From a virus (Duplodnaviria > Heunggongvirae > Uroviricota > Caudoviricetes): a stretch of 64,000 nt of DNA. The translations under genes were made by a program, and so were the position numbers. Every line of letters begins with the position of its first letter. The first letter of the stretch is position 1. The stretch is from the IMG/VR virus record IMGVR_UViG_3300011008_000020, one strand, 5' to 3'. Under the pieces are notes generated by a model. It had not been told where the DNA came from, did no database searches, and saw nothing but the letters and a program-made list of their open reading frames with translations. This document shows positions 1 to 64,000 of this stretch, one piece after another.

Positions 1-1254
1 GAGGAAGTCGTTCTCCGGGTCGTAGTCGTGAATCGCGCCTTCCTCCTGCAGGTCGGCGTGGATGCCGCGACCGATGCCCTCCATGACGTCCCAGCCGTCC
101 GCGTCGTTGTCGAACTTGTTGGGCGGGAAGTTCGCACGAATCAGCTTCTTGTAGGCGTCGAGGGTGCGCTGGACGCGCATCTTGCGGTAGTCCTCGGACT
201 TCTCCTGATTGAAGGTGACGAGGCTGTTGATGTCGTACTCGATCACGACATTGTAGCTGTCGTCATAGGAGAAGAAGATTTCGCCGTTGTTGATGGCGGC
301 GACGGCCTGATCGTGGGTCTTGGGGTTCAGCACGCTGGCCGCGTCGGGGTACTGCCGGTAGGTGTTGCTCTCGGTGTAGCTCGCGCCAGCGGTGATGCCC
401 GCGATGAAGGCCACGGCCTGCTCCGCGCTGATCTCGGTGCCATCGTTCAGGATGACGCCGTTGGTCACGTTCAGGATGCGCTCGTAGTCGGCGGCGACGC
501 CGGACAGAACGCCGAACACGTCCTTGCCCGCGTCCTCGGCAAAATACTTGATCTTGCTGCGAATCGCGGTGACGAGGGCGGAGTAGGTGGTCGCGCTGTA
601 AGGGAACGCGAACACGGTGTAGTCCAGCGTCTCGGAGGCATCCAGCATCGCCGTGAAGTCGGCGTTGCTCATGGTGCCGTTCGTGCCGCCAGTCAGGGCG
701 GTGCCCGCGTTGGCAACCAGCGCGGTCGCGGCGGTGCCGGTGAAGTCGATGTAATCGGAGACACCAGCCAGATCGCCAACGGTCTTGACGCCGCTGTGGT
801 TCTCCACCAGAGTGTCGTCCAGATACACGGCCACGTTGAAGTAGCCGGTGCCGAGTTCGGCATTGGCGACGACCGCCACCTTGAGCTTGTTGCCGAGCGT
901 GCCGCCGTGCTTGGCGGTGCAGGTCAGCACCTCGCCGATGACGACGGTGGCCTTGCTGCCCTCGGTGGGGATGAACACGTACACGGTGCCGCAGCCCTTG
1001 AGCGTCTCACGAATGAGCAGCATCATGGGGTCGTCATCGTACACGCTCATGCCGAGCTTGGACAGGTTCGCATCGGGCGCGGAGGCATCAATCTTGATGA
1101 ACTCCTTGCCGGGGCCGTAGCTCGCGCCGATCAGCGGCAGGACGACAGCGCCCTCCAGATTGACCGCGACGGAGCTGGCCTTGCCGGACTTGACGTTGAT
1201 ATAGGTGCCGGGACGCACCTTCTTGCCAGACAGAGTAAAGGTTCCGCCAGCCAT
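1..1254 (-). CDS. phage tail sheath protein (N-terminal part; C-terminus beyond window start)
   Basis: Minus-strand ORF with AGGAGG RBS then ATG at 1254. N-terminus MAGGTFTLSGKKVRPGTYINV resembles contractile tail sheath N-termini. Position downstream of neck genes. Confidence 0.75.
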   Translation of the reverse strand, partial: MAGGTFTLSGKKVRPGTYINVKSGKASSVAVNLEGAVVLPLIGASYGPGKEFIKIDASAPDANLSKLGMSVYDDDPMMLLIRETLKGCGTVYVFIPTEGSKATVVIGEVLTCTAKHGGTLGNKLKVAVVANAELGTGYFNVAVYLDDTLVENHSGVKTVGDLAGVSDYIDFTGTAATALVANAGTALTGGTNGTMSNADFTAMLDASETLDYTVFAFPYSATTYSALVTAIRSKIKYFAEDAGKDVFGVLSGVAADYERILNVTNGVILNDGTEISAEQAVAFIAGITAGASYTESNTYRQYPDAASVLNPKTHDQAVAAINNGEIFFSYDDSYNVVIEYDINSLVTFNQEKSEDYRKMRVQRTLDAYKKLIRANFPPNKFDNDADGWDVMEGIGRGIHADLQEEGAIHDYDPENDFL

Positions 1255-1256
1255 AA

Positions 1257-1514
1257 TCAGTATTCCTCCTTCAACCATTTGTCGATATGTTCACGCATGG
1301 CCTCGACCGTGAACGTCTGCTCCGGGTCGATGTCACACGTTGCGCCGTCGTAGGTGCTCTGGGAAATCCCGAACAGGTTCCTTGCAGACGGACGCAGTTG
1401 CGCGACGGTAAAGACAGGCTCGGTGGACGCCGCGACAGGCTTGGCCGTCACGACAGGCTTGCCCTTGCCAGCCTTGGTGTCTACCGCCTCAATGGGCGGC
1501 TGCTCCTTGTTCAT
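1257..1514 (-). CDS. small hypothetical protein upstream of sheath
   Basis: ORF with RBS GGAGG before MNKEQPP; stop abuts sheath start. Confidence 0.5.
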   Translation of the reverse strand: MNKEQPPIEAVDTKAGKGKPVVTAKPVAASTEPVFTVAQLRPSARNLFGISQSTYDGATCDIDPEQTFTVEAMREHIDKWLKEEY

Positions 1515-1552
1515 GCCACAATCCTCCTTTCGCTCATTGCTTTGGTGCCCGA

Positions 1553-2059
1553 TCATTCTCCCGCGACGATGGCGTCAGGTGCGCCATTCAAAGCAAAATG
1601 CAGGCTTGATGCCTGCACAGTGCGTTCGACGGCCTCGCCATCAAAATCGGCTTCGTTGTAGTAGCGCGGGCTTTCCCAGCGAAGTTGGAGTTGCCACGCG
1701 CCACGCTCAACCTGCTTGATCGACGGGTCGAGCACTCGAAAGCATTTCCCGACCTCGCTCCCGTCTTCGTTCATAAGCGGTATGCAGTTACGCGCCCGCT
1801 TGATCGCTGTGAGCGCGGTCAGGGCGAGGTTTTGTGCCTCGCCGTCAGTCTTGTGAAACAGCTTCACGAACCACGTGTAGGCCATTTCGTAGGTGTTCAG
1901 GGAATCGCCGTTCGTCTCGATCTCCGGGGTGGGGAAGAAAACGGACGGGATGGCGAAGCCTTGAGGAATCTCCCAGTAGTACGGAGTGACGTCTTCAAGC
2001 GCGGAAATGATGAAACGCGCATAGCTGGCGACCTCCTGCTCAAGTCCGTGCATCGACAT
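1553..2059 (-). CDS. putative tail completion / neck protein
   Basis: 168 aa ORF, CAGGAGG RBS, located between HK97 gp10-like and sheath genes (synteny). Confidence 0.5.
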   Translation of the reverse strand: MSMHGLEQEVASYARFIISALEDVTPYYWEIPQGFAIPSVFFPTPEIETNGDSLNTYEMAYTWFVKLFHKTDGEAQNLALTALTAIKRARNCIPLMNEDGSEVGKCFRVLDPSIKQVERGAWQLQLRWESPRYYNEADFDGEAVERTVQASSLHFALNGAPDAIVAGE

Positions 2060-2075
2060 CGCCTCCTGTTGGTGT

Positions 2076-2594
2076 TTAGAATCCGCTGAAATACTTGTCC
2101 AGCCACTGTTGCAGCTTCGCTTCGAGGAAGTGTGGAATCATCTTCTCGATGATTCGCAAACCACTCTCCCAGAAGTGATAGCCCTCGACCCACTGTTGAT
2201 GTAGAATCATGCCGCCCTTCGCGCCGGGCGAGTAGACGAAACGGTCGCCAGACCATGAGCCGGGCACGAAGCGCACCTGAACGCCTCCGGGGTTGGCCCA
2301 GTGCCCGTCGTTCACCCACTGGGCGTAGTCGAGCGTGGAGCCGACCGTCAGCGTCAAGCCGCCGTCCGAGACCTCCCACACGTTGTTGCCGCCGCCCCTG
2401 CTGAACGATATAAGCATCAGGCGGGTGTCCACCGCGCCAGCGGATATGATCTCGTCCTGAATCACGCGCAGGAACTCCTCGCCAAGCCCCTCGAAGAAAA
2501 GGCCGATCTCCTTTTCAAAGGCTCCGCTGCCTGCTTGCTTCATCCGGGCGAAAAAGGCTTCATACTCGGACATGTCGATTGTGATCTCGGCCAT
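2076..2594 (-). CDS. HK97 gp10-family head-tail protein
   Basis: Start MAEITIDMSEYEAF; TAATG overlap with upstream gene; size and position typical of the gp10 family. Confidence 0.6.
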   Translation of the reverse strand: MAEITIDMSEYEAFFARMKQAGSGAFEKEIGLFFEGLGEEFLRVIQDEIISAGAVDTRLMLISFSRGGGNNVWEVSDGGLTLTVGSTLDYAQWVNDGHWANPGGVQVRFVPGSWSGDRFVYSPGAKGGMILHQQWVEGYHFWESGLRIIEKMIPHFLEAKLQQWLDKYFSGF

Positions 2595-2968
2595 TACAGT
2601 CCCACTTCCGTTCCTTCCCGCTTCACCCAAACGTAGATGTGGTGGTTGCGGATGTTCCTCGGTAATTCGGCGATGAATTCGAGGTTGGTTCTCTTGTCGA
2701 GAACCTTGTCGTTCACGCGGATGTCGGTGCCAATCGGCAACGTCAGCTTGATGCGCTCCTCGTAGGCATGCTCCGGGAGATTCTGCACCAATGTGTTCAC
2801 GGTGCCGCCAGAGCTGCCCTGTGCGAAGTGGCAATCCACGTCCGCCACGTCAGGGGTGTCCGGGTAGTTGAATGACGGGCTTCCCGGCAGGCCGTAGCCC
2901 GGAGAATCCTCGTCCCCGATGATGTGATACAGGTCGCACTTATGGTCGAAGAAATCTTCCAACGCCAT
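2594..2968 (-). CDS. head closure / head-tail adaptor protein
   Basis: 124 aa ORF between the gp6-like connector and the gp10-like gene; synteny. Confidence 0.55.
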   Translation of the reverse strand: MALEDFFDHKCDLYHIIGDEDSPGYGLPGSPSFNYPDTPDVADVDCHFAQGSSGGTVNTLVQNLPEHAYEERIKLTLPIGTDIRVNDKVLDKRTNLEFIAELPRNIRNHHIYVWVKREGTEVGL

Positions 2969-2981
2969 GTCGCAGCCCTCC

Positions 2982-3374
2982 TTACAGCTTCCGCAGCCGC
3001 ATGAACACGGTTCCGTTCGCTTGGGAGATCACGTATGGGTCGAGCAGCGAACCCAGTCCCATTTCCGTGAGCGAGACTTCCGAATCATTGGCCGTATAGC
3101 TGTAGTCGTCGAACGTCTCGCTGGTGTACTTGCGCGTGATCAGGTACGAGGAATGGGCGAAGCGCTCCGCCAGCAGTATCACCGCCGTCCTCACGCTCTT
3201 GGGAATCTCCTCGTACTCGTCGCCGGAGAAGTCGTTGTGGGTGTAGGCGATGACCATCTGCTCCGCTCGCACGATGTCGATGTCCAGCTTGTCGTCGTCA
3301 CGGGCTTTCACGTCCTCGAACGAGGAGTAGTCCCGCACGTCATCCGGGTAAACCCACGGTCTTTTCACGGCCAT
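2982..3374 (-). CDS. gp6-like head-tail connector protein
   Basis: 130 aa, immediately downstream of the capsid module; acidic N-terminus typical of gp6-like connectors. Confidence 0.55.
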   Translation of the reverse strand: MAVKRPWVYPDDVRDYSSFEDVKARDDDKLDIDIVRAEQMVIAYTHNDFSGDEYEEIPKSVRTAVILLAERFAHSSYLITRKYTSETFDDYSYTANDSEVSLTEMGLGSLLDPYVISQANGTVFMRLRKL

Positions 3375-3386
3375 GCGGAACCCTCC

Positions 3387-3788
3387 TTACTCGGCTTCTG
3401 CCTTGCGGATGGCGTTCACGATGTCCGGCTTCTTGGTCAGCTTGCCGAGATCAATGCCAACGGTCTCCGCGTAGGCTTTCAGCTCCGCGACCGTCATGCT
3501 TTCCAGCTCGTCCTCGTCGTCAGCGGGAGCGGCGCTCTCGGCGCTGGGCTTCTGGGTGACGGGCTTCTCCTGCGGGGCTTCCCGCGTCTGCGCAGGGGCC
3601 TTGGTGGCCTCGTCGGCGGGCATCTTGCCGTCTACGCGGGCAAAGTAGCCGCTGTTGATGCAAAACTGCGCGATGGCCTCGTCCTCGACCTCGACAAAGG
3701 GGTTGCGCTGGGTGGCGCTGACATAGCCGTTGCTGTGGCTCAAGCCGTGCGTCAGCTTCAAGGTAATCAATCTATCGCCTCCTTCCAA
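3387..3788 (-). CDS. hypothetical head-associated protein with C-terminal Rho_N/SAP-like motif
   Basis: 133 aa; C-terminal MTVAELKAYAETVGIDLGKL resembles Rho_N/HeH DNA-binding motif. Confidence 0.45.
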   Translation of the reverse strand: MEGGDRLITLKLTHGLSHSNGYVSATQRNPFVEVEDEAIAQFCINSGYFARVDGKMPADEATKAPAQTREAPQEKPVTQKPSAESAAPADDEDELESMTVAELKAYAETVGIDLGKLTKKPDIVNAIRKAEAE

Positions 3789-3833
3789 AACGAAGGAAGC
3801 CGCCTCGTGATGAAGCGGCTTCCGGGCAGGTCA

Positions 3834-4763
3834 TCAGGCCAGACCGTAGGCAATCGCGGTGGCGTCGAACTCCTCGACAATCGGGTCGAAGTCGAAGTGG
3901 ACGACGTAGAAGCGCTTGTCCTGCATGACGGCGGTCATGCCCTCGGTGGTCTTGCGGATGATGACGTCGTAGGTGTCCACGCAGATCAGGTTCTGGGGAT
4001 TGACCAGCAGAATCGCATCGGCGGGGAAGTTGGGGACGGTGACGATGGGGTGACCGGCAGGATTGTTGATCATGCCGTCAGTGACAGCGCCACCAGAGGT
4101 GCGGGCCTGCTCCACGAGGAACTTCTCCCACTTGGTCTTGCGGGACGGGGCCATCAGCCAGCGCAGGCTGTTGTCCGCGTACTTGTCGGGCAGCGCCAGC
4201 AGCATGTCGTAGAACACGCCATCGGTCATCGCGCCCGCGTTGACGGAGCCACGGTTCAGGGTGTGACCGGAAGCCTTGATCTGCTTAATCCAGCCATCGT
4301 TGACCTTCAGGAAGTCGTAGTCGGAGTCGCTGGCGTCGGTGGCGCTGTCAGCGTTGAGCATCAGGTCTTCACGGTCGATGCCGAGCTGGGTCGTCATCAG
4401 GTCGGTGACGATGCTCTCGTAGTTCTGACCCTCGATGTTCTCACGCAGGGCCTCCTCGGTGATTTCCCACGGCAGACGGACGGGAGTGGTGCTGTAGGTC
4501 AGCTTCCCGTGCTTCGGGGTGACGCGGTAGCCGTCGTCCACGTTCTCGGTCTTGGCCCGCAGGATGCGACGGTCGATGCCGATCTTGTCGATCTCACCGG
4601 CCTTGGCCCGGCGCTGGACGTGACGAATCAGGTTGCCCAGAGCGGTCTTCTCGAAGGTCTGCTGAATGAACTGCTGCGCCTGTTCCGGGTTCAACAGGCC
4701 ACCCGCAGCGAGGGTCGCGGTGGTGGTAGTACCAGCCTTATTGATCAGTTCGGTGTTGCTCAC
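3834..4763 (-). CDS. major capsid protein (HK97 fold)
   Basis: 309 aa, follows protease/scaffold gene; sequence character of HK97-family MCPs. Confidence 0.8.
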   Translation of the reverse strand: MSNTELINKAGTTTTATLAAGGLLNPEQAQQFIQQTFEKTALGNLIRHVQRRAKAGEIDKIGIDRRILRAKTENVDDGYRVTPKHGKLTYSTTPVRLPWEITEEALRENIEGQNYESIVTDLMTTQLGIDREDLMLNADSATDASDSDYDFLKVNDGWIKQIKASGHTLNRGSVNAGAMTDGVFYDMLLALPDKYADNSLRWLMAPSRKTKWEKFLVEQARTSGGAVTDGMINNPAGHPIVTVPNFPADAILLVNPQNLICVDTYDVIIRKTTEGMTAVMQDKRFYVVHFDFDPIVEEFDATAIAYGLA

Positions 4764-4799
4764 GGTATTGTCCCTCCATTCTATATGTTGTGCTTGGCC

Positions 4800-6205
4800 T
4801 TACAGGATGCCATGCAGGTAGTGCGTGGTCTCGGCCTTCTCGACGTTGCCGGTGGAGCCGTCGTCCATGCCGGTCGCAAGGCCGCGCTGCTTGAAAGCCT
4901 TGGCGATGCCATCCTCGATCATCTTCTGAACAGCGTCGGCGTTCAGGGTCTCGGCGGCGGGGGCCTCCTCGGCCTGCTTCTCGACGGGCTTGGTAGCCTT
5001 CTCGATGGCGTCGGCGATCATCTTCTTGACGGTCTCCTCAGTCATCGTCTCGGCCTGCTTCTCGACCTGCTCCTCGGCAGGCTGATCGGCGGGCTTCATG
5101 GCCTTCTGGATGCTCTCGTCGATCATCTTCTGGATGTCTTCCTTGTTCACTTCGGTTTCCTCCTCATCTTCGTTCTTGTCGTCGGTTTCGGCGTCGTCCG
5201 GCTCGTCCTGATCGTCGTCAGGCTCGTCATCGAATTCCTTGGCGAACTCGATAAGCTGCTGGGCGATGCCATTCAGCTTCTCCTTGTTGGCCTTGGACAT
5301 CTTGCGTCCGGCCTTCTCCACGGCGTCCTCGCCACCGTCAGCAGCATCGGTCGGGTGGGCGTCGTGAAGTTCCTTGGTGATGGTCGCGCCATTGTCGTTG
5401 AGAATCTCGACGATGATCTCGTCGAACTCCTCAAGGGCTTCGCGCACCTTCGCCTCGTCGGTTTCGTAGGCGGGTTCATCCGTCCAGTAGTCCCAACGAC
5501 GCAGCACGGTTTCCAGCGTGTTGAACGCAATCCAGAACTTCTCGGAGCGCACACGCTTCTCGTACTTGTCGCGCATCTCGCCCTTGACGATGGCGCTCTC
5601 GACGCCGAGCGCCTTCGCCAACTTTTCCAGCAGGTTCAGCTTGTCCGGCACGTCGCCGGTCGCAGCAGGCGCGGATTCGGGCGCGGTGGCCTTCTCAAGA
5701 TCCACGTCCTCCGTGGCGTACTTGCCGACGCCGCCCATCGACAGGCCGGTGATCTGGCCCTTCTCGATGGCCTCCCAGACGTCATCGTTGGCGACCTCGA
5801 CGGTCATCAGCCACGTGCCTTTCTGGATGGTCTCGCCCTCGATGACCTGCTCGGCCTTCGTGACGGAACTCTCGACGACGGTCAGGCCGTCCGCCTCCTC
5901 GAAGGAGTGCTGGATGTCGATCTTGTCGCCGTTCTTCATAAACCAGTGAGCGGCCTTTTCGATCTCGCTCTCGGTCATATAGTTGTCGTGGGCGTCCGCG
6001 ACGTTGGGTTCGTAGACGACGCCGGTGACGTAGTGGCTCTCGTTGTCCACCTTGATGATGCGACCGTTGGTCTGGAATCCCTGACCGCCGTCTTCCTCCT
6101 GCTTGGTCAGCAGAAACGACTTCTTGTTCGCAGCCTTGTCCACCAGCGACACGAACTTGATCTTGGCGTCCGTGATCTCAATGGACTTCTTCACATTGCT
6201 CATTT
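4800..6205 (-). CDS. prohead protease (XkdF-like) fused to scaffold-like C-terminal repeats
   Basis: RBS AAAGGAGGTGA then MSNVKKSIEITDAKIKFVSLVDKAANKK (XkdF/prohead protease-like motif). Acidic C-terminus with 3 repeats xQKMIxDxIxKAxKP. Confidence 0.7.
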
Positions 6206-6346
6206 GTGTCTCACCTCCTTTGCTGCATAGTGGTTGATGGTGAATTCTCGCACCATGCCTGCCTCCTTTCACGCAGTCGTCGCCGCGTCAAAGGACGCAG
6301 CAGAGGATTATAAAAAGCACCCACGCGGGAGTGCGGGTGCAATTTA

Positions 6347-6496
6347 TCATGTGGTCAATCTCGGAATGAACGCCATGAGGAAGATGATCAGCTCGTACAT
6401 GAACCGCCCGACGACCACCCCAAGCACAATGACGGCGAGGACGAACAGGCCGAGCGCGATGTCCGAAAGGACTTCGAGGGCTTTCGTGCGTTTCAT
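6347..6496 (-). CDS. small membrane protein (49 aa; absent from ORF track)
   Basis: GAAAGGAG RBS then ATG; hydrophobic core LGLFVLAVIVLGVVVG. Confidence 0.4.
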   Translation of the reverse strand: MKRTKALEVLSDIALGLFVLAVIVLGVVVGRFMYELIIFLMAFIPRLTT

Positions 6497-6705
6497 GTGG
6501 CGCTCCTTTCTTTTTCATTCCGTGTAAAAAAGGAAAGTTCGTGGCGCGGAAACGTCTCGAACTCTCCGTTTTTGCATTTTTAATCAATAATCCGCGACGA
6601 TGATGGTCGGCGTTACAGATTATTGATTTTGTTGTAGAACAGGTGACATCGCCTCGTGTCACCTGTTCTACAACGAGGGCTGCAGGTTGTAACCTGTTAC
6701 CTCAA

Positions 6706-8025
6706 TCATTTCTTGTCCTTGATGATGTCCTTCGCCAGCCTACGCATCTTGGCGGTGATGCAGCGATGCTCGCTCCATCCCGTGAAGTTGCCGTTGGCGT
6801 CGTACAGCGCCCGGTTGTAATGAGCGCCGCCGTTGCCGTAGGGGTAGGCCTTCGGCTGGCCGTGGTCGCTGTTGTCAAGCCGCATGATGACCTTGCCCTC
6901 GTCGTCGTAGTAGTACCGGGTGACGGAGCCGTCCGCGCCCGTCTGCTCCACCACAGCGTTCGCCTTGTCGGTCAGGCCGGGCGTCTGCGTCACCTTGCTG
7001 GTGGGCTTGAAGACGCCGCCGTTGCCGTTCGGCAGCAGGGTGTTGATGGGCTTGCGGTAGGTCTCGTTGCCGCTTCGGGCGCGGTTCTGCTCGTCCAGTT
7101 CTTCGGCCCATTTGCGATCATCGTCCGCGACGGCCTCCGCTTGGAGACGCTTGCGCTCGGCCAGCGAAAGGCCGAGGACTTCCTCGGAGACGACCGGGCT
7201 TGTGATGCAGTGGCAGTTGATTCGCTCGCCGGGCGGCAGGTTGGTGTCGCGTGGGTACATGGGCTTGTAGCTGCCGCCGTCCGCGCCTCGCAGGTCGAAG
7301 GGTTCCTCCTTCGGGACGACCTCGCCGTCCATGTCCACATGGTTCGGGCGGGGCTTGTTCCTGCGGCTTCCAGTGTGCCGCCATTCCTTGCCCTCGACGG
7401 ACGGGGATTGCATCATGGATTCCTGATTGGCGACGGAGTGGGCCGTCAGCATTTCGGTGAGCGCCGTCTGGCGTGCCCTTGCATAGCTGGTGCGGATGCC
7501 GTCGTCCATCAGTTCCCGCGTCACGTCCGCGACGCTCTTGCCCTTGCGCATGGCGTCCTCAAGGATGTTCTGGATTCCGTCGTGGGAGGTCAGCTTCATA
7601 ATCTGGCCGAGCTGCGGCGACCACTGGGAAATCCAATCGACGGTGCGCTGGCGCAGCGCCGTCACCACGAGGCCCTTGTCCACGGTCTTGATGTACTTGG
7701 TCGCAAGGCGGGGGATGACGGCGGAGAGGCCATTCTGAACGATGTCCTGAATGTCGTCGGCAAGGGCCGACGCTTCGCGGTACACGCCCCACGTGTTCTC
7801 GAAGAACTCGTCCACGCTGTCAGCCTGCTCAATCTGCTCGGCGACGATCTCCGTGTCCATGTGCATCGCGTCCGCGAGCTGCTCCTCAAGGTCTTCCGCG
7901 TCGCTGACGGTCTCCTTGGGTTCGACATATCCGGCGTCGTCCAGCAGGTCGGCCATGTCCTCGTCGTCCTTGGCGATGTAGGCGTCGATGGCCTTGATCA
8001 GCGCCTCGCAGGTTTCACACCTCAT
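6706..8025 (-). CDS. MuF-like minor head / head morphogenesis protein with ~150 aa C-terminal extension
   Basis: 439 aa. MuF/SPP1 gp7-like core with the RINCHCI (NCRC-type) motif. 4-bp ATGA overlap with portal gene. Extra C-terminal domain RYYYDDEGKVI...GNGGAHYNRALYD. Confidence 0.65.
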   Translation of the reverse strand: MRCETCEALIKAIDAYIAKDDEDMADLLDDAGYVEPKETVSDAEDLEEQLADAMHMDTEIVAEQIEQADSVDEFFENTWGVYREASALADDIQDIVQNGLSAVIPRLATKYIKTVDKGLVVTALRQRTVDWISQWSPQLGQIMKLTSHDGIQNILEDAMRKGKSVADVTRELMDDGIRTSYARARQTALTEMLTAHSVANQESMMQSPSVEGKEWRHTGSRRNKPRPNHVDMDGEVVPKEEPFDLRGADGGSYKPMYPRDTNLPPGERINCHCITSPVVSEEVLGLSLAERKRLQAEAVADDDRKWAEELDEQNRARSGNETYRKPINTLLPNGNGGVFKPTSKVTQTPGLTDKANAVVEQTGADGSVTRYYYDDEGKVIMRLDNSDHGQPKAYPYGNGGAHYNRALYDANGNFTGWSEHRCITAKMRRLAKDIIKDKK

Positions 8026-9818
8026 GCGCCATCGCCTCGCTTTGCAGGCTGCATCATAAACTGACGCATGGACGCCTTGGTGGCGGGCTGCTCCGGCACG
8101 CTGCCGAGGGACGGCCTTTCACGCTTCGTGACCTGCTTCGGGGTGGTGACAATCGGCGCTGGTGTCGAGGACTTGTCCTCTGCGATCTCCACCAGCGCCT
8201 TGCGCACCTGCCGCATGACCGCGATCAACTCAGCGTTGCCGGTCTGTTCGGCATCCTCCACGCGCTCGTCCACCTGTTCCATGACCTCCGGGGTCACTTT
8301 GCTTTCCGTCGCTTCCGGCGTTGTGGCGGGCGTTTCGGGCGTCTGCGCGGCGTTGTTGGCGTTGATTACCTTCTGGACGGCCAGAGGAACATCGGCCCAT
8401 TCGCCGGTGAAGTCCTCCGCCGTATCGCCGACCATCGTACCGGCCAGCCTGTGCGCCTCGTTGGGCGTCAGGCCACCGGCACGCTCGACGATGTTCAGAA
8501 TCTTGCTCTGGTCGTCGGGGTTGGTGATGTCCGGCGCTCGGAAGGTAATCTCGCAGTATTTGAACTGATATTCCGCCAGCAGCTTGCGGTTGATAATCCA
8601 CGCCATCTCCTGACGGTAGGGAATGAACACCTGCTTCTCTGTGACCTCCATCGCCGTCTGGGCGGTGGCGCGGTTGAAGTCGGTGGTGTAGCCGACGTAG
8701 AGGTCAGGCAGCAGGAAGGAGGACTGAACCTTCTTCCGGGCGTTGTCGATGTAGCCTTGGAACAGTTCGTCCTTCTGTAGCATTGGGGACAAATCCTTGA
8801 CCGTGATCTTCGGCGCGTTGTCCTGCTCGAAGCCGGTCTTGGTGTCGTTGACGCTCTCGCTCTCAAGTACCATGAAGGCGTGCTGCCCGGCGACGCCCTT
8901 GATGCCCTCCATGTACTCCTGCATCTTCTTGAAAGAAGCGTCGGATAGCGTGCCGCCCTCGATCATAATCATCATGGGCGTGTGGCGTCCGTTCTCGAAG
9001 TAGTTGGCGTTGAGGGCTTCGGCCTTGGCCGCGCCGTCCATGCCGGTGACCTGTCCAATCCAGCGGACTTCGCCGTATGGATTGTCACCAATCGGCAGCG
9101 CGATGATCTCGTTGGCTTGGAAGTTGATGTCGATGTTGCCGTCATCGATATACTTGCCGGTGCGCTTGTCCATCACGCGGGGGTCGCCGAACTCCTTGAG
9201 GTAGATCACCTTGCCGCCGACTTCCTGCCGGTACTTCCTGAACTTCTTTTTGCGGTTCATCGCCTCACCCTTGTAGTAGAACACAGTGTCAACATAGGGT
9301 TCGAGCGGGACGGTCATGGTGATGGTGGCAGGCCTGCGGACGTTGACGATCTCCACGACCTCCTTGTCAAGGTTGCGGATGACTTCGACGAAGGCGATGC
9401 CGAACCGCTCCCGCGTTGCAACGATGGAGCCGAACAGGTCTTTGGTGTCCTGATCGAGGGAGAGCAGGTCAAGGATGCGCTGGATTTTGTCGTACTCCTC
9501 GACGATCTCCGGGTGCTCGTCCTCGTCCCACTGCTTGTACTCGTCGAGGTAGTCGATGGACAGGCCGAATCCGCAGACGTTGTTCTTGTAGGCTGTGATG
9601 CACTGGGGCAGGATGGTAGAGTGCTCCACCAAAGTCTCAAGGCCGTCGAAGCTGTACGGGTGGTTCAGCCAGTCGCCAGCGTTGAACTGCTCCTCCGGCG
9701 TGACGGTGGTCTGGGTCAGTGCCTTCTTGACCGGCTTCTCGGAGCGCGGAACAGTCGCAGCGCCGTAGACCACCCTGACGCCGACGTTCGGCGCGTGCTT
9801 CTTGATTTCCTCGCTCAT
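8022..9818 (-). CDS. phage portal protein
   Basis: 598 aa directly downstream of TerL; portal-like size and composition. Confidence 0.85.
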   Translation of the reverse strand: MSEEIKKHAPNVGVRVVYGAATVPRSEKPVKKALTQTTVTPEEQFNAGDWLNHPYSFDGLETLVEHSTILPQCITAYKNNVCGFGLSIDYLDEYKQWDEDEHPEIVEEYDKIQRILDLLSLDQDTKDLFGSIVATRERFGIAFVEVIRNLDKEVVEIVNVRRPATITMTVPLEPYVDTVFYYKGEAMNRKKKFRKYRQEVGGKVIYLKEFGDPRVMDKRTGKYIDDGNIDINFQANEIIALPIGDNPYGEVRWIGQVTGMDGAAKAEALNANYFENGRHTPMMIMIEGGTLSDASFKKMQEYMEGIKGVAGQHAFMVLESESVNDTKTGFEQDNAPKITVKDLSPMLQKDELFQGYIDNARKKVQSSFLLPDLYVGYTTDFNRATAQTAMEVTEKQVFIPYRQEMAWIINRKLLAEYQFKYCEITFRAPDITNPDDQSKILNIVERAGGLTPNEAHRLAGTMVGDTAEDFTGEWADVPLAVQKVINANNAAQTPETPATTPEATESKVTPEVMEQVDERVEDAEQTGNAELIAVMRQVRKALVEIAEDKSSTPAPIVTTPKQVTKRERPSLGSVPEQPATKASMRQFMMQPAKRGDGA

Positions 9819-9831
9819 GTTGTTTCACTCC

Positions 9832-11244
9832 TTATTGGTCTGCGTGCTTGCGCTTGTAGGTGACGGGCAGGCACAGCATGATCACGCAGTCGGCCTCGTC
9901 AGGCGAGGAGCCGATGCGCTTCTTGAAGTCGTCCTTGCTTTCGATCTTGATCTTGCTGGCCTCCGTCATTTCATAGCGTCTGGCCGAAAGCTGGGCGATC
10001 AGGTCGGCGTCGTCCGGGAGCACAAGCTCCACCGGCTTCTGCTGGCCCTTCTCGTCCACGCTCGCAATCATTTCCTTCAAGCAAGCATACATATAGGTTG
10101 TCGTGTCGTGGTAGTAGATGTGGCGGATTCGCTGGCCGAACATGATCGGCTTGACCACCAGCCAGCTAAAGCGGCTGGGGCTGCGCTCCTTGATCTGGCG
10201 CAGGCGGTCAGTGACGCCGCCGCCGACGCCGGAATCGTCGATGCGCACGATGATGGTTCCCTTGTACTTGTAGGTGCGAATCAACTCTATGCCAAGCTGG
10301 ATGATCTTGTCGGCGGTGCGCATCAGGTCGCGCCCGTTCACCTTGTCGTAGATCGTGACCTTCTCGTTGACCTTGTAGGCGATCACGGTCTTGTCGTCGC
10401 CAAAGCGGGCGACGTCGCATGCGATGTCGATCTTTACGGGCTTCGTCAGCGTCCAGTCTGAATGGATGGAGCGGTCGAGCGCCGTCATCGGGAGGAACAC
10501 GTCGTCATCCTGTAACGGGAACTCGCCGTCCACGCGGACGCGGATGAAGTTGGAATCCCTGCCGTACTTGCGCTCCATCGCCGCGATCATGTTCTTGTTG
10601 GTGCGTGGGCAATCGCGGCTTGAAATCCTGTGGGCGCGGTACAGGGCAAGGTCGGCGGTGTGGCTGTCGTAGAACGTGCCGGAGTTCTGGGTGGGGTTGC
10701 CGCACATGAGCAGCTTGTTGTTCTCGCCGGACAGGGTGCCGAGTATGGCCTCCATGATCGGCTCCGAGACACCGGAGGCCTCGTCCACGATGAACAGCAT
10801 GTTGTCCTCATGGAAGCCCTGCATGTTCTCTGGTTTGGTGGCCGTCCTTGCGACGGCGAACCAGCGCTTCTCGTAGCCCACCATGAAGACGTAGGTCTTT
10901 GTCCACTTGAGGATGGTGGAGAGCAGCGGCGACCGGCTGCGCCACTTCTCGATCTCTGACCACAGCACGTCGTGAAGCTGCTGGCGCGTCGGGGCCGTGG
11001 CGACCACGCGGGCGAATGGCCGGGTGGTCATAAACCAAAGGGCGATGACGGCTTCCAGCGCCGTCTTGCCGACGCCTTGGCCGGAGCGCACCGTCACGCG
11101 GGAGGCGTTCGCCACATCCATCATCACGGCGGCTTGCTTCTCGTCCGGGTTGAACTTGCAGATGTCCCGCGCAAAGGCCACGGGGTCATAGACATATTTC
11201 CGAATCAGGTCGGTAAAGGCAGCACGCCGGGCCGCTTCGGTCAT
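9832..11244 (-). CDS. terL: terminase large subunit
   Basis: Walker A SGQGVGKT; 470 aa; follows TerS with 4-bp overlap. Confidence 0.9.
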   Translation of the reverse strand: MTEAARRAAFTDLIRKYVYDPVAFARDICKFNPDEKQAAVMMDVANASRVTVRSGQGVGKTALEAVIALWFMTTRPFARVVATAPTRQQLHDVLWSEIEKWRSRSPLLSTILKWTKTYVFMVGYEKRWFAVARTATKPENMQGFHEDNMLFIVDEASGVSEPIMEAILGTLSGENNKLLMCGNPTQNSGTFYDSHTADLALYRAHRISSRDCPRTNKNMIAAMERKYGRDSNFIRVRVDGEFPLQDDDVFLPMTALDRSIHSDWTLTKPVKIDIACDVARFGDDKTVIAYKVNEKVTIYDKVNGRDLMRTADKIIQLGIELIRTYKYKGTIIVRIDDSGVGGGVTDRLRQIKERSPSRFSWLVVKPIMFGQRIRHIYYHDTTTYMYACLKEMIASVDEKGQQKPVELVLPDDADLIAQLSARRYEMTEASKIKIESKDDFKKRIGSSPDEADCVIMLCLPVTYKRKHADQ

Positions 11245-12107
11245 TCGGCGTCACCGCCGTCCTGCTGGTTCTCGGCGTAGAGGGAGAGCAGGGCTTCCAC
11301 CCAGTCGTTTGCCAGCTTCGATTGCTCGCTCTCGCCCTGCGCCCGGATGCGCTCAATCTCAAGGCGCTCCCGGTTGACACGCATGGCGTCAAGCTGCGTG
11401 AGGATTTTGACCTTCTGGGCCTGCACCTTCGACAGCTCGGCTTCGAGCCGATTCAAGGCGTCTTCGACGGACGTGGTGTTCGTGGTGGTCTCGTCCAGCC
11501 ACTCGCCGTCATACATGCCGGTGCCCGCTTCCTTCTCGTAGCCATGCTCCACGTCGCCGCGCCAGAGGCCCATCCGCTTCTCGCTCTTGAGTTTGGAGAC
11601 GGAGGAAAGCACCTGCCCCTTCTGTTTCTCGCCGGTGGCGATGATCTCCGCCCGGCGCTTCATCAGGCGTAGCTCGCGGGCCTTGAGGAAGGCCAGAGTT
11701 TTCAGCAGTTCCTCCTCAATGCCGTCGATGGCCGTCTCTTTGGCGACAGCCTGCTCATGCTCGTCCATGTACTCAAAGGCGAAGCGTTCAAAGGCTCCGT
11801 GCTTGAGACCGTTCTTGTTGCCCTTTGGTGCGCCGGTGCCGCCCTTGTTGCCCTTCGGCGCTCCGTGGCCCTTTGCGTTCTGGTTGCCCTTGCGGGCCTG
11901 CGAGGAGGGCTTGCGCACCCGGCGCTTGCCGGAGGCCTTGCGCTTTTCATCCAGCGCTGCATCCCAGTCGTCCCTCGACTTCCATCCGCGCACGGTGCTG
12001 GCCTTCTGGTTGAGCTGCTGGGCGATCTCGTTGACGGACTTCTTGCCATCAGATTCAAGCCACATATCCATCGCCTGATCTCGTTCCGGCTGTCGCGTCA
12101 TTCCCAT
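11241..12107 (-). CDS. terS: terminase small subunit
   Basis: GNQNAKGHG/GNKNGLKHG repeats typical of Firmicutes phage TerS; N-terminal HTH-like. Confidence 0.8.
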   Translation of the reverse strand: MGMTRQPERDQAMDMWLESDGKKSVNEIAQQLNQKASTVRGWKSRDDWDAALDEKRKASGKRRVRKPSSQARKGNQNAKGHGAPKGNKGGTGAPKGNKNGLKHGAFERFAFEYMDEHEQAVAKETAIDGIEEELLKTLAFLKARELRLMKRRAEIIATGEKQKGQVLSSVSKLKSEKRMGLWRGDVEHGYEKEAGTGMYDGEWLDETTTNTTSVEDALNRLEAELSKVQAQKVKILTQLDAMRVNRERLEIERIRAQGESEQSKLANDWVEALLSLYAENQQDGGDAE

Positions 12108-12159
12108 TTATCTCACCCCATTCGCTCTCCTTCGGCGTTTGTTTGTGTCAAATGAAATT

Positions 12160-12197
12160 TCGGCAGAAAAATAGAATCCTGCGCCGGGGCAGGATTC
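12160..12197 (-). terminator. rho-independent terminator upstream of terS
   Basis: 9-bp stem GAATCCTGC/GCAGGATTC followed on the minus strand by TATTTTTCTG. Confidence 0.6.
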
Positions 12198-12239
12198 TTT
12201 CATTCTGCGGTGGAATATTGTTAAGAAATTGCGCTGTAA

Positions 12240-12434
12240 TCAGCGCAGATAGGCGGTCAAGGAAAACTTCTGCGCCCGGACGCCGTACTTCTTCGCCAGC
12301 TCCTTCGCCTTGGCCTCGAAAGCTGCCTTGAAGGGATCGATGCGCTTTTTCGCTTCCTCGCGGGAGATCATGCCCTTGCGGTACTCGGCCCGCGCCTGCT
12401 CGGCCTGCATCCTCAGTTCGTCATTGATGGTCAT
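12240..12434 (-). CDS. hypothetical protein (64 aa)
   Basis: ORF with AGAAGGAGGG RBS. Confidence 0.5.
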   Translation of the reverse strand: MTINDELRMQAEQARAEYRKGMISREEAKKRIDPFKAAFEAKAKELAKKYGVRAQKFSLTAYLR

Positions 12435-12540
12435 TGTGGTGCCCTCCTTCTTGTGTTAAGACAATATTAAGGGAACACCCGCGAATTGTCCAGTCCCTTT
12501 TGCGAAGTTTTTTCGAGGTTTTGCAGGGGTGTTGCAAGGT

Positions 12541-13914
12541 TTATTTCGCCTCGCCGTCTTGGAACATGTTGAGGACTTCCTCGGACAGTTCGTAGCGTTC
12601 CATGTTGGACATCGCCTTCTTGGCGTCGCCCTTGAGGAACACAAGGACGTGCTGGTGGCACGTGACGACTTTCCTACCGCCGTCAAACTGCCGGGCCGCA
12701 CGCAGGGCGGCGGTCGCCACCGCGTTCAGCAGCACCATGTTGTTGTACCAGTGAAGCCCGGCGTCCTCGAACGCCTTGATGGTGTCCCCGACGAAGTTGC
12801 GGTAGTTGCCCTCCTTGTCGCGTACCTCGCCGACGACGATGGCGGCGAAGGCGTTGGGCTTGAGCATGTCCACGGAGCGGCGGATAATCTCGCGGTAGGT
12901 ACGCACGAAGTTGGCGTAGTCCATGTTGGAGATGTCACGCGGGTCGTCGGAATACTTTTCGAGGTCGGCGTAGGGCGGACAGGTCATCAGCATGTCGAAG
13001 CCGCGCTCCTTGATGATCTTGTCGATCTCGGCGCTGTCGCCCACCGTCCACACCGGCGCGTCCATCGCCTCGCCATAGAAGTTCCGCTGGCCGTCCAGCA
13101 GCTTCCAGTTTTCCTCGTTGGCGTCGATCTGCTCCTGACGCAGGTCGTTTCCGAAGTAGCGCCTGCCGAGCATGGCGGTGACGATGCCGCGCACGCTGCC
13201 GCCTGCGAACGGGTCGATCACCTTGCCGCCCTTGGGCGAGAACCATGCGACGAGGATTTCCGCCAGCACTGGGTCGAAGATGCTCGTGCCGGTGAGCGTG
13301 GTGTTCTTAGTGGAGTTCTTGGCGAGCGCGTTCAGGCCGTTGCCGAGCAGACCTTCCTCGCGGCCTTCGCCGGATTTCAGGATGGTGTGCCACGTGGCCT
13401 TGCTGGATTGCCATTTTCCGTTGCGTGCGTCCAGCACAGAGAAGGGCGGGTAGATGTAGCGCTCATAGAGGTCTTCGGCGTTCTTGTGGGCTTCGTTGAA
13501 TTTCAGTTCCTCGTCCTCGCCGTTCAGAGCCTCGTCGATCTCGTCGAGGAAGTCCGTGTCGAAGTCGAAGTCTCCGAAGTCGAGGTCGGCCATCTCCTGC
13601 GCCAGCTTCTCAAAATCCCAAGAGGCCAGCTCGTTCGTCTTGTTGTCCGCGATGCGGTATTCGCGGTTCTCCTTCTCGGACAGCTCGCTCACCAGAACCG
13701 GCACCGTCTCAAGGCCGAGTTCCTTCGCGGCCTCGTACCGCGTGTGGCCTACCACGATCACGCCGTCCTTGTCCACGACAATCGGCTGCTTGAATCCGTA
13801 CTTGCGGATGCTGGTCGCAACGTCGCGGATGGCGCTCTGGTTGTGGCGCGGGTTGTTGGGGTAGGGCGTGATGGTGTCGATGGCCCTCATTTCGATCTTC
13901 GGATTCTGGCTCAC
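12541..13914 (-). CDS. ParB-like nuclease domain fused to DNA N4/N6 methyltransferase
   Basis: N-terminal ParB-N motif (VVGHTRYEAAKELG). Motif I DPFAGGSVRG and motif IV TCPPY. Confidence 0.8.
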   Translation of the reverse strand: MSQNPKIEMRAIDTITPYPNNPRHNQSAIRDVATSIRKYGFKQPIVVDKDGVIVVGHTRYEAAKELGLETVPVLVSELSEKENREYRIADNKTNELASWDFEKLAQEMADLDFGDFDFDTDFLDEIDEALNGEDEELKFNEAHKNAEDLYERYIYPPFSVLDARNGKWQSSKATWHTILKSGEGREEGLLGNGLNALAKNSTKNTTLTGTSIFDPVLAEILVAWFSPKGGKVIDPFAGGSVRGIVTAMLGRRYFGNDLRQEQIDANEENWKLLDGQRNFYGEAMDAPVWTVGDSAEIDKIIKERGFDMLMTCPPYADLEKYSDDPRDISNMDYANFVRTYREIIRRSVDMLKPNAFAAIVVGEVRDKEGNYRNFVGDTIKAFEDAGLHWYNNMVLLNAVATAALRAARQFDGGRKVVTCHQHVLVFLKGDAKKAMSNMERYELSEEVLNMFQDGEAK

Positions 13915-13991
13915 GGCAATTCCTCCTAAAGAAAAAGAGCCGACGCATTACGTCGGCTCTGGTCTCCGTCCGCAGCTTGGCGGGGGAGGCG

Positions 13992-14222
13992 TCAGGTCTC
14001 GTTCACGGCGATGCTCTTGTTCGCCCACATGACACATTCTTCCAGCTTGGTCATCGCCAGCGACTTCTCCCGGCTGTCCGGGCAGCACATGTCGATCAGG
14101 CTGGCGTATTCCTTCGCCCGGTCACGCAACGCCTTGTAGCGTGCGCTCTGGTCGCCCTTCGGCTCGTGGGCGTCGAACGTGGCGTCGTGTTGCTTTACTT
14201 CGTACATGGGAATCTCCTTCAT
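13992..14222 (-). CDS. hypothetical protein (76 aa)
   Basis: ORF downstream of promoter 14303-14332. Confidence 0.5.
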   Translation of the reverse strand: MKEIPMYEVKQHDATFDAHEPKGDQSARYKALRDRAKEYASLIDMCCPDSREKSLAMTKLEECVMWANKSIAVNET

Positions 14223-14302
14223 GGCATAAAAAATGCGCCGTCCGTTGGCGCGGGCGGCGCTGGTGGAGAGGAAGGGAATCAGACCTTCTATTTTCAGCGT
14301 AA

Positions 14303-14332
14303 ACTATAGCACATGAAATAGCGGCGTGTCAA
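14303..14332 (-). promoter_or_regulatory. sigma-A-type promoter (TTGACA-18-TATAGT)
   Basis: -35 lies inside palindrome GGCGTGTCAACGCC; TGGTGTCATT motif at 14353-14362. Confidence 0.5.
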
Positions 14333-14378
14333 CGCCCAAAAAGCGGCGCGATTGGTGTCATTAAAAATCTGCGTTCTG

Positions 14379-14681
14379 TCACTTGATCACGATGGCCGCG
14401 TAGCGCGGGTAATCGTAGCCCTCGGATTCGATGGCGATCTTGCGCGGGTCGTGGTCGTTGCTTACGATGATGCAGCACATGTCCCCGTCCTCCACGCCGG
14501 TGAGGTAGCTGAACTGGGTGATGTAGTCGCGGCAGGAAACCATGTCTTCCAACAGGTTCTTCCATGCCACAGCATCCAGCTTCACGTCCGCCACCGGGAT
14601 GATCGGCGAGGCCTCGCCCTTGCCGATGGCCTTGACCAGATTCTCCAAGCTGTCCGGCTTCCTCACGAAATATCCCCTCAT
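14379..14681 (-). CDS. hypothetical protein (100 aa)
   Basis: ORF. Confidence 0.5.
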   Translation of the reverse strand: MRGYFVRKPDSLENLVKAIGKGEASPIIPVADVKLDAVAWKNLLEDMVSCRDYITQFSYLTGVEDGDMCCIIVSNDHDPRKIAIESEGYDYPRYAAIVIK

Positions 14682-14870
14682 GGTTCTCTCCTTTCCGGCT
14701 CTACGATGTAACCTGCCTGCCGCTCATTCTCGGCCTCGATCTCTGTGAGGTACTGCGTCGTCCACGTCTCGCCGCCATCGGCGCTGATGTTGTACCAACT
14801 ATAGCCTATCATGCTATCCTCCTCATTCCATGTGTCCTTTCTGCCCTCGTGACCTCCGGGTGGGTGTGTG

Positions 14871-15245
14871 TTATGCTGCTTTACTCTCTTTATAGATCGC
14901 TCTGGCAACCTTCCTGTTGATGTAGAACCAATCTGTCTTGGCACGCGCCCTCGCGTTCCAGTTGGAGTATTCCTTGTAGGAAAGGAACCCCTCGTTCTTG
15001 AGCTCCCAGATGACCTCCTTGGGGTAGCCCTGCCGTACCCAGCCAGGAAGCCAGCGCCCGCCGAAGAAATAGTCGATGTATACCTTGAAGGAATCGAACG
15101 TGTCCTCGTGCCTGATCTCGCCCTTGAGATAGCCGTACTTCCTGCCGTACTCATCATCCGGCATCTCGTTTTCGTCCCGCAACCACTCGTGAAATCCTTC
15201 AATGAACTCCTGCTTGATCTTCTCCCGCGCTTCGTTTGCAGTCAT
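14871..15245 (-). CDS. hypothetical protein (124 aa)
   Basis: Normal-composition ORF; the overlapping S/T/R-rich ORF 14678-15202 was rejected. Confidence 0.5.
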   Translation of the reverse strand: MTANEAREKIKQEFIEGFHEWLRDENEMPDDEYGRKYGYLKGEIRHEDTFDSFKVYIDYFFGGRWLPGWVRQGYPKEVIWELKNEGFLSYKEYSNWNARARAKTDWFYINRKVARAIYKESKAA

Positions 15246-15260
15246 CGCTTCTCCCTCCTG

Positions 15261-15635
15261 TCAGCCCTTGAGGTTGTAGTACTTGCTCGTGCCCGCCAGC
15301 ACTTCCCGGAGCGTCCTCTTGATGTAGGGGTCCTCATATCCGGCCACGGCCCACTCGGTGAAGGGCACCCGGCCAACCGTTCCGTTGATGTCCCAGCCGG
15401 TGCGGTAGCCGCCGCGCTTCTCGATGATGACTTCCATTCCGCTGCGCTTGTAGGTGACGCCCGTGATCTTTGTCCCGACCGGGAGGCTCTCCAGGAGCTT
15501 CCCGTCATCCTTCATGGCGTCCTCGACGCTGATCTTCATGGATTCATCCGCGATCATCCAGGCGAGATCGTCCACGCTCATGCTCTCGGTGTAGTCGATG
15601 CCATCGGCCTCCGCGATGGTGTAGGTCTGCTTCAT
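15261..15635 (-). CDS. hypothetical protein
   Basis: RBS GGAGAGGAG then MKQTYTIAEADG. Confidence 0.5.
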   Translation of the reverse strand: MKQTYTIAEADGIDYTESMSVDDLAWMIADESMKISVEDAMKDDGKLLESLPVGTKITGVTYKRSGMEVIIEKRGGYRTGWDINGTVGRVPFTEWAVAGYEDPYIKRTLREVLAGTSKYYNLKG

Positions 15636-15665
15636 GGTGGTGTGCTCCTCTCCTGTCGTTGTACC

Positions 15666-15694
15666 TATAATAGCATATTTATTACATTTTGTCA
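15666..15694 (-). promoter_or_regulatory. sigma-A-type promoter (TTGACA-17-TATTAT)
   Basis: Read directly from the minus strand; context GGTATTGACAAAA is shared with the cro promoter. Confidence 0.5.
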
Positions 15695-15733
15695 ATACCT
15701 AAAATGCAAAAAAACAAGAAAAATAAAATGGCC

Positions 15734-16048
15734 TCAGGTGGACGCCGCCCACATGATCGCGTGCCCGCCGTCGGTGAATGTGTCGAGGCTCATGCCGATC
15801 AGGTTCAGCCTGCATTCGCACTCGTCGCAGTCGGCCTCCTCCGGCGTCTCAAGGAATTCATAGACGCCAGCCATGAACCCGCCCCACACGCGGTCGGTAA
15901 CCAGCACATGGTCGCCGTATTTCAGAACCGCGCCCTCTGTGGCGTTGACGCGCCCGGCCAACTTCTCCATTGTGGTCATGTTCGGAAGGATGAACTTGTT
16001 CCGGGTGTTGACGGTGTACTCCTCATGCTTAACGATGATCTCGCTCAT
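15734..16048 (-). CDS. hypothetical protein
   Basis: RBS AAGGAGG then MSEIIVKHEE. Confidence 0.5.
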   Translation of the reverse strand: MSEIIVKHEEYTVNTRNKFILPNMTTMEKLAGRVNATEGAVLKYGDHVLVTDRVWGGFMAGVYEFLETPEEADCDECECRLNLIGMSLDTFTDGGHAIMWAAST

Positions 16049-16061
16049 GGATATGTCCTCC

Positions 16062-16286
16062 TTATCGAATCGCAAAGTTCCGTTTGGTGACGCCGCGCAG
16101 CTTCTCGCGCGCCTCTTTGATCTGGGCGCTGGTCGCGCCAGCGGCCTTCATATCCTCATACAGCCCGGTCTTGCTGATGTAGCCTCGCAGAATCTCGCAC
16201 TTGCCGTCGCGGTCGAAGCTTGCGCTGAATACCAGATTGCCGCAGCGGTCGATCTTGCCGTGGGCCTGCGTCTCGAACCTGAACAT
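16062..16286 (-). CDS. hypothetical protein
   Basis: RBS GAGGAGG then MFRFETQ. Confidence 0.5.
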   Translation of the reverse strand: MFRFETQAHGKIDRCGNLVFSASFDRDGKCEILRGYISKTGLYEDMKAAGATSAQIKEAREKLRGVTKRNFAIR

Positions 16287-16299
16287 GGTCGTTTCCTCC

Positions 16300-16512
16300 T
16301 CACGCCTTGAAGATCGGCTCGTTGCCGTGGTTCTCGTAGATGCCGTCACTGTCCCAAGTGTACTCGTTGCCGGTCATCATGGTTGCCGCTGCCAGCTTGC
16401 CCTTGATGAAGCCTCGAATCTCGCCGAGGATGCTTTCGCTGGTCTTGCACTCGATGGCGGTTTTCAGGAATCTGATGTCCTTTGCCGCAGATTTCAAAAT
16501 CTTGCTCGTCAT
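16300..16512 (-). CDS. hypothetical protein
   Basis: RBS CAGGAGGG then MTSKILK. Confidence 0.5.
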   Translation of the reverse strand: MTSKILKSAAKDIRFLKTAIECKTSESILGEIRGFIKGKLAAATMMTGNEYTWDSDGIYENHGNEPIFKA

Positions 16513-16532
16513 TGCCTTACCCTCCTGTGTCC

Positions 16533-16688
16533 TCAGCGGCTCATGCGTTCGAGGATTTCGCCCTTCACGATTGCGATGTCCTCGTCCAGCTTTCCAAACC
16601 TGTTCTCGGCCCTGAACGTGATCAACTGTTCGAGGAGTTCCTCGTTGCTGGCGTTCTTCGTCCATTCGATCTTCTGCTGCTTGGTCAT
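16533..16688 (-). CDS. small hypothetical protein (51 aa; absent from ORF track)
   Basis: RBS GGAGGG then MTKQQKIEWTKN. Confidence 0.4.
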   Translation of the reverse strand: MTKQQKIEWTKNASNEELLEQLITFRAENRFGKLDEDIAIVKGEILERMSR

Positions 16689-16704
16689 GGTCTTGCCCTC
16701 CATC

Positions 16705-16863
16705 TTACTTCCAAAGGTTCCACTTGACGGTGTACTGGGTCTGTCCGAAGCCGTCCTTGCCGCCCCAAATGCGGATGTCCTCCGCGCCGTTGGCCTTGAG
16801 CTGCTCGGCGAACTTATTGGCGCGAGCCTCGGAGAAGAAGGTCTTGCTGTAGTTGGTGGTCAT
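16705..16863 (-). CDS. hypothetical protein
   Basis: RBS GAGGAGG then MTTNYSKTFF. Confidence 0.5.
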   Translation of the reverse strand: MTTNYSKTFFSEARANKFAEQLKANGAEDIRIWGGKDGFGQTQYTVKWNLWK

Positions 16864-16906
16864 GGCGTTTGCCTCCTCATTCGTCGTTGTCCCTTGCTGT
16901 GCTGCT

Positions 16907-16935
16907 ATATTAAGGAATGTAGTTGCTTTTTGCAA
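16907..16935 (-). promoter_or_regulatory. sigma-A-type promoter (TTGCAA-17-TAATAT) with AACTACATT operator-like motif
   Basis: Spacer contains GCAACTACATTCC, similar to the CAAATGTAG repeats of the cro/cI region. Confidence 0.45.
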
Positions 16936-16967
16936 GGGTTTAGAATGTAATCTTTTTATAATCAGGT

Positions 16968-17012
16968 CGAAATAAAAAGAAAACGCCCCGTCGCCGGGAC
17001 GTTCTCGCCATT
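16968..17012 (-). terminator. rho-independent terminator after HU gene
   Basis: Stem AACGTCCCG/CGGGGCGTT (1 mismatch) followed by TTTTCTTTTTATTT on the minus strand. Confidence 0.6.
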
Positions 17013-17031
17013 TCTTTCCGTTTGCAGGAAG

Positions 17032-17304
17032 TTACAGCAGCGAATCCTTGAGGCCCTTGCCCGCCTTGAAGTGCGGCACCTTGTGGGAAGCCACATGCAC
17101 GGTCTCGCCAGTCTGCGGGTTCTTGCAATCCCGCGCCTCGCGCTGCTTCGCCTCGAAGGTTCCGAAGCCGGTCAGCGTCAGCTTGTCGCCGTTGCGCATG
17201 ACCGCGCCCACCTCGGTGCAGAAGGCGTGGAGCGCCATCTGAGCCTGCTTCTTGGTGATTCCTGCCGCACCTGCCATCTTGGTTACGAGTTCTTCCTTCT
17301 TCAT
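17032..17304 (-). CDS. hup: HU-family DNA-binding protein
   Basis: 90 aa; MKKEELV...GFGTFEAKQREAR...NPQTGE matches the HU/IHF signature. Confidence 0.85.
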   Translation of the reverse strand: MKKEELVTKMAGAAGITKKQAQMALHAFCTEVGAVMRNGDKLTLTGFGTFEAKQREARDCKNPQTGETVHVASHKVPHFKAGKGLKDSLL

Positions 17305-17306
17305 GT

Positions 17307-17957
17307 TCAGTTACCTCCTGTCAAGTCTTTTATTGCATCAATGCCGAAGATCAGTGCGGTGATGCTTTCGATGGCCGCATCAAGGTCTTTTTCGGCAGTG
17401 CGCTTATGTATGTGCTCCCGGTCAGCGATGTCCGACATGGAGACTTGAGGTTCGTCGAGGTATCGAGCCTTCATAACCCGGTACTGGCGCTTGATGCTTT
17501 CCATCGGTGAGCGGTCGCAGAAGGCCGCGTAGATTTCCAGCATACGGTCGAGGTGTTGCAGAATGATCATGGTGCGGGTTGCGCTCTTGCAGATGGATTC
17601 GATGTAGATTTCGTCGGACGGCGCAGAGTTGTTCAGTAGCTTCCAGATGTCGCCGGGCTTCAATTCGTCGATGGCCCGCTCCTCGTCCAGCGTGAAGATC
17701 GCGTTGGTGAAGTGCTCCTTCAACATGCGGTAGTTCTTGAGAAGCAGCCGCGTGTTGTGGAGGCGCTTGTCTATGTTCTTGGCGCTCTCGCGCTTCCTGA
17801 TCGCCGTCTGTTCCTTCTTGAGGGCTTCCGCGCCTTTCCGGGCCGCGTCGCGCACGATGGAACCTTGATCGCCAGCCAAAACGGCGTATGCTGCCTGCGC
17901 CCCTGTGTTGGCGGCAAGCTGTATGAGCTGTTCAAGCTGCTGCATCGACAATTCCAT
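17307..17957 (-). CDS. sigma-70 region-4-like / ArpU-RinA-like transcriptional regulator (putative late activator)
   Basis: C-terminal SMSDIADREHIHKRTAEKDLDAAIESI is HTH/sigma region-4-like; position upstream of the late region. Confidence 0.5.
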   Translation of the reverse strand: MELSMQQLEQLIQLAANTGAQAAYAVLAGDQGSIVRDAARKGAEALKKEQTAIRKRESAKNIDKRLHNTRLLLKNYRMLKEHFTNAIFTLDEERAIDELKPGDIWKLLNNSAPSDEIYIESICKSATRTMIILQHLDRMLEIYAAFCDRSPMESIKRQYRVMKARYLDEPQVSMSDIADREHIHKRTAEKDLDAAIESITALIFGIDAIKDLTGGN

Positions 17958-17963
17958 CCTGTA

Positions 17964-18482
17964 TCACATCCCTTCGAGGAACAATATTCGACTTCCAGTG
18001 AACGGAACCCTGCCTATGATCTCGGCCTCGCTGCACTTGATGTACTTCCTGCCGTACCGCTCCTTCATTTCCCGCCAGACTTCCCACGGGATGACGCAAA
18101 AGCTGTCGAGGGAGAAGCTGACGAGGATGAAGCACTTGGCTCCGAGTTTGAAGTGCTGGTCGAATCGCTTGGCCTGCTGTTCCGTGACGGCGCTCTGCTC
18201 GATCTTCCCGGCGTCGGTGAACTTCGATTCAAAGATGACCGCCTGACCTCCGGCGAGCGTTCCCTTGAAATCCGGCTGGGCCTTCTTCTCGAACACGCAG
18301 ATGAAGTGCGCCCCGTCGTTCAGCTTCCGCACGACGCGCATGGGTTCCGGCGTCTTCTCGATCTGGGCCTTGCCTTCCTCCTCATACCAGCGGCAGCTCG
18401 TCTCGATGATCTGCTCAAGGAGCCGTCCGCGCTCCTTGTTCATGCGACCTGTGACCTGATGCCTGTAACGGTCTCCCGGCAT
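17964..18482 (-). CDS. RecU-like Holliday junction resolvase
   Basis: DFKGTLAGGQAVIFESKF...ILVSF pattern resembles the RecU family. Confidence 0.55.
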   Translation of the reverse strand: MPGDRYRHQVTGRMNKERGRLLEQIIETSCRWYEEEGKAQIEKTPEPMRVVRKLNDGAHFICVFEKKAQPDFKGTLAGGQAVIFESKFTDAGKIEQSAVTEQQAKRFDQHFKLGAKCFILVSFSLDSFCVIPWEVWREMKERYGRKYIKCSEAEIIGRVPFTGSRILFLEGM

Positions 18483-19776
18483 ATCGCTCCCAAAGTCCTT
18501 TCTTCCGAATCCAGTCGATCTTGCCGCGCACCGCCTGAGTGGAGCGCTTCATCGTCTTGGCACAGTAATCGTGGCCGTAACCCGCCTCGATCATCTGCAC
18601 GAGGTTGTGCATGTCGTCCTCGCTCCACTTCACTGTCGCGCTCTTGAGCGGACGAGGAAGGGCGAGGTCATAAATCCGCCTACGGATGCTGCTGGATGTC
18701 CTTTGGAAGGCGTGTTGCAAGTCCTCGTGGGTGTAGCACCCGGCCTCGCACATGGCGGTGAGCAGCGCGTCCTCCTGCACCGTCCACCGGCACTTCTTGG
18801 GCGTGGACATGAGCCTGTTCCGCTGGTCGATCTTCCGCTTCTCCTTGCCCCATGCCGGTTCCATGCCGAGCGCGTTCTCCTCGAAGCGAGAGAAGTCAAG
18901 GATGTCTTGGTTCCTCTCGGCCCACGTCCAGAACTCCTCGATGTCCACCTGTTTCCACATGCACCGTTGCACTCTGGTTTTGTGGACAGGAAGGCCACGT
19001 TCTTCCCATCGACGCATTGAGTAGGTGAGGCTCCCGCTATCGTCGAAACCGACGACTATCCGAGCGACTTGCAGGAGAGATACAAGTTCGCTGCCGTTTC
19101 GGTATGGGCCGAGCTTCAATCGCATTACACGTGTCTTGATCGCGCTTTCGGTTCTACCGAGAGCTTTCGCTATCCTTGGGATGCCGCCATAGCAGCCCCA
19201 TAGTTCGCGCAGTTGGTTTTCATCGTCCGGCGTCCAGTTATTGCTGTAGCTGCCCTTGTGGCACTGCTTGATGATCTTGCTGACAGCGCCTTGGGTGACG
19301 CCGAATTGCTGTGCAATATTTTTCTGAGAGCAGCCTTCGGCGTACAGGTCATAGACCTCGCGGCGCTGCTCGTTCGTCAGCTTGGCGCGGCCATTCTTCT
19401 CGCCAATGGTTGCGGTGTTTGCCAAAATCTTATCCTCCCAGTTTTCGTGCGGCGTCCCGTATGCCAGATTGCAGGGCCGGTTGTCCCGGCTGTCTCCGTT
19501 CAGGTGACGCACGTGTAGGTGGCTGCGGTTCTTCGGCTTCCCGTGGAAGCCCTCGCAGATCAGCGCGTGGACGTTCTGTGTGGTCATGCTTCCGTCCCGG
19601 CGCATCACGTGGACTGTGGCGTAGTCGCCGCAGGTGTATTGCCGGACGGGCTGCAGCGTCACATATCGAACGCCGTCCACGATCTCGCTGTCGATCACGC
19701 TGTAGATGTTCCCGTCACTCCCGGCGAACAGTCCGGCGTAATCGTACAACTCCGTGTACTCGATTGCTCCGCTCAT
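18415..19776 (-). CDS. HNH homing endonuclease with multiple HTH domains
   Basis: N-terminal HNH motif (HVRHLNGDSRDNRPCNLAYGT); repeated HTH-like segments. Confidence 0.75.
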   Translation of the reverse strand: MSGAIEYTELYDYAGLFAGSDGNIYSVIDSEIVDGVRYVTLQPVRQYTCGDYATVHVMRRDGSMTTQNVHALICEGFHGKPKNRSHLHVRHLNGDSRDNRPCNLAYGTPHENWEDKILANTATIGEKNGRAKLTNEQRREVYDLYAEGCSQKNIAQQFGVTQGAVSKIIKQCHKGSYSNNWTPDDENQLRELWGCYGGIPRIAKALGRTESAIKTRVMRLKLGPYRNGSELVSLLQVARIVVGFDDSGSLTYSMRRWEERGLPVHKTRVQRCMWKQVDIEEFWTWAERNQDILDFSRFEENALGMEPAWGKEKRKIDQRNRLMSTPKKCRWTVQEDALLTAMCEAGCYTHEDLQHAFQRTSSSIRRRIYDLALPRPLKSATVKWSEDDMHNLVQMIEAGYGHDYCAKTMKRSTQAVRGKIDWIRKKGLWERYAGRPLQASGHRSHEQGARTAP

Positions 19777-19804
19777 GGCGGTTCCTCCTTCGTGAATGTG
19801 GTCT

Positions 19805-20071
19805 TTACTTCTTGGCCTTGTCGATCAGCGTGAGAATCGCCGCCGCCACTATGTACATACCGAGCATGACCCATAAGGGCGTGAGCGTTACCAGCCACGG
19901 CCAGTTGATGACCTTGGTGTGCTTGAGGATTACAAGCACAATCTCGACGACTTCCATGAGAACCATTCCGCCGATGAACACCCGCACGTATCTACGCTCT
20001 CGGACGTCATTGGCGTACTCTCGCTTCTTCGCAAGGAGCGGGGCGGCTTCCCTGTCAAGGCTTCTCATATC
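19805..20071 (-). CDS. small membrane protein
   Basis: Two predicted TM segments (VLMEVVEIVLVIL; WVMLGMYIVAAAILTLI). Confidence 0.45.
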   Translation of the reverse strand, partial: DMRSLDREAAPLLAKKREYANDVRERRYVRVFIGGMVLMEVVEIVLVILKHTKVINWPWLVTLTPLWVMLGMYIVAAAILTLIDKAKK

Positions 20072-20630
20072 AAAACTTCTTCCCGTGCTTGTAGGGTCTG
20101 GTCTTGTTGTATTCCGCCTTCTCGTGCAGCACACTCTCCGGCGACACGCCATGCTCGCGCAGCCAGCCGAAGATCATGTCGGTGGCGTTGGAGAAGCACC
20201 AGCCCACGTCGTAGACGCCGCGCACGTCGCCGTTGTCGATGTCCACGCCGACGTCGGTGGAATCCCCAAGGGCGAGGCCGAACACGCTGGAAATGACGGC
20301 GTGCAGCTTGCAGACCAAGATCGGCAGCGGCTCCTCCGGCGTCGCGTACACGGGCCGCTCGGACTTGGCGATGTAGGGGATGTCGTAGCGGCCCATGAAG
20401 TCGAACATCCGAATCACACAGTCGATCAGTTCGACGGCGACGCCTTCCATCTTTTCCGGCTTCTCCGGGTTGGAGTACATCATGGGCGTGCCCTTCCGCG
20501 CTTCCTCAAGCGCTTCGGACAGTTCCGAGTGAATCAGGGCAATCGTCTCGCGGGATTCACGCCCATCATCCCACCAGCCATGCGCGAGGGCGGTCTGGTG
20601 GACGTCATTGATCACGTCAACGAAATTCAT
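20070..20630 (-). CDS. MazG-like nucleotide pyrophosphohydrolase
   Basis: IALIHSELSEALEEARKG is an EExxE MazG motif; RBS GGAGGAAAAAC. Confidence 0.7.
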   Translation of the reverse strand: MNFVDVINDVHQTALAHGWWDDGRESRETIALIHSELSEALEEARKGTPMMYSNPEKPEKMEGVAVELIDCVIRMFDFMGRYDIPYIAKSERPVYATPEEPLPILVCKLHAVISSVFGLALGDSTDVGVDIDNGDVRGVYDVGWCFSNATDMIFGWLREHGVSPESVLHEKAEYNKTRPYKHGKKF

Positions 20631-20703
20631 GTTTTTCCTCCAAACTTTCATCTTTGCAGGCGTTTCGTATAAGTATAGTTATATGAAATGCGTGCAAGAC
20701 GTT

Positions 20704-21874
20704 ATTACTCCGGCAATTAAACATTGCCGCCGTGGTCATTAGAATCATCAAGTACTCGATAGGGTGCGAGAGTCGGGTGACCAAAGTATGATTGGACGTG
20801 CTTCGGGTTTTGTGACAGTGATGTCATAAAAGCATTGGCGTTCTGCTGGAGATCGGCCTCTGTCTTGGCTTGCCGTTGGGATCCAATCGTCTGTTTCAGG
20901 TCATTGTTCAGGTATTCGTCTGGATTGTACTCCGGAGAATAGGAAGGGAGGAAAAACAGCCGGATTCGATCCTTGTGTTCCTCTATCCAATCCTCTACAA
21001 GTTTCCCGTGGTGGACCTTGAGGTTGTCCAGAATGATGTAGACTTTACGAGGAATATCCTTGAGCAGCCGCTCCAGAAACTCGATCAACTTCTGCTGATT
21101 CATGCTTTCTTGACTGAACATGAAGTGCAGTTTTCCCTGATTGCTGATGGCGCTGATCATGTTGATGTGCATCTTCCTGGCTTTCGTCTTCAGCACCGGG
21201 GTACGGCCTTTCGGCGCATAGCCTCTGGCATAGTTGGCCACATTCTGTACGGCGGTCTCATCGCCCCAGAAAATCTCTGCATCTTCCTTCTTTGCCTCGC
21301 TGTGGATGGCTGGATACTCTTCCTTCAACCATCGCTGTACCGCTTCCGGCTTTTGCTCAATCGCCTGCTTCGCAGGCCGTTGCACTGTAAATCCCCACCG
21401 CTGGAGATACATCCCCACTGTGCGAATGGGCATATCAATCCCGTACTTGTCCTTGATCAGCTGGCGAACAGCATCCCGCGTCCACAGCGCACACTTCATC
21501 TTCAGTTGATCAGGATTCTTGTCGGTGATGATCCGAACAACTTCCTTCTCCTGATTTGGTGTCAGTGTACGTTTCTCGCCGGCTTTTCTGCCGCGCTTCT
21601 TTGGCTTTAGTGCTGCCATGCCTCCACTCTTGTACTTCCTGATCGTTTCCCGGACCGTTCTCTCGCTGAAGTCAGTTACTTCTATAATCTCCTCCACTGA
21701 CTTCTGTTTCTTGAAGAGTGCGATAACGGTTTTCCGCATCTGATACAGAACTTCCGGCGTGGATTTCCGATAATCAGTTTTCTCTTCGATTCCCATGGTA
21801 TTATTATACCATGTCTGAACCTAACTTGCTATATCCTGTCGGCAATATTTTGTTGCTGAGTTAATAAAGTAAAG
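20704..21874 (-). mobile_element. IS630-family insertion sequence
   Basis: Imperfect terminal inverted repeats (20706-20743 vs 21836-21872; CTCCGGCAATTAAACATTGCCGCCGTGG vs rc CTCAGCAACAAAATATTGCCGACAGGA) flank a transposase ORF; about 1.17 kb. Confidence 0.7.
20717..21796 (-). CDS. IS630-family (Tc1/mariner-like DDE) transposase
   Basis: 359 aa; N-terminal HTH; DDE_3-like core (...ILDNLKVHHG...FLPSYSPEYNPDE). Confidence 0.85.
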   Translation of the reverse strand: MGIEEKTDYRKSTPEVLYQMRKTVIALFKKQKSVEEIIEVTDFSERTVRETIRKYKSGGMAALKPKKRGRKAGEKRTLTPNQEKEVVRIITDKNPDQLKMKCALWTRDAVRQLIKDKYGIDMPIRTVGMYLQRWGFTVQRPAKQAIEQKPEAVQRWLKEEYPAIHSEAKKEDAEIFWGDETAVQNVANYARGYAPKGRTPVLKTKARKMHINMISAISNQGKLHFMFSQESMNQQKLIEFLERLLKDIPRKVYIILDNLKVHHGKLVEDWIEEHKDRIRLFFLPSYSPEYNPDEYLNNDLKQTIGSQRQAKTEADLQQNANAFMTSLSQNPKHVQSYFGHPTLAPYRVLDDSNDHGGNV

Positions 21875-21935
21875 GCGAAATTCTTGCAGAAAGGCACAAC
21901 TTGGATATGTTTCTATTGGTGTCCTTCCGTGGAAT

Positions 21936-21964
21936 ATTATAGCTTCTTTTAGTGGTATTGTCAA
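21936..21964 (-). promoter_or_regulatory. consensus sigma-A promoter TTGACA-17-TATAAT (family member 1)
   Basis: Minus strand reads TTGACAATACCACTAAAAGAAGCTATAATATTCCAC; shares flanks with four other copies. Confidence 0.65.
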
Positions 21965-22239
21965 GCGGAAGATGGCTCTATTGGTGGCTTTTTTACGGAT
22001 TTGTCAAGGTTTCCAGCCTCGAAGGAGGCGCGGAACCTTGGCAACCTGAGTTGCCATCCGGTTGCCGAAGCATAAAAACATACGGAAAGTTGTGGAAAAT
22101 ACGGAAAATTGCGCCTTTGCCAGAGTGGCCGCGCCGGTGTGCTGGTGGTGCCGGAATCCCCTGAAATCGCTGTGCAATATGCGCATAGAACGTGTAGATT
22201 ATAGAGCAATAAGCATAAAAGCAAGGGCAAATACAGGGT

Positions 22240-22277
22240 AAATACAGGAAACGGGCCGAGAATTGCTTCTCGGCCCG
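22240..22277 (-). terminator. rho-independent terminator following tRNA 3' fragment
   Basis: 10-bp stem GGGCCGAGAA/TTCTCGGCCC followed by GTTTCCTGTATTT. Confidence 0.6.
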
Positions 22278-22279
22278 TG

Positions 22280-22320
22280 TGGTCTGGGTGAGAGGATTCG
22301 AACCTCCGGCCTCTTGAACC
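22280..22320 (-). other. tRNA 3'-end fragment (T-arm plus acceptor plus CCA); att-site-like remnant
   Basis: GGAGGTTCGAATCCTCTCACCCAGACCA on the minus strand; no complementary 5' acceptor strand within 100 nt. Confidence 0.55.
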
Positions 22321-22575
22321 CCATTCAACATTTTCCAACTGCATTTTATACGCTTTTCATCGCATATCCCGCGTTATCAGCGGTATAAACCGGCGAAACT
22401 GCGTATATTCATGCGGCTTCAAAAACGTGTGGTTGCCAAGAAGTTGCCAAGCCCATACCCGACCCTGAACTCCGGCGAAAACAGCATCGCTTTAGCGCTC
22501 CATGCGCTATGTTTCCAATGGTGTCGGCACAACATCGTCTATGCATTGGTATTATACCGCCTGCTGAACGTGTTG

Positions 22576-23082
22576 TCAATGGTTCCCCTCTCGCTCGATG
22601 GTCATCTGCGCAATCGGGCACACTTTCCGTTCCGGGAAGTCATAAGCAAAGAGCGCCTCGATGTTCTTGCGAACCGGGCAGCGTTTTGATTCCTTCTCCG
22701 TCTTCTCGCACATCAGGCAGTTCATGTCGATCACCTGATCTTCCATCCACTCAAGGGCGTCGTTCGGGACGTATGTGAACATCTGCTTGTGTGCGCCGGT
22801 GTAATCCGGCGTGACGTTGATTTCAACGCGGGTGTGGTCGATCTCCTGCCTGATCTGTTGCAGCTTCTTCGGCGGCACCGTCGCAAGCACCTTGTCGAGA
22901 AGCCGGTCGGCCAGCGCGACAATCAGCCTGGCATGGCACCAGCCCATGTTGATGCCGCGCAGGCGCTTCTCAAGGTAGCCCAGTTCCGTTTCAAATGTCG
23001 ATACGACACCCATCAACGCTCGGAGGCCGTAATACTCTCGCCCGGACAGGTTTGTGCGTTCGGATGGCTGTTCATTGCTCAT
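22576..23082 (-). CDS. hypothetical protein with C-terminal Cys cluster
   Basis: RBS GGGAGG then MSNEQPSERT; CLMCEK...KRCPVRK. Confidence 0.5.
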   Translation of the reverse strand: MSNEQPSERTNLSGREYYGLRALMGVVSTFETELGYLEKRLRGINMGWCHARLIVALADRLLDKVLATVPPKKLQQIRQEIDHTRVEINVTPDYTGAHKQMFTYVPNDALEWMEDQVIDMNCLMCEKTEKESKRCPVRKNIEALFAYDFPERKVCPIAQMTIEREGNH

Positions 23083-23275
23083 GTTGAACCTCCCTGTCAG
23101 TGATCTTGAAGTTATGGTCACGGGTTCCGAGCTTCACCATGAGCGACATCAGCGCATTGTAGTTGTTTGATTCCAGCATCACCGTCCATGCGCTCGCCGT
23201 GTTTCTGACCCGCTGCGGAAAGTGGACGGCGCTGATCTCCTCAAGGCTTGACCGCCGCAGCAGTTTATACTTCAT
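23072..23275 (-). CDS. hypothetical protein (67 aa)
   Basis: ORF. Confidence 0.45.
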   Translation of the reverse strand: MKYKLLRRSSLEEISAVHFPQRVRNTASAWTVMLESNNYNALMSLMVKLGTRDHNFKITDREVQHEQ

Positions 23276-24090
23276 TGTTCAGGTGCCCCTTTCCTGGCTG
23301 CGGTGAGAACGGCATCGAGCAGCTTCTCCGTCTTGTCACGGGTGAGCCTTCGTCCGCAGCACATCTTCCCTTCCGGGCAGTAGAGCAGATATTCGCACTG
23401 CGGGACAAGATGTGCAGCAAAGTCAGCATTGACTTTTTCGACAACACCCTTTATTTCCCATGCCAGTTCGTTGATAAACTCCTGCGCCCGGTTGCAGAGC
23501 CGCTTATGGCAGAAGTGAATCAGGGCTTCCGGCGTGAAGCCGATCACGAGGTCTGTGGTTGTGGCGCGTGGCATGACCATGTTGACGGCCTCGACAGCCT
23601 CCTTCATGGTGCATCCGCCTCGCTCCAAAATGGCCTTGATGTCGCTGCGGGCATCCCTGATCTGCTGCATGATGGCGTAATATCGCTTGCTCGCCTCTTC
23701 GTTGCCCCTGATTGCTTCCGGGATGACATAGCTGAACGCGCCTTTGTCGATGTAGCGGAAACTCGCCATGTTCTTGACGATGTTGGCCGGATTTTCGTTG
23801 ATGATGTCATATTGCTGCGCTTCGGCCCACATATAGTTGTCCTGCATCTCGAATGGCACCCATGTCCCGATTTCATGCCTCATGCACTGTTCAGCGGTGC
23901 CACGGTCGATTCCTCCAATGCGGAATTTTATGTACTCACAACGAGAGCCGGACATATGGCCGGACTTTTGGCACGCAGCACCGACCGCCTTTGCGCGGTC
24001 TATGGGTGTATCGTAACAGACGCGGGCGAACTCGCCGTGGTTCTTTTCCAGATTCTCAAGCACTCCTTGGTTGATGATTTCGACCTTCAT
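23272..24090 (-). CDS. ThyX-family (flavin-dependent thymidylate synthase-like) protein with non-canonical RHE motif
   Basis: Aligns by eye to ThyX (MKVEIINQGV...; FRIGGIDRGTAEQCMRHEIGTW vs F.i.g.sRa..hQlvRHRiaS; ...HFCHKRLCNRAQEFINELAWEI). RHR is replaced by RHE and the serine is absent. Confidence 0.6.
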   Translation of the reverse strand: MKVEIINQGVLENLEKNHGEFARVCYDTPIDRAKAVGAACQKSGHMSGSRCEYIKFRIGGIDRGTAEQCMRHEIGTWVPFEMQDNYMWAEAQQYDIINENPANIVKNMASFRYIDKGAFSYVIPEAIRGNEEASKRYYAIMQQIRDARSDIKAILERGGCTMKEAVEAVNMVMPRATTTDLVIGFTPEALIHFCHKRLCNRAQEFINELAWEIKGVVEKVNADFAAHLVPQCEYLLYCPEGKMCCGRRLTRDKTEKLLDAVLTAARKGAPEQ

Positions 24091-24124
24091 GGTATCACCT
24101 CCGTGTGATGTTGTCGGTCGTATG

Positions 24125-24562
24125 TTATACCGGCTCTGCAGCGAAAACCTCGTCCTCCCATGCCTTCGTGGCCGCTTCGCCCATCCGAATCGCGTCCATC
24201 ATGGTTTCGCCTTTTCGCGGGCCGACCATCCAGCTCGGTGGCAGCGGCATCGCCTCGTGCTGCGGTCGCCAGATGTGCAGGCAGAAGTTGTGGAGATTGA
24301 CGTATTCATCCTCTGGCGGATGGAGCTCGAAGCAGGCTTCCTCCGGCTTGAAGAACATGCGCTTGATTTCAGCCATTTCCTCCCACGTCGGCATACGATT
24401 CGAGAAGCTGACCGAGACATGATCCCACCAACAGCCCCATGAGCCGATCACAGTGGCAGCGCGGTTTTTCGTACTGGACAGAAGGTAGACGTTTGCCTTA
24501 AAGCCGTCCTGTGATTCTGCGATGACTTGAATCCTGGGAAGCATTCTGATTTCCGTCATGGT
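24125..24562 (-). CDS. hypothetical protein
   Basis: ORF; start at MTEIRMLPRIQ after GAGGGTG. Confidence 0.45.
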   Translation of the reverse strand, partial: TMTEIRMLPRIQVIAESQDGFKANVYLLSSTKNRAATVIGSWGCWWDHVSVSFSNRMPTWEEMAEIKRMFFKPEEACFELHPPEDEYVNLHNFCLHIWRPQHEAMPLPPSWMVGPRKGETMMDAIRMGEAATKAWEDEVFAAEPV

Positions 24563-24973
24563 CTTTATGGTCTTCACCCTCTTTCTTGAGATAGCACTTC
24601 GGAATCGGGACGCCTGTGTAGTGCGGTGGGTCGAAGTTGACGCCAGCGCCACCCTCCGGCATGTGGTGCCATGCGTTGACGTAACGGACGGCCTGATAGA
24701 TGTTGTATGCGATATTGGAATCCTCGCAGCAGTTGACGTTGAAGGATTCGTGTGGCTGCAGGGCAGGGAAGAACAGGTGGCTCATGGTATCAAGGAGTAT
24801 TTCGATACTCCGAAAATCGACATTCGCACCCGTATCGTGGACGTGCTGCAGGAGCGCAAACTTGATCTCATTGAACTGGCCGATGTGCAGCCGGAACAGC
24901 AGCTCGACGGCGCGTTCGAGGACAACAGCCTGTTCGTCAGTCAGTTCAAGGATGACACGATCTCCCGGATTCA
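24498..24973 (-). CDS. hypothetical protein (TTG start)
   Basis: AAGGAGGGGG RBS 6 nt upstream of TTG; (M)NPGDRVILELTDEQ. Confidence 0.45.
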
Positions 24974-24976
24974 AAG

Positions 24977-25280
24977 CTACCCCCTCCTTACGATTGGAGT
25001 TTTCTGTACCATATCCCACACGACCTCGAAGCGATCTGCCGGACAATATGCGAAGTTGGCGCAATCATCCATGAGCATGAGGCGTCCGTCCTCGGAGAAT
25101 GCGAATCCGTCGATGTCGCAGTAGATCAGCCGCCTGGCCCACCCTTCACGCAGGGCGATCTCTTGTGTGTCCGGCTCCCTTCCCGTTTTCTTGTCGATGA
25201 CGTGGAAGCCGGTGATGCAGAACTCGACCTGTTCGCCATACGCAGAACGCAGCATGGCTCTGGATTCAAGATTGCTCATA
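24977..25280 (-). CDS. hypothetical protein
   Basis: RBS GGGAGG then MSNLESRAML. Confidence 0.5.
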
Positions 25281-25290
25281 CTGTGCCTCC

Positions 25291-25830
25291 CTACGCGCCC
25301 AGCTTCTCTCCGCAATCCGGGCAGTATTTTGTGGGCTTGGTGGCCTGATGGCCGCACTCGGAGCAGACATAGATGACGTTCCAGCGCGGAGTTTCGTCGG
25401 CAAGCACGGCCTCCTCAATGGACTGTTCCGCCTCGATTACGGCCTGTTCCAGCGGCAGCTTATCGTCAGGATTCGGCGCTGCCTTGTCGCGCTCGGTTGC
25501 CTGCGCTGCGAGCCACGTCCTGAACATGATTGCCTGCGGCTTCTTGGCGATGGTGGCCGAGCGCAGGTAGTCCATCAGGCCGTCGTAGGTGATGATGGTG
25601 GTGGTATTCTTCCGACCTTCCTTGTTGGTCACGCAATCGCGGGCGAGGTCGAAGCGCCGGTAGAAGCGTTCCTTGTTGTCCTTGTCCTTCGCGTGCCAGC
25701 TCCATGGGGAATGGCCGGATAGGCCGATTCCGGCGCACACGTCCTTGATCATGTAGTAGCGCGTTCCGGCGACGAACACCGTGCGTACCCTGCCAACTGG
25801 CGTGTTGAGAACGTATCTGGTTCTGCTCAT
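25291..25830 (-). CDS. Bro-N/KilA-N-like domain protein with C-terminal zinc ribbon
   Basis: VRTVFVAGTRYYMIKDVCAGIGL is Bro-N-like; C-terminal CSECGH...CPDCG. Confidence 0.55.
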   Translation of the reverse strand: MSRTRYVLNTPVGRVRTVFVAGTRYYMIKDVCAGIGLSGHSPWSWHAKDKDNKERFYRRFDLARDCVTNKEGRKNTTTIITYDGLMDYLRSATIAKKPQAIMFRTWLAAQATERDKAAPNPDDKLPLEQAVIEAEQSIEEAVLADETPRWNVIYVCSECGHQATKPTKYCPDCGEKLGA

Positions 25831-25835
25831 GTTGC

Positions 25836-26078
25836 TTACCTCCCTCTCGGTTCTTCGATGTTCTCGCCTTTCTTGATGGTGTCGCGCAGGTTGCGCAGTA
25901 CGGTCAAGACTTCCATGTTGTACTCGCCGAGCCTGTACTGCCATCCCATCGTAGCGTTCTTGAGCGGGCTGAAATACTCCATCTGGTTTCGCGCCACGTT
26001 CTCCGCTTCTTTCAGTTCTTCATCGGTTACGGAAAGGATGTCATTGCAGATTTGTTTGATCTTATCAATAGCGTTCAT
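25836..26078 (-). CDS. hypothetical protein (80 aa)
   Basis: ORF. Confidence 0.45.
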   Translation of the reverse strand: MNAIDKIKQICNDILSVTDEELKEAENVARNQMEYFSPLKNATMGWQYRLGEYNMEVLTVLRNLRDTIKKGENIEEPRGR

Positions 26079-26088
26079 GAGCGCCTCC

Positions 26089-26340
26089 TCAGTAAATAAT
26101 CAGTGCTACATTGGAACTGTGGACGAGGTATGTCTTCCCGTCGATCTTGACCTGAATCTGATCGCCGTCCTCGAAATCCGTCCAGCTCTGAACTTCTCCC
26201 TTTACCACATCACCGTTTGGCAGGGATATGATCGCCCGGTCAAACTTGTAGTTCAGGTCGATGATCTGTTTGTTGCCGCACGCGGTCAGGGCCAGCGCAG
26301 CCAGCGTGAGCAACAAAATGATGGCAAAAATCCTTTTCAT
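26089..26340 (-). CDS. lipoprotein (signal peptide plus LTAC lipobox)
   Basis: MKRIFAIILLLTLAALALTAC. Confidence 0.6.
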   Translation of the reverse strand: MKRIFAIILLLTLAALALTACGNKQIIDLNYKFDRAIISLPNGDVVKGEVQSWTDFEDGDQIQVKIDGKTYLVHSSNVALIIY

Positions 26341-26352
26341 TCTGAACCTCCT

Positions 26353-26802
26353 CTATCCTTGAGCCTTTGCGGCGCGGTCGTACATGACGATGCTGCCCGC
26401 CGTGGAGACGTTGTAGCAGTAGTCGCCAATGAGCTGCACCGTCTCCCGGCAGCGTTCCAAGATTTCCTGTGGGACGCCGTAATCCTCCGCGCCCAGGAGG
26501 TAGATGCACCTGTCGCGGTGGTGGTAGGCTTCCAGCGGGATGCTGTTCTCTGCCAGCTCCACGGCGACGACAGGGCAATCATATGGGACGTGCCGGAAGA
26601 AGTCATCAATGTCCTCGTAGTGGAACAGTGGGATGTGGCGCGGGGCCTTGATGGTATCGGAGCATTGATGCTTGTACCGGCGACCAATCGTAAAGATGAA
26701 GTCAGCGCCGAGGATGGCGGCAGAGCGCCACAGCGTCCCGATGTTCTTTTCCTTCTTTGCATGGTAGATGCCGATTCCGAAATAGCCCTTTTTCGTGATC
26801 AT
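26353..26802 (-). CDS. SPOUT-class (SpoU/TrmL-like) RNA 2'-O-methyltransferase
   Basis: GIGIYHAKKEKNIGTLWRSAAILGADFIFTIG ... NVSTAGSIVMYD parallel TrmL motifs. Confidence 0.65.
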   Translation of the reverse strand: MITKKGYFGIGIYHAKKEKNIGTLWRSAAILGADFIFTIGRRYKHQCSDTIKAPRHIPLFHYEDIDDFFRHVPYDCPVVAVELAENSIPLEAYHHRDRCIYLLGAEDYGVPQEILERCRETVQLIGDYCYNVSTAGSIVMYDRAAKAQG

Positions 26803-27101
26803 GGATTGTACCTCGTTGCTTCGTGAAAGACATTGGATTCTTTCGTTTCCTCGTCATACCAGCCTCCTGGGGGTTCAGGTAACGGCATCCAATGTGTGAT
26901 TCGGTTATTATAGTTTGCGATCTTGCTTAATCCTGCTATATTGAAATCCCAATCGTCGCCAGATAAATGGAACTCGCCATGTTCCTTGTCGGCAAGAGAT
27001 AGAATTGAGCGAACCGTTTTCGGTGTATTCCCATTTGCATCAAAGACGATACAGGGCGGTTCAGGCCTTCTTTCTTTTGCGTCAATCCACTCCATTTGCA
27101 T
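26799..27101 (-). CDS. DUF551-like phage protein
   Basis: MQMEWIDAKERRPEPP matches the characteristic DUF551 N-terminus. Confidence 0.55.
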   Translation of the reverse strand: MQMEWIDAKERRPEPPCIVFDANGNTPKTVRSILSLADKEHGEFHLSGDDWDFNIAGLSKIANYNNRITHWMPLPEPPGGWYDEETKESNVFHEATRYNP

Positions 27102-27288
27102 CTTGCGCCCTTCCCCATTTCATTTCTTTGCAATCCTTCGCCTTTACTTCCGAGCATCTGCGCTCGTGCTTCTGGCAGTATGCGTAGACGTGAGCAAAGC
27201 CTACAGGGTGGTAATTATTCGGCACATGATATATGCTGAATTTACGCTCTTGCATGTGCGGACATCGCTTGCACTCATGCACTTTCAT
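27082..27288 (-). CDS. small Cys/His-rich protein
   Basis: 68 aa; CKRCPH...YCQKHERRC. Confidence 0.45.
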   Translation of the reverse strand: MKVHECKRCPHMQERKFSIYHVPNNYHPVGFAHVYAYCQKHERRCSEVKAKDCKEMKWGRAQDANGVD

Positions 27289-27851
27289 TCCCGCTCACCT
27301 CGCAGTGGGTCGGCGTCATCGACATAACACCAGCTTTGCGGAGCGCGGGTCATGCCCGTATACACCGTCCGACCTTCTTCGTTGAACGTAAACCGGCTCG
27401 AACCCGTACAGAAGTCGCTCAGTGGGTAGGGCTTCTTGTAGACCTTGAGCTCTGAAATGTGCAAGCCATAGAGCCCAAGAATATACGGCTTGAAATCTTT
27501 GGATGTTGCGGAGTGCTCGTACTTGCGAAGCTCGTCTATCGTGAGGCACGAACCAGCAATCATGGCTTCATCCGAAATATCGCAAAAGCCATTCTTCCAT
27601 CCCGTCACCGTCGTGAACTGATAGATTTTGTCGCAGATGAATTCCAGGACGATAGCGCCGCGCCCCTTGAAGATCATGTGTCCGTCCTCGTCCTGCCAGG
27701 GCGTTTCTGTCGGGCCTTGCGTCTCGTAGACAAAGCACTTGAACGGCGGGTCTTGCTTTGGCCTGGTCTTTCTGACCTCGATCTCCTTCCGGCCCGCTTC
27801 GATCTCTCTGACGTAACGCGGGCGGATGCTCAACATGATGTTCTGATTCAT
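27285..27851 (-). CDS. ASCH domain protein
   Basis: MLSIRPRYVREIEAGRKEIEVRK is ASCH/PUA-like. Confidence 0.6.
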   Translation of the reverse strand: MNQNIMLSIRPRYVREIEAGRKEIEVRKTRPKQDPPFKCFVYETQGPTETPWQDEDGHMIFKGRGAIVLEFICDKIYQFTTVTGWKNGFCDISDEAMIAGSCLTIDELRKYEHSATSKDFKPYILGLYGLHISELKVYKKPYPLSDFCTGSSRFTFNEEGRTVYTGMTRAPQSWCYVDDADPLRGERE

Positions 27852-28084
27852 TCTCCCAACCTCGAAAGCGCCTTGATGCGCTCGTCGTAGGTGTGGACGC
27901 GGCGCATATGAATCTCGCGCTTCTTCCCGTAATACTTCGTGAGAGCTTCCTTTGCCTCACCGGCGTCGTAGTGGTAGTGCTTTGATACCGGCGCAAGTGG
28001 CTCTACCGAGTAGAGGGCGAAACTGACATCACTGTACGGTACGCCGATCAGTTCAGCGATTTCCTTCTGGGTATATGTCTTCAT
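27848..28084 (-). CDS. small HTH protein
   Basis: RBS GGAGGACAAC then MKTYTQKEIAELIGVPYSDV. Confidence 0.5.
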   Translation of the reverse strand: MKTYTQKEIAELIGVPYSDVSFALYSVEPLAPVSKHYHYDAGEAKEALTKYYGKKREIHMRRVHTYDERIKALSRLGE

Positions 28085-28139
28085 GTGGTTGTCCTCCATT
28101 CCCGCGCCCGTCATAGCGGGCGCGGGCGACGTTCTTGCG

Positions 28140-29044
28140 TTACTGTTCCTGGGATTCAACCGCGTCAGGCGCAGCCTGAATGATCGGCATGGCACTGTCA
28201 GAACCGACGTAGGTGCCCGGCAGCTTGCCGTCCCAGTTCTGCGCCTGCACATAGTCAATGAGGCTTTGGGTGATGGAATCAGAGAGCTTCTGGTTTGCCT
28301 CTGCTTCCGCCTCTGCCTGCACCTTGATCTCGTAGGCTTTCGCGTCCGCTTCGGTGCGCGTCACGTCTGCTGCGGCCTCTGCCGCGATCTTCTTGCGCTG
28401 CGCCTCCTGTTGGGCCTCCATCGTCTGTTGCTCCTGCTGGGTTCTGGCCCGCTGGGCTTCCTGCGTGGCGACCTGTTTGGCCTCGACGGCGCTCTCGAAG
28501 GCGTCAGTGAAGTCAATGTTCTCGATGGAGATCGCCGTGGCCGTGATGCCATAGGGTTCCAAGTCGCGCTTCATCAATTCAAGCACTTCGGAGGAAAGGG
28601 TCTCCCGGCTGGCGATCAGGCTTTCGGCGGTGTAGTTGGAAACGACGACCTTGACGTTTTCGTTCACGCGAGGGGAAATCAGCGTTGCGAAGTAATCGCC
28701 GCTGATCGTCTTGTAGAGCGTGTTCGCCGCCTCCGGCGTGACATTGTAATTGATCGAGACGAAAAGCGTGACCTGCTGGATGTCGGACGAGAACGCGACG
28801 ACCTCGCCGTCTCTGATCTGTGTTCGGACGTTGATCGGATGCACCTGATCGAAGTAGCCCGTCACATGGAATCCAGCAGGCAGCACGCCATCCTTGATCT
28901 TGCCAAAGTGGGTAATCACGCCCACGTAGCCGCTGTCCACCTTGGCGAAGAAGCCGTAGGTCGGCATGAAAATGTCCACGATGAACAGAACGACGCAGAT
29001 GACAAGCAGAACGACGGCAGCAGCCTTAATGTAGTCTCTCATAG
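28140..29044 (-). CDS. SPFH/band-7 (prohibitin/HflC-like) membrane protein
   Basis: Strong RBS AAGGAGAG; N-terminal TM (AAAVVLLVICVVLFIV) then SPFH core; coiled-coil Q/A/E-rich C-terminus. Confidence 0.7.
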
Positions 29045-29124
29045 ATAATCTCTCCTTCTTTCGGTTCTTGTGCTTCTTGGTGTTCCGTGCAAAGAATATC
29101 TCGTCCTGATACATTTTCCCCTCC

Positions 29125-29334
29125 TTATTCAGCCATCTCACGTGAGATGTTAGCCTTTGTCTGGCGTAGCATATCGAGCCGCTCCTCGATATGGGAAATC
29201 CGGGCGTTGTATTCCGCAGTTAGGGTTCTCTTTTCGATACACAGCCTTGCGATCTCGTTGTTGATGTCAGTAATCAGTTCAAAGCCGGTTTTCATCCGAA
29301 CTAAGTCTTCCATTGTGCAATCCTCATTCGTCAT
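29125..29334 (-). CDS. small coiled-coil protein
   Basis: 69 aa ORF. Confidence 0.45.
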   Translation of the reverse strand: MTNEDCTMEDLVRMKTGFELITDINNEIARLCIEKRTLTAEYNARISHIEERLDMLRQTKANISREMAE

Positions 29335-29623
29335 CAGCGAACACGACTTTCATGTAGAGTGATTCTGACGGCTTTTTGTAAACCTTGTCTACGGTCACGC
29401 AGACGCCATCCGCCGCCGTCTTGCAGATGTCCGTGATGGTATAATTGGCTTCGTCGTCCTCGAAGGTGCGGCCTTTGATGCCAAGCGGGTCGAGATCGTC
29501 AACCATTTTCGACATCCACAGATCATGCATGGACGTGGACAACTCACGAATGAAGCGATGCCTGCGCAGCTTTGTCAGCAGTCGCCTCCGGGTGCGCATG
29601 ATCTTCATTCTGTGCCTCCCCAC
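29324..29623 (-). CDS. hypothetical protein
   Basis: ORF. Confidence 0.4.
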   Translation of the reverse strand: MGRHRMKIMRTRRRLLTKLRRHRFIRELSTSMHDLWMSKMVDDLDPLGIKGRTFEDDEANYTITDICKTAADGVCVTVDKVYKKPSESLYMKVVFADDE

Positions 29624-30066
29624 GCTACGGCGTTCCTCTGGTCAAAGTCCGGCTTCAACGTCCAGCAGCGCCAGCGGATGTTGTACTCGGATTCATACGC
29701 GCATATTGTCGTCCCTCTGGCCGTCACAAACCGGCGCTGGTAGCCGAGAGCGTTGTGGTGCGTTGTCTCGATGTGGATGCCGGGCAGAATCGTGAACTTG
29801 CCCTTGTCCTCAAGCCACACGAATTGCCAGCCAGCCATTTCATCCAGTTGCAGGACGCGGGGCTGCGTCAGCTCGCGGAGAATAGAAAGTGTTTCGATAA
29901 ACATGGTGTCCAAACAGTCCCCGTGGCCTACCGGCACTTCCCTTTTACCCTCAAAAGGACAATTCTCATTCGAGCTTACACAGACAGCTTCATACCTGTC
30001 TCCGATCTTTTTGCAGCAATGCTCCAAGCCGTCGATGACGCGGTTCAGCTTCTCCAAGTCCTTCAT
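29605..30066 (-). CDS. hypothetical protein, C-terminal WRCW-motif family (paralog 1)
   Basis: C-terminal ...NIRWRCWTLKPDF; similar tails in 44026-44373 and 44420-44893. Confidence 0.5.
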   Translation of the reverse strand: MKDLEKLNRVIDGLEHCCKKIGDRYEAVCVSSNENCPFEGKREVPVGHGDCLDTMFIETLSILRELTQPRVLQLDEMAGWQFVWLEDKGKFTILPGIHIETTHHNALGYQRRFVTARGTTICAYESEYNIRWRCWTLKPDFDQRNAVAWGGTE

Positions 30067-30779
30067 GTCGTTTCCTCCCACTTTGCCGCCCTTCTATATT
30101 CGGGTCTCGGCATCGCCGTCCATAAACGGAATGTCTTGTTGTACTCGTCCTTCCATTCAGTGAGATCGGCGTTGTCGGCGTGCATCATGCCAATGCCGTT
30201 GTTCAACGTCCATGTAATGAGCACGGGCTTGATTATGGAATCAATGAACTCGTCACTTCCATCGACTCGATATTCAAGATAGGCAAAATCAAATTCGCCA
30301 GCCTCGATTTCTTGCAACGACATGACGCGAGGAATCTGTTCCTCGTTGTTTATATCAAGCCTTCGCCGCCAAGACATCATGTTGGTATACCATGCGGTAA
30401 TCACACGAAGTTCAGAAGGGCCGAAGGTAAGTTTTGCAACCGTGTCTTCCGAACCATTCCATTCTCGGAAATATTGTGCGATCTTCTTGAGAACGCCAGT
30501 TCTGTCCGCTCTCTCCTGTTCTTCTTTTTGATGCCGATGCAAGTTGCTGACCTCACGCCAATTCCTGACGACGAAATCGTCATCATCCCTCGCAGGGCTG
30601 CGCATCTGCAGGCCGCAGTTCGGACAGAAGATTCGGTGCACACGGGGGAAGGTCTCGCCATTCATGGCGACCTCAAGAATATCTCGGTATGCCTCACTGC
30701 CACAGAAGCATTTGATTCCGGCTTTCACAGCTTCACCGACGCGGCGCTCGCGATGCCAGTCGTCCTTTTTGTTTGCCAT
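30063..30779 (-). CDS. hypothetical protein with N-terminal zinc ribbon
   Basis: MANKKDD...CFCGSEAY...CPNCG. Confidence 0.5.
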   Translation of the reverse strand: MANKKDDWHRERRVGEAVKAGIKCFCGSEAYRDILEVAMNGETFPRVHRIFCPNCGLQMRSPARDDDDFVVRNWREVSNLHRHQKEEQERADRTGVLKKIAQYFREWNGSEDTVAKLTFGPSELRVITAWYTNMMSWRRRLDINNEEQIPRVMSLQEIEAGEFDFAYLEYRVDGSDEFIDSIIKPVLITWTLNNGIGMMHADNADLTEWKDEYNKTFRLWTAMPRPEYRRAAKWEETT

Positions 30780-30845
30780 TATCTCACTTCCTTCAAAGCA
30801 TGGTAGCCTTCCGCTCAACACTCGCTGAGCGGAAGGCGGCAGGGT

Positions 30846-31223
30846 TTATTCCAGTTCGGCCAGCATCTTCTTGAGGTCTTCCTCGGAGGCGGAGTTCAGG
30901 GCCTCGTCCTGCTTCTTGGCGATGGCATCCATGATGCGGCGCTTCTTCTCAGCGTTCTCGGTGGCCCGGCGACGCGCAGCGGCCTCTTCCTTCTTGACGT
31001 TGAAGATGTACTTCACGATCTCGATCTTGTTCGTGGTTTCCTCGTCGGGCTTGTTCTCGGCGAGCAGGGATTCCTCGCCGCTGACCTTGATCTCCTTGTT
31101 GAGGGCCTTGAATACGGCGTCGAGCTGTGCGGGCGTCAAATCCCACAGATTCTCGACATCCAGCATGCCCTTGTAGTTGAAGCGGTACTTCTCGCGGGTT
31201 GCGATTGCGAACAGATTATCCAT
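30846..31223 (-). CDS. hypothetical protein
   Basis: 125 aa ORF. Confidence 0.5.
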   Translation of the reverse strand: MDNLFAIATREKYRFNYKGMLDVENLWDLTPAQLDAVFKALNKEIKVSGEESLLAENKPDEETTNKIEIVKYIFNVKKEEAAARRRATENAEKKRRIMDAIAKKQDEALNSASEEDLKKMLAELE

Positions 31224-31243
31224 GATTTCGTCCTCCTTTGATA

Positions 31244-31645
31244 TTAAGTGTTCACGATGGGCCAGATTTGCTGCGGCGGTTTTCCATAACCATCGCGCAC
31301 ATCAATCTTGTCCTCGTAAATCATCATGCTGGTCTTGAACGGGAAGTTGTGAGGGCTTATTCCGGCATGCTGCGCTGCGGAGAGGAGCACTCCTTCCGGG
31401 CCGTAGTCGCTGCAAAGATAGTCTATACTGTGTCTCCCGTCATTCTCGGCAGTGAGTTTCTCGACAAGCGCTTCCTTGAATTTGTCGAGTGCCTCCTGGT
31501 CTACCGGCTCATTGAGCATGTCGGCCATCATCATACCCAAGAAGCCTTCCGGGCTGTGATCTCCGTTGTCGTGGTACTGGTGGCCGTCAATCTTGCTGGC
31601 CCACCATTCGGCTGCAGCTTTGGCAATCTCTTGGCTGATCTTCAC
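31244..31645 (-). CDS. hypothetical protein
   Basis: 133 aa ORF. Confidence 0.5.
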   Translation of the reverse strand: MKISQEIAKAAAEWWASKIDGHQYHDNGDHSPEGFLGMMMADMLNEPVDQEALDKFKEALVEKLTAENDGRHSIDYLCSDYGPEGVLLSAAQHAGISPHNFPFKTSMMIYEDKIDVRDGYGKPPQQIWPIVNT

Positions 31646-31658
31646 GCCTGCTTCCTCC

Positions 31659-33731
31659 TTAGAATTCGATCTTCATCACGCGCTCGGTGCTGCCCTTGAC
31701 ACGCACGATCATGTCGTTGCGCTTGGTGGAGCTGAACCCGACGCCGGAAAGCTGGTCTTCCGTGTCGGCCACCGCCATCTTCGAGCCGAGCGCTTCAAAG
31801 ATGCGTTTGTGCTCCATCAGCTCGTTGCGCAGGAACTCGTTGTAGAACCCGTTGGGGCGCTCCGGGTTCGTGCAGCCCTTGAGCATGAACATGTAATGCT
31901 TGTGGCCGATGCCCTGCTGCTCGTCCCAGTAGTTCGGGCTGTACATGACGACGCTGACAGGTGAGAACTGATTGGTCTTGATGCCCCAGATGTCGCGGGA
32001 GCTGACGTTGGACGGCAAGGATTCCTCGATGGTGAAGTTGCCGTTTTCGTCCAGCGTCACGGTGGCGACGGCGACCATCTGGTTCTGTCTCATGGGCTGG
32101 CGGTAGTCGTAGCCGAAAATCTTTCCGTCAAACTCGATCTCCGCCCGGAAGCCGCCCCTTCCGCCACGGAAAGTGAAGCAGTGGACGGCGAACTGGTACG
32201 TGCCGGGAATCATCCGTTCTTTGGTCGGCCACGTGATGTTTTCGACAGCAGCCTTGCCGGGGACGGGGTTGATGATGTCGATGTCCAGATTTCCGCCAGT
32301 CCTGTGCGACAGCTTGTCAGCATAGTAGATGTGCTTGCCGCCGCCCGGTTCCATGCAGTGCGCATCCAGATCGTTGTCGTCCTGCTCGTCATCATTCCAC
32401 TGGATGGAGAAGCGCAGCACGCCCTCGACGTTGCCGCCAGCGTTCTTGACGTTCTGGCGGATGTCGCTGTCCGTCATGTTGCCGGAGTAGGCCCACGAGA
32501 ATCCATTGTTCCACTTGAACATGGTCTTGGCGTCTGGGATGACCGGCGCGATCAGGGAGACCATATTCGATGCGTGCCGGGATTCGAGGAAGGCGTCGAT
32601 CTCGCGGGCGCTGGGGATGACGTCTGCGATGAACTTTTCAATCCCGATGCTTTCCACGCGGGAGAACTGCTTCGGATTGATTTTCTCGGCCTCCTGCATC
32701 ATCTGGTCGAACACGTTTCCGCCTCCGACGATGCGCCTCGCCGCGTCCTTGTTGGAGAACAGGATGTTGTTCACCGTGATGTCGTCCAGCGTGGCGAACC
32801 GGCGCGGCAGGGAATCCATGTAGCCAAGCTCCTGAACGGTCTGCTTTGCCTGTTCCAGCATCTTCTTGGTGAAGATCGCCTTCGGGCGCTTGTAGTTGGC
32901 GGGTGCGACGATCTTCTCATAGCGCCGGACGGCTTCGTCCAGCTCCACGCCCTCGCTGACGTCCGTCAGAAGGGTGCCGATGGAGTGGTTGCGAATCCGA
33001 CCGAGCACCGGGCCGACCGTCTCGGCCATCGCCCAGCAGTAGTTTCCACGCAGGTCTTCGGGGATTCCCTCATAGGCGAACTTGTGCTGCCGCAGCTTTT
33101 CGATGGTTCCGAGCCATTCCGCGCCCTTGTACAGCGTGTTGGAGCGAATCAACTCCAACACGGCGTCGATGGCCTCCAAGCTGATTTCGTTCAGGGAGCG
33201 CATGAAAACATTGCGCGTGTCGCGGAAGTGTGCCTTCTTCCTGTCAATCGAGACGTGCTCTCTCGCATCTGCAGGAGTAAAGACAAATCGCTGGGGCAGG
33301 TACAGGGAGAAATGGTGGTAGGTCTCGACGTCCCAAGTCTTGGGGTTGCAGTATTCCGTCCACTTCTCGCCGACTTCTTCTTTGTGGTACACGAACGGGC
33401 CGACGATCTCGCAGGTGGAAACATACGCGGCCAGCGCATCCATGACGGGCTGGAAGGTGTCGTCCTCGATGTCGAACTCAAAGATGGAACGCATCTTGAG
33501 GTCGTCGTCGAAGTAGACCACGCCGCCAATGTCCTTGATGAAGTGGCGGCAGCAGGAGCAGTCGTACTCGCGCCGCGTGCGGTAGATCAGATTCGTCCCC
33601 TCCGGGAAGCTGTTGATGTAGACGTCCCACAGCTTGTCGCGCTCGGCATTCGTCTCGAACAGCGACCTGCCTTCCGTGACGCGCTCGAAGTGGTCAGCCA
33701 GCTTTTGTCTCAGGTGAATAAACTCATTCAT
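31659..33731 (-). CDS. large hypothetical protein (about 690 aa), possible AEP primase-polymerase-like N-terminus
   Basis: GAGGAGG RBS then MNEFIHL. N-terminal YFDDD ... about 60 aa ... TYHHFSLY could be AEP motifs I/II. No Walker A. Confidence 0.45.
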   Translation of the reverse strand: MNEFIHLRQKLADHFERVTEGRSLFETNAERDKLWDVYINSFPEGTNLIYRTRREYDCSCCRHFIKDIGGVVYFDDDLKMRSIFEFDIEDDTFQPVMDALAAYVSTCEIVGPFVYHKEEVGEKWTEYCNPKTWDVETYHHFSLYLPQRFVFTPADAREHVSIDRKKAHFRDTRNVFMRSLNEISLEAIDAVLELIRSNTLYKGAEWLGTIEKLRQHKFAYEGIPEDLRGNYCWAMAETVGPVLGRIRNHSIGTLLTDVSEGVELDEAVRRYEKIVAPANYKRPKAIFTKKMLEQAKQTVQELGYMDSLPRRFATLDDITVNNILFSNKDAARRIVGGGNVFDQMMQEAEKINPKQFSRVESIGIEKFIADVIPSAREIDAFLESRHASNMVSLIAPVIPDAKTMFKWNNGFSWAYSGNMTDSDIRQNVKNAGGNVEGVLRFSIQWNDDEQDDNDLDAHCMEPGGGKHIYYADKLSHRTGGNLDIDIINPVPGKAAVENITWPTKERMIPGTYQFAVHCFTFRGGRGGFRAEIEFDGKIFGYDYRQPMRQNQMVAVATVTLDENGNFTIEESLPSNVSSRDIWGIKTNQFSPVSVVMYSPNYWDEQQGIGHKHYMFMLKGCTNPERPNGFYNEFLRNELMEHKRIFEALGSKMAVADTEDQLSGVGFSSTKRNDMIVRVKGSTERVMKIEF

Positions 33732-33743
33732 GTGCATCCTCCT

Positions 33744-34145
33744 CTATTTCTGTTGCGGGGCCTCCAATTCAGATTTGACCCAGCTTGTTCCGCTCGCCTT
33801 GTCGTGCAGGGTGATCGCCTCGATGGTGAAACCCTGCATCCGGCAGATCATGGTGCAGATCGTGAACAACGTCCGCGCCATCTTGAGAAGCGCCTGATCA
33901 TGTGGCTTGGGCTTCGGAGCAGCCTGCGTCTGCTTTGGTTTCGCCCTTGCCGCCTTGTGCTCAACCTGAATGAAGGTCGTGCCTCCGAGCTTGTCGGGCA
34001 GCTTCTTTGTGGGCGCTGGCGGCGCTGGCGCTTTCCTGCTTTGGCGCATGATGTTGTTGATTGCAGCGCCAGCCGTGCCGTCGTTGTAGCCCTCATGGTT
34101 TGTCCAACTCTCGTTGACGGTGTGGTCACGTTGAAGGCCGCTCAT
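33744..34145 (-). CDS. hypothetical protein
   Basis: 133 aa ORF. Confidence 0.45.
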   Translation of the reverse strand: MSGLQRDHTVNESWTNHEGYNDGTAGAAINNIMRQSRKAPAPPAPTKKLPDKLGGTTFIQVEHKAARAKPKQTQAAPKPKPHDQALLKMARTLFTICTMICRMQGFTIEAITLHDKASGTSWVKSELEAPQQK

Positions 34146-35236
34146 GTGATACCTCCCGTCCTGATGGTTCTGTCAAGCTCGCAATACTTGATGCCTGCGA
34201 GCGTGTGCTCCCGGCTCTCTGTGTACCAGTTGTTCTGGCACATCCGAGCGTGTACCGATCTCGGCAGCGCATACAGATTATCCGGGTCGAAGTTGCGGCT
34301 GTTGCCGTCGAGGAACACCACTATCCAGCCTTTGGGAATCGGCCCGTGATGCTGTTCGTAGATGTACCTGTGCTTCGGCATCCAGTTCGCTTTGCGCTTC
34401 TTGTAGGTATGAACACCATCTATGGGCTTGTCCGCGATCTTCACCGAGATATATCCGTTCAGGTTTGATTCGTGGCCTACCTCTTTTGTCGTTGGGCCGA
34501 TCTGTCCCTTCTGGAATTGACCATTGCCGCCAGTGCGATTGAAGCCGAGGCGCTTGGCGCACAGTTCACCGATTGTGGCTCTATGAGTGTGTGTTCCAAA
34601 ATTGACGTTGACGCGCCTTGCGATCTCCGCATAGGTCATGTCTGTCGGCAGGCTTTTGATGAATGATACGATTTCATCCGTGAAGCGGGTCTTCCCGGAA
34701 ATCGGCGCGTGGCTCCTGTCCACCTTGAGTTTCTTCATCCGAGCGATCAAAGCGTTGTATGTCTTGGATGCTCCAAACCGCTCATTGAAAGCCTCGATCA
34801 GACGCGGCACGTCCATCTTGCCGCCATGTTCCATCAGCCACGCATCCTGCTCGTCGCTGTACTCCGGGGGATTGCCGTAGCGCACGCCCACGCAGCGGTG
34901 CATCGCGTCGATGACAGACTTCTCGGTGCGGTCGCTGCCGAAGCGGTCGCAGAACACCTTGTAGAACTCGCCGTTGGTGCTGCATCGGCTCGCGGCGTCT
35001 CGCATGAAGTCAAGCTGCTCGTCGGTGAATGAGAATGGCCTGCTGCTCTTTCCGCTCTTGAATCCGTTCTTGCGGCAGAATACCTCGATGGCGTGCGTCA
35101 TTATCGACGTTCCAAACCGGGCGTTGAACGCCGCCGTGGTCTGCGGGAAGTTCATGGTTTTCAAGCACTCCGCAAGGAAGGCTGTTTCTTCCTCACTGTA
35201 CCTATGGTAGTTCGTTCTCGGCTGGCCCTTCCTCAC
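34142..35236 (-). CDS. HNH endonuclease with N-terminal repeated HTH-like modules
   Basis: C-terminal HRYIYEQHHGPIPKGWIVVFLDGNSRNFDPDNL is an HNH_3 motif. Confidence 0.7.
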   Translation of the reverse strand: MRKGQPRTNYHRYSEEETAFLAECLKTMNFPQTTAAFNARFGTSIMTHAIEVFCRKNGFKSGKSSRPFSFTDEQLDFMRDAASRCSTNGEFYKVFCDRFGSDRTEKSVIDAMHRCVGVRYGNPPEYSDEQDAWLMEHGGKMDVPRLIEAFNERFGASKTYNALIARMKKLKVDRSHAPISGKTRFTDEIVSFIKSLPTDMTYAEIARRVNVNFGTHTHRATIGELCAKRLGFNRTGGNGQFQKGQIGPTTKEVGHESNLNGYISVKIADKPIDGVHTYKKRKANWMPKHRYIYEQHHGPIPKGWIVVFLDGNSRNFDPDNLYALPRSVHARMCQNNWYTESREHTLAGIKYCELDRTIRTGGIT

Positions 35237-35238
35237 GG

Positions 35239-35484
35239 CTACTCACCCACCAGCTTGCTGATGGCGTCGTCCTTGCCGATCTTACCATCGGCCTGAAGCT
35301 TGTCCTTGCGCAGCACGACGTCGGCGTTGTTGACCATCTGCTTCGCCAGTCTGGCGATGGCCTCCGCTCGTCCATAGACCCGCTTGACCTCCTCCGGGTC
35401 TGCCTCCGCGCCGCTGATCTTCATGTCGTGCACGGCCTTGATGTTCTCCCCGAGGATTCCCTGCAGCTCGATCAGTGTCATCAT
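35239..35484 (-). CDS. hypothetical protein (81 aa)
   Basis: ORF. Confidence 0.45.
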   Translation of the reverse strand: MMTLIELQGILGENIKAVHDMKISGAEADPEEVKRVYGRAEAIARLAKQMVNNADVVLRKDKLQADGKIGKDDAISKLVGE

Positions 35485-35555
35485 TAATTACGCCTCCTTA
35501 ATGATCACAGACATTCTAATAGTCTTATTGTTTCCCGCCCCATAATGGGGCGAGA

Positions 35556-36146
35556 TTAAAGATTTTCGATTTTGAAAGCCGGGCGCACGGCAAAGACGCT
35601 CGAGGCGAGCCTGCCGTTCGCGCAGCCGTACCTGCCGACAACGCACGCCCCGGTCGCGGAGGAGACGTCACGCAGCCCGTTTTGGAGCCAGTACCACGCC
35701 GTGACTCCATTATGACCACAGAGCGCAATGCGATTACGCCGGAGCTTCATGGGCTCCCACTGTGTCACGTTTTCCAGCTCCTTGACGCCATACTTGTTCT
35801 CGCCGAAGATTTCCTTCTCGGTAGGGATGCGCAGCAGATCGCCATTTTCAAAAGGAATCATCCGAGAACGAATCTCGTCCGGGAAGCGCTTGATGACTTC
35901 CTCGTTTAACGTCGCTCTGAGCGTGCTGGCATCATAGCTGTAGCGCTTTGCGCCGCTCTCGTCGAGGGGATACTCTTTCTCAAAGCAATCCACAGCACAA
36001 AAGATCACGCCGTCCGCTTCTTCCTTCACGGCCATAGCTTCCATGTGTTCGCCGTCCAGCAAGTCGAATGCGATCACGTCACCGATGTCGAAAGCCTTAC
36101 CCATGCTGTCCAAGCCGTCATACTCCACCACAGTCCTACAAATCAT
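35556..36146 (-). CDS. hypothetical protein
   Basis: 196 aa ORF. Confidence 0.5.
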   Translation of the reverse strand: MICRTVVEYDGLDSMGKAFDIGDVIAFDLLDGEHMEAMAVKEEADGVIFCAVDCFEKEYPLDESGAKRYSYDASTLRATLNEEVIKRFPDEIRSRMIPFENGDLLRIPTEKEIFGENKYGVKELENVTQWEPMKLRRNRIALCGHNGVTAWYWLQNGLRDVSSATGACVVGRYGCANGRLASSVFAVRPAFKIENL

Positions 36147-36193
36147 GTTGATACCTCCTTAGTGTGATTGATATGTGAATCGGCTGATTGCCG

Positions 36194-36552
36194 TCACTGT
36201 CCAGTGTTCATCTGCGTAGGCAAGGACGCAGCTTTGCAGTAGATGTCGTAGTCCTCATATTCGACCAGCACCGTGTCCCACCGCCTATTCTTACGGCACA
36301 GGTCAGTGCTCATTTTGACAGGGGTTGGATTGATGATCTCGAACTCAGGCTCATATCCGCCGAGCGTGAAGAAATCGTCTTTTGCGTACCTTTCCGCTCG
36401 TTCGAGGTATTCTGTATAGCCGCCAAACCTGCGTTTTTCATCGTCCGCACTCGGACGTTCGCTACCCCACAGGACGCAAGGCTTTCCAAACTTCCATCCG
36501 GCTTTGGTGTGCTTTATGCTGATCGCTACATACTTGCGTTCAGGATTCACGG
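36194..36552 (-). CDS. hypothetical protein (GTG start)
   Basis: AAGGAGG 6 nt upstream of GTG; VNPERKYVAISIKH. Confidence 0.45.
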
Positions 36553-36690
36553 TCTGCCTCCTTCGGCATGTATGCCTCGAAAATCGCCTTGCCGAGAACC
36601 ACCATACCGGCGAATCCACCGACGATCATAATGTTTCCAATGGCCTGTGTGTACACGCTCATGGCTTTGTAGATTTCCGTGATGCTCATG
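36541..36690 (-). CDS. small membrane protein (49 aa; absent from ORF track)
   Basis: RBS GGGAGG then MSITEIYKAMSVYTQAIGNIMIVGGFAGMVVLG. Confidence 0.4.
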
Positions 36691-36701
36691 TGTGCCTCCC
36701 G

Positions 36702-37715
36702 TCAAAACTGGAATGTGATCTGCCCCTCGATACTGGCCTTCGGCTTCTTCGCGGCCTTCCGGGGCGTTCTCTGAATGGTGTCATTCTTAACTGGTTGTTT
36801 TGACACTGTTGGTGTCGCTTCGGGCAAAAGGAAAGAAGCCTGTGCCAGTTCAGCGATTCCCGGCTCGATCTTCGGTGTCTCCGGCTCCGGGGTCTGTGCT
36901 GCTGCGGGTTCTTCCTTCGCAGGCTTGGTGTCGCCGAAAACGTTCATTATGTAGCGGAACCGCTGCCGGGCGATCTCGATTTCCCGGCGCTCATGCCACG
37001 TCTGCTCGAAGAACATCGGCGTGTACCAGCATCGCTCGGAGTTCTCGCCGAAAAGTACGTGGCCGGTCATGGGGGTGTAGAGTGAATCGCCGATCACGAC
37101 GTAGCCCGCGCAGCCGAGAAGGGATAGCTGGATGTAGCACATCAGGGCGGTGGTGCTGTCGATCTCCTGCGCGGCGAACATGATCTGGTATGGATAGTTG
37201 ATGCCATACTCGACGCTCGCCTCCGCCGCAGCGATCAGGGTCGCGCCCGCGCCGCAGGCACAGTCCATGCAAGAGAACCACCCATTCCGGTCGATTGCCG
37301 CCTGCAACTTGTCCTTGTCGCTGTCGATGGTAATCCGTGCCATCATCTGGCAGATGTTGTATGGCGTGAAGAACTGGCCTCCGAGGTTGTTTCCAAGGTC
37401 GAGATTCATAAACATGTCGCCGAGGAAATCCCCGAAAGAGCCACGCTCAGTCTTATCGACCACGTTCTGGTGAATGATTGCGAGCAACGCGGAGAATTTC
37501 TCGATCTCTGCCGTGTCGTATTTCTCCACGATGGACATGTAGGTTTTCTCCCTGCTCTCGCGGAAGCGGTCATCCACGCAGTTCGAGATGGCGATGGCGA
37601 TGCACCAGACCATATCCTTCCAGACTTCCCAGATGTTGTACTTCCCGGTGAGGGAGTTTATGATCTTGATGAAATCGCGCTGAAACTCGTCCTTGCCGGT
37701 ATATGTCCGGGCCAT
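36702..37715 (-). CDS. HsdM/N6-MTase-like protein lacking recognizable NPP(F/Y) catalytic motif
   Basis: Motif X GQFFTP and motif I MDCACGAGATL are present. The motif IV position reads GDSLYTPM. Low-complexity P/E/K-rich C-terminus. Confidence 0.55.
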   Translation of the reverse strand: MARTYTGKDEFQRDFIKIINSLTGKYNIWEVWKDMVWCIAIAISNCVDDRFRESREKTYMSIVEKYDTAEIEKFSALLAIIHQNVVDKTERGSFGDFLGDMFMNLDLGNNLGGQFFTPYNICQMMARITIDSDKDKLQAAIDRNGWFSCMDCACGAGATLIAAAEASVEYGINYPYQIMFAAQEIDSTTALMCYIQLSLLGCAGYVVIGDSLYTPMTGHVLFGENSERCWYTPMFFEQTWHERREIEIARQRFRYIMNVFGDTKPAKEEPAAAQTPEPETPKIEPGIAELAQASFLLPEATPTVSKQPVKNDTIQRTPRKAAKKPKASIEGQITFQF

Positions 37716-37772
37716 AGCTTCGCTTCCTTTCCGCCGCCCGGATGGCAGTACCGGGCGGCATATTCGGTTATC

Positions 37773-38372
37773 TTACTTGGAGATTCGCGGGGTTACAACG
37801 GCGGAGAAAACGTAGTGGTAGTTGCCCTCGCGGTGATGGTTGTACTTGTATGGCTTGTGGAAGATTTCGATGCTGCCCCAGAGGACGCCGTTGGCGTCGC
37901 ACCACGAGGAAACATAGTCGCTCGCCAGTCGCGCCCGCATGAACTCGTCGGAGCGGTCAAGAGCCTCGGCCATCGCGTGCTCGGCGGCGTCGCCATCGTA
38001 GTCGGCGTGCATCACGCAGAAGCGATAGATGGTCGCTGCCTGCGGCTCGATGTGCGTGAAGCCCGTCTTTCCGGCTTCCTTGGCGGCGTGGGTATCTGCC
38101 ACCATCTGCTGGACTTCGGCCTCGGTGGGTTCGGTGTCGGCCTCGTCGGCCTTAATCCAGATGTTCACCGTGTCGCCGTTGCTCAGATTCAGCTCCAAGC
38201 GGTCGCCCAGATCGCAGATGTAGTCGTACCAGTGGCCGTCAGCGGTGCTGCTGTACACCGGGTAGCCAGCGCGGGAGCTGCGGTCGCCGTCCCGCTCATA
38301 GTCGGTGGGGAAGATTTCGTTGGCCTTGTTCCAAGCCTCCGAGATGCTCCTGACGGTGAAGTGCTTCGTCAT
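37773..38372 (-). CDS. hypothetical protein
   Basis: 199 aa ORF; first gene downstream of promoter 38423-38451. Confidence 0.5.
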   Translation of the reverse strand: MTKHFTVRSISEAWNKANEIFPTDYERDGDRSSRAGYPVYSSTADGHWYDYICDLGDRLELNLSNGDTVNIWIKADEADTEPTEAEVQQMVADTHAAKEAGKTGFTHIEPQAATIYRFCVMHADYDGDAAEHAMAEALDRSDEFMRARLASDYVSSWCDANGVLWGSIEIFHKPYKYNHHREGNYHYVFSAVVTPRISK

Positions 38373-38422
38373 GGTGAAGTTCCTCCTTTGTGAGTGTTTC
38401 CAGTGGTTGCTTTCTGTGGAAT

Positions 38423-38451
38423 ATTATAGCCGCTAATGGTGTCATTGTCAA
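38423..38451 (-). promoter_or_regulatory. consensus sigma-A promoter TTGACA-17-TATAAT (family member 2)
   Basis: Minus strand reads TTGACAATGACACCATTAGCGGCTATAATATTCCAC. Confidence 0.7.
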
Positions 38452-38529
38452 GAGGGAAAATGCCTCTTTTGGAAACTATTTTCGGAATTTCCCGCTTCTT
38501 ATGGTGGTTTTTTCTTGTTGACACTCCTC

Positions 38530-38558
38530 GGCGTGCCTGATATAATGGTGTCAATCCG
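38530..38558 (+). promoter_or_regulatory. plus-strand sigma-A promoter TTGACA-17-TATAAT
   Basis: TTGACACTCCTCGGCGTGCCTGATATAAT followed by GGTGTCAAT. Confidence 0.6.
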
Positions 38559-38565
38559 ATTTGCA

Positions 38566-38645
38566 AGGTCGGAGGGAGTGCGCTTGCGCACGGAAGCGGC
38601 CCACATGGCGTTGTGGGCCGCTTCTCTTTCAGATGTTCCTATTCA
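38566..38645 (+). ncRNA. candidate small RNA (promoter to terminator, about 75 nt)
   Basis: Between plus-strand promoter 38530-38558 and terminator hairpin GAAGCGGCCCAC/GTGGGCCGCTTC with TCTCTTTC tail. Also internal hairpin GTGCGCTTGCGCAC. No ORF. Confidence 0.4.
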
Positions 38646-39019
38646 GCTTTCGGCTTTGCCTCTCTTTTCGCCTGCTCATACTTGAAGAAGGCGTCGATGT
38701 CGAACCACTTGTCCTTGATGATGTGGCCGATCTTGGTGGTGACGCCGCCGAGGCCGGGGTCAACGATACGGATGTACTGGCCGGGCAACTTCTCCCAGTC
38801 CTCAACGCCCACCGTGTCCATGATGTGCATCATCGCAAGCAAGCCGCTCCCGTCAGCGTCGAAATGATCTGCTCCGAGGTAGCCGTGGCCCATGACGTAC
38901 CCGCCAAAGCCGCCAGCGCCTTGACCTTCAAAAAAGACGTGAAACGTCAGGACGCCATGCTCACGCATCGTGATGCGGGTGTCCGTGATCTTGACGTTTA
39001 TGATTCGCTCACTGTTCAT
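38639..39019 (-). CDS. hypothetical protein
   Basis: 126 aa ORF. Confidence 0.5.
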   Translation of the reverse strand: MNSERIINVKITDTRITMREHGVLTFHVFFEGQGAGGFGGYVMGHGYLGADHFDADGSGLLAMMHIMDTVGVEDWEKLPGQYIRIVDPGLGGVTTKIGHIIKDKWFDIDAFFKYEQAKREAKPKAE

Positions 39020-39338
39020 TCAGCTTTGCCTCCTGTTCTTCAAGCCATTTCAGGAAATTGAGCCACATCTGATGCTGATAGACCAGCCCAAGGCCAGTGC
39101 GGCCATGCGCGATCTCCCACTCGGTCAGCGGTTCCTCCTTTGCCTGCTTGATGTCTCGAATCATCACATGGACGCTCTTAGCATCGAGCATCTCCGGGTG
39201 CTTGCGCAGGAAGTCCGTCACCAGCTTCGGCATATAGCCCTCTCTGCCGATGCAGTAGCGCACAGCGCAGTTGATGATGGCTCCGAACTCGTCCACCTCG
39301 TCCGGGCGGAATACCAGCGCTTTTATCTTATCCTTCAT
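39009..39338 (-). CDS. hypothetical protein
   Basis: RBS GGGAGG then MKDKIKALVF. Confidence 0.5.
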   Translation of the reverse strand: MKDKIKALVFRPDEVDEFGAIINCAVRYCIGREGYMPKLVTDFLRKHPEMLDAKSVHVMIRDIKQAKEEPLTEWEIAHGRTGLGLVYQHQMWLNFLKWLEEQEAKLNEQ

Positions 39339-39648
39339 CGACGACGCCTCCCGTATACGCCCCACATACCGGGCAATAGTACACCCTTTCCAGCCCATCG
39401 GGCGAAGCATAGCACGCTTCCTCGCAGGCCGAGCAGCGCCAATACGGGAACTGGATGTCCGGCTGTTTGACTTTCTCCCACTTGGCATCTACCGGCCCAG
39501 CTTTCGGCAGGCCGCAAACCTTGATGCCGAGCGCACGCAGTACCGTGTCCGCAGACACTTCGGAATCTTTCACCGCGATCAAGAGGCCATCGATCATGTT
39601 CTTCACGACCTCGCGTTCAATGAGGTCAGGCTTCTTCGATTGGCTCAT
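39328..39648 (-). CDS. hypothetical zinc-ribbon protein
   Basis: RBS GGAGGAACAAGAAGG then MSQSKKPD; CSACEE...CPVCG. Confidence 0.5.
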   Translation of the reverse strand: MSQSKKPDLIEREVVKNMIDGLLIAVKDSEVSADTVLRALGIKVCGLPKAGPVDAKWEKVKQPDIQFPYWRCSACEEACYASPDGLERVYYCPVCGAYTGGVVDEG

Positions 39649-39913
39649 AACCTTCTTGTTCCTCCACTCTTGCCCCGCACTCCGGGCAGAATTTGTAGCG
39701 CCTGTTGTCATCGACCTTGCCGCCACAGGCTTCGCAGTGGAGCCACAGGTCGGCGTAGACGTTCGGCCTTGAATACTTACGCATCAGCCGCGTGGTGTGC
39801 TCTGCGGGAACCTCAATCGTTGGCTGTGCGTCAATCAGCTCTTGAAAAGCCTCCGTTGTCTCGCGCACCGTCTCCGCTGCATCGCGCAGTATGTCAGCAT
39901 CAATCGCTCTCAT
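39626..39913 (-). CDS. hypothetical zinc-ribbon protein
   Basis: CEACGG...CPECG. Confidence 0.5.
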   Translation of the reverse strand: MRAIDADILRDAAETVRETTEAFQELIDAQPTIEVPAEHTTRLMRKYSRPNVYADLWLHCEACGGKVDDNRRYKFCPECGARVEEQEGYEPIEEA

Positions 39914-40194
39914 AGCGCCTTTCCCTCATTGGCAATCAGAAGCGCCATATATTCGCTTGTGTCTTCGAACGTAACCTTCGACGGTTTGACTTCCTTGACC
40001 TGTCCGCTCTCCATCTCGACGATGGCATACGTCTGGCTGATCTGCCCTCCCGGATGCCCGCCGACCATCGGGCTTGGCTCTATGACATACGCATAGTTCT
40101 CCCACCGATGAAAGAGCGCCTTCTCTCCGTCTACCCTGCAAGGTCGCAGCTTCGGTGACTTCGGCGCAAATGAAAACTCAAACTCTTTCGGCAT
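39910..40194 (-). CDS. hypothetical protein
   Basis: RBS GAGGGAGG then MPKEFEFSF. Confidence 0.5.
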   Translation of the reverse strand: MPKEFEFSFAPKSPKLRPCRVDGEKALFHRWENYAYVIEPSPMVGGHPGGQISQTYAIVEMESGQVKEVKPSKVTFEDTSEYMALLIANEGKAL

Positions 40195-40195
40195 T

Positions 40196-41440
40196 TCATT
40201 TTCCTCCCTCAATATCAAAGAATGTGAGCTGCTTGCCCTTCTCCGCTTTCATACGTTCCTGTTCCCGGCGCTGTTCCAAGACGCGCTGCGCCTCGTCGCG
40301 GATGGCTTGTTGCAACTCTGGCTTCATGTTCGCCACAGAACCACGCGCAACGCCGTCCGCCATAAGTCTGCCGTACTTCTTGACTTTCCTCTCCCAGCGT
40401 TCTTTTGACTTGACGGCCTTCGCCGCCTTCGCTTCGTCGGTGGCGTGTTTGACGGCAATGCCGTTCTGAACGTCCATCAAATCCTGCAGAAGGTCACGCT
40501 GCTCGTTCTTGCCAATGCGGATGTTCCTGATTTCGATGTGCAGTTCGACGTCCGTGCGTCCGTCCCAGTATCTGTGATGCCTGACGAAATAGCTCTCGCG
40601 TCTGTCGTCAATGCCTTTGACTTCCGTGGCGCAGAGCCTACGCCGCAGCGCCATCGGCACCAACGGCGAATCCGGGTCGTGACGCCACATCTTGAGCGCG
40701 ATCTCGGCGTCAGTGCGGGCTACCGGCTTGTCGAATACCTTTAGGCCCTTGAGCAGCTTCTTTTCGGTGTGCTGCAGGAAGCCCTCTGTGTATCTTCGCT
40801 CATAGTACAGGTCGTAGAAGATGTTCGACTTGGTGATGTCGCGTTGCGCTCCGTTCCGGCATACGCACCGTGTGCTGGTGCATCGGCAACGGATGCACTC
40901 TTCGACCTTGTAGCTCGCGGTCTGCCGGATGGAGCCGTCCGGCATGTCCACGTTCTTGAGATTGAGACACACGCCGTCCCATCCGGGATAGAGCGCCATG
41001 TTTCTGTCAAGTGTCCGACGCAGCATGTCGTCGTAGCGTCTGTAGAGCCGCTCGACGGATTCTTCCTCGCTCCACTCGCGGTCGGTGCGGTGAAACTGGC
41101 AGTTGATTCCTGCCGGTAGCTTGAGGCGGTGCGGGCACGGTTTTCCGGGTAGCGGACAGCGGAATAGGGGATTGTCGTTCTCCGCGCACTTGAACTCGCC
41201 GTTCACCCACGTCTCGCCCCACATATCGCCGTGCGCGTGAATCAGCAGCCCGCACGGGCTTTCCCACGTCGGCATGAAGCGATATTCCCGGCAGTAGCCG
41301 AAGTTATTGATTTCGCAGGCCCAGACACCCTCCGGCCACGTTTTGTGATCTTCCAACTTGACGCCTTGCGCCAGCAACCGCTCGGTCAGCTTGTTCGTGC
41401 CTGGTGTCGGCACGGTGGTTTTCATCATATGCCCTGACAT
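40196..41440 (-). CDS. Cys-rich hypothetical protein (possible Fe-S/metal-binding nuclease-like)
   Basis: About 415 aa; clusters CREY...CGLL, CPLPGKPCPH, CIRCRCTSTRCVCRNG. Confidence 0.45.
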   Translation of the reverse strand: MSGHMMKTTVPTPGTNKLTERLLAQGVKLEDHKTWPEGVWACEINNFGYCREYRFMPTWESPCGLLIHAHGDMWGETWVNGEFKCAENDNPLFRCPLPGKPCPHRLKLPAGINCQFHRTDREWSEEESVERLYRRYDDMLRRTLDRNMALYPGWDGVCLNLKNVDMPDGSIRQTASYKVEECIRCRCTSTRCVCRNGAQRDITKSNIFYDLYYERRYTEGFLQHTEKKLLKGLKVFDKPVARTDAEIALKMWRHDPDSPLVPMALRRRLCATEVKGIDDRRESYFVRHHRYWDGRTDVELHIEIRNIRIGKNEQRDLLQDLMDVQNGIAVKHATDEAKAAKAVKSKERWERKVKKYGRLMADGVARGSVANMKPELQQAIRDEAQRVLEQRREQERMKAEKGKQLTFFDIEGGK

Positions 41441-41628
41441 GGTTGTAATCCAAAGTGCTCCTCTAAGGTCTTGCGGACTTCCGACACGCTCATGCCATAT
41501 TCCTTCGCCACACACTTCTCGCAAGTGACATTCTCATAACCGAGTGCGTGACTTATGCGCATATCCCAGGAGTTCAGCTCCTCGCCGCAAACGTGGCACG
41601 GCGCATGGAGCCACTTAACCTTCGGCAT
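41425..41628 (-). CDS. small zinc-finger protein
   Basis: CHVCGE...CEKC. Confidence 0.45.
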   Translation of the reverse strand: MPKVKWLHAPCHVCGEELNSWDMRISHALGYENVTCEKCVAKEYGMSVSEVRKTLEEHFGLQPCQGI

Positions 41629-41803
41629 CTGGATTTATTCCCCTTTCATAGCGTTCCAGTAGTTCGTCGATCTCCTCAATCCATTCCTGCGGAATCGGGC
41701 TACCATCTGTCATGTAACGAAGAACGGCTTGAAACAAGTCGGAGAGTCTGTCCTGATCGTGTATGCGTCGTGGTTTCACGCCGAGCGGCGGCTTACTGTT
41801 CAT
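41615..41803 (-). CDS. small hypothetical protein
   Basis: RBS AAGGAGG then MNSKPP. Confidence 0.4.
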   Translation of the reverse strand: MNSKPPLGVKPRRIHDQDRLSDLFQAVLRYMTDGSPIPQEWIEEIDELLERYERGINPDAEG

Positions 41804-41993
41804 CCTTGGTTTCCTCCTTGCTTCGCTGCTTGGTGGTCGTTCTCTCGTTGTAGGAGAAGCAATAGAGAATCGAAAACAAGGCAATCCACCAGTGCTTGAA
41901 GTAATAGGCGAGCGCGCCGAACACGAAAACAGCACATACTTCCGCGATGCCGCTCAGTATGACATGAGCAAGCATTTCTGGGCTTTTCTTCAT
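41793..41993 (-). CDS. small membrane protein
   Basis: RBS AAGGAG then MKKSPEMLAHVILSGIAEVCAVFVFGALAYYF. Confidence 0.45.
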   Translation of the reverse strand: MKKSPEMLAHVILSGIAEVCAVFVFGALAYYFKHWWIALFSILYCFSYNERTTTKQRSKEETKDEQ

Positions 41994-42010
41994 AGAGGAA
42001 TCAACTCCTT

Positions 42011-42409
42011 TCACATCATCAGGACGGCCACGCCCCATGTGGCGAGAATCTGGGTGAAATGAACCGTCTGGTCGAGAACAAGGCTGATCTTCAACTGATT
42101 GGCTTTTAAGTCGTCAATGATCGCGTGGACTGGCGTGTTGACGAGGTATGCACCCAAGACGAAACGCATCAGCGCGGTGTTGGCCGTACACATGGCAGCA
42201 ACCAGAAGCGGCACCGTTGTCACGAACGACCAACTGAAAGCGTGCTCAAAGAGCGCCATCTTGTAGTCGTTTCGGTACAGCGGGTGCGGCGCGTGCTTCT
42301 CCCACCACTCACGCTGTTTCATCCGGGACAATATGCCCTGTAGGTAGTAGTCGTCGGCGATGTGGCAGAACACCATGATCGCCAGGATTACCAGCTTTCC
42401 AGTGATCGA
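42011..42409 (-). CDS. membrane protein
   Basis: RBS GGAGG then MSITGKLVILAIMVF...; several TM segments. Confidence 0.5.
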   Translation of the reverse strand, partial: SITGKLVILAIMVFCHIADDYYLQGILSRMKQREWWEKHAPHPLYRNDYKMALFEHAFSWSFVTTVPLLVAAMCTANTALMRFVLGAYLVNTPVHAIIDDLKANQLKISLVLDQTVHFTQILATWGVAVLMM

Positions 42410-42429
42410 CATATCCTTGACCTCCATTC

Positions 42430-42599
42430 AGAAGAATCCGCCTGCCTTGAGTATGAAAACTTCGACGATGACGGCAAAGAGCATCGTCCAGAAGTTATGG
42501 AACCCAGTCTCCGGCTCCCCATGTAATATCAACTCGTTATACAAGTTGAGAGTGATGATTCCAACCATCACGATCTGCGGCCATCCAAAGCTACTCATT
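42430..42599 (-). CDS. small membrane protein (absent from ORF track)
   Basis: RBS AGGAGG then MSSFGWPQIVMVGIITL. Confidence 0.4.
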
Positions 42600-42779
42600 C
42601 TCTGCCTCCTCGTCTGGTGGTAGAAAGTCGCGGCAGTCCCGCATCAGATGTGCGTAATACTTCGGCATTTTGTCCAACATATAGCGCAAGGTGTACATGT
42701 CCTTCCCTTTGTAGAGATCGGTCACGTCTCCACGAATGTCGAAGTAGTGGATCCCGTCGTCGCCCTTGCCAGCCGCCAG

Positions 42780-43007
42780 CTAATAATCGCCGATGGCGAA
42801 TATGAAATGCCCTTCTACCGGTTCATACAGAACATAACCAAGCAACATAGCTTTTGCGATTTCATTCCTGAACCGACGCAAAAGAATCAGCGCGAACCAA
42901 TAGCAGCAGCCATGCAGGAAAGTCTCTTGAGCACCGGCGAATCGCTGGATAAACCGCGCGATCTCATTATAGAGTATTGATTTATCTGTTCTGACGATGC
43001 TACTCAC
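42780..43007 (-). CDS. hypothetical protein
   Basis: 75 aa ORF. Confidence 0.4.
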   Translation of the reverse strand: MSSIVRTDKSILYNEIARFIQRFAGAQETFLHGCCYWFALILLRRFRNEIAKAMLLGYVLYEPVEGHFIFAIGDY

Positions 43008-43335
43008 AAGTTACCCTCCGTCCTCTTGCGTCGCGCCACGAAAGGGCATGTACGTCTTTTCCGTCTTTTGAAACGAAAATCTCTCGTGTCCAGCCCCTTT
43101 TGTTCATCTCTTTGAAAACCACTTCTTCTTTGCCAGTCTTAGCGTTCCATGCCGTCTGACCGTTGTATCGCGGCATCTCGATTGCGCCTGTGCAGCCGCA
43201 TTCACGGATGGCGATGAACATCAGCTTTTCGGTTTCCTTGTTGAACCTTCGCTGCCGATTCCGCTCTCGGTAGTCCATGACTACCTTCGCAGCCAAAGAA
43301 AGAATGAGCGCCACCGCCCAAAGTGCATACCACAT
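43000..43335 (-). CDS. membrane-anchored hypothetical protein
   Basis: N-terminal TM MWYALWAVALILSLAAKVV. Confidence 0.45.
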   Translation of the reverse strand: MWYALWAVALILSLAAKVVMDYRERNRQRRFNKETEKLMFIAIRECGCTGAIEMPRYNGQTAWNAKTGKEEVVFKEMNKRGWTREIFVSKDGKDVHALSWRDARGRRVTCE

Positions 43336-43336
43336 A

Positions 43337-43546
43337 TCACTTCGCCTCCTTTCTGTCGTTGATCATCCTGGCGACGGTCTCAAGCTCTGCGGCTCCGTCG
43401 CCGTAGATTGCCGTCGCGCAATCCATGAAAAGCCTGTCCTTGCAGCTTTCGTCAATGCGATGCTCTTTGTAGGAACAGTGGATGCAAGACAATTTTCGCC
43501 CGCATATGTTCAGGCTCTCAACCGTCGCCTTGATGTCGCACATCAT
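43337..43546 (-). CDS. hypothetical protein
   Basis: 69 aa ORF. Confidence 0.4.
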   Translation of the reverse strand: MMCDIKATVESLNICGRKLSCIHCSYKEHRIDESCKDRLFMDCATAIYGDGAAELETVARMINDRKEAK

Positions 43547-43758
43547 TCTTCACCCTGTAACGGCTCGGAGGCGATGGTGACTTCCATGCCACCATGAGCA
43601 GCTTGCTCAATGTACTTGTTGAACAGTGCCTCAAGCAGGATGCAGGCCGTTTCCAAGTCCATGTGTTCCGCGACGACCGCACCGTCGATCTTGAGTGTGT
43701 ACCTGATCTCCGCCACCGTTATTCCTCCTTCGTCAGCTTTTTGTACCTGATGTACCAA
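43543..43758 (-). CDS. hypothetical protein
   Basis: 71 aa ORF. Confidence 0.4.
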   Translation of the reverse strand: MVHQVQKADEGGITVAEIRYTLKIDGAVVAEHMDLETACILLEALFNKYIEQAAHGGMEVTIASEPLQGEE

Positions 43759-44045
43759 TGCCGCTTCCCAGCATCGTCCTTCCGGCGCATCAGTTCAAAG
43801 TCGTTCTGATCAACGATTCCTACCGGCCTGGCTACCATGCTCCTGTTATAACGCGAGCAGGCATATCGAATCGCTTTCCTGAGTGCATCCCGTTGGTAGT
43901 TCTCAGAATAGCCTTTGATCGTGATCTCACAGAGCGGAATACCGTCATGGATGATCTGCAGGATGTCAGCGACGATCTGCTCCATTGCATTCTTGAAAGC
44001 GTCATCCGGCCCGCCCGGCAGCTTTTCAATCGGCGTGATCGCCAT
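43719..44045 (-). CDS. hypothetical protein
   Basis: 108 aa ORF. Confidence 0.45.
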   Translation of the reverse strand: MAITPIEKLPGGPDDAFKNAMEQIVADILQIIHDGIPLCEITIKGYSENYQRDALRKAIRYACSRYNRSMVARPVGIVDQNDFELMRRKDDAGKRHWYIRYKKLTKEE

Positions 44046-44373
44046 TGTCGTTCACCTCCTTCCACGGTTCTTCTTCCTTCCGTTTCTGTGTTGGGTGCGT
44101 ATTCCAGCACCGCCAGCTTATCATGTACTGTTCACGCGGAAGATCGCAATGCCACATGAGAGAGGCCATTGCGTTTATTGTCTCGCCGTTATCTTTGAGG
44201 TAGGCACGAATCGGCCCAGCTCCTCCTCGTATGTCAACATACACAGGCCCTGCAGTTTTCAGTGCTTCTTCAAGCGTGATAACCCATGCCCCGCTTTGCA
44301 GGAGCGATATCGCGTCCTCTACGGCTTCCCTGTCGCATTCTCTGAGGATGATGACGTAATTGTCAGAATCCAT
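44026..44373 (-). CDS. hypothetical protein, WRCW-motif family (paralog 2)
   Basis: RBS GGAAGGG then MDSDNYVII; C-terminal YMISWRCWNTHPT. Confidence 0.5.
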   Translation of the reverse strand: MDSDNYVIILRECDREAVEDAISLLQSGAWVITLEEALKTAGPVYVDIRGGAGPIRAYLKDNGETINAMASLMWHCDLPREQYMISWRCWNTHPTQKRKEEEPWKEVNDNGDHAD

Positions 44374-44419
44374 CGCCCTTCCAAGCACCGCACGGAGGCC
44401 GCTCACAGTTCTGTTTCGA

Positions 44420-44893
44420 TCAGGCATTCCACTCAGTCTCCCTTCTCTGCTTGTTGGATGGACGGCCAGACCAGCATCTCCACTCTGTACCGTAATCATC
44501 GAGGAACAAATCCTCCAGGCTGGCGATCATCTTCATCACGGTGGCAGTGATGCTCTTTGGGTAGATGTGGATGCGGCATGGAATGATACGGTCGATGCCT
44601 TGACCTTCCAGCCAGCACACATCCGCTTCTTCCGCTTCGTCCAGCGTGAGCACCCTCGGCAGCGTGTTGTTGATCGCCTCTGTCAGCTTGACGATTGTGC
44701 CCTCAAGCGAAGCTATTGTCCCGGCCTGCTCCGTCAGCAGCTTCCTGGCGTCGTCAACGATCTTGCCTTGCCCGGCTGTGCATCCATAGGGCCACTCCAT
44801 GCCTGGGTGTGGGTTGTAGGTGCATTTTGCGCAATGGTGTTGTTTTGTAGATAGACAACCTATGGCTCCGATTACCTCTCCTACGTCTGCCAT
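44420..44893 (-). CDS. hypothetical protein, WRCW-motif family (paralog 3)
   Basis: RBS GGGAGG then MADVGEV; C-terminal GTEWRCWSGRPS. Confidence 0.5.
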   Translation of the reverse strand: MADVGEVIGAIGCLSTKQHHCAKCTYNPHPGMEWPYGCTAGQGKIVDDARKLLTEQAGTIASLEGTIVKLTEAINNTLPRVLTLDEAEEADVCWLEGQGIDRIIPCRIHIYPKSITATVMKMIASLEDLFLDDYGTEWRCWSGRPSNKQRRETEWNA

Positions 44894-45008
44894 GATCGCG
44901 CCTCCCACTAAGCATCCGGCGTTTGAAGGTTGTTTGCAATTACACCGAACTTTTCGAGGCCTTTCAGCATATCAGCCGTCGTCAAAGGCTTGAATCGTCT
45001 GCTCCTTT

Positions 45009-45497
45009 TCATTTGTTTGCCTCCATGAGTTCCGGGTTGTCCCACACGTTTCCAACCACAGTCCACTCTTCGATTCCTCCGATGTCCTCGAAAGGCAGGT
45101 CGTCCGGGATTGCTCCGTCGAATCCAGCCGGGAGCTTCTCATTGTAGCTCCATCCGCCGTGCTCTGCGTTCCAACTGAGGAAACCGTATGTGAGGCGCTC
45201 CGGCTCATGGTCAATGTCGAGGTGTGCTGCGATGATGTCGCCCTCGAAAATCCGCACTCCATTCTTGTCTCGGATGCCGGTGTACTGACTGACTGTTTTG
45301 TCCTTCACCGCGTATCTCTGAACCAGAGTGAACCACCCGCCATTTGAATGTGCCCTCGTCGCAATCCAAGAACGATAGATACCCTTTTGCGTTTGGAAAT
45401 ATCGGTGCGTTGCCTCGATGTAACTGCCGAAAACCCATTCTCCGTTATCTGTGCGCTTGCCTCGAAAGACAATCCTTCTCACGCTTTCACCTCCCAC
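45009..45497 (-). CDS. YopX-family phage protein
   Basis: RGKRTDNGEWVFGSYIE matches YopX N-terminal signature. Confidence 0.6.
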   Translation of the reverse strand: MGGESVRRIVFRGKRTDNGEWVFGSYIEATHRYFQTQKGIYRSWIATRAHSNGGWFTLVQRYAVKDKTVSQYTGIRDKNGVRIFEGDIIAAHLDIDHEPERLTYGFLSWNAEHGGWSYNEKLPAGFDGAIPDDLPFEDIGGIEEWTVVGNVWDNPELMEANK

Positions 45498-46273
45498 GGA
45501 AAATCCTGTCGGAAGTCATCGCCCATGAGTTCCCTGATGCTGTCCTTCATAAAAATCGGCCTGCCGGAGTATTCGCACTCCATGAGGATTGCGTCAATCC
45601 ACTCCTTCTTCGGCTGCACCTTGTTCTTGCGGCCTCCCGTCTCTGCACCGACGATCACCCAGTCGGCAGGGACGTGGGAGCAGAAGCCCGGCTGCATCGG
45701 CGCGAGCATCGGCTCGATGGACACGAACAGGTTCTTGACGAGACACTCGTCCGCGTGGTGGAAGCGCCAGAGCATCTTCTGGCTGGTGGCCGTGTAGCCG
45801 TACCAATGTTCATGCGGCAGCAGGCCTTTCGCTGCCAGCTCGTTGTAGCGGTTCGGGTTCTTGGTGAGGAACAGGTATCTGTGCTGCTTCGCCTTCGCAC
45901 AGGCGTCGAACACTTCCTGAATCCACTCGTCGGGCACCCACTCGCCAAAGACGTCCGACATCGAGCCGACGAATATGGTCTTCGGGTTCTTCCATTTCTG
46001 CGGGATGTCCAGACGGTAGCGGTGGAAGGTCGGCGCAAAGCCGAAGGGGTAGGGCGTCGGCACGATCTGGCCGTTCTTCTGCTCTCGGCACTGAATCTCT
46101 TCCAGCACATACAGACCGTTTTCCTCGTGCCACGTGCCCGGCTTATGATCGGGAAGGAATCCCTTAAACCTGCGGGCCATGCCGCGAGCATAGCAGTAGG
46201 CGCAGCCGTGGTTACAGCCGGTGATCGGGTTGAATGAGGCGTCGGCCCAGTCGATCTTGGTGGTCTGTCCCAT
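45479..46273 (-). CDS. phage Gp37/Gp68 (DUF5131) family protein with CX3CX2C radical-SAM-type motif
   Basis: WADASFNPITGCNHGCAYCYA. Confidence 0.65.
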   Translation of the reverse strand: MGQTTKIDWADASFNPITGCNHGCAYCYARGMARRFKGFLPDHKPGTWHEENGLYVLEEIQCREQKNGQIVPTPYPFGFAPTFHRYRLDIPQKWKNPKTIFVGSMSDVFGEWVPDEWIQEVFDACAKAKQHRYLFLTKNPNRYNELAAKGLLPHEHWYGYTATSQKMLWRFHHADECLVKNLFVSIEPMLAPMQPGFCSHVPADWVIVGAETGGRKNKVQPKKEWIDAILMECEYSGRPIFMKDSIRELMGDDFRQDFPWEVKA

Positions 46274-46832
46274 TATGCCTGCTCCTTTCTGATCGCGTTC
46301 TCCGGCGTCAGGCCGTCCAACTGCATCCGGCTCCCTGTCGCTTCCTCTTGCCCACAGTATTTCCCCGTGTAGGGCTTGGAGACGTCAACGGCGTCCATGT
46401 AGACGAGCTGGGTCACGGGGTAGCCGGGATAGAGGAGGATTGTGCAAGGGCTGTCGTTCTTGAGTTCCAGTGTGATGTGGCCGGGGAATCCGGGGTCAAC
46501 GAAGCCCGCGTTCTGCACCGTCAGACCGGCCCGACCAATGGAGGAGCGCCCCTGAACGAAAGCCGCCGCGTCAATCGGCACGATGATGGATTCAATGGTC
46601 GTCGCCAGCATGAACTCGCCGGGCATGATCGGGATGGTCTCGCCGTCCTTGACCTCAAAGCGGGTGTATTTCATTTCCTCGCCGAGCCGGACGATCTGGC
46701 TGGGAACCGGCTTGAGGAAGGTGTGGCCCAGCCGGAGGTTGATGCTGGCCGGATTGACGCTGCTGTCATTCGTCCCGGAGATCATACCGTTCTCAATGAG
46801 ACGCTTCAAACGCTTATCTCCCCAAATCATTT
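46273..46832 (-). CDS. dcd: dCTP deaminase (Dcd/dUTPase fold)
   Basis: MIWGDKRLKRLIENGMI...NPASINLRLGH...GRSSIGRAGL...ITLELKN parallels Dcd. Confidence 0.75.
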
Positions 46833-47083
46833 CTTTTCCCCTCTTTCTCGGCGTCAGCGATGCCCTCCTTGATGCCATCGCTGACCATTTTCCCACACAT
46901 GGATAATGGCCCACGCTGACATGCAACCTTGAGGATTCGCCGCTCATAGTGCCGGTTGTCTTCGCCCTTCTCACGCTGCACGCCGTATAGCTTGCCGATG
47001 GTGTTCAGCGTCATGCCGTGCATCGCGGACTTGAGCGTGTTGTAGGTGTGTCTCCGCGCAAGGCGCGTGATTATATCTGCCAT
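46814..47083 (-). CDS. hypothetical protein
   Basis: 89 aa ORF. Confidence 0.45.
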   Translation of the reverse strand: MADIITRLARRHTYNTLKSAMHGMTLNTIGKLYGVQREKGEDNRHYERRILKVACQRGPLSMCGKMVSDGIKEGIADAEKEGKRNDLGR

Positions 47084-47095
47084 GTAGCAGCCCTC

Positions 47096-48070
47096 CTAAA
47101 CTGTCGTGGTTCCCAGAAGCCTGTGATTCCTGTGCCGGTCTCTGCTGATGTCGAGGCAGAAGCCGTCGCTGCGCTCGGCAATCCTGCTGCCGGTGGCCTC
47201 GTCCATGTCCGAGAGATCGGCGATGTGCCACTCGCTGGATATGATCGTCGGCAGCTTGTTGACGTATCGGTAGTTGATCAGGTCGAAGGCCAGCTTCTTG
47301 TCCGGGCCTGACGGCTGTGTGACCTCGCCGTGCTCGTTGGTGACCGGCTTTAACATGTCGTCTATGTAGAGCACATCGACCGTCTGCAGGCGGCTCATTT
47401 CCTTCTCGTAGTTCTCCGCGTCGTTCACGATGGCCTTGAGCCGCTTGCTGATCTGCGGCCACACCACATAGAGCAGCGGACGCTCGTAGAGCAGCCGCCC
47501 GGCGACAGCGGTGCAGATGTGGGTCTTCCCGCATCCCGGCTGACCGCCCATGTAGAGCCACCGGCCAGCCTTGACGCCTTCCGAGAGGTATCGGTTCGCC
47601 ATGTCAAGCATCGCCTTCTGCCACGGCTCAGTCGCCTCAAAGCGTTTGAACGTGTTTTCCTTGATGCTCTTTTCGAGGCCGGACTGGCGAAGCCGCCAGA
47701 TGCTCTTGCGAATTTCCATGCACCTGCACGGGGTGACATACTCGTAGATGCCGCCGTTGCTGTCAACCTTGAACCCCATCGTGTTGCCGCGATTCAAACA
47801 CAGCTTGCAATCGTAGCCGTCACCGGCGATGGGAGTGTTCTTGCCTTGGGCGGTGTCGGCGGTGTAGCCGTCCTTCAAGTTGCCCGGCGTGTTGTTGTAG
47901 TTATCGACCTTGCGCTGCTCACACTCGATGTCGTACTGCTTGCGTTCTTCCGGCGACATCGCCATAACAGCTTTCATTTGGGCGAGCACCTGCCGCCCAC
48001 GATCAGACAATGGTTTGTCCTTCAAACAGCTTTCGAGGCCCTGAATCGCCAGCTCTCCCAGCGTTGGCAT
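47096..48070 (-). CDS. DnaC/IstB-like helicase loader ATPase
   Basis: Walker A GGQPGCGKTH; Walker B VLYIDDM. Confidence 0.75.
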   Translation of the reverse strand: MPTLGELAIQGLESCLKDKPLSDRGRQVLAQMKAVMAMSPEERKQYDIECEQRKVDNYNNTPGNLKDGYTADTAQGKNTPIAGDGYDCKLCLNRGNTMGFKVDSNGGIYEYVTPCRCMEIRKSIWRLRQSGLEKSIKENTFKRFEATEPWQKAMLDMANRYLSEGVKAGRWLYMGGQPGCGKTHICTAVAGRLLYERPLLYVVWPQISKRLKAIVNDAENYEKEMSRLQTVDVLYIDDMLKPVTNEHGEVTQPSGPDKKLAFDLINYRYVNKLPTIISSEWHIADLSDMDEATGSRIAERSDGFCLDISRDRHRNHRLLGTTTV

Positions 48071-48953
48071 TTCGGCGTCCCCCTTTCTTTCTCGCGTGTT
48101 CATCTGATGCAGCCTTGAACTCGGCGACAGAGAGCACGTTTTCCTCGACGCAGCGGTTCAGGATTGACTTCACGTAGTTGTAGACGCGCTTCCCGTTGCC
48201 GCAGGCTTCGTCTATCACATGGATTATCAGGTCATCAGGGAGACCGTCGTCCCTGAATGTGAGTAGTTCTGCTTCGTTGTTGGGTGTCATACACATAAGG
48301 TTTTCCCTTGCGTATACGATCAATCTATCTACGAACACAGGATTATCTTCTCCGTCATCTTCACCATAAGGGTTTGACGGAATGTTATAATAAACACCAG
48401 CAGGAGTAGGCGTAGCCTTTCCTTTACTTTCCTTTGTGGCATTTGCGGGCCGCATTTCGTCATTTGCGGCCTGCAAATGCGAATTTGATGGCGGCACGTA
48501 GGGATATGTGGATGATGTGACCGCGCTCAACGGCACGAGATTGATGGAACCCGTTTCTTCCGGGCGCAGAAGCCAGTATTCACGAATGGCACTCCGAACG
48601 CGGCGCTTTGCGATAGCGATGGCGTACCTTTTTTGCATACCTCTACTTGTAAGGACACCCTGTGCGAAAAGCCTTTTATCAAAAAGTCCACAACGCAAGC
48701 ATGCCTCAACGGTCGCCTTGACCGTGCCAGATCGTATGCCAGCGCCCATCCGCCTCGCTATGGCGGCGTCACTGTCATCGCTCCAAATGTAGAAGTAGCC
48801 CTCGTCTCCGTATGCCTTCTGGCAGATGTAGAAGTAAATCGAGAACCCAAGCCACCCTTGCGCATCGAGCAGCTTGTCCATTTTTCGGTCATTGTCGAAC
48901 ATGGTAACATCCCAGCCCGCGTAGTCTATGCCTTGTTTCGGCCTGCCGGACAA
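48003..48953 (-). CDS. phage replisome organizer (DnaD-like / Phage_rep_org_N)
   Basis: GWLGFSIYFYICQKAYGDEGYFYIW N-terminal domain; upstream of the DnaC-like gene. Confidence 0.65.
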   Translation of the reverse strand: MSGRPKQGIDYAGWDVTMFDNDRKMDKLLDAQGWLGFSIYFYICQKAYGDEGYFYIWSDDSDAAIARRMGAGIRSGTVKATVEACLRCGLFDKRLFAQGVLTSRGMQKRYAIAIAKRRVRSAIREYWLLRPEETGSINLVPLSAVTSSTYPYVPPSNSHLQAANDEMRPANATKESKGKATPTPAGVYYNIPSNPYGEDDGEDNPVFVDRLIVYARENLMCMTPNNEAELLTFRDDGLPDDLIIHVIDEACGNGKRVYNYVKSILNRCVEENVLSVAEFKAASDEHARKKGGRRNANAGRAGDSGPRKLFEGQTIV

Positions 48954-49040
48954 ATGGATTCACCCTCTTTCACCCCCACGCCCGTCGCCGGGCGCAGGGG
49001 AGTGTTCGTCTATGACACCGTTAGATGCCGTTTGTGGAAT

Positions 49041-49069
49041 ATTATAGCCGCTAACGGTGTCATTGTCAA
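49041..49069 (-). promoter_or_regulatory. consensus sigma-A promoter TTGACA-17-TATAAT (family member 3)
   Basis: Minus strand reads TTGACAATGACACCGTTAGCGGCTATAATATTCCAC. Confidence 0.7.
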
Positions 49070-49101
49070 TATGGTTAATGCAACTGATAGAAACTTTTTT
49101 G

Positions 49102-52100
49102 TTATTCCATCACGGCGTGACTTCCGGCGTCGTCCTTCGTCACGGTGATGTTCTGGGGGAACATGGCCTTCATCGCCTCGTCGTGGGTGATTGCCATGAT
49201 GCACATATCGGTGTAGCGCCGCCGGATGGCTTCAAGGGCCTCGACGTAGGCCCGCACGCCGTCACTGTCAAGGAATGGCGGCTCGTCAAGGAACAGGAAG
49301 CCGAGCTGCACGCCGAGCTTGTTCTTCATCACCTCTGCAAGGGCAAGGATGACGCTCAATGCCGCCTTGACGCGCTCGCCGCCAGAGCGGGACAGGTAGG
49401 GCAAGCGCCCGGTGTCCGCGTCGTTGATGACGACGTCCAGCGTGGTGACCTCCTTCTTGTTGTTGCTCTTGAGCACCTTCTCTGTCACCAGCTCCACGCT
49501 CATGCGGCCCTGCGACATCTGGCCGAGGATATTGGAGGCCGTGGCCTCGAAGATCGGGATGATCGACCTCGTGATGTTGTGCGGAATGCCGTTGGAACCG
49601 AAGGCTTGCTTGAGTATCTCGTACTGCGCCGCCGTATAGGCTTTGTCGTCGATCTGCTTGGCGACTTCGGCCACGTGAGCCTGCAAGACTTTCGTTCGCT
49701 CGATCTCCGCCTCGATGGAGGCCTTGACGCCGACCACGCGGTCTCGCTCGGCCTGTTCGCTGGCGATCTGCTTCTTGATCTCGATGATCTTGGCCGTGAT
49801 AGCGTCCTTCTCGGCGTCCGTCGCGGCTTCACCGGCGAGATTGGCTTCGAGTTCGCTGATGTGCTTCTCGTTGAACTCAATCGCCCGCTGGTACTCGTCA
49901 ATGCGTTCCTGCGCGGCGTCCCTGCGGTCTTTCGCGCCAACAAGCTGCTGTTCCTTCTCGATGCACGGCTTGTACTGCGTGATCGCGTTGACGGCGGCGG
50001 TGTATGCTTCATAGACTTCGGCATAACCGGCGATGTCGGCGTTCACCTTTTCCAGCTCGCTTTTCTTGGTCTCGATCTCGTAGGTGAGGGTGTTGTCGCG
50101 CTCTGTGACTTCCTTGCGACTGGCTTCGAGCCGGGTCAGTTCTTCTTCGTAGGTGGTGATCTGTGCAAGCATCACGGACGCAGAAGCCAGTTCCTTGAGC
50201 CGGGCACGCATCTGGGCGATGGCGGCGGCATCCACGGTGTTGATGGCGTCTCGCCGGGCGATGGCCGCATTCACGTCGTCCGTCAGCTTCGCAAACTCGA
50301 CGCGAGCCGCTTCGGTGGCTTCCGCGTGCTTCTTTTCCAGCTCCGGCAGGGCGTCACGTGCCGCCACGGCGTCCGCGAGGAAGCGGCAGGTGGCGGTCGC
50401 GGCAATCGGGCAACCGCTGTCATCCAGCATGGCGACGCGCTTCTTCTTGCTTTCGATCTCGGTCATGCGCTCACGGAAGTCTGCCCGCGCACTGTTTCGC
50501 AAATCGGAGACCTTGGCTTGGAGTTCGAGGACGGCGCTGTTTGCTGCGTTCCACTTGGCCCTGTTCTCCTCGTCTGCCTCAAGTGCCGCCGTGATGCTGT
50601 CGTGCTCCCGCTGCTGGCGCTCGTACTCTGCGCGGCGAGCGATGGACGCACGAAGCTGTTCCATCCGGGTGTCAAGCTCCTGCGCCCTCTTGGAGTTCTG
50701 GGCGCGGCTGTCCTCACCGGTGCGGATTGCGTTTTCGATGCTGGCACGCTGGGTCTGCATGACGGTGAGGGTGTTCACCTTGTCCTGCAAGGCGTCCCGC
50801 TCAGCCTGCGCCTTGCGGCAGCGTTCCGCGCCGTCAAGGATGTTGCTCTGGTCGTCGAGGATGGAGGCATAGAGCGCCTTGTCCATCTCGGCGCTGAGTT
50901 TCTGCGCCTGCGCACGCCCAATAGCTTCGCGCATTTCGCCGATCTGGCGGCGATACATCGCATAGACCTCCGAGGACGTGTTCAGCTTTGCAAGCTCCCC
51001 GTTCAGGTGTTCGAGTTCGGCGTTCAGGAGTTTGAGTTCGGTGTCACACCCGTCAATGCCAATGACGCAACCGGCGCGGCGATTGCCGAGGACATCGAGG
51101 TCTCCGCACTGCTGCGAGAGTTCATCCTTCTTGGCCTGCAGCGTCCGCACCTCCCGGTTGGCCTCCGTGGCCTTTTCGACGGCCTCGTCGGCCATCTGGT
51201 CGTAGATACCAAGACCGAGGATGTCGGAAAGAATCTGCATGCGCTCCTCTTTGCCCGCTTGCAGGAAAAGCCCATACTGGTCTTGCATGATCAGTGCGCA
51301 GGCGCGAAGGGTCTGGCCGTCGATGCCGATCACGCGCACGATGGCATCCTGCGTGTCGCGCATCTTCTCGCACGAGCGGTCAACCCACTCGCCGTCAACC
51401 TTCTCGGACAGGTTCAAGGTCGCTTTGCCGCTCTTGACGCGGGTGCGTACCACGCGCCACAGCTTGTCGCCGACGCGGAAGGTGAAGTGAATCGCGCCGG
51501 AGCGTGCGCTCTCGTCGTTGCAAATCCAGCCGGTCAGGTCGCCCTCTCGCGGTTCCTCGTAGAGCGCGTCGAAGATCGCGTCCATGAACAGGCTGCTCTT
51601 GCCGACGCCGTTCTGGCCGTTGATGGTCGCAAAGCGCACATCATCGAAGGAGAATGTTTCGTCGCGGTAGTTGCGGTAGTTGGTGACGCTGATCTCGACC
51701 GGCACGAGGACGCCGCTCGCCTTGTCGGCGTGGCCTTCCGCGAGCACGCGGTCAATGATGGAGCGGCCCTTCTCAAGGACGTTTGCCACGGTCTCGTCGT
51801 CGATGACGGTGGCGTTGGTGGCGAGGTACTCCCGCAGGTTCTCCACGGGGTCGTTCTCGGCGGTCAGCTCGGTGCGGTTCACCGTCACCGTGATGTTGCG
51901 CGGGGTGATCTCCTGCACCCAGAACGCTCCCATGTCCATGATCGCCCGTTCGAGCTGCGGACGGTTGAGGGCCTTCTGGTTCTCGTCGGTGCAATCGTAG
52001 ATGACGCGGACGATGGCGTCCTTCACGTCCTGCTGCGGCAGGATGCCGGTCAGGTTGAAGTCGTGGATGCCGTCGTCATCCATGCGGATGGTCTTGAACT

Positions 52101-52953
52101 TGCGCGGGCTGTCAAGCTCCACAAAGTGGTGGTTGCTTACACTCCACCCTTTGTTCCAATCGCCATCCAGCGTATGGACATAGAAGCCGCGCTCCTGTCC
52201 CTCGTCGTTGAAGTTGAGCCGGTTGATCGCGCCGCTGTAGAAGGCCCTCTCGCCGAGGGGCTGCGGCCTGTGGATGTGGCCGAAGCAGCACAGGTCATAG
52301 TTTGCCGTCATCAGCGTCTTGTGGGAAATGATCGGCTCGAACTGGCTGAACATCATGGTCTGGCCGCTCTCGGTGTTCGCACCCTCGACGGTGTAGTGCC
52401 CGACCAGCACAGAAGGATTGCCACGCTGGCACTGGGCCCTCATGCCGACGATCATCTGCTCAAGCGCTTCGGTGAACGCCTGCGTCTCCTGCTCACGGTC
52501 TGCGCCGGGGTTCTGGCTGCGCCAGTAGCCCTTGTCGAAGCCGGGCAAGGCGCAGAGGCTGACGGCGGTGACGTTGGTGTCGATGGAGTAGTGGCCCGGC
52601 TCGGTGATGATCTTGACGTTGCCATTGTTCTCGAAATGGGTCTTGAGCATCTGGTAGTGCTGCTCGCCGTCGTGGTTGGGTGTGCCGCGCACGATCACGA
52701 CCGGCGCGATGTCGGCGAGGCGCTCGATGCGCTGGATGGCGTCGTTGACCTCGGAGATTCCGCGCTCGCTCCACGTCTTGGCGGCGTGGAACAGGTCACC
52801 GGCGTGGATGATCAGATCGGGATTGATCGTCGCCACCTTGTCGATGAACTCGTCGAAGCAGCGCAAGGTGTCCTCGGCGCGGGCGTTCTTCCCGGCCACC
52901 ACCGGCCCCGGAAAGGGGCCGATGTGGGTGTCAGCAAAATGAACGATCTTCAT
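49102..52953 (-). CDS. fused Mre11/SbcD-like phosphoesterase plus Rad50/SbcC-like SMC ATPase (1283 aa)
   Basis: N-terminal MKIVHFADTHIG...DLIIHAGDLFH (calcineurin-like). Walker A GQNGVGKSS, long coiled coil, signature LSRSGGE, Walker B LFLDEPP. Confidence 0.75.
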   Translation of the reverse strand: MKIVHFADTHIGPFPGPVVAGKNARAEDTLRCFDEFIDKVATINPDLIIHAGDLFHAAKTWSERGISEVNDAIQRIERLADIAPVVIVRGTPNHDGEQHYQMLKTHFENNGNVKIITEPGHYSIDTNVTAVSLCALPGFDKGYWRSQNPGADREQETQAFTEALEQMIVGMRAQCQRGNPSVLVGHYTVEGANTESGQTMMFSQFEPIISHKTLMTANYDLCCFGHIHRPQPLGERAFYSGAINRLNFNDEGQERGFYVHTLDGDWNKGWSVSNHHFVELDSPRKFKTIRMDDDGIHDFNLTGILPQQDVKDAIVRVIYDCTDENQKALNRPQLERAIMDMGAFWVQEITPRNITVTVNRTELTAENDPVENLREYLATNATVIDDETVANVLEKGRSIIDRVLAEGHADKASGVLVPVEISVTNYRNYRDETFSFDDVRFATINGQNGVGKSSLFMDAIFDALYEEPREGDLTGWICNDESARSGAIHFTFRVGDKLWRVVRTRVKSGKATLNLSEKVDGEWVDRSCEKMRDTQDAIVRVIGIDGQTLRACALIMQDQYGLFLQAGKEERMQILSDILGLGIYDQMADEAVEKATEANREVRTLQAKKDELSQQCGDLDVLGNRRAGCVIGIDGCDTELKLLNAELEHLNGELAKLNTSSEVYAMYRRQIGEMREAIGRAQAQKLSAEMDKALYASILDDQSNILDGAERCRKAQAERDALQDKVNTLTVMQTQRASIENAIRTGEDSRAQNSKRAQELDTRMEQLRASIARRAEYERQQREHDSITAALEADEENRAKWNAANSAVLELQAKVSDLRNSARADFRERMTEIESKKKRVAMLDDSGCPIAATATCRFLADAVAARDALPELEKKHAEATEAARVEFAKLTDDVNAAIARRDAINTVDAAAIAQMRARLKELASASVMLAQITTYEEELTRLEASRKEVTERDNTLTYEIETKKSELEKVNADIAGYAEVYEAYTAAVNAITQYKPCIEKEQQLVGAKDRRDAAQERIDEYQRAIEFNEKHISELEANLAGEAATDAEKDAITAKIIEIKKQIASEQAERDRVVGVKASIEAEIERTKVLQAHVAEVAKQIDDKAYTAAQYEILKQAFGSNGIPHNITRSIIPIFEATASNILGQMSQGRMSVELVTEKVLKSNNKKEVTTLDVVINDADTGRLPYLSRSGGERVKAALSVILALAEVMKNKLGVQLGFLFLDEPPFLDSDGVRAYVEALEAIRRRYTDMCIMAITHDEAMKAMFPQNITVTKDDAGSHAVME

Positions 52954-52974
52954 TTTGAGGTTCCTCCTTCGTGA

Positions 52975-53946
52975 TTACTGCTGGTTCCTTGCCTTCTTCT
53001 GGCAGTTGAAGCACAAGGGCTTGCCGAACTTGTCGATGCTGTAGTTGTAGACCTTCTCGCTGATCTCTGCGCCGCATACGTCACAGCACGGGCCGCTCTG
53101 CTGGGAGGGTTCAGGGTCATTCAGGAAATCGGGCATACCGTCCTGATAGTCGTCCTTCGGGGGTTCGCCCGCGTCGCTGATGTTGGAGGGAATCATCGGC
53201 GCTTCGTCATCGTCGTCGCCGCTCACGTCGATCACGCGGGCCTGACTGATGTTCGCGGCGTCGTGGCCGTAGAGCGCCTGCGCACCGGCGAAGAATCCGT
53301 CGATGGCGCGTGCCTTGACTTCCGGGTTGTTGAGGTTCGGCACCAAGTACGCGACGATGAAGGGCTTCTTGAGTTCTTCCAGCGTATAGGTGGGCTTGAT
53401 CATCAGCGCCGCACGGATGGCGCGGTTGAGTGCCTTGCTCTCGCAGTGCTCGGCGCGGTACTTCATAAACTGCGCCTTCTGCTGCGCCGTCATGTCAGCC
53501 GTCTCCTCGTCGATGTTCATTTCGCGGCTGGCCTTGTACATGATGTCCTGCCCGGTGAGCTGCGGGGCGAGGATGGTGACGGTGTACTTGACGTCCTTGT
53601 TGGAGCAGGAGCCGCAGTTGACCGGGCGACCAATGGAGCGGTTGACCTCCGCGCACTTGAGGCACTTGGACGGCAGCTCGGATTCAGACTTCACGATGCG
53701 GATTCCCGCCGCCCGCATCAGCTTCAAGAGGCCCTTGCGGGTCAGGGCGTAGCCGGTGCCCTGCTTGTAGATTTCGCCATCCTTGAAGTCCGTGGAGATC
53801 GTGACGGCGTTCATCACCGGCGACTGAATCTCTGCGATCTCGGCCACCGTCTGAATCGGCACGAGGACGTTGAACTTCTCGGCGGGGTACTGCGAGGAAA
53901 GCGCCAGCGCATTGTTGGTGGTGGCGGGCAGGTTGTTGTTTGCCAT
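52975..53946 (-). CDS. putative recombination / ssDNA-annealing protein with zinc ribbons
   Basis: 323 aa adjacent to SbcDC-like gene; CLKCAE...CGSC and CCDVCG...CFNCQ. Confidence 0.4.
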   Translation of the reverse strand: MANNNLPATTNNALALSSQYPAEKFNVLVPIQTVAEIAEIQSPVMNAVTISTDFKDGEIYKQGTGYALTRKGLLKLMRAAGIRIVKSESELPSKCLKCAEVNRSIGRPVNCGSCSNKDVKYTVTILAPQLTGQDIMYKASREMNIDEETADMTAQQKAQFMKYRAEHCESKALNRAIRAALMIKPTYTLEELKKPFIVAYLVPNLNNPEVKARAIDGFFAGAQALYGHDAANISQARVIDVSGDDDDEAPMIPSNISDAGEPPKDDYQDGMPDFLNDPEPSQQSGPCCDVCGAEISEKVYNYSIDKFGKPLCFNCQKKARNQQ

Positions 53947-53949
53947 TTT

Positions 53950-54345
53950 TTACACCTCCATATATTGCATGGTCGAGGGAACTGTGCTATAATGGAGATA
54001 GTCGGAGAACGAGTTCCCACCGTTATCCTTCTGGCCTGTCCGAGCTGCAATCTCGGTCAGGCCCATTTTTATCCCCAGTTCATCCATGACTTCGTACATG
54101 CGCTTTGCCTCAAGGGCCTCGCTTTGCAGCCGGGCGTTGTAGGCGTGGAGCGCGTCGAGCCTGTTCTGGTTTACCTGTTCGGCGACGACCGTCGTGAGGT
54201 AGGCCGCGTCAAACTCTCGGTGAAACAGCTCACTTTGGAAGTTCAGCTTTATGGTCGCGTATTCCAGTGCCGCATCATACTCAGCGTCGGTGATCGGGCG
54301 ACCATAGTGTGCTTCAACGAGCCGCTTGTTCGTTGTCGGTAGCAT
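53950..54345 (-). CDS. hypothetical protein
   Basis: RBS GAGGAGG then MLPTTNKRLVEAH. Confidence 0.5.
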   Translation of the reverse strand: MLPTTNKRLVEAHYGRPITDAEYDAALEYATIKLNFQSELFHREFDAAYLTTVVAEQVNQNRLDALHAYNARLQSEALEAKRMYEVMDELGIKMGLTEIAARTGQKDNGGNSFSDYLHYSTVPSTMQYMEV

Positions 54346-54568
54346 GGTTTTCCTCCTCGATCTCAAAGAACGAGATTTGATGTCCTGCCGCTTTGCGCGG
54401 TCTGAACGACTTGAGCATCTTTTCTTCAAGGTTCGCCAGCGGCGTCGGAAGTCCAGCGCCGAACAGCCTGCGGTAGCAGACCGGGCCGTAGCCGACCAAA
54501 ATGGCCTCCGCGTTCTTGAGCTTGCGGTGGCATTTCCTACACCGGGCGGGCTGGCCTTGCATTTTCAT
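54314..54568 (-). CDS. small zinc-ribbon protein
   Basis: RBS AAAGGAGG then MKMQGQPARCRKCHRKLKN...GYGPVC. Confidence 0.5.
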   Translation of the reverse strand: MKMQGQPARCRKCHRKLKNAEAILVGYGPVCYRRLFGAGLPTPLANLEEKMLKSFRPRKAAGHQISFFEIEEENHATDNEQAAR

Positions 54569-54605
54569 CCTCCTTTCTGTTTCTAATGGTGTCGTCCCGT
54601 GGAAT

Positions 54606-54634
54606 ATTATAGGCGCTGTTAGAAACTTTGTCAA
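54606..54634 (-). promoter_or_regulatory. consensus sigma-A promoter TTGACA-17-TATAAT (family member 4)
   Basis: Minus strand reads TTGACAAAGTTTCTAACAGCGCCTATAATATTCCAC. Confidence 0.65.
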
Positions 54635-54658
54635 GCCCTTTTTTGTCTCTGATCGTGT

Positions 54659-54982
54659 TTATTTTACTGCCGGGGCGCGACGCTGGCCGCGCTGGACAGA
54701 ACCAGACCGGGCGACGCGGGAAACGGAGCGCCCATACTGATGAAACTGGGTCTCAAATTCGGGGTTCAGGAAAACCAGATCATCCGGGTTCGGATTGTCG
54801 CCGCGTTCCCTTGCCTCGGCGAAGCGCTCCATGTTGACGCTCTGGATTCGGCGCTGCAGGTCACGAACGGTGTCCGCATAGTACATGCGCTCCTCCGCGA
54901 CGGCGCGGTACTTGTCCCAGATCACGAGGCGGTCGATGCCGATACCAGCGATCAGCGCGAGAATGATATACAGGGTAATCAT
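54659..54982 (-). CDS. membrane-anchored hypothetical protein
   Basis: RBS AAGGAGG then MITLYIILALIAGIGI. Confidence 0.5.
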   Translation of the reverse strand: MITLYIILALIAGIGIDRLVIWDKYRAVAEERMYYADTVRDLQRRIQSVNMERFAEARERGDNPNPDDLVFLNPEFETQFHQYGRSVSRVARSGSVQRGQRRAPAVK

Positions 54983-55299
54983 ACCTTTGTTTCCTCCTTC
55001 TTGTTGCAAAGCAACGATTTGTAGGCGAATGAGCGGATGCAGGCGGCACAGTTCCGACGACGGTCGCGCTTGCACGTGCCGTCGTGCGGAATCTGCATGA
55101 TGTCCGCGATGCAGACGGGAGAGGCCGCGATGGCGTTCACGAGCCAGTCAAATGATTCGACGCAGGCGGTACACACATCTGCGCGGACGCTGGTGCGAGG
55201 GCGCTGCCCTCCGTAGAGGGCAAGCACCACATCGTCAAAGGTTCCGCGCAGGTGCGCGGGCATGGCTGCGCGTGTGCGCTCGATGTTGTTACTCGGCAT
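54979..55299 (-). CDS. Cys-rich hypothetical protein
   Basis: RBS GGAGG then MPSNNIERT; multiple CxxC. Confidence 0.45.
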   Translation of the reverse strand: MPSNNIERTRAAMPAHLRGTFDDVVLALYGGQRPRTSVRADVCTACVESFDWLVNAIAASPVCIADIMQIPHDGTCKRDRRRNCAACIRSFAYKSLLCNKKEETKV

Positions 55300-55316
55300 A
55301 TACGACACCTCCGTCC

Positions 55317-55577
55317 TTACGCGGCCTGCCGGGCCTGCGGCGTTCCTCCTCCCGCGCCAGCGCGGGCAGCTTGAGGGCGTCGGCGTCCTTGTCGCCGGTT
55401 GGTCAGGGCCGTTTCTGAAACCCTCAACGAGCCACCAGCCTTGATGACTTCGCCGTACACCTTGCACTGGTGGATGATGTCGTAGGCTTTTGACAGGCTC
55501 ACGCTGAACATATCGCGCACCTGTTCCGCGTCGTAGTGCCTCTGCTTGAATCCGAGCGGTGATTTCCTTGCTGGCAT
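55317..55577 (-). CDS. small HTH DNA-binding protein (excisionase/AlpA-like)
   Basis: FSVSLSKAYDIIHQCKVYGEVIK. Confidence 0.45.
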   Translation of the reverse strand: MPARKSPLGFKQRHYDAEQVRDMFSVSLSKAYDIIHQCKVYGEVIKAGGSLRVSETALTNRRQGRRRPQAARAGAGGGTPQARQAA

Positions 55578-55609
55578 ACTGCCTTCCTCCTTCGCGAGTA
55601 CCGGGCTGG

Positions 55610-57592
55610 TTATTCGGTGAGCATGAGCTGGGTCTGCACGTCAATCAGGTAATCGTCACGATTGGCGACGATCTTCTCGTAGGCCTCCCGGCCTTGGAAC
55701 TCGTCCACGACCCTGCGGCTTTCATCGTCCATCTCGTCATAGCTGACGTTGCCGTAGGACGGCGGCAACCATGCCTTATTGCGCCCGACGTAGATGTTCA
55801 AGCGATCAACAATCTTGCGGTCATGGAAGACGATGTGGCAGGTTCCCTTCTTGTAGAACGTGACGGTGAAGTATTTGCAGACGATGTTCTTTGTCTGTCC
55901 GCTGGTCGCCGCAGCACCGAGGACGCTGGTCAGGTCGCACTCGCCAGTCTCGCCCCTGTCCAGATAGTTGAATGCCTTTTCCAGATCGTCGAGGATGGCG
56001 AAGCAGGCGCGGGTGTCCAGCCCTTCCAGTATGTCGCGGTAGTTGCCGCGCTTGTCCGGCTTATACTTCCTTGCGAAGCACCCCCATGTCGGGATGATGC
56101 AGCGCATGTTGACATAATGGGCCTTGTTGGTTTTCCAGCCGTCGAAATAGTGGATGTTGCCATTCTTGAGGTTTTCGTCGAACGTGTGCTTGTCGGAGAG
56201 CATCTCGAAGCAGTGCAGGATTGCGCCCTCCACGCAGACTGTGAGCTGGCCCATGATGCGATTGAGCACCTGCTGGATGTTGAACCGGGAGAACTCGTAG
56301 TCCTTCATTTCGGTGATCAGCTCGTCATAGGCGCTTTTCATGGTCGCGGTCAGCTTGTTGCGGAGCATCGGGAGGGCAAACAGGTCATGCCAGAACTTCG
56401 AGCGCACCCGGCTCAGATACTTGTTCACGTCCTCCTCGTCACAGCGGCTTCCACAGTCGGAATTACCAATCGACAGCGTGATGATCGGGCTGTCAGAGCC
56501 GCTGCCGCAGATGTGGGGAGCCACGCCGTTGTAGGCACGCATGAGTGCGATTCCCGTGTCACAGGTCAGCTCATACTCCCGTAGCAGACGCTCGATGTTG
56601 TCAGACGGCGCGATGGCGTTCTTCACATCCGTCTCGAACTTCTGGGCCTGTGCCTTGCGCAGGTTCTCATAGATTCCATCATCGACGAAAGAGCGCGGGA
56701 TGGTCACGTTGATCAGCGCCACGTCCACCTTTGCCCGGCGCTGCGCTTTGGCGAAGGCGTTCTCCATGAACTTGATGCTCGCACCGGCTTCGGTCAGTTT
56801 CCGCAGAAGCAGCTTCCGGGTGTTGGTGTAGGGGTTGCGGATGGTCTCGGCGTTCAGAATGCACGCGATCTGCCCGCCGTGCTCGCACAGTTCCAGCGCG
56901 TGGAGCAGGTGCATGTCGCCGTCAGAGAAGGGCGGGTTCATAATATAGAGGTCGTAGCGCCTGCGGGTGTTGAACGTCAGGAAGTCGTCGTGGACGACGC
57001 GGTAGCCCTTCGACATGAGGATGGCTTGGAGGTTCGGGTCGATCTCGACGCAATCCACGTTCAGCTTGCCGTTCTCCGCGTAGTCGTACCTCGTGATGCG
57101 GCGATAGAAGCCGCGCTTGGCAGACCTCGCGTGTTCGATCAGGTCGCCCTTACCGGCGCTCGGCTCCAACACAGTCTCGACGCCACGCCACGTCACACCG
57201 GCCAGCAGCTTGCCCGCAACGTTCGACGGCGTTGGGTAGAAGTCGGCGTCGATGGACGGCAGGTAGGCCACGGGCGCTTGCCGGGCCTGCCGGGCGGTGT
57301 GCGCTTTGTAGTAGGCCTCCGCATGCTTCGTCAGCGCGACCTTGGCAGCGTAGAGGGTGTTGGTCGGCTTCTCGGTGTAGTGGATGTAGGACAGTCGCCT
57401 CCCGCCGTCGTAGCGCTGGTCGTCCTCATACACCTGTATGCTGTAATGAGAGCGACTGTAGGAGGGCGAATCGTTGTAGTCGATGCGGCCCACGCGCACG
57501 CCATGGAGGAAGCACGCCCAGCGCTGATTTGGTATCGGGTGGTCAGAGGGTTCCAGCATCGAAAGGTCGTAGAGCTGGATGTGGTCGGTCAT
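55610..57592 (-). CDS. N6-adenine DNA methyltransferase (NPPF) with large C-terminal domain
   Basis: Motif I LEPSAGKGDL; motif IV DLYIMNPPF; RBS CAGGAGG then MTDHIQLYD. Confidence 0.8.
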   Translation of the reverse strand: MTDHIQLYDLSMLEPSDHPIPNQRWACFLHGVRVGRIDYNDSPSYSRSHYSIQVYEDDQRYDGGRRLSYIHYTEKPTNTLYAAKVALTKHAEAYYKAHTARQARQAPVAYLPSIDADFYPTPSNVAGKLLAGVTWRGVETVLEPSAGKGDLIEHARSAKRGFYRRITRYDYAENGKLNVDCVEIDPNLQAILMSKGYRVVHDDFLTFNTRRRYDLYIMNPPFSDGDMHLLHALELCEHGGQIACILNAETIRNPYTNTRKLLLRKLTEAGASIKFMENAFAKAQRRAKVDVALINVTIPRSFVDDGIYENLRKAQAQKFETDVKNAIAPSDNIERLLREYELTCDTGIALMRAYNGVAPHICGSGSDSPIITLSIGNSDCGSRCDEEDVNKYLSRVRSKFWHDLFALPMLRNKLTATMKSAYDELITEMKDYEFSRFNIQQVLNRIMGQLTVCVEGAILHCFEMLSDKHTFDENLKNGNIHYFDGWKTNKAHYVNMRCIIPTWGCFARKYKPDKRGNYRDILEGLDTRACFAILDDLEKAFNYLDRGETGECDLTSVLGAAATSGQTKNIVCKYFTVTFYKKGTCHIVFHDRKIVDRLNIYVGRNKAWLPPSYGNVSYDEMDDESRRVVDEFQGREAYEKIVANRDDYLIDVQTQLMLTE

Positions 57593-57612
57593 GCGTTCAT
57601 CGCCTCCTGTTT

Positions 57613-57861
57613 CTATTTGTTGACGGCCTGCCAGAGCAGGTCTTCCAGATTGTTCATGGCGCACTTGGCCTTGATCAGTTCCAAGTCCGGGATGCTGTCC
57701 AGCATGTCCTTCGTTTTCTTGACCATGTTATAGACCTCGCCAACGGTCGGCCTCGTGTGCTGGACGGCGGGTGCCGGGCGCTGCGGCTGCTTCTTCTTCG
57801 CCGCAGGCTTGCGCTTGCGCGACTTCTTCTTGAATATTCCGAACATCCTCTCGTTCTCCAT
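57613..57861 (-). CDS. basic hypothetical protein
   Basis: 82 aa; K/R-rich. Confidence 0.45.
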   Translation of the reverse strand: MENERMFGIFKKKSRKRKPAAKKKQPQRPAPAVQHTRPTVGEVYNMVKKTKDMLDSIPDLELIKAKCAMNNLEDLLWQAVNK

Positions 57862-58338
57862 TTACAGGTTGTGCTTCTCGGCGTAGATTTGCAGGGCGTC
57901 AATGACAGCCTTGAGGCTTCCCAGCTTTTTCGCCACGTTCTGGAACGCAGTAACTTCATCCGGCCTCACGCGGCCATCCGACGCGATCTGCAGCAGGGCC
58001 TTTGCCACGTCGCCCACGCCCTGCGCTTCGTTGAACAGCTTGATGGCCGTCCGCTCGAAGCACTCGTCCTGTACCGGGTTCACGCGGCCACAGCCGATAG
58101 GGCAGATCATGGCGCAGTAACTCGTCAGCAGTTCCGGCGTGTTGTAGAGCTGCGCCATGCGCCGTGCGTTGATGTTGCTCGGCAGCACCTCGTCACGTTC
58201 CCACCGCCCGATGGTCTCCGGCGAGGAGACTTCCAGCGCCTCCGCCGCACCCTGCTGGGTCGCCAGCTTCTCGTTGTAGGCCGCAGCGTTCAAACGCGCT
58301 TCTCGGAGTTGTTCTCCAAAGGTTTTTCCAACATTCAA
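57862..58338 (-). CDS. XRE-family HTH regulator with C-terminal domain
   Basis: N-terminal FGEQLREARLNAA...LATQQGAAEALEVSSPETIGRWERDEVLPS. Confidence 0.6.
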   Translation of the reverse strand: MNVGKTFGEQLREARLNAAAYNEKLATQQGAAEALEVSSPETIGRWERDEVLPSNINARRMAQLYNTPELLTSYCAMICPIGCGRVNPVQDECFERTAIKLFNEAQGVGDVAKALLQIASDGRVRPDEVTAFQNVAKKLGSLKAVIDALQIYAEKHNL

Positions 58339-58351
58339 AATCCTTCACCTC

Positions 58352-58609
58352 TCACTCGGTCTGTGCTACAATAACTTCACGGTGCTTGAATGCGTCGCGT
58401 TCAACGTCGAAGAACTCGACGGGGAATCCCAGCAGCGCGGAGAGCCGCCCGGCGACCTTCTTTGAAGGGTTGCGCTTGCCATACTCGATGTTCTGGTAAT
58501 GGTCAAGGCTGATGCCGACCGCCTGCGCCGCTTGGGTCTGGGTCATGTGCGCACCGTTTCGGAGGGCGCGAAGCCAAACCCGCTTGCTTGATTCGGTCAA
58601 TAAAATGTC
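58352..58609 (-). CDS. Cro-like XRE-family repressor (TTG start)
   Basis: RBS AAGGGGGTGA; LRALRNGAHMTQTQAAQAVGISLDHYQNIEYGKRNPS is an HTH_XRE motif. Confidence 0.65.
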   Translation of the reverse strand, partial: DILLTESSKRVWLRALRNGAHMTQTQAAQAVGISLDHYQNIEYGKRNPSKKVAGRLSALLGFPVEFFDVERDAFKHREVIVAQTE

Positions 58610-58740
58610 ACCCCCTTGTCGTTGCACTCGGCTGAAATTGACGGTATAATGGAAGTTGGGTTTTTAGCACTGATTCGCAATCTTGCGCGGTTTGCGCCGT
58701 TTGCGTGTTCCGTGGAATACCGTCAAGCTGTTATGGGGAC

Positions 58741-58769
58741 AGTATAATCCACAAATGTAGTTTTGTCAA
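58741..58769 (-). promoter_or_regulatory. cro-type promoter TTGACA-17-TATACT with CAAATGTAG operator repeats
   Basis: CAAATGTAG at 58752-58760 and 58774-58782, in the divergent region between the cro-like and cI-like genes. Confidence 0.6.
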
Positions 58770-58810
58770 TACCAAATGTAGACTTTATTTTGCTTTTTGA
58801 GGTGTTGTGC

Positions 58811-59158
58811 ATGCGACTTGGAGAAAAGGTTCTATCGTTGCTTAAAGAACGAAGGGTGCAGCAAAATGAGTTTGCAAAGGCAATCGGCGTCAGTCCAAAG
58901 ACGGTTAGTTCATGGAAAGAGGAAAACAGAAACCCTTCTTGGGATTTAATAGTCCCTATATGTAGATTTCTGGAAATGACGCCGAATGAACTACTTGAAT
59001 TTGAAGGGCGTTCTTTCGATGTCGAGGAAAGGGAAGAAGGTTTGTTGAAGCGCTATAGATGCCTTGACTTCGGCGGAAAAGCACGTGTCGATGCCTATGT
59101 AGACGGGGAGTATCAAAAAGCACGTTTGGAGGGGGATAGCACAAAGACAGCGACATAG
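58811..59158 (+). CDS. CI-like XRE-family repressor
   Basis: MRLGEKVLSLLKERRVQQNEFAKAIGVSPKTVSSWKEENRNPS. Confidence 0.65.
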   Translation: MRLGEKVLSLLKERRVQQNEFAKAIGVSPKTVSSWKEENRNPSWDLIVPICRFLEMTPNELLEFEGRSFDVEEREEGLLKRYRCLDFGGKARVDAYVDGEYQKARLEGDSTKTAT

Positions 59159-59214
59159 AGAACCGATATTCGGCAACGTATACCCCATTCGACCACGTTA
59201 AGGAGGAAGCTACA

Positions 59215-60174
59215 ATGAAAAAAGTCATTACAATCGTCATTACTTTGGCTCTGCTGATTTGCTGCGCAACACAGGCTGTTGCGGAGGATGCGTATGTAGG
59301 CGCTACCCCTTATGACTTCACCGGGGAATGTCCAGAACAGGTGTTGGAGTTTTGCGCAGAGGGCGGTTCTGCTCTCTATGAGTGGCTTGGTGTTCGCACT
59401 GTCACCTACATCGTTCCTTCCTGTGAGGGACTGGCTGCGGAAAGCTATGCGGCCATCATCAGCGGCATCACCGAGCGCTTGGTCGGAGAGACAGAGAAGG
59501 AAATGATCATTCTTGCCGACGCAGAGTTGAACCAGATTTATGTGCTGCGCGGGGAAGAATATGCGCGGTACTTCACGGAGGAAGATGCGGAGAAGTGCAT
59601 CGTTGCATCGCACGTTGAGCAGCGGAACAACATTTACGATAGCGTTACCGCGTTCTACAAGGCGATGGGCCAAGTGCTCGTTGAAAAGGAGAACGAGATC
59701 GAAGCAGCGCGAGCTTCGGAGGCTGCGGAGGAGGCGAACGACCCGTTCTATGCGGAGTTGTCCGCACAGCCGGTCTATATAAGAAGCGCCAGCCTGATCG
59801 TCCAGTCGGATGAGTACAAATCACTCTATCCAGATCTGCTTCAAGCGACCATCGTCAACAATTCCGAGGACGATGTGAAGGATGTGGTGGTTGCGTTTAT
59901 GGCATGGGACGCCAACAACCTGCCCGTGCTGATTAAGACGCAGTTCGATTTCAGCGCTGGTGCATACGTCAAGCAAGGAAACTACACCGGCGTGAACATG
60001 GTGCCGGGCAGCACGTATGGCGATAACTTCGGCTTTAAGCTGGACGAATCCGTGAAGGGCGTCGCCACAGTCAAGGCCATCGTGGTATCATACGAGACTT
60101 TCGATGGGGAAACGTGGACAAATCCACTGTATGACCAATATGTAGGACAATATGAAGGGAAGAAATTGCAGTAA
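59215..60174 (+). CDS. secreted/lipoprotein moron (DUF4352/DUF5067-like beta-sandwich C-terminus)
   Basis: Signal peptide MKKVITIVITLALLICCATQAVA; RBS AAGGAGG. Confidence 0.6.
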   Translation: MKKVITIVITLALLICCATQAVAEDAYVGATPYDFTGECPEQVLEFCAEGGSALYEWLGVRTVTYIVPSCEGLAAESYAAIISGITERLVGETEKEMIILADAELNQIYVLRGEEYARYFTEEDAEKCIVASHVEQRNNIYDSVTAFYKAMGQVLVEKENEIEAARASEAAEEANDPFYAELSAQPVYIRSASLIVQSDEYKSLYPDLLQATIVNNSEDDVKDVVVAFMAWDANNLPVLIKTQFDFSAGAYVKQGNYTGVNMVPGSTYGDNFGFKLDESVKGVATVKAIVVSYETFDGETWTNPLYDQYVGQYEGKKLQ

Positions 60175-60182
60175 ACTTCCCG

Positions 60183-60440
60183 TCAGCGTTCGGCCAGCGT
60201 TTTCCTGCCGAACTCCCGGATGTAGGGGTTGCCGGGCACTCTCGGCTCCTCGGTGCTTTCAAAGAGGCTGTCCTCCGTTTCGTGCAGCGCCATCTTGATC
60301 GCCAGCACGATTCGGTAGGACGGGTTCTTGGCGCCGCACTCGATTTGCGAGTAGTAGCTGCGAGACACTCCCAGTGTGAGCGCGATGTCGCTCTGCGTCA
60401 AACCGGCGCGGCGTCGCGCATCCCTCAATTTGGTTCTCAT
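60183..60440 (-). CDS. XRE-family HTH regulator
   Basis: RBS GGGAGGTGATACA then MRTKLRDARRRAGLTQSDIALTLGVSRSYYSQIECGAKNPS. Confidence 0.65.
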   Translation of the reverse strand: MRTKLRDARRRAGLTQSDIALTLGVSRSYYSQIECGAKNPSYRIVLAIKMALHETEDSLFESTEEPRVPGNPYIREFGRKTLAER

Positions 60441-60480
60441 TGTATCACCTCCCGCTTCATATAGAAGCATTTTTTAGACT

Positions 60481-60510
60481 ATTATAGACGCAGATGGTGT
60501 CATCTGTCAA
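60481..60510 (-). promoter_or_regulatory. consensus sigma-A promoter TTGACA-18-TATAAT (family member 5) with palindromic operator
   Basis: Minus strand reads TTGACAGATGACACCATCTGCGTCTATAAT; palindrome CAGATGGTGTCATCTG at 60491-60506. Confidence 0.65.
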
Positions 60511-60529
60511 CAGGAAGGAGTTTTGCATT

Positions 60530-60955
60530 ATGTCAATTTTCGGTGAGAGGCTGTATGAGGCCCGCAGGCGGCAGCGGATTACTCAAGGCGATCTGGCAGA
60601 TCGCGCAGGCGTCACCCGGTCGGCCATCGGTGGGTATGAGAAGATGGGAAAGGATGCCAGCTATGAAGTATTGGTGAAGATCGCGCAGGCACTCGGCGTG
60701 ACGACTGACTACCTGCTCGGCATGGACGACAATGCTGGCTGGCATAAGCGCACCGGCGTCGCCGAGAAGTTCTACGATCTTGAGCTTTACTATGACCGTG
60801 CGCCAGACGAGCAGAAAGCCACCATAGACAGCCTGCTCGTGGAGGTGGACAAGTTGCTCGCCTTCTTCCTCGCGTCGCCGGACACGGCGCGGCTGGGCCA
60901 TCTGCGTGACCTCCTCGCGGACGCCCGCAGGCTCATGGGTGATGGCAATGAGTGA
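60530..60955 (+). CDS. XRE-family HTH regulator with C-terminal domain
   Basis: RBS GGAAGGAG then MSIFGERLYEARRRQRITQGDLADRAGVTRSAIGGYE. Confidence 0.65.
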   Translation: MSIFGERLYEARRRQRITQGDLADRAGVTRSAIGGYEKMGKDASYEVLVKIAQALGVTTDYLLGMDDNAGWHKRTGVAEKFYDLELYYDRAPDEQKATIDSLLVEVDKLLAFFLASPDTARLGHLRDLLADARRLMGDGNE

Positions 60956-62138
60956 GAACAAGCCGTTCGTCGTCTACGGCGACTATGGGCGCGACAGCGA
61001 GGGCAAGCGCATCCGAAAGAAGTTCACCGGCGTGGACGAGGTGGAGGCCCGGTTGAAGAAGCGGGAGTATGAGAAGGAACGCGCCATTGGCCTGCACAAG
61101 TACGCCGACACCATGACGGTGCGCCAGTGGACGGACATCTGGATGAACGCCTACCGCTCCGAGATCAAGGGCACGAACAAGGTCTCCTATGACACATACG
61201 TCGGGCGGCTGAACGCAGAGATCGGCCACATGAAGATCAAGGATGTGCAGAACATCCACCTGTACCGATGCTTGTTGACCATGAAAGGAATGTCGAAGTC
61301 GTCCCTCACAAAGTACCGCATGGTGATTCAGCAGGTATTCCGAAAGGCCCGGCAGAACAAGGTGCTCCCGGACGACCCAAGTGAAGACCTCGAACTGCCG
61401 AACGGCACCAGCGGGACGCACCGGGCGCTTGAGAAGTGGGAGATCGACCTGATCTTCGAGAATTGGCAGGTCTATAACAGCGGCCTATGGGTGATGATTA
61501 TGCTGCTGGCCGGGCTTCGGCGCGGCGAGCTGGTGGCCCTCGACTGGGACTACGTGGACATGAAGGAGCGCAACATCGTCGTCGAGCGTGCCGCCGAGAT
61601 CGTGACGAATCAGGCCGTCATCAAGGATTCCGCCAAGACAGAGGCCGGGACGAGGGCGCTGCCGATCTGCGACAAGCTGTTCGATGCGCTGTCCACCGTG
61701 CCGGAGGCGGAGCGCAAGGGGCCGGTGTGCCACAGCAAGGGCGGCGTGCGCCTGACGCAATCCTCATATTCGTGGGGGATGCGCACCTTCAACCAAGCGA
61801 TGGAGCGGATTCTGAACGGCGAGCCGCCAATCCAGCAGGGACGCCGGAAGGATTGCGAGGACAAGAAGAAGGGCCAGAAGGAAAAGGAGGCGCAGGAGCG
61901 CAAGAGGTTTTCCATCCGTGGACACGATCTGCGGTTCACCTACGCGACCGCGCTCTACGACGCGGGGGTCGATGTCAAATCTGCCATGTACTACCTCGGC
62001 CACAGCGACATCCGCATGACAATGAGCCTATACACTCAGCTTTCAAAGGAACGCGAGAACCTGTCCCGCGCACAGGCGATCACCTTCCTCGACAACTGGC
62101 TGAAACCCAAGAACGACGACGAAAAAGACGAAGATTGA
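60948..62138 (+). CDS. int: tyrosine-type site-specific integrase
   Basis: Catalytic residues R (LRRGELVALDW), H-x-x-R (HDLRFTYA) and Y (SLYTQL); overlaps the upstream gene's stop. Confidence 0.9.
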   Translation: MSENKPFVVYGDYGRDSEGKRIRKKFTGVDEVEARLKKREYEKERAIGLHKYADTMTVRQWTDIWMNAYRSEIKGTNKVSYDTYVGRLNAEIGHMKIKDVQNIHLYRCLLTMKGMSKSSLTKYRMVIQQVFRKARQNKVLPDDPSEDLELPNGTSGTHRALEKWEIDLIFENWQVYNSGLWVMIMLLAGLRRGELVALDWDYVDMKERNIVVERAAEIVTNQAVIKDSAKTEAGTRALPICDKLFDALSTVPEAERKGPVCHSKGGVRLTQSSYSWGMRTFNQAMERILNGEPPIQQGRRKDCEDKKKGQKEKEAQERKRFSIRGHDLRFTYATALYDAGVDVKSAMYYLGHSDIRMTMSLYTQLSKERENLSRAQAITFLDNWLKPKNDDEKDED

Positions 62139-62142
62139 CCTT

Positions 62143-62169
62143 CCCGCCTGCATGGCGGGAATTTTTTTG
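62143..62169 (+). terminator. rho-independent terminator after int
   Basis: CCCGCC-tgcat-GGCGGG then AATTTTTTTG. Confidence 0.7.
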
Positions 62170-62202
62170 TGTAAAAATCCACTATTGGTGTCAATTTTCA
62201 TC

Positions 62203-62231
62203 TTGACAATGTTGCCATTAGTTGCTATAAT
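62203..62231 (+). promoter_or_regulatory. consensus sigma-A promoter TTGACA-17-TATAAT (plus-strand family member)
   Basis: CTTGACAATGTTGCCATTAGTTGCTATAATGG; TGGTGTCAAT motif at 62187-62196. Confidence 0.65.
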
Positions 62232-62264
62232 GGATTTGAAAATGACGCGAAGGGAGACAATCAC

Positions 62265-62777
62265 ATGAGCGCAGGCGACACGCGGCAGCAGATTCGAGCC
62301 ATGACGCTTGTCGCCCGGCAAGTACTCGGAGACGGCTTCGGCTATTACCTCACCCAGCGGCCACCCGCGCCCGGAGCGCATCCGAATGACGCGCACGCCG
62401 TCGTCTCGTTGGACGCGAAGATGTGGCATGACGGAATCTGTCAGGAGATTTGGGGCTGGGTTTGCTACCGGCGACAGCTCACCAACGCGGAGGTCGAAGA
62501 ATACGAGCTGCTCCCGGACGAGGACAACCCCGTGAGGTATCAACAATATGGCATCGTGCTGTATGAGCGTGTGAAGGACGCGGACGGGCGCTCAAGGATG
62601 CGGAAGACGCCGGTGACGGAAGGCGGCAGCAGAGGCGAGCGGTTCATCACCAGCTACAAGGGCAAGGCCTTCGCATTGATCGACTTCCTGAACAAGAAGG
62701 CGGGGGCGAAGCTGAATCTAAAGGTCGTCAAGCTGCCGCAGAATGGAACAACGGACGCAGCACCGACACGACAATGA
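62265..62777 (+). CDS. hypothetical protein (moron between int and the element boundary)
   Basis: RBS GAAGGGAGAC then MSAGDTRQQ; 170 aa. Confidence 0.55.
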   Translation: MSAGDTRQQIRAMTLVARQVLGDGFGYYLTQRPPAPGAHPNDAHAVVSLDAKMWHDGICQEIWGWVCYRRQLTNAEVEEYELLPDEDNPVRYQQYGIVLYERVKDADGRSRMRKTPVTEGGSRGERFITSYKGKAFALIDFLNKKAGAKLNLKVVKLPQNGTTDAAPTRQ

Positions 62778-63053
62778 TCGGAGGGCGAGTGAAGCGGCTC
62801 TGCAGTAGCTGCGACGCGGAGCGGTTCAAATCCGACACGTCCGGGAAGGTGCCGAGGGTGTTGCAGTCACCCATCGGCGCAGCCAACGAGGTTACGGGGA
62901 CTTTGAGGCTTAAACTGTAAGACAACCCGGTGGCAGCTCGGAAAGACGGCAGCGGGGCTTCACCGTGTGGATTGCCGGGAAGCACCTGCATCGGCTGGCC
63001 GGGTTGCCGCCCGGCTGGCCCTCCAAGAGTGCTGAGAGGAGGTGGAGGCGGTG

Positions 63054-63320
63054 ATGCTGTTCGGTGACAAGAATACATCGGAGCAGCCCATTGATGAACT
63101 GTGGAGCAGAGCCATTGAACTGCTCCGTGACGGGATTCAAACTCTCAAGGAACTGTTTGAGAGGTTGTATGAAGTATTCAAGGAGGCATGCCGTGTGTGT
63201 GCTCCGCTCCGCCCGCGTTCGTACCATAACGCGGTATGCGGTATCATGCGCACCATCTTCCTTTTCAAGCTACACCCTGCCGCGACCATGCGGTTTCACG
63301 TGGCGGCGACCGGCGATTAG
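63054..63320 (+). CDS. small hypothetical protein
   Basis: RBS AGAGGAGGTGG then MLFGDKNTSEQ. Confidence 0.4.
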   Translation: MLFGDKNTSEQPIDELWSRAIELLRDGIQTLKELFERLYEVFKEACRVCAPLRPRSYHNAVCGIMRTIFLFKLHPAATMRFHVAATGD

Positions 63321-63388
63321 ATGCGGCCCACATATTGAGCTCTGCCGAATGACCGGGCTGGACGATGGGTTATCCAGCCCGGAGTTAT

Positions 63389-63465
63389 GGGAAGGTACGC
63401 TAAGAGAACGCGGAGATCGGGGAGACACGATCTGATTGTTGGTTCAAACCCAACCCTTCTCACCA
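63389..63465 (+). other. tRNA-like element 1 (7-bp acceptor, T-arm, ACCA; aberrant 8-nt anticodon loop)
   Basis: GGGAAGG...GTTGG-TTCAAAC-CCAAC-CCTTCTC-A-CCA; anticodon stem AGATCG/CGATCT with loop GGGAGACA. Confidence 0.35.
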
Positions 63466-63625
63466 GTAGTGCGCGTCACTGTCGCGGCCTGATCACCCGC
63501 GCAGAAGCCTCCCTGTATCGGTAATGACGTTATGGAGCAGGGGTTCACCGTGCGAGTACGAGTGACCAACCGCAAGGCCCTTTTAGCACGGTTTGCGGGA
63601 CAGCCCGGAGAGACGGGCGATTTTC

Positions 63626-63707
63626 GGGAATGTAGCGTAATTTGGTAACGCACACAGGCGGTGCACCTAACCTGCGGTTGTCGGTTCGAATCCGAACATT
63701 CCCACCA
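63626..63707 (+). other. tRNA-like element 2 (7-bp acceptor, D-arm, T-arm GGTTCGAATCC, ACCA; no canonical anticodon arm)
   Basis: GGGAATG/CATTCCC acceptor; D-stem GCGT/ACGC; variable-arm-like AACC-tgc-GGTT. Confidence 0.35.
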
Positions 63708-63924
63708 ACACGCGGGGTCGCGCCCCTCCGTATGATGTGCCCGACAACCAGCCGGGCCGCGAGCCGGACGGATTACAGACCGATAGTAACTGCGACACGA
63801 CGGAGAGTGACGCCGTACAGCCCACAGCGAGAGGGCGGCTTGGCTGCGGCCAACGGAAGCAAAAAGCAAGCCGAAAAACGTAGCCCCGTCTTTCAATCAA
63901 TCGACCATTCACAAAGGAGGAAGC

Positions 63925-64000
63925 ATGGCACATGAAGCAAGCCAGAGCGAAGTCACAGCCGCCTTGAAGCGGCTCGGCAAATATCGCGGCCAGCTCAGTT
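63925..64000 (+). CDS. partial CDS (N-terminus only; continues beyond window)
   Basis: RBS AAAGGAGGAAGC then ATG; MAHEASQSEVTAALKRLGKYRGQLS. Confidence 0.45.
   Translation, partial: MAHEASQSEVTAALKRLGKYRGQLS

Follow-up and report, generated by a model that had tools for sequence, protein, structure and literature searches.

The 64,000-nucleotide stretch of phage DNA analysed here (the window) encodes a protein in which a half-methylase core is followed by a disordered linker and a C-terminal motif resembling those that bind the sliding clamp. Our best explanation, which we give about an even chance of being right, is that the half-methylase binds SAM, is held on the host sliding clamp and acts there, probably in a protective way, on freshly synthesised DNA of the mobile element. 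The protein belongs to a family encoded in those parts of gut phages and conjugative plasmids that are expressed first; carriers include the IncFII(K) plasmids by which carbapenem resistance spreads in Klebsiella. In databases its members are entered as ‘N-6 DNA methylase’ or ‘type I R-M methyltransferase subunit’, and in surveys such genes are counted among the orphan methylases. Since every member examined lacks the catalytic N/D and half of the fold, these names are probably incorrect for genes numbering in the thousands. As the half-enzyme occurs in thousands of phages and conjugative plasmids, it is probably no ordinary methylase but an establishment or anti-restriction factor, linked to replication, that has gone unrecognised. 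Should the clamp tether and the protective role both be true, it would represent a widespread, undescribed replication-coupled establishment or anti-restriction strategy and a new class of clamp client. In the literature on PcfK, on HsdM or N-6 methylases in leading regions and on clamp-binding leading-region proteins, we found no description of the family.

Anatomy of the methylase-like core

The gene was first pointed out in a first-pass annotation, which described an HsdM-like SAM-binding protein without a catalytic NPP(F/Y) motif. The open reading frame is real, with the extent given there and an ATG-to-stop frame on the minus strand (Table 1), and the observation behind the annotation is confirmed in part. 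An identical copy of the protein (P0001) is present in a public collection, and phrog_5696 matches it with E 1e-79. Profile-HMM alignment to PF02384 (N6_Mtase) gives a significant match (E 1.2e-8, 35.1 bits, cutoff 20.4) which, together with the retained SAM-binding motifs, upholds the HsdM-like assignment, but it is confined to the first half of the profile, 129 of its 311 positions (24-152). The same holds across Pfam, NCBIfam and PADLOC, where type I methylase models were matched in their first half only, and the hsdM equivalog TIGR00497 reaches 27.8 bits against a cutoff of 242.75. HsdM is the best relative both by sequence and by structure. Searching the PDB with the single sequence (phmmer) returned fibrinogen matches only, which are spurious, and a profile search was needed to reach HsdM.

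Table 1. Features of the window gene, with positions in the window and residues of the encoded protein
Feature	Position	Strand	Details
Whole ORF	36702..37715	-	ATG to stop, 337 aa + stop; from ORF list and sequence
N-terminal helical subdomain, residues 10-104	37404..37688	-	AlphaFold2 helices and conservation in 81 diverse members
Motif X, G113-Q-F-F-T-P-Y119	37359..37379	-	Aligns with HsdM GEFFTP/GQYFTP
Strand β1 and motif I, F147-SCMDCACGAGATL160	37236..37277	-	β1 predicted at 147-151
Strand β2 and motif II, I178-MFAAQEID186	37158..37184	-	β2 predicted at 178-184; aligns with HsdM ‘GQEI’
Strand β3 and motif III, A203-GYVVIGDSL212	37080..37109	-	Aligns with EcoR124 LGNTLTEP 283-289 and EcoKI GNTL 247-250
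Strand β4 and degenerate motif IV, C229-W-Y-T232-P-M-F-F236	37008..37031	-	β4 predicted at 229-231
αD, long C-terminal core helix, residues 238-262	36930..37004	-	AlphaFold2; conserved W240, R243, R244
Disordered linker, residues 263-331	36723..36929	-	pLDDT 41-58; P/A/K/T/E-rich
C-terminal hexapeptide, Q332-I-T-F-Q-F337	36705..36722	-	Resembles β-sliding-clamp-binding motif, form Q-φ-x-φ-x-F

Judged by alignment and structure prediction, the core consists of an N-terminal helical subdomain joined to the cofactor half of an adenine methylase of the γ class and HsdM type, with strands β1-β4 and motifs X, I, II and III. The AlphaFold2 model of the window protein has pLDDT above 90 over residues 10-260 and shows a half-Rossmann fold of four strands followed by one long helix, and an independent model of a plasmid homologue has the same fold. 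The helices of the N-terminal subdomain (10-20, 28-47, 52-63, 68-90 and 97-104, pLDDT above 90) carry family-specific conserved residues (W32, D34, A40, N45, R55, Y59, Y66 and D96-F-L-G99), and residues 75-112 align with EcoKI HsdM 100-150.

The motifs follow in γ order, as GQFFTP (113-118), D151xAxGxG157, E184 and G209-D-S-L, so that motif X and the motif I sequence MDCACGAGATL (150-160) are both in place as annotated. Their conservation was assessed in 81 diverse members, about 30% identical. Motif X, which contacts the methionine moiety of the cofactor, keeps its G, Q, F116, T and P in 81/81. Motif I, the glycine-rich SAM loop, is acidic at position 151 in 81/81 and has G155 in 81/81 and G157 in 71/81. 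The motif II position 184 is D or E in every member (81/81), E184 of the window protein being the acidic residue for ribose-hydroxyl binding, and the motif III position 210 is likewise N or D throughout (81/81). This pattern suggests that the protein binds SAM.

The register of motifs III and IV differs from that first proposed, in which GDSLYTPM (residues 209-216) was read as motif IV. In a profile search against the PDB the family sequence ‘GNTLTEP’ aligns with ‘GNTLTEP’ 283-289 of EcoR124 HsdM, and hhalign pairs G209-D-S-L of the window protein with G247-N-T-L of EcoKI HsdM; by these HsdM alignments GDSLYTPM is motif III. The tetrapeptide YTPM occurs twice in the window protein, at 213 and 231, which accounts for the misassignment. 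The place of (N/D)-P-P-(F/Y), directly after β4, is occupied by T-P-M-F from T232, and its distance from the motif III glycine, 23 residues, corresponds to that of NPPF in EcoKI, 19 residues. Position 232 is T in 69/81 members and N or D in 0/81, whereas P233 is found in 78/81 and an aromatic residue at position 235 in 70/81. The reported absence of a catalytic NPP(F/Y) is thus correct, with zero occurrences of [NDS]PP[FYW] anywhere in the 337 residues. The further label ‘catalytically dead’ goes beyond this, given that the cofactor site and the T-P-x-aromatic loop are strongly conserved. By the alignment, both are under very strong purifying selection, which would be unusual for an inert mimic.

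The fold of the window protein ends at αD, with no strand after helix 238-262 in the AlphaFold2 model. Pfam coverage and two independent AlphaFold2 models agree that strands β5-β7 and motifs V-VIII are absent from the protein, and no DNA-binding or target-recognition domain is evident in it. On this evidence the substrate half (β5-β7, motifs V-VIII and the target-recognition domain) is missing, and T-P-x-aromatic stands in for (N/D)PP(F/Y). We know of no class I methylase that works with only four strands. The absence of the second half of the methylase fold had been overlooked in the first-pass annotation.

Linker and clamp-binding-like terminus

Beyond αD the protein is predicted to be disordered, and its last 75 residues contain 11 P, 11 A and 9 K, in agreement with the proline/lysine-rich tail noted earlier. 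The linker, of roughly 70 residues, includes a basic patch (RKAAKKPK), and at the tail pLDDT falls below 50. Among homologues its sequence and length vary to the point of being unalignable, while the terminus is conserved. The hexapeptide at the end of the tail had escaped the earlier reading of the sequence.

Clamp-binding motifs were defined from published descriptions (bioRxiv 10.64898/2026.05.27.728225 and PMC4549789) as a pentapeptide, QL[SD]LF or QφxLF, or a hexapeptide, QφxLx[LF]. The window protein ends in KASIEGQITFQF, relatives in ETKTGQLTLF, and the corresponding terminal peptide of IncF plasmids is MSQLSFADVFNM. QITFQF lines up with the QLSLF, QMSLF and QLMFDF termini of homologues, and further homologue C-termini are QLTLF, QLSFF and QLDLF. 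In many homologues the peptide is identical to a validated motif: QLSLF is that of PolC and the consensus, QLDLF that of Pol Y1 and QLSFF that of B. subtilis MutS (bioRxiv 10.64898/2026.05.27.728225). A C-terminal motif of the form Q[LIVM]x[LF]F or Q..F.F is present in 114/120, 52/64 and 55/77 homologues in three independent samples, against a background of 3/1308 other ORFs, and the gene studied here is the only one of the 565 ORFs of the window with a clamp-type terminus. QITFQF is itself a hexapeptide-type variant, and for motifs of that type binding to the B. subtilis clamp is weaker than for pentapeptides by a factor of 10 or more (bioRxiv 10.64898/2026.05.27.728225).

The family resembles β-clamp clients in that a disordered segment carries, at the extreme terminus, a short peptide of the form Q-φ-x-[LF]-F or Q-φ-x-φ-x-F, which is conserved while the linker drifts. 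Besides PolC, Pol Y1 and MutS, the clients compared include Pol III α (C-terminal QVELEF), Hda (N-terminal QLSLPL) and the IS and Tn3 transposases. The tail of the window protein looks like a sliding-clamp docking peptide, although it is a hexapeptide-type variant; for a half-methylase as the cargo of a described clamp client we found no precedent in the literature.

The position and presence of the peptide vary across the family. Enterobacterial and F-like plasmid homologues have a conserved N-terminal MSQLSF[AV][DS][VF]F followed by a variable low-confidence linker, and clamp-type peptides are therefore found at opposite ends of the protein in two branches. In other cases the core is fused or adjacent to PcfK-like proteins ending in QLSLF or QMDLF. 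Among the members without the terminal motif are those of Dulem virus, of Vibrio phages and of plasmids from Acinetobacter and Pseudomonas; of the top diverse family representatives, about 75% lack it altogether. Given that so many members lack it, clamp docking would be an add-on and not the core function.

Family spread and genomic niche

The family comprises 1,474 representatives at E<=1e-30 (approximately 1,470 clusters at 50% identity), nearly all of 228-340 aa; at 90% identity the clusters exceed 3,000. It occurs in 2,054 plasmid records, 1,466 of them conjugative, and its hosts include Clostridia, Enterobacteria, Acinetobacter, Pseudomonas, Vibrio and sphingomonads. By its sequence conservation this is no decayed gene but a large family, confined to mobile genetic elements (phages and conjugative plasmids).

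Phage copies lie in the early, replication-side region, at the end of the replication/recombination module. In F-like plasmids the gene is located in the leading region (4/4 plasmids examined), where ssb, psiB and psiA share its strand, and neighbours there also include ‘antirestriction protein’ genes. Anti-defence genes and orphan methylases are over-represented in leading regions (PMC11541004), and a replication-associated methylase that acts early in conjugation provides a precedent (PMC7736820). This niche fits the anti-restriction role suggested in the first-pass annotation, or one in establishment, and it is by this association that a protective role is proposed.

The phage of the window is itself undescribed, as 20 kb of the window gave no megablast match among phage records, and its nearest relatives are prophage-like loci of gut Oscillospiraceae/Clostridia. 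It encodes an initiator and a DnaC-like helicase loader, and we found no polymerase or clamp genes in it; docking on the host clamp is proposed for this reason. Beside related genes an FtsK-γ-like protein is encoded in 9/32 loci and a ParB-like protein in 11/32, which reflects synteny within Taranis-like phages, and both are absent beside the window gene. Neither the window nor the related loci have an hsdS- or hsdR-like neighbour. Two further methylases are encoded in the window, as annotated earlier: a ParB_N and N6_N4_Mtase fusion at 12541-13914, and at 55610-57664 (previously given as 55610-57592) a protein with IMNPPFS at residue 243 and DUF4942. The ParB-methylase was rejected as a partner, being 23 kb away and complete on its own.

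Candidate functions and known systems

In the proposed mechanism the tail would dock on host β sliding clamps that remain on phage DNA just after its replication, which would concentrate the SAM-loaded core on nascent DNA or at the primer-template junction. There the core could modify or shield the nascent DNA, or act on SAM-dependent restriction complexes attacking it, before host restriction. Between non-canonical methyl transfer on exposed bases and non-catalytic action we lean slightly towards the former. A more specific version, possible but rather doubtful in our view, is a minimal SAM-dependent DNA-directed enzyme, in which the cofactor half and the T-P-x-aromatic loop are delivered by the host clamp to exposed bases at the primer-template junction, in replicating phage DNA or in conjugative DNA entering the cell, for a sequence-nonspecific modification that blunts restriction. 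If true, thousands of phages in the gut, and epidemic IncF resistance plasmids of Klebsiella, would carry what in bacterial mobile elements corresponds to DNMT1-PCNA.

In the alternative that goes back to the first-pass annotation, the protein would be a free, soluble mimic of HsdM, catalytically dead, which poisons the assembly of the host type I enzyme or soaks up SAM. Type I HsdM models are indeed the closest relatives, NPPF is absent, the SAM-binding motifs are retained and plasmid copies lie in anti-defence neighbourhoods. However, HsdM binds HsdS through its C-terminal region, which the window protein, ending after αD, lacks, so it cannot just take the place of HsdM in M2S1; the subunit interfaces of type I enzymes are also family-specific, whereas the family ranges from Clostridia to sphingomonads. 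As a sink, one binder per SAM molecule could not deplete an abundant metabolite. Inert mimics usually lose the cofactor site, which here is invariant, and neither the mimic nor the sink explains a clamp-type terminal peptide on a flexible linker. We therefore regard this proposal as poorly supported and unlikely. Less likely again is that the tail acts as a clamp competitor, filling the client pocket of host DnaN and so arresting or redirecting host replication or repair, with the core serving as bulk or as a regulator. The terminal motif is conserved, and there are known cases of phages and mobile elements that exploit the clamp or block it, such as transposases (PMC4549789) and MuC of phage Mu (bioRxiv 10.1101/2025.01.04.631326). 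Yet the core is conserved far more widely and strongly than the tail, which many members lack; the peptide alone would suffice, leaving no reason for an invariant SAM site, and a conjugative plasmid gains nothing from the arrest of its new host.

The database annotation, an ordinary orphan N6-adenine DNA methylase working alone or as half of a split enzyme, would agree with the Pfam match above the gathering threshold, the PGAP name of the homologues (‘N-6 DNA methylase’) and a gene location typical of orphan methylases. We consider it very improbable, given the partial profile match, the TIGR00497 score far below its cutoff, a motif IV without N/D in all members sampled and the lack of β5-β7 in both models. 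Completion of a split methylase by a neighbour was rejected, as no neighbour is conserved across lineages, and in tblastn, a weak test, the C-terminal half of EcoKI HsdM found no match in the window. The truncated domain and non-canonical catalytic motif could also be taken for a decaying, functionless methylase remnant; this has practically no chance of being correct, since thousands of clusters share length and invariant motifs, the fold prediction is confident and the terminal motif is conserved, and on the conservation seen in the sequences it is already refuted.

With HsdM (PF02384/TIGR00497; EcoKI, EcoR124I) the window protein shares the helical N-terminal subdomain with its DxLG element and motifs X (GQFFTP), I, II (acid) and III (G[ND][ST]L) in the same order and spacing. 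It differs in stopping after αD, without β5-β7, motifs V-VIII and the C-terminal HsdS-binding helices, in having T-P-x-aromatic for NPPF and an added clamp-type tail, and in the lack of an accompanying hsdS or hsdR. The pseudo-methylases DNMT3L and METTL14 (motif EPPL), which act as partners or regulators, likewise combine a methylase-like fold and a catalytic motif that is non-canonical, but they have lost cofactor binding and kept the whole fold, whereas in the window family the cofactor site is invariant and half of the fold is lost. The anti-restriction proteins Ocr and ArdA (both DNA mimics), ArdB/KlcA, ArdC and T3 SAM lyase share the early or leading-region placement on mobile elements and, in the case of T3 SAM lyase, SAM as a common theme; no similarity of sequence or fold between them and the window protein was detected.

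In its logic the proposed arrangement is that of DNMT1, the eukaryotic maintenance methylase recruited to PCNA by a PIP box: behind the fork, a short linear motif would tether a SAM-dependent DNA-directed module to the sliding clamp. DNMT1 is, however, a complete and active C5 methylase of other organisms working with another clamp, and homology is limited to the Rossmann fold. In its niche, the plasmid leading region, the family is matched by M.EcoGIX/M.BceJIII, which are single-strand-specific, expressed early, protect incoming DNA and are coupled to Pol I (PMC7736820), whereas the coupling of the window family would be to the clamp. Membership of the M.EcoGIX family was rejected, as those enzymes are of the β class and complete, with DPPY as their catalytic motif and demonstrated m6A activity (PMC7736820), while the window protein has γ-order motifs and no DPPY, and the sequence families are unrelated.

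The focal protein and its predicted fold

The protein encoded by the focal gene is represented by an identical entry in the public collection (P0001), and it has matches in more than 3,000 clusters at 90% identity, all of about 270–360 aa. When 1.84 billion representatives were searched exhaustively with an HMM, 1,474 were recovered at E<=1e-30 and the number rose to 3,735 at E<=1e-10, nearly all 228–340 aa long. Judged by sequence, the gene belongs to a real family and is not a broken gene. The closest homologues are from gut Oscillospiraceae and other Clostridia; databases label the family as methylase, and its PHROGs entry is phrog_5696, function unknown. In three libraries the protein matches type I methylase models, each over the first part only: Pfam N6_Mtase matches with an E of 1.2e-8 at profile positions 24–152 of 311, the hsdM equivalog reaches 27.8 bits against a cutoff of 242.75, and PADLOC type I methylase models are matched over their first part.

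An AlphaFold2 model from an 82-sequence alignment has pLDDT >90 across residues 10–260, with helices up to residue 144, strands at 147–151, 178–184, 203–208 and 229–231, a single long helix at 238–262 and disorder beyond. The predicted fold corresponds to the half of a class I methylase that binds SAM, and the model contains no β5–β7, motifs V–VIII or any target-recognition domain. An IncF plasmid homologue, modelled separately from a different alignment, has the same four-stranded core closing in a long helix, with low confidence over the first 40 residues.

Features of the focal protein, the window and related loci
Feature	Position	Strand	Description
Focal ORF	36702-37715	minus	single ATG-to-stop ORF, 337 aa
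GQFFTP	residues 113-118		focal protein
MDCACGAGATL	residues 150-160		focal protein
GDSLYTPM	residues 209-216		focal protein
ParB_N + N6_N4_Mtase fusion	12541-13914	minus	apparently complete methylase
Methylase + DUF4942	55610-57664	minus	684 aa, IMNPPFS at residue 243, apparently complete
Hydrophobic ORF	36540-36689	minus	49 aa, directly downstream of focal gene
Phosphoesterase/SMC ORF	49102-52953	minus	one 1,283-aa ORF; calcineurin-like phosphoesterase (SbcD/Mre11-like) N-terminus, SMC/AAA_23 (SbcC/Rad50-like) body
dCTP deaminase-like ORF	46273-46974	minus	phrog_1663, inside replication region
Myb/HTH protein	18415-19776	minus	453 aa; HNH_3, sigma-70 region 4/HTH and Myb-like domains
Mu-F-like head morphogenesis protein	6706-8025	minus	weak RHS-repeat match at C-terminal end
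PcfK-like (PF14058)	L038:6874-7467		viral contig, after half-methylase
PcfK-like (PF14058)	L039:6885-7361		viral contig, after half-methylase
Myb/HTH protein	L024:6246-7547		another phage, adjoins half-methylase

The three motifs read by the first-pass annotation are all found in the protein, and the two further methylases it listed both exist. It was also right that NPP(F/Y) is lacking, given that a pattern scan of all 337 aa finds no [NDS]PP[FYW], but its placement of GDSLYTPM at motif IV does not hold. In hhalign, G209-D-S-L aligns with G247-N-T-L of EcoKI HsdM, and a PDB search with a profile of 82 homologues aligns the family's GNTLTEP with GNTLTEP of EcoR124 HsdM; by alignment this is motif III, not motif IV. 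The misplacement probably reflects the presence of YTPM twice, at 213 and 231. T232-P-M-F lies 23 residues past the motif III glycine, directly after the predicted fourth strand; the spacing from this glycine to NPPF in EcoKI is 19 residues.

A set of 81 representatives at ~30% identity shows no variation at motif X residues G, Q, F, T and P or at the glycine of motif I, and every one has an acidic residue ahead of the motif I loop. All 81 carry D or E at position 184 (motif II) and N or D at position 210 (motif III). The motif IV position (232) is T in 69 of the 81 and N or D in none, followed by P in 78, a variable residue and then an aromatic in 70. This conservation points to strict selection on a full cofactor site together with a non-canonical loop at the catalytic position.

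Terminal peptides resembling β-clamp-binding motifs

The final 75 residues of the focal protein are rich in P, A, K, T and E. Past residue 262 the linker is unalignable between homologues, and the extreme C-terminus is conserved. The terminal motif recurs in three independent samples: Q[LIVM]x[LFM]x?[FLI] closes the sequence in 114 of the 120 closest clusters, 52/64 family proteins from IMG/VR loci carry it, mainly with GQL[TS][LF]F as the final residues, and so do 55 of 77 distinct proteins from bacterial contigs taken at one genome per species (QLTLF 34, QLSLF 6, QLSFF 4, QLTFF 4). The background rate is 3 in 1,308 other ORFs of the same IMG/VR loci, and the focal ORF is the sole one with such a terminus among 565 window ORFs. 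The consensus for β-clamp binding is QφxLF / QL[S/D]LF or the hexapeptide QφxLxL, with validated examples in PolC (QLSLF), Pol Y1 (QLDLF), B. subtilis MutS (QLSFF) and Pol III α (QVELEF) (bioRxiv 10.64898/2026.05.27.728225; PMC4549789). At the level of sequence, the family's terminal peptides match this bacterial motif. The focal protein's own terminus, QITFQF, lines up with QLSLF and QMSLF in the next clade. It looks like a motif of the hexapeptide type, which the B. subtilis clamp binds at least 10-fold more weakly (bioRxiv 10.64898/2026.05.27.728225).

By tblastn, 2,054 plasmid records match the core, 1,466 of them conjugative, from Klebsiella (691), Acinetobacter (259), Enterobacter (257), Pseudomonas (147) and others; all plasmid homologues are annotated as 'N-6 DNA methylase'. 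In four F-like plasmids (Klebsiella, Enterobacter, Salmonella, Serratia) the gene is in the leading region, between psiA and the oriT/traM end; ssb, psiB and psiA share its strand, and in one of the four plasmids it adjoins an 'antirestriction protein' gene. These homologues have 277 aa and end with the core; their N-terminal MSQLSF[AV][DS][VF]F is conserved in roughly 100 of 120 clusters and precedes a variable linker of ~30 residues, predicted to be disordered. In Hda, the clamp-binding motif sits at the N-terminus. The QLSF-type peptide of the plasmid homologues recalls this motif, QLSLPL (bioRxiv 10.64898/2026.05.27.728225). That two branches carry like peptides at opposite ends, the phage type at the C-terminus and the F-like plasmid type at the N-terminus, is the strongest argument that clamp docking would be a selected property. 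No such peptide is present in Dulem virus, Vibrio phages, Acinetobacter and Pseudomonas plasmids or ~3/4 of the top diverse representatives, and the tether would therefore be accessory to the core function.

Genomic setting and proposed role

The window is a phage or prophage with no close relative among sequenced phages. It encodes a portal, terminase, Mu-F-like head protein, replication initiator, DnaC-like loader and SbcCD-like nuclease, and no polymerase or clamp was found. In Faecalibacterium phage Taranis, gp23 is a family member ending GQLTFF that closes the replication/recombination module. Across 32 dereplicated viral loci, recurrent neighbours are FtsK-γ-like, ParB_N+HTH_ParB, RecU or RuvC, DnaD/DnaC-like loaders, Myb-type regulators and PcfJ-like proteins.

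In mobile elements, half-methylase genes lie in early or leading regions. We are confident in the anatomy: the cofactor site of the core is invariant and its loop at the catalytic position is T-P-x-aromatic, and a disordered linker and a terminal clamp-type peptide complete the protein. Clamp docking is likely for the family and somewhat favoured for the window's variant, QITFQF. The tail would dock on the host β clamp, with initiator and loader brought by the phage, the core would bind SAM, and the half-methylase would act at or close to newly synthesised DNA of the element. In view of this genomic niche, the most plausible purpose is protection of new DNA from restriction. Leading regions are enriched in anti-defence genes and orphan methylases (PMC11541004), and in pESBL, a replication-associated methylase protects incoming DNA (PMC7736820). 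A protective or establishment role is a tentative assignment.

An inert mimic is disfavoured because the cofactor site is invariant, and canonical amino-methylation because N/D and half of the fold are absent; actual non-canonical DNA modification is unlikely. The first-pass annotation had proposed an HsdM mimic that poisons host type I R-M assembly or sequesters SAM. Neither mechanism fits well: the protein lacks the HsdS-binding region, the family ranges over a very wide set of hosts, a stoichiometric binder cannot draw down the SAM pool, and the clamp peptide is left unexplained by both. We found no published description of the truncated family or its clamp motif in the literature searched; fold and linear motif are both known already, and the architecture and likely role are new. 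The practical reach is high, given that gut phages and epidemic resistance plasmids carry the family, and the hypotheses are readily testable.

Neighbouring genes and fusions

Among the loci examined, no neighbour able to provide the absent half of the fold is conserved; tblastn with EcoKI HsdM, a weak test, found no resemblance to its C-terminal half in the window. Fusions of the half-methylase to a PcfK-like domain ending GQ[LM]DLF occur in some members, and to ParB_N in one. Stand-alone PcfK-like proteins directly downstream of the half-methylase (P0253, P0257, P0302, P0327) end in IQLSLF or IQLTLF after a K/E/P-rich linker, with a PcfJ-like gene following, and may themselves be unrecognised sliding-clamp clients.

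The phosphoesterase/SMC ORF of the window appears to encode a fused SbcCD-type nuclease, and the dCTP deaminase-like ORF may be a sign of modified bases or of altered nucleotide pools. Related contigs have a small ORF at the position matching the hydrophobic one (49 aa in L092, 59 aa in L093), and proteins similar to the window's Myb/HTH protein adjoin the half-methylase in several other phages. In two unrelated elements, Dulem virus 37 (L004) and Pseudomonas plasmid pNY5530-NR1 (L088), the adjoining gene has an SprT-like metalloprotease domain, a type also present in the anti-restriction protein ArdC; the former region also encodes a Lar-type restriction-alleviation protein, and in the latter a PAPS-reductase-family gene and a C5 cytosine methylase come after.

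Follow-up and report, generated by a model that had tools for sequence, protein, structure and literature searches.

A candidate repressor regulon with operator-like sites in three registers at perfect-consensus early promoters of an uncultured temperate phage

Control of many promoters by one repressor, through operators lying over each of them, is a principle long established for phages (P1, SPbeta, L5). P1 has a single immunity repressor, C1, with many dispersed operators, asymmetric 17-mers that overlap the promoters of separate early operons. In lambdoid phages, an immunity type is a matched pair of recognition helix and operator. SPbeta uses one master repressor, MrpR (YopR), and a 15-bp motif, SPBRE, present in about ten prophage promoter regions; the motif began as an in silico prediction, which ChAP-seq and EMSA then confirmed (PMC10516654). 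Cluster A mycobacteriophages (L5, Bxb1) carry more than 20 repressor sites across the genome, and coupled change of repressor and site underlies their immunity specificities (PMC9283540, PMC6550527). Stoperators are asymmetric 13-mers, bound by a monomer, with an orientation tied to the direction of transcription, and act on elongation in intergenic gaps. In the CI-MOR switches of TP901-1 and phi13, a CI composed of an N-terminal helix-turn-helix (HTH) and a helical C-terminal domain is paired with a small divergent HTH protein, and of the three palindromic operators one overlaps the lytic promoter (PMC8516035).

The window analysed here, 64,000 nucleotides long (IMG/VR record IMGVR_UViG_3300011008_000020), is a tailed temperate prophage whose 48-kb early/middle region is read on the minus strand from perfect-consensus promoters. 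An earlier note had listed at least six such promoters, and all six lie where it placed them, with perfect hexamers: 21936-21964, 38423-38451, 49041-49069, 54606-54634 and 60481-60510 on the minus strand, and 62203-62231 on the plus strand (named below by first coordinate, as in P21936). The spacer is 17 nt in five of them and 18 nt in P60481. Two further perfect promoters had been missed, P22551 (22551-22579, minus strand) and P38518 (38518-38546, plus strand), so that the window holds eight TTGACA-N17/18-TATAAT sequences, against none in 100 dinucleotide shuffles. All eight follow the sigma-70/sigma-A consensus (TTGACA and TATAAT 17 ± 1 nt apart) and are predicted to be of host-RNA-polymerase type; they fall in the early/middle region (12.5-62.3 kb), the structural gene block (1-12 kb) having none. 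Three one-mismatch promoters, at 14303, 15667 and 58741, had likewise escaped the earlier note, as had the three-register site layout described below.

One scaffold appears common to the six promoters, consisting of an A-rich upstream tract, TTGACA, a 17/18-nt spacer, TATAAT and, usually, ATTCCAC. Both ATTCCAC and a C before TTGACA had been ascribed to every member; each is present in four of the six, ATTCCAC being absent from P60481 and P62203. When genome collections were scanned for TTGACA-N17-TATAATATTCCAC, neither the host nor a related prophage was found, and the matches were unrelated host promoters, mostly in Clostridia MAGs and in one case directly 5' of a tRNA gene; ATTCCAC is therefore taken as generic promoter context rather than as part of an operator. 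A megablast of 37000-61999 against phage and plasmid collections gave no match. The sole Rfam match at gathering score was a tRNA-His, and permissive Rfam scans around P22551 and P38518 gave nothing convincing.

Within this scaffold we found a 15-bp pseudo-palindrome at the six promoters in three fixed registers, centred at about -53, -20 and +14 and spaced 33 bp (about three helical turns) apart, where the numbering presupposes a transcription start 7 nt past the -10 hexamer. It occurs in both orientations, and in transcribed and non-transcribed DNA alike. Related phages alone give the consensus GACGCTAATAGCGTC; in the window, GACACCATTAG-NNNC is the form met most often. Eight copies of GACACCATTAG with no more than one mismatch are present against 0.53 expected, always within about 70 bp of a perfect promoter; TGACACCA occurs seven times against 1.76 expected, including the copies at 14353, 38546 and 62186 that had already been reported near other promoters. 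The window was then scanned with a palindromic site model trained only on the spacer sites of relatives, for which random 15-mers average -20.7 bits (sd 8.2) and 0.1% reach 5 bits. Thirteen matches reached 10 bits or more; nine of these are putative operator copies at perfect promoters. Eight of the nine sit exactly at -53, -20 or +14, registers amounting to about 0.15% of the window's length, and the ninth is at +27 of P22551. Among the 18 register positions of the six promoters, 13 score at least 4.4 bits. Away from promoters, three matches of at least 12 bits were found against 1.6 expected, and the three good matches inside genes (39171, 36802 and 37884) are about as many as chance would give. 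The motif is dispersed over 48 kb, with at least 15 sites at eight or nine promoters, and is enriched over shuffles. Per 10 kb, its density is 1.25 for the window; GCCCC-type relatives have 0.17, other members of the phage family 0.06, and a 210-kb set of unrelated genome contigs 0. GCCCC-N5-GGGGC occurs in the window at chance level (two copies, 3.1 expected, none at promoters). The three registers are also occupied in the related contigs L001, L011 and L012, and L011 and L012 were the only matches beyond chance ones in a viral scan for TTGACA-NN-GACAC-N5-G-NNN-C-TATAAT. A site matrix refined iteratively on the window itself drifted to codon-like GAC/ACC/GGC patterns and was discarded, the relatives-only model replacing it.

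The window's best site by this model, GACACCATTAGCGGC (38429-38443, minus strand, 17.3 bits), is the putative -20 operator of P38423, a TTGACA-17-TATAAT promoter followed by ATTCCAC that drives 37773-38372 and an N6-methylase gene (36702-37715). Its other registers hold weak operator-like 15-mers on the same strand, GTTTCCAAAAGAGGC at -53 (38462-38476, 6.2 bits) and GCAACCACTGGAAAC at +14 (38396-38410, 0.6 bits, to be read against the random mean of -20.7). P49041, which drives a replication module (DnaD-like 48003-48953, AAA 47096-48103 and dCTP deaminase 46273-46974), has GACACCGTTAGCGGC at -20 (49047-49061, minus strand, 14.0 bits), GACACCGTTAGATGC at +14 (49014-49028, read on the plus strand and inverted relative to the -20 site) and GCAACTGATAGAAAC at -53 (49080-49094, read on the plus strand, 8.8 bits). 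At P54606, the promoter for 54314-54562, 53950-54429, 52975-53946 and 49102-52953 (the last encoding a 1283-aa Mre11/Rad50-like protein), minus-strand sites are found at +14 (GACACCATTAGAAAC, 54579-54593, 13.5 bits), at -20 (GTTTCTAACAGCGCC, 54612-54626, 9.4 bits) and, weakly, at -53 (AACACGATCAGAGAC, 54645-54659, 4.4 bits), the last having stronger orthologues in L001 and L012. P21936, now followed by an IS630-type transposase gene (20717-21796), carries putative minus-strand operators at +14 (GACACCAATAGAAAC, 21909-21923, 13.5 bits) and -52 (GCCACCAATAGAGCC, 21974-21988, 9.4 bits), with a weak operator-like 15-mer at -20 (ACCACTAAAAGAAGC, 21942-21956, 6.0 bits). The plus-strand promoter P62203 lies just past the int terminator (62141-62161) and drives a DarA_C-domain gene (62265-62777); its sites, also on the plus strand, are GTTGCCATTAGTTGC at -20 (62211-62225, 11.4 bits), TCCACTATTGGTGTC at -53 (62178-62192, 11.4 bits) and a weak GACGCGAAGGGAGAC at +14 (62244-62258, 4.6 bits), which is kept in L108, L110, L111 and L129.

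P60481, the promoter for the Cro-like gene in the divergent immunity region, has GACACCATCTGCGTC at -20 (60487-60501, minus strand, 10.7 bits), with the orthologues GACACCATTAGCGTC in L001 and GACGCTATTAGCGTC in L108. Its +14 position holds a separate conserved palindrome, GCTTC-N5-GAAGC (60454-60468), which differs from the 15-mer and overlaps the -35 of a candidate CI promoter, TTCATA-18-TATTAT (60456-60485, plus strand); it may be a second operator type or a weak plus-strand terminator. P22551 and P38518 have one site each, in a non-canonical position. For P22551, whose transcript is predicted to be non-coding as far as a terminator near 22250, the spacer is without a site and a single strong putative operator lies at +27 (22511-22525, GACACCATTGGAAAC), while at P38518, on the strand opposite to P38423, an operator-like site (38538-38552, GACACCATTAT...) overlaps the -10. 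The one-mismatch promoter P14303 (14303-14332, minus strand, TATAGT), with an operator-like site upstream at about -56 (14345-14359, GACACCAATCGCGCC), is at best a peripheral member of the regulon. P15667 and P58741 lack the operator motif, the latter having a palindrome of its own, so the earlier suggestion that every early operon is controlled in this way does not hold.

The earlier note had also seen a GACACC motif in the spacer of each of its promoters, and proposed occlusion of the -35 and spacer. The motif is indeed in the spacer of P38423, P49041 (ATGACACCGT) and P60481, but of these only; P62203 has the diverged ATGTTGCCAT, and P21936 (ATACCACTAA) and P54606 (AAGTTTCTAA) are without it and carry GACACCA(A/T)TAGAAAC in the leader instead, at about +7 to +21. 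With sites at -53, -20 and +14, and two promoters relying mainly on +14, the proposal of occlusion at the -35 and spacer alone is overstated. Another element pointed out at that time, the palindrome CAGATGGTGTCATCTG, is present at 60491-60506 between the divergent XRE genes. In the closest relative, L001, the symmetry is lost, the sequence there being GACACCATTAG; we therefore rejected CAGATG-N4-CATCTG as a functional unit and regard the 6-4-6 symmetry as probably incidental.

Either side of P60481 and its operator lie two divergent XRE genes, one for a CI-like repressor of 141 aa (60530-60955, plus strand), upstream of int and directly overlapping it, and one for a Cro-like protein of 85 aa (60183-60440, minus strand), the first gene transcribed from P60481. 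Their HTH_3 Pfam scores are 53.1 and 41 bits, respectively (cut-off 23). The N-terminal domain of the CI-like protein resembles the DNA-binding domains of ImmR, P22 C2 and 434 repressor, the closest solved HTH domain by sequence being that of ICEBs1 ImmR (7t8i, E 6e-7), whose gene likewise stands beside int; no ImmA-type metalloprotease gene was called within 10 kb of the repressor in the window, L097-L099 or L129-L134. Only HTH families were matched by the CI-like protein in Pfam, and a fold search with its model matched the HTH domain only. The C-terminal domain, three helices modelled at moderate confidence (pLDDT 75.8), had no recognisable relative in that search, for which reasons oligomerisation of the protein is an assumption. 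An exact-protein look-up of the CI-like sequence matched only 3-4 kb contigs.

This immunity region resembles those of lambda, 434 and P22, where operators lie in the intergenic region between divergently oriented repressor and cro-like genes. It departs from lambdoid switches in that the CI-like protein has no S24 LexA-type autocleavage domain (Pfam), in its operator spacing (33 bp, compared with about 24 bp) and in having operators copied to at least five further promoters, whereas in lambda just two early promoters, PL and PR, are under the repressor. The CI domain plan and the gene layout are similar to those of CI-MOR switches, but the operator layout and the genome-wide copies differ; no TP901-1 CI chain was among the PDB sequence matches of the CI-like protein, and low-GC relatives of the window's phage family have AGTTCAC half-sites, comparable to the AGTTCAYR reported for phi13. 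As in SPbeta, one 15-bp motif is repeated at many prophage promoters. MrpR, however, has a tyrosine-recombinase-like fold while the window's candidates are small XRE HTH proteins, and unlike SPBRE the sites occupy three fixed registers inside perfect-consensus promoters. In comparison with P1, the sites are pseudo-palindromic 15-mers and the candidates are unrelated to C1. Unlike stoperators, the window's sites have a dyad-like form and no uniform orientation, and their positions are tied to promoters (-53/-20/+14), with in-gene matches at chance level.

In related contigs, the promoter scaffold is constant and the 15-mer type (GACRC, GCCAC, GCCCC/GGGGC) varies with the recognition helix of the CI-like protein. 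GAC(A/G)C...GCG(G/T)C operators accompany helix 3 VTRSAIGGYE (window, L001, L108), GACGC...GCGKC operators accompany MSRSGIGGYE (L109, L110, L129), and the GCCAC-TAATA-GTGGC operator accompanies VSRSAISGYE (L133); GCCCT/GCTCT...GGGGC operators are found with TARSNIQGYE or TPRQNVQGYE (L047, L049), and GCCCC-N5-GGGGC operators with (K/Q)(T/Q)R(S/T)TVSGYE at many loci. In any one phage, the orthologues of P60481, P54606 and P62203 share one half-site. Of the five HTH proteins encoded in the immunity region, three (115, 91 and 158 aa) show no such correspondence with operator type. The recognition helix of the Cro-like protein varies with operator type as well (SRSYYSQ versus SRSHYSQ); since the CI and Cro genes are linked, shared descent confounds the co-variation, which therefore does not tell which protein binds. 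Spacer identity discriminates only modestly between types (0.64-0.65 within, 0.50 across) because all perfect promoters were pooled.

Position-locked and enriched sites, together with operators that vary with the immunity-region HTH proteins in relatives, make it probable in our view that the 15-mers at -53, -20 and +14 of the early promoters are the operator regulon of an immunity-region repressor. The binder is most likely the 141-aa CI-like protein, a role possibly shared with the 85-aa Cro-like protein. The earlier proposal, that strong early promoters contain the operators of a repressor regulon, is to this extent supported, with three of its details overstated; as the single XRE binder that it envisaged, the CI-like protein fits best, although the Cro-like protein may also bind. 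We infer that an HTH repressor encoded in the divergent immunity region would, as a dimer, occupy the 15-mers in the lysogen, filling the spacer from the -20 site and so blocking RNA polymerase, and from the +14 site blocking open-complex formation, promoter escape or early elongation. The 33-bp same-face spacing would allow cooperative binding via the C-terminal helical domain. Operators of its own would be needed at each promoter because each is constitutively strong and most are without an upstream terminator. The Cro-like protein, expressed from P60481, is a second candidate binder, as lytic repressor or modulator; it may bind the same frame with other half-site preferences and turn early transcription down later, or it may modulate CI.

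A different assignment, in which the Cro-like protein (60183-60440) is the genome-wide binder and shuts early promoters post-infection as a lytic-phase repressor, the action of the CI-like protein being either confined to the immunity region or exerted via Cro, as in CI-MOR switches, seems to us unlikely. Across 52 loci found by means of the Cro-like protein, its helix 3 does correlate with the half-site (SRSHYSQ with GGGGC, SRSYYTH with GGAAC, SRSYYTE with GCGAC, LSFYKQ with GTGAAC); the window's Y variant pairs with GA(A/G)(A/G)C right halves (GAAAC, GAGAC, GAAGC), and L056, also Y, with GAGGC. The most conserved part of the architecture is, moreover, the pair of spacer and +14 operators 5' of the cro-like gene. 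However, a comparison of the GACRC group with the GCCCC group shows a single residue changed in the Cro helix but three to four in the CI helix, and in L109/L129 and L133 the operator is altered yet Cro SRSYYS- is retained. Silencing of perfect-consensus promoters is also needed in the lysogen, where a Cro-type protein is not made. Assignments to Cro and to CI are not mutually exclusive.

Two explanations would dispense with operators at the DNA level. The promoters could be copies of a duplicated cassette, similar by common descent or gene conversion, or could share sequences tuned for promoter strength (UP element, spacer, initial transcribed sequence). P38423 and P49041 are identical at 36 of 37 positions from -35 to +1, the upstream A-tracts resemble UP elements, and the occurrence of TATAATATTCCAC at unrelated Clostridia MAG host promoters indicates that the shared sequence is partly generic context. 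We nevertheless consider this improbable: the 15-mer is found in both orientations, in three registers and on both sides of the start, relatives keep the hexamers and ATTCCAC while replacing the 15-mers in concert at all promoters of a phage, elements of promoter strength are not expected to be palindromic, and a model trained on other phages locates the window's sites in register. Alternatively, the leader copies (GACACCAtTAGAAACA at +7 to +21) might work at the RNA level, as a shared 5' UTR element that is recognised by an RNA-binding factor of the phage or host or serves in processing, since the copy is co-oriented with transcription in four promoters (21936, 22551, 38423 and 54606) and directly precedes the ribosome-binding site in two of them. 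Against this stand the inversion of the leader copy in P49041 and the L012 orthologue, copies of the same 15-mer in spacers and upstream DNA that are not transcribed, a palindromic skeleton of the sort usual in DNA bound by dimers, and the lack of any Rfam family at gathering score; we regard an RNA-level role as very improbable.

To return to the CI-centred operator regulon, we tentatively extend it to a more specific picture, which as a whole we hold to be possible but rather doubtful: each early promoter under repression would amount to an immunity region in miniature, complete in itself, with operators co-evolving with the CI helix. A CI oligomer would wrap the perfect promoter via three operators three helical turns apart (-53, -20 and +14). 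Immunity specificity would evolve as all the operators of a genome, some 15-18 sites, were replaced in concert on a frozen scaffold, with two to four CI recognition-helix residues changing along with them, and the variable inner triplets of the G-NNN-C half-sites would let CI and Cro discriminate. The family would consist of large temperate phages of uncultured Clostridia-like hosts.

As phage lysogeny control, the system in the window is of an ordinary kind, met here in a family of uncultured phages, and leaves the current understanding of phage regulation unchanged. If our reading is true, it would provide a lysogeny-regulon map (promoters, operators and candidate repressor) for a lineage known only from metagenomes. 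It would also offer a natural series of matched repressor/operator specificities on an identical scaffold (GACRC, GCCAC, GCCCC and GTTCC types), which would be useful for the study of immunity-group evolution and could be a source of strong promoters, orthogonal and repressible, for genetic work in Gram-positive bacteria or Clostridia.

A hexamer pattern scan of the window identified seven copies of TTGACA-N17-TATAAT and one of TTGACA-N18-TATAAT, neither of which occurred in 100 dinucleotide-preserving shuffles. Among them are all six promoters listed in the earlier note, each correctly placed (named by window start coordinate: P21936, P38423, P49041, P54606 and P60481 on the minus strand and P62203 on the plus strand), and two further perfect promoters at 22551–22579 (minus) and 38518–38546 (plus); promoters at 14303, 15667 and 58741 carry one mismatch. 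The family is real, although it had been described too uniformly. The supposedly shared spacer motif, GACACC, lies within the spacer of P38423, P49041 and P60481 only: P62203 has GTTGCCATTAG in its place, and P21936 and P54606 have different spacers, with GACACCA(A/T)TAGAAAC placed some 12 nt beyond the -10 hexamer, a sequence also found at P22551, farther downstream. Similarly, ATTCCAC is found behind the -10 of four of the six promoters and is absent from the other two. A scan of 185,579 species genomes returned TTGACA-N17-TATAATATTCCAC at 31 loci (L014–L044, against an estimated chance expectation of about 4), more than half from Clostridia-type MAGs, with a GACAC site in none of the 31. 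Because ATTCCAC thus recurs at unrelated Clostridia-type MAG promoters lacking the GACAC site, we regard it as strong-promoter context and not as part of an operator. One of the 31 loci (L029) lies immediately upstream of a tRNA gene, and several of the MAG promoters are followed by GGAAT, creating ATTCC...GGAAT inverted repeats.

Alignment of the promoter regions resolved one 15-bp element in three blocks, with the skeleton G-NNN-C-YANTR-G-NNN-C. With the -10 hexamer set as -12 to -7, copies of either orientation are centred at -53 (±1), -20 and +14, both in the window and in close relatives (L001, L011 and L012); the registers are 33 bp apart, about three helical turns. All six listed promoters fit this layout, so that the motif, contrary to the earlier proposal, is not confined to the spacer. 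P22551 has one strong site at +27, P38518 one overlapping the -10 and P14303 one at -56; P15667 and P58741 have none, at odds with a site at 'every early operon'. The sequence GACACCATTAG, allowing at most one mismatch, occurs eight times (0.53 expected), always at a perfect promoter. We also trained a palindromic site model on ten spacer 15-mers from relatives only (consensus GACGCTAATAGCGTC) and then scanned the window. Nine of the 13 matches scoring at least 10 bits are putative operator copies at perfect promoters: one is the +27 site of P22551, and the other eight fall exactly at -53, -20 or +14, registers that together cover roughly 0.15% of the window. The remaining four lie inside genes, at 39171, 36802 and 37884 (at least 12 bits; three versus 1.6 expected from shuffles) and at 6787 (10.7 bits). 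The six promoters have 18 register positions between them, and 13 of these reach 4.4 bits or more; random 15-mers average -20.7 bits (sd 8.2), and 0.1% of them attain 5 bits. A-rich tracts on both sides of the -53 site appear to resemble an UP element. Since most such promoters directly follow the stop codon of the preceding gene, with no intervening terminator, we read them as in-line strong promoters, each of which would need its own silencing in the lysogen.

We assembled about 80 related loci through scaffold pattern scans of viral contigs, scans anchored on the Cro-like and CI-like proteins, and exact-protein look-ups. At orthologous promoters (L001, L011, L012, L108–L111 and L129–L131) the sites keep their registers and the flanking bases drift, and a true dyad is visible in close relatives, for example GACGC-TATTA-GCGTC in L108 and L129. 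In more distant phages the scaffold TTGACA-17 nt-TATAAT, often with ATTCCAC, is constant and the 15-mer differs: GCCAC-TAATA-GTGGC in L133, GCCCT or GCTCT...GGGGC in L047 and L049, GCCCC-N5-GGGGC in L003, L050 and about 30 others, GTTCC-N5-GGAAC in L085 and L093, and GTCGC...GCGAC in L090. Within each phage, one half-site is repeated at several promoters, at spacer and +13/+14 positions. The motif of the window is not at background in related genomes: its density of 1.25 per 10 kb in the window compares with 0.17 among GCCCC-type relatives and 0.06 among the family's other phages, and 210 kb of unrelated genome contigs contained none. In the low-GC relatives L080–L094, AGTTCAC...GTGAACT half-sites flank the -10 upstream of the cro-like gene; this half-site is that of the AGTTCAYR operators reported for phi13/TP901-1 CI (PMC8516035), and sequence comparison revealed no specific link to TP901-1 CI.

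Five HTH proteins are encoded in the immunity region, and we set phages of different operator type against each other to ask which tracks the operator. The 158-aa protein has an invariant HTH across operator types, the 91-aa protein is the same throughout the GACRC group and nearly so in L047, and the 115-aa protein varies inside one operator type. In the 141-aa CI-like protein (60530–60955, plus strand) the recognition helix changes with the operator: VTRSAIGGYE or MSRSGIGGYE for GACRC, VSRSAISGYE for GCCAC, TARSNIQGYE or TPRQNVQGYE for GCYCY...GGGGC, and (K/Q)(T/Q)R(S/T)TVSGYE for GCCCC. The helix of the 85-aa Cro-like protein (60183–60440, minus strand) changes less (SRSYYSQ versus SRSHYSQ between the two nearest groups), yet it also correlates with half-sites across the wider family. 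Most loci retrieved with the Cro-like protein have a CI-like homologue divergent from the Cro-like gene, and as the two genes are adjacent and co-inherited, the correlation cannot separate them; the attribution to 'one XRE protein' was therefore too specific. Lambda-like sharing of operators by both proteins is plausible, and for repression in the lysogen the CI-like protein is the better candidate. Its N-terminal domain is similar to those of ImmR, P22 C2 and 434 repressor; neither an S24 cleavage domain in the protein nor an adjoining ImmA-type gene was found. The model of the C-terminal 65 residues shows three helices and has no recognisable relative by fold; we assume that this domain mediates oligomerisation.

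Between the two genes, P60481 holds a GACAC...GCGTC site inside its 18-nt spacer and a different palindrome, GCTTC-N5-GAAGC, at +14. This second palindrome, its centre varying, is shared by the window with L001, L108, L109 and L129. It overlaps the -35 of the only candidate CI promoter (60456–60485, TTCATA-18-TATTAT), whose -10 overlaps that of P60481 on the opposite strand; it could be a second operator kind or a weak plus-strand terminator. L001 does not preserve the palindrome previously noted here, CAGATG-GTGT-CATCTG. Another divergent HTH pair (58808–59158, plus; 58352–58627, minus) lies on either side of the near-consensus P58741 (58741–58769), whose spacer palindrome differs from phage to phage, apparently in step with the 115-aa HTH protein, so that the immunity region perhaps contains two nested switches. 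A third HTH protein with a Cys-rich region (57862–58338) hardly varies among relatives. Between the two HTH pairs, and convergent with the Cro-like gene, a DUF5780 gene (59215–60174, plus) encodes a lipoprotein-like product; retained in relatives with variable length, it may be a lysogen-expressed moron.

The window (G+C about 57%, nearly all real genes on the minus strand) is the prophage of a tailed temperate phage; its early/middle region is long, and it has no close relative in annotated phage or plasmid collections. A structural block (1–12 kb; small and large terminase, portal, head morphogenesis protein, protease, virion structural protein) precedes DNA-metabolism and unknown proteins at 12.5–60.5 kb (ParB-methylase, HNH proteins, N6 methylase, dCTP deaminase, DnaD-like, AAA and DUF4942 proteins, and a 1283-aa fusion of Mre11-like phosphoesterase and Rad50/SbcC-like SMC ATPase at 49102–52953, minus, kept across the whole phage family). 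At the lysogeny end (60.2–62.8 kb), the Cro-like gene (minus) is followed by the CI-like, tyrosine integrase and DarA_C-domain genes (all plus). A tRNA-His (63626–63707, plus), about 850 bp past the DarA_C gene at the integrase end, is the likely integration target; its flanking sequence is common to L108, L111 and L049. In L129, L130 and L131 (contigs of about 100 kb; about 11700–20400) plus-strand replication-type genes (DnaN, SSB) continue beyond int and DarA_C, so int is not the element end there.

Directly downstream of P21936 and its +14 site, an IS630-type transposase gene (20717–21796, minus; DDE_3 and HTH domains) appears to have inserted behind a phage promoter; terminal inverted repeats were not detected at it. 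The sole feature in the predicted P22551 transcript, followed by a hairpin terminator, is a fragment with similarity to the T-arm and acceptor end of a tRNA or tmRNA (22280–22327, within 22248–22327, minus; Rfam tmRNA 11.9 bits, E 0.017, far under the gathering score), pointing to either a non-coding RNA of the phage or an att-like remnant. P38518 opposes gene flow (38518–38640, plus), and its first ~75 nt fold into three hairpins (-44.8 kcal/mol, z -4.3), the last terminator-like. The region may encode a small RNA or act as a bidirectional terminator, and it has no conserved counterpart at the end of L011.

The dispersed-operator principle, in which one immunity repressor serves many promoters, is already known from several systems. 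In P1 (C1) and phiC31, the operator of one immunity repressor is copied to many promoters across the prophage. In SPbeta, about ten promoters carry the 15-bp SPBRE to which MrpR binds (PMC10516654), and Cluster A mycobacteriophages have dispersed repressor sites in a different form (PMC9283540, PMC6550527). The window is not a stoperator system: its dyad-like sites occur in mixed orientation and keep to promoters. The candidate binders belong to the ordinary XRE HTH class, and their divergent, CI/Cro-like layout is reminiscent of lambdoid or TP901-1/phi13 switches (PMC8516035), although without an autocleavage domain. Particular here are the strict three-register layout inside perfect consensus promoters and, as sequence comparison indicates, the exchange of all operators in concert on a constant scaffold between related phages. 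The repressor-regulon reading is probably right in outline, if too specific as to protein, spacer and operons. Its main value is a clean, testable predicted regulon, together with a natural series of matched repressor/operator specificities.

Follow-up and report, generated by a model that had tools for sequence, protein, structure and literature searches.

The question raised by this locus is whether the short non-coding gap between two co-directional minus-strand operons of a prophage harbors a gene for a small RNA and, if it does, upon what that RNA would act. The window, by which we mean the whole stretch of 64,000 nucleotides that was analyzed, covers the greater part of a large prophage whose integration site adjoins a tRNA gene, and the locus is situated about 22 kb into the minus-strand early region, where the surrounding genes are all on the minus strand (Table 1). 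The operon downstream of the gap opens with the gene for a 199-amino-acid protein, followed by an N6_Mtase-like gene and then an HNH gene. The 199-residue protein returned no Pfam family at cutoff, no PHROG family and no PDB sequence match; its AlphaFold model is a confident one, with a pLDDT of 86, and the sole fold matches were uncharacterised phage proteins.

Table 1 Positions of the small-RNA module, of its neighbors and of the main landmarks of the prophage in the window
Feature	Position	Strand	Description
Small-RNA promoter	38518..38546	+	TTGACA at 38518-38523, 17-bp spacer, TGa-TATAAT at 38541-38546
Operator-like motif	38543..38555		TAATGGTGTCAAT (minus-strand reading ATTGACACCATTA); spans -10/+1 of the small-RNA promoter
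Predicted small RNA	38553..38632	+	About 78-83 nt; start placed from the -10 position, end from the terminator tail
Hairpin H1	38555..38573	+	UCCGAUUU-GCA-AGGUCGGA; 2 nt from the predicted 5' end
Linker	38574..38577	+	Purine-rich, single-stranded; with flanking bases reads GGAGGGAG, Shine-Dalgarno-like
Hairpin H2	38578..38591	+	GTGCGC-tt-GCGCAC; 5-bp stem with G(CUUG)C cap
Hairpin H3	38592..38625	+	G+C-rich stem of 13-14 bp, loop UGGCGU at 38606-38611; predicted intrinsic terminator
U/C tail of the H3 terminator	38626..38632	+	Pyrimidine stretch after the 13-bp stem, TCTCTTTC (38625-38632)
Divergent promoter of the 199-aa operon	38451..38423	-	Perfect consensus; operator motif at 38434-38446 in the spacer
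First gene of the downstream operon	37773..38372	-	199 aa; the small-RNA module moves together with it
Last gene of the upstream operon	38639..39019	-	126 aa, phrog_30930; convergent with the small RNA
Perfect consensus promoters	54634, 49069, 38451, 22579, 21964	-	
Near-consensus promoters	58769, 15695, 14332	-	
Early and DNA-metabolism genes	58.7 kb downwards	-	SbcCD-like, DnaC-like loader, dCTP deaminase
Terminase, portal, protease and capsid genes	3.8-12 kb		
HTH_3 regulators (prophage right end)	60.2-60.9 kb	+ and -	
Integrase (prophage right end)	60906-62138	+	
tRNA gene (prophage right end)	63626-63704		

The promoter was examined first for its position and quality. The initial annotation had recorded a plus-strand TTGACA-17-TATAAT at 38530-38558; such a promoter indeed exists and matches the consensus at 12 of 12 positions, with a TG extended -10 in the promoter scan, but the coordinates were 12 nt off. 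Exact copies of TTGACA-N17-TATAAT number seven in the window against 0.00 expected, and not one of 100 shuffles contained any. The minus-strand promoter at 38423-38451, facing leftward, is a second perfect consensus promoter. At the perfect extended -10 promoter of the plus strand, a host RNA polymerase of the sigma-70/sigma-A type would initiate near 38553, the predicted start being A38553 or A38554, some 7 nt past the -10, and the predicted transcript reads AAUCCGAUUUGCAAGGUCGGAGGGAGUGCGCUUGCGCACGGAAGCGGCCCACAUGGCGUUGUGGGCCGCUUCUCUUUC.

Three hairpins follow in this transcript. The two that had been noticed earlier, namely H2 and the long stem H3, are both present, whereas H1 had been missed; it lies partly outside the annotated stretch, which was taken to start at 38566. 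H1 has six conserved pairs, and eight in the window. The long stem does carry a tail as described, but it is of 13 rather than 12 bp, its arms (38593-38605 and 38612-38624) being 100% complementary in the inverted-repeat search. The tail, UCUCUUUC, has five U in eight positions and is interrupted, which leaves it short of a canonical U-tract in strength, and it was not called in the terminator scan. Folding, which had been suggested as a check, gave a minimum free energy of -44.8 kcal/mol for the 88-nt stretch, with z = -4.3, and none of 200 shuffles folded as well. The earlier statement that the stretch is without an ORF was likewise upheld, since the plus-strand ORFs are shadows of the minus-strand genes and none of them is credible.

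Several other uses of the same DNA were considered and set aside. A small peptide could be read from a GGAGG together with a TTG in the loop of H2; its start codon, however, is absent in four of ten variants of the module, indels shift the frame, the ORF would need to cross the terminator, and no ORF within the small RNA is conserved across the variants. H2 as a DNA palindrome or protein site is less likely than H2 as an RNA hairpin, since its sequence varies while the pairing stays and its G(CUUG)C cap is a known stable RNA tetraloop. Lastly, no repeats other than the operator pair were found in 38200-38800, and a replication origin or iterons were therefore rejected.

Relatives of the locus were then used to ask whether the module is maintained. 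They were collected by a homology search with the 199-aa protein, which yielded a graded series of 57-85% identity, by comparison of the contigs, and by a metagenome scan through protein alignment; exact-protein matches were restricted to identical contigs. The family sample thus amounts to about ten variants from metagenomic prophages, and the ten distinct versions of the module are those of the window and of loci L010, L011, L013, L014, L018, L019, L020, L029 and L090. Five elements are found in all ten, namely, the minus promoter, the plus promoter, H1, H2 and H3, and the promoter-to-terminator unit that had been proposed from the window alone is thus borne out, hexamers and three hairpins together, in ten prophage loci. 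Homologues of the 199-aa protein with at least 66% identity carry the module, and there are homologues at 57-71% identity that lack it (L021, L023, L033 and L034). In two of the latter, L021 and L023, the same junction is occupied by an ordinary terminator that points in the minus direction. A divergent consensus promoter was also looked for upstream of 20 more distant homologues and was found in none. The upstream gene differs among the relatives, being the 126-aa protein, a CxxCxxCC protein, a 60-aa protein or one of several small hydrophobic peptides; thus, the module belongs with the promoter region of the 199-aa gene.

Within the module, conservation is distributed unevenly. Mean pairwise identity over the ten variants is 0.89 in the minus promoter, the highest of all module segments; within the plus promoter it is 0.90 (about 0.9) at the -35 and 0.79 (about 0.8) in the -10 region, with 0.52 in the spacer, while the DNA between the two promoters stands at 0.57 and the RNA tail at 0.38. 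The hexamers of the small-RNA promoter are kept in the ten variants as the spacer drifts, and the tail is U/C-rich in all of them despite its low identity. Such retention of hexamers and hairpins amid drifting flanks is what a working promoter and a transcript under selection would be expected to show.

The covariance check that had been suggested across homologous prophages was equally favorable, the hairpins being kept in 10 of 10 variants. In the ten-sequence alignment, 98.0% of the cells form standard pairs and both-side changes occur at 11 of 25 pairs (18 cells), values that were reached by none of 500 column shuffles, and which are to be read with the knowledge that the structure was derived from the same ten sequences, a small sample. 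When the 3' partners were slid by 1-3 columns, the pairing fell to 38-50%, with 0-3 double changes. Compensatory pairs are present in each of the three hairpins. In H1, all of the cells are paired (100%), a G-C is replaced by A-U at columns 6/18 in two variants, and a U·G pair, which is strand-specific, occurs in 8 of 10. The cells of H2 are also 100% paired, and its pair 27/38 appears as five pair types (UA, AU, CG, GC and UG). The stable RNA tetraloop G(CUUG)C is known to have its C and G paired with each other. In the H2 loop, the first and last bases (positions 31/34) covary as C-G or U-A in all ten variants, the cap being G(UUUA)C in four, which fits a CUUG tetraloop with paired C and G. 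Both sides have changed at 8 of the 14 pairs of H3, and the stems of L013 and L020 are essentially different; the loop UGGCGU is nevertheless kept in nine of ten variants, including L020 with its unrelated stem, and the loop of L013 is a near-complement, CGCCAU. The linker is purine-rich in all variants (AGGGAG, AGAGAG, AUGGAG, AGUGGG and AGGUGG), although its sequence is not fixed (0.56 identity).

The same alignment assigned the structure to a strand. G·U cells, which are valid only on the plus strand, numbered 25, against three A·C cells, and in all ten variants folding favored the plus strand over its complement; on these two measures a structure belonging to a minus-strand RNA was rejected. 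A related possibility is that there is no RNA gene at all, H3 simply terminating the upstream operon, with the promoter and the other hairpins as chance features or relics of a lost divergent repressor gene. Such a reading would find some comfort in the related phage L006, where a divergent XRE (HTH) gene occupies the place of the small RNA. However, the minus-strand side of H3 reads CGUGCGCAAGC and has no U-tract, nor was a U-tract found after H3 in the minus direction in any variant, so that the U-rich tract is on the plus side only; moreover, conserved hexamers amid drifting flanks, compensatory changes in all three helices, and a perfect consensus promoter that is unexpected by chance all argue against it, and we consider it hardly credible. 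Judged from the sequences, the feature is therefore highly probable to be a genuine, independent small-RNA gene whose product is structured, non-coding and about 80 nt long.

Searches for a known family gave a consistent answer. Rfam 15, applied to the whole window at gathering thresholds, returned only the tRNA at the right end. Under permissive conditions (E <= 10) over 38350-38750, it returned hairpin-level chance matches, the best of which scored 21.7 bits against a threshold of 82; neither the tRNA/tmRNA models nor the antitermination RNAs of Rfam showed any match or similarity at the small-RNA locus. A covariance model built from nine variants, on the other hand, recognised 38553-38635 at 103 bits as its sole full-length match in the window. 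It also matched L029, L031 and L035, together with a truncated copy in L030, all copies lying only beside close homologues of the 199-aa gene, and it found nothing in the loci of distant homologues. DNA searches of sequenced phages with regions of 1.8 kb and 261 bp gave no match. In IMG/VR, two DNA patterns taken from the small RNA had zero matches, and the flanking proteins led only to distant or truncated loci without the module; in GTDB genomes, no relative of the 126-aa protein was found. Four GTDB matches to the DNA pattern, from unrelated taxa, were dismissed as chance, since the covariance model does not recognise them. On these comparisons, the small RNA very likely represents a new family, outside the catalogued RNA families.

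On what, then, would such an RNA act? The earlier supposition, that it is antisense to the leader of the operon under the minus promoter, proved untenable. The two promoters face away from each other, 66 bp separating their -35 hexamers, and the predicted starts, at about 38416 for the leftward transcript and about 38553 for the rightward one, are some 137 bp apart and diverge, so that the two transcripts do not overlap and antisense pairing of the small RNA with the leader of the 199-aa operon is excluded. The only RNA to which the small RNA can be antisense is read-through RNA from the upstream operon, of which the 126-aa gene is the last. The small RNA heads toward the stop codon of that gene (38639-38641) and ends about 7 nt short of it, and in 5 of 10 variants its tail abuts or overlaps the convergent stop codon by the last few tail bases only. 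Since it overlaps no coding sequence in the window, any antisense effect would fall on the untranslated read-through segment. No other minus-direction terminator was found in the window before the next promoter; the upstream operon thus lacks an intrinsic terminator of its own at this point, and polymerase probably reads through the small-RNA gene.

These features suggest a course of events in which the upstream operon would read through the small-RNA gene, producing a segment to which the small RNA is perfectly complementary. Pairing with the read-through RNA would probably be initiated at the conserved H3 loop. In combination with transcription driven head-on by a very strong promoter, this pairing would cause the read-through RNA to be cut or stopped. 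As a result, the 3' end of the upstream message would be defined, and the 199-aa operon would be insulated and would depend on its own promoter. The probable role of H1 and of the Shine-Dalgarno-like linker would be that of 5' stabilisers, whereas H3 would be both terminator and 3' stabiliser; the 5' stabilisers described in Bacillus resemble the arrangement of a 5'-proximal H1 with a Shine-Dalgarno-like GGAGGGAG.

The closest precedents for such an arrangement are OOP of phage lambda and SraG of E. coli, although in each case membership fails on one defining feature, to wit, the overlap with the end of the upstream coding region and with the downstream leader, respectively. The OOP RNA is transcribed leftward from pO to tO, overlaps the 3' end of cII by 52 bases, and through antisense pairing directs RNase III-dependent cleavage (PMC5869508 and its references 19 and 20). 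The present RNA is likewise short (about 77-80 nt), with its own promoter and a predicted intrinsic terminator; it is located within the early region of a temperate phage, between two genes and, as far as the sequence alone tells, transcribed against an early operon, and it is complementary to the read-through early transcript. It differs in having no sequence or Rfam-level similarity to OOP, in stopping at or just before the convergent stop codon where OOP covers the last 52 bases of cII, in the back-to-back pairing of its promoter with a second perfect promoter, and in its three hairpins, the middle one of which is CUUG-capped. The host also appears to be different from that of OOP: a Firmicute is suggested by the Shine-Dalgarno and sigma-A features and by the origin of the sequences in rumen or gut metagenomes. 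SraG maps to the gap separating rpsO from pnp, on the opposite strand, has a bidirectional terminator in common with rpsO, and uses RNase III to act on its target, the polycistronic read-through and leader RNA (PMC5029454). The likeness here lies in the gap between co-directional genes, in the opposite strand, and in a terminator hairpin that also stands at the end of the upstream gene; in the present locus, this hairpin is common to both directions, with the U-rich tract on the plus side only. In contrast, SraG is chromosomal, 216 nt long, and overlaps the 5' leader of pnp and its promoter P2, while our RNA has no overlap with the downstream leader. The best reading of the locus, to which we would give about an even chance, is therefore that of an OOP/SraG-like convergent antisense RNA or insulator that is made from its own small-RNA gene and acts on read-through early transcripts; for the antisense or insulator mechanism taken alone, the chance is somewhat less than even.

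It could also be argued that only the act of transcription matters and that the RNA is a by-product, the head-on promoter and the hairpin blocking incoming polymerases, or the divergent firing aiding the neighboring promoter via supercoiling. Two perfect promoters placed back to back at such a short distance, an upstream operon without its own terminator, and the plain terminator found at the same junction in relatives that lack the module would all be in keeping with such a transcriptional insulator. Collision or supercoiling, however, requires neither H1 nor H2, and both of these are kept by plus-strand compensatory substitutions that include G·U pairs, so that this explanation has, in our estimate, only a small chance of being correct.

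The same two hairpins bear on the opposite possibility, that of an RNA that acts in trans. The cis-antisense role alone does not by itself explain the retention of the UGGCGU loop in L020 or the careful maintenance of H2, and the conserved H3 loop together with the maintained H2 would accommodate a role in trans or in protein binding. The RNA would then be an early phage RNA whose H3 loop, GGAG-type linker and CUUG-capped H2 bind a host or phage mRNA or a protein, possibly to decoy a nuclease or defence factor or to regulate translation, and its position between two operons would be incidental. The loop of L020 was kept although the whole H3 stem differs, and H1 and H2 are held by compensatory changes that simple antisense pairing does not require. 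The neighborhood, too, looks early accessory or anti-restriction in character, with the N6_Mtase-like gene next door and DarA_C genes in relatives and at 62265-62777 in the window. On the other hand, no meaningful signal came from a duplex scan over the regions around translation starts, and no target was identified; the 8-mer complementary to the H3 loop occurs 7 times against 2.3 expected, which was not significant, as 2 of 100 shuffles reached 7; and the linker is poorly conserved in sequence. Taken together, we hold this reading to have a minority chance. A more ambitious form of it, in which a new class of trans-acting early-lytic RNA belongs to a P1-like regulon of dispersed operators in a Firmicute rumen phage, and the UGGCGU loop and the CUUG hairpin capture a host or phage factor such as a nuclease, a defence protein or a ribosome-associated component, thereby doing more than the trimming of read-through RNA, is given a slightly smaller chance.

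The identity of the convergent gene is what bears on a further alternative, namely that the RNA is an antitoxin of the type I kind that controls the convergent upstream gene through an overlap of the 3' ends. SR4 and RatA are antitoxin RNAs of this type in Bacillus prophages, where they overlap the 3' ends of bsrG and txpA, respectively. The present RNA shares with these pairs (bsrG/SR4 and txpA/RatA) the setting of a Firmicute prophage, convergent transcription and a terminator region in common, and in some relatives (L014, L018, L019 and L029) the convergent gene is indeed a small hydrophobic peptide. In the window, however, it is a soluble-looking protein of 126 residues with phage homologues and nothing toxin-like; in other relatives, it is a CxxCxxCC or another small protein, and the RNA is unchanged. 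Thus, the convergent gene is not conserved, and there is neither overlap with its coding region nor a long 3' UTR, in addition to which SR4 and RatA are both much longer than this RNA. An antitoxin function is accordingly very unlikely.

It may also be considered that the RNA is the terminated leader of a long antisense transcript made under certain conditions, H1 and H2 serving as a signal of the put or nut type by which polymerase would ignore H3 and silence the upstream early operon. H1 and H2 are conserved, and are placed between a strong promoter, which they directly follow, and a terminator that is rather weak, as such a signal would be; moreover, phages do have promoter-proximal terminated RNAs, as exemplified by the short RNA of lambda PR'-tR' and by StxS (PMC7547250). 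Nonetheless, no credible plus-strand gene was found from 38.6 kb to about 59 kb, that is, for more than 20 kb downstream, the ORFs in this interval being low-GC3 shadows. In contrast to the lambda PR'-tR' 6S RNA and StxS, there are therefore no same-strand downstream genes to be expressed by antitermination. No antiterminator gene was identified either, and the dissimilarity to the antitermination RNAs of Rfam also counts against a leader, for which we see a very slim chance.

For the RNA gene itself, whatever its target, the DNA around the promoter offers an indication of timing. An operator-like motif of 13 nucleotides overlaps the small-RNA promoter (Table 1); with up to two mismatches, it occurs 10 times in the window against 1.19 expected, and its 10-mer, GACACCRWTW, occurs 7 times against 0.62. 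The TATAAT-ATTCCAC sequence is common to four of the five perfect minus-strand promoters (54634, 49069, 38451 and 21964), whereas GACACC(A/G)(A/T)T is present in all five, placed either within the spacer or around +10 to +25. The motif is found again, as AGATGGTGTCATCT, in the 18-bp spacer of a consensus promoter at 60510..60481 that precedes a cro-like HTH gene, i.e., at the switch promoter. As all of these positions would obstruct RNA polymerase, the GACACC motif is most simply read as the operator of a repressor. Because the motif covers the -10/+1 region of its promoter, the small RNA is predicted to be silent in the lysogen and to be made upon induction or infection, and lysogens are probably the wrong place in which to look for it.

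Control of this kind is familiar from phage P1, in which the C1 repressor acts through many scattered operators, an arrangement known as dispersed-operator immunity. In the present prophage, one short motif is likewise found at many strong and scattered promoters, including that of the small RNA, which suggests that a single repressor may silence all of the motif-bearing promoters in the lysogen. The motif, WAWYG-GTGT-CRWT, and the candidate HTH_3 regulators, encoded at 60494-60955, 60183-60440, 58352-58627 and 57862-58338, are nevertheless unrelated to C1 of P1 and its operators, and the comparison concerns the regulation of the small RNA and not the RNA itself.

Few phage-encoded small RNAs are known outside the phages of E. 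coli, and almost none are known in the phages of anaerobic gut and rumen Firmicutes. The unit described here is compact and supported by covariation, and it has a predicted start, end, strand and regulation, which makes it directly testable. It is very probably a new family, which would fall within a known kind, namely, the phage-encoded convergent antisense or insulator RNAs, and if the RNA only trims read-through transcripts, it will be a modest addition to the OOP/SraG class. The layout around it is unusual, with eight or more host-type consensus promoters that are dispersed across the phage and carry one operator-like motif. If confirmed, it would reveal the means by which such phages keep many strong promoters silent in the lysogen and hold neighboring early operons apart without ordinary terminators.

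The AlphaFold model of the 199-aa protein, whose gene heads an operon and travels with the small RNA, was confident (pLDDT 86), and it had no match in the PDB and matched only uncharacterised phage proteins in BFVD. Many gut-phage proteins share its first ~80-100 residues as a recurrent module, in hits with 40-50% coverage at ~60% identity. The homologue in the L006 phage is 55% identical, and there an XRE-family HTH gene, transcribed divergently, occupies the small-RNA position (2700-2990 of that contig); therefore, the L006 homologue heads a classical repressor/early-operon switch.

Among the small-RNA variants, the loop of hairpin H3 (alignment columns 56-61) is CGCCAU in the L013 contig versus UGGCGU in the nine others. 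The two are near-reverse-complements, as though the apical part of the hairpin had been flipped, and none of the explanations tested in this analysis accounts for the change. In four variants (L014-L017, L018, L019 and L029), the convergent gene, on the opposite strand immediately after the small-RNA terminator, encodes a small, strongly hydrophobic peptide (e.g., ...FWAAFVLILILVLVCTLELLSCVG in L014), which could be a membrane toxin or holin-like peptide; gene calls on the contigs leave this gene partly unannotated.

The window also encodes a 1283-aa protein that hits SbcC-like as well as SbcD-like phage families and is apparently a fusion, and a ParB-like domain is fused to a DNA methyltransferase in a 457-aa protein encoded just upstream of the terminase genes.

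The exact TTGACA-17-TATAAT promoter occurs seven times in the prophage window versus 0.00 expected, and four of the minus-strand consensus promoters share TATAAT-ATTCCAC.

Consensus promoters and associated features of the window
Feature	Position	Strand
Exact promoter	54634..54606	-
Exact promoter	49069..49041	-
Exact promoter	38451..38423	-
Exact promoter	22579..22551	-
Exact promoter	21964..21936	-
Exact promoter (small RNA)	38518-38546	+
Exact promoter	62203-62231	+
Consensus promoter, spacer 18, at switch	60510..60481	-
Paired operator-like motifs	49011-49064	
Operator-like motif	62183-62195	
199-aa protein gene	37773-38372	-
SbcC-like/SbcD-like gene	49102-52953	-
ParB-like/methyltransferase gene	12541-13914	-

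The plus-strand promoter at 62203-62231 lies directly after the integrase gene (region 62183-62777), is preceded by the operator-like motif, and is predicted to drive a gene that adjoins the tRNA attachment end and whose 170-aa product carries a DarA_C domain (defence against restriction). L021 to L024 likewise have DarA_C genes, which lie downstream of their 199-aa homologue at a distance of a few genes.

A single motif, GACACC(A/G)(A/T)T, is repeated in the spacers or early leaders of the consensus promoters. At the 49069 promoter, two copies (ATGACACCGTTA and TAACGGTGTCAT) make a 12-bp inverted repeat, the arms of which flank the -10 element and the start site, and this pair may serve as a looping or double operator. 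The scattered promoters and their recurrent motif look like a dispersed-operator regulon, which would resemble the C1 control of phage P1 in its logic.
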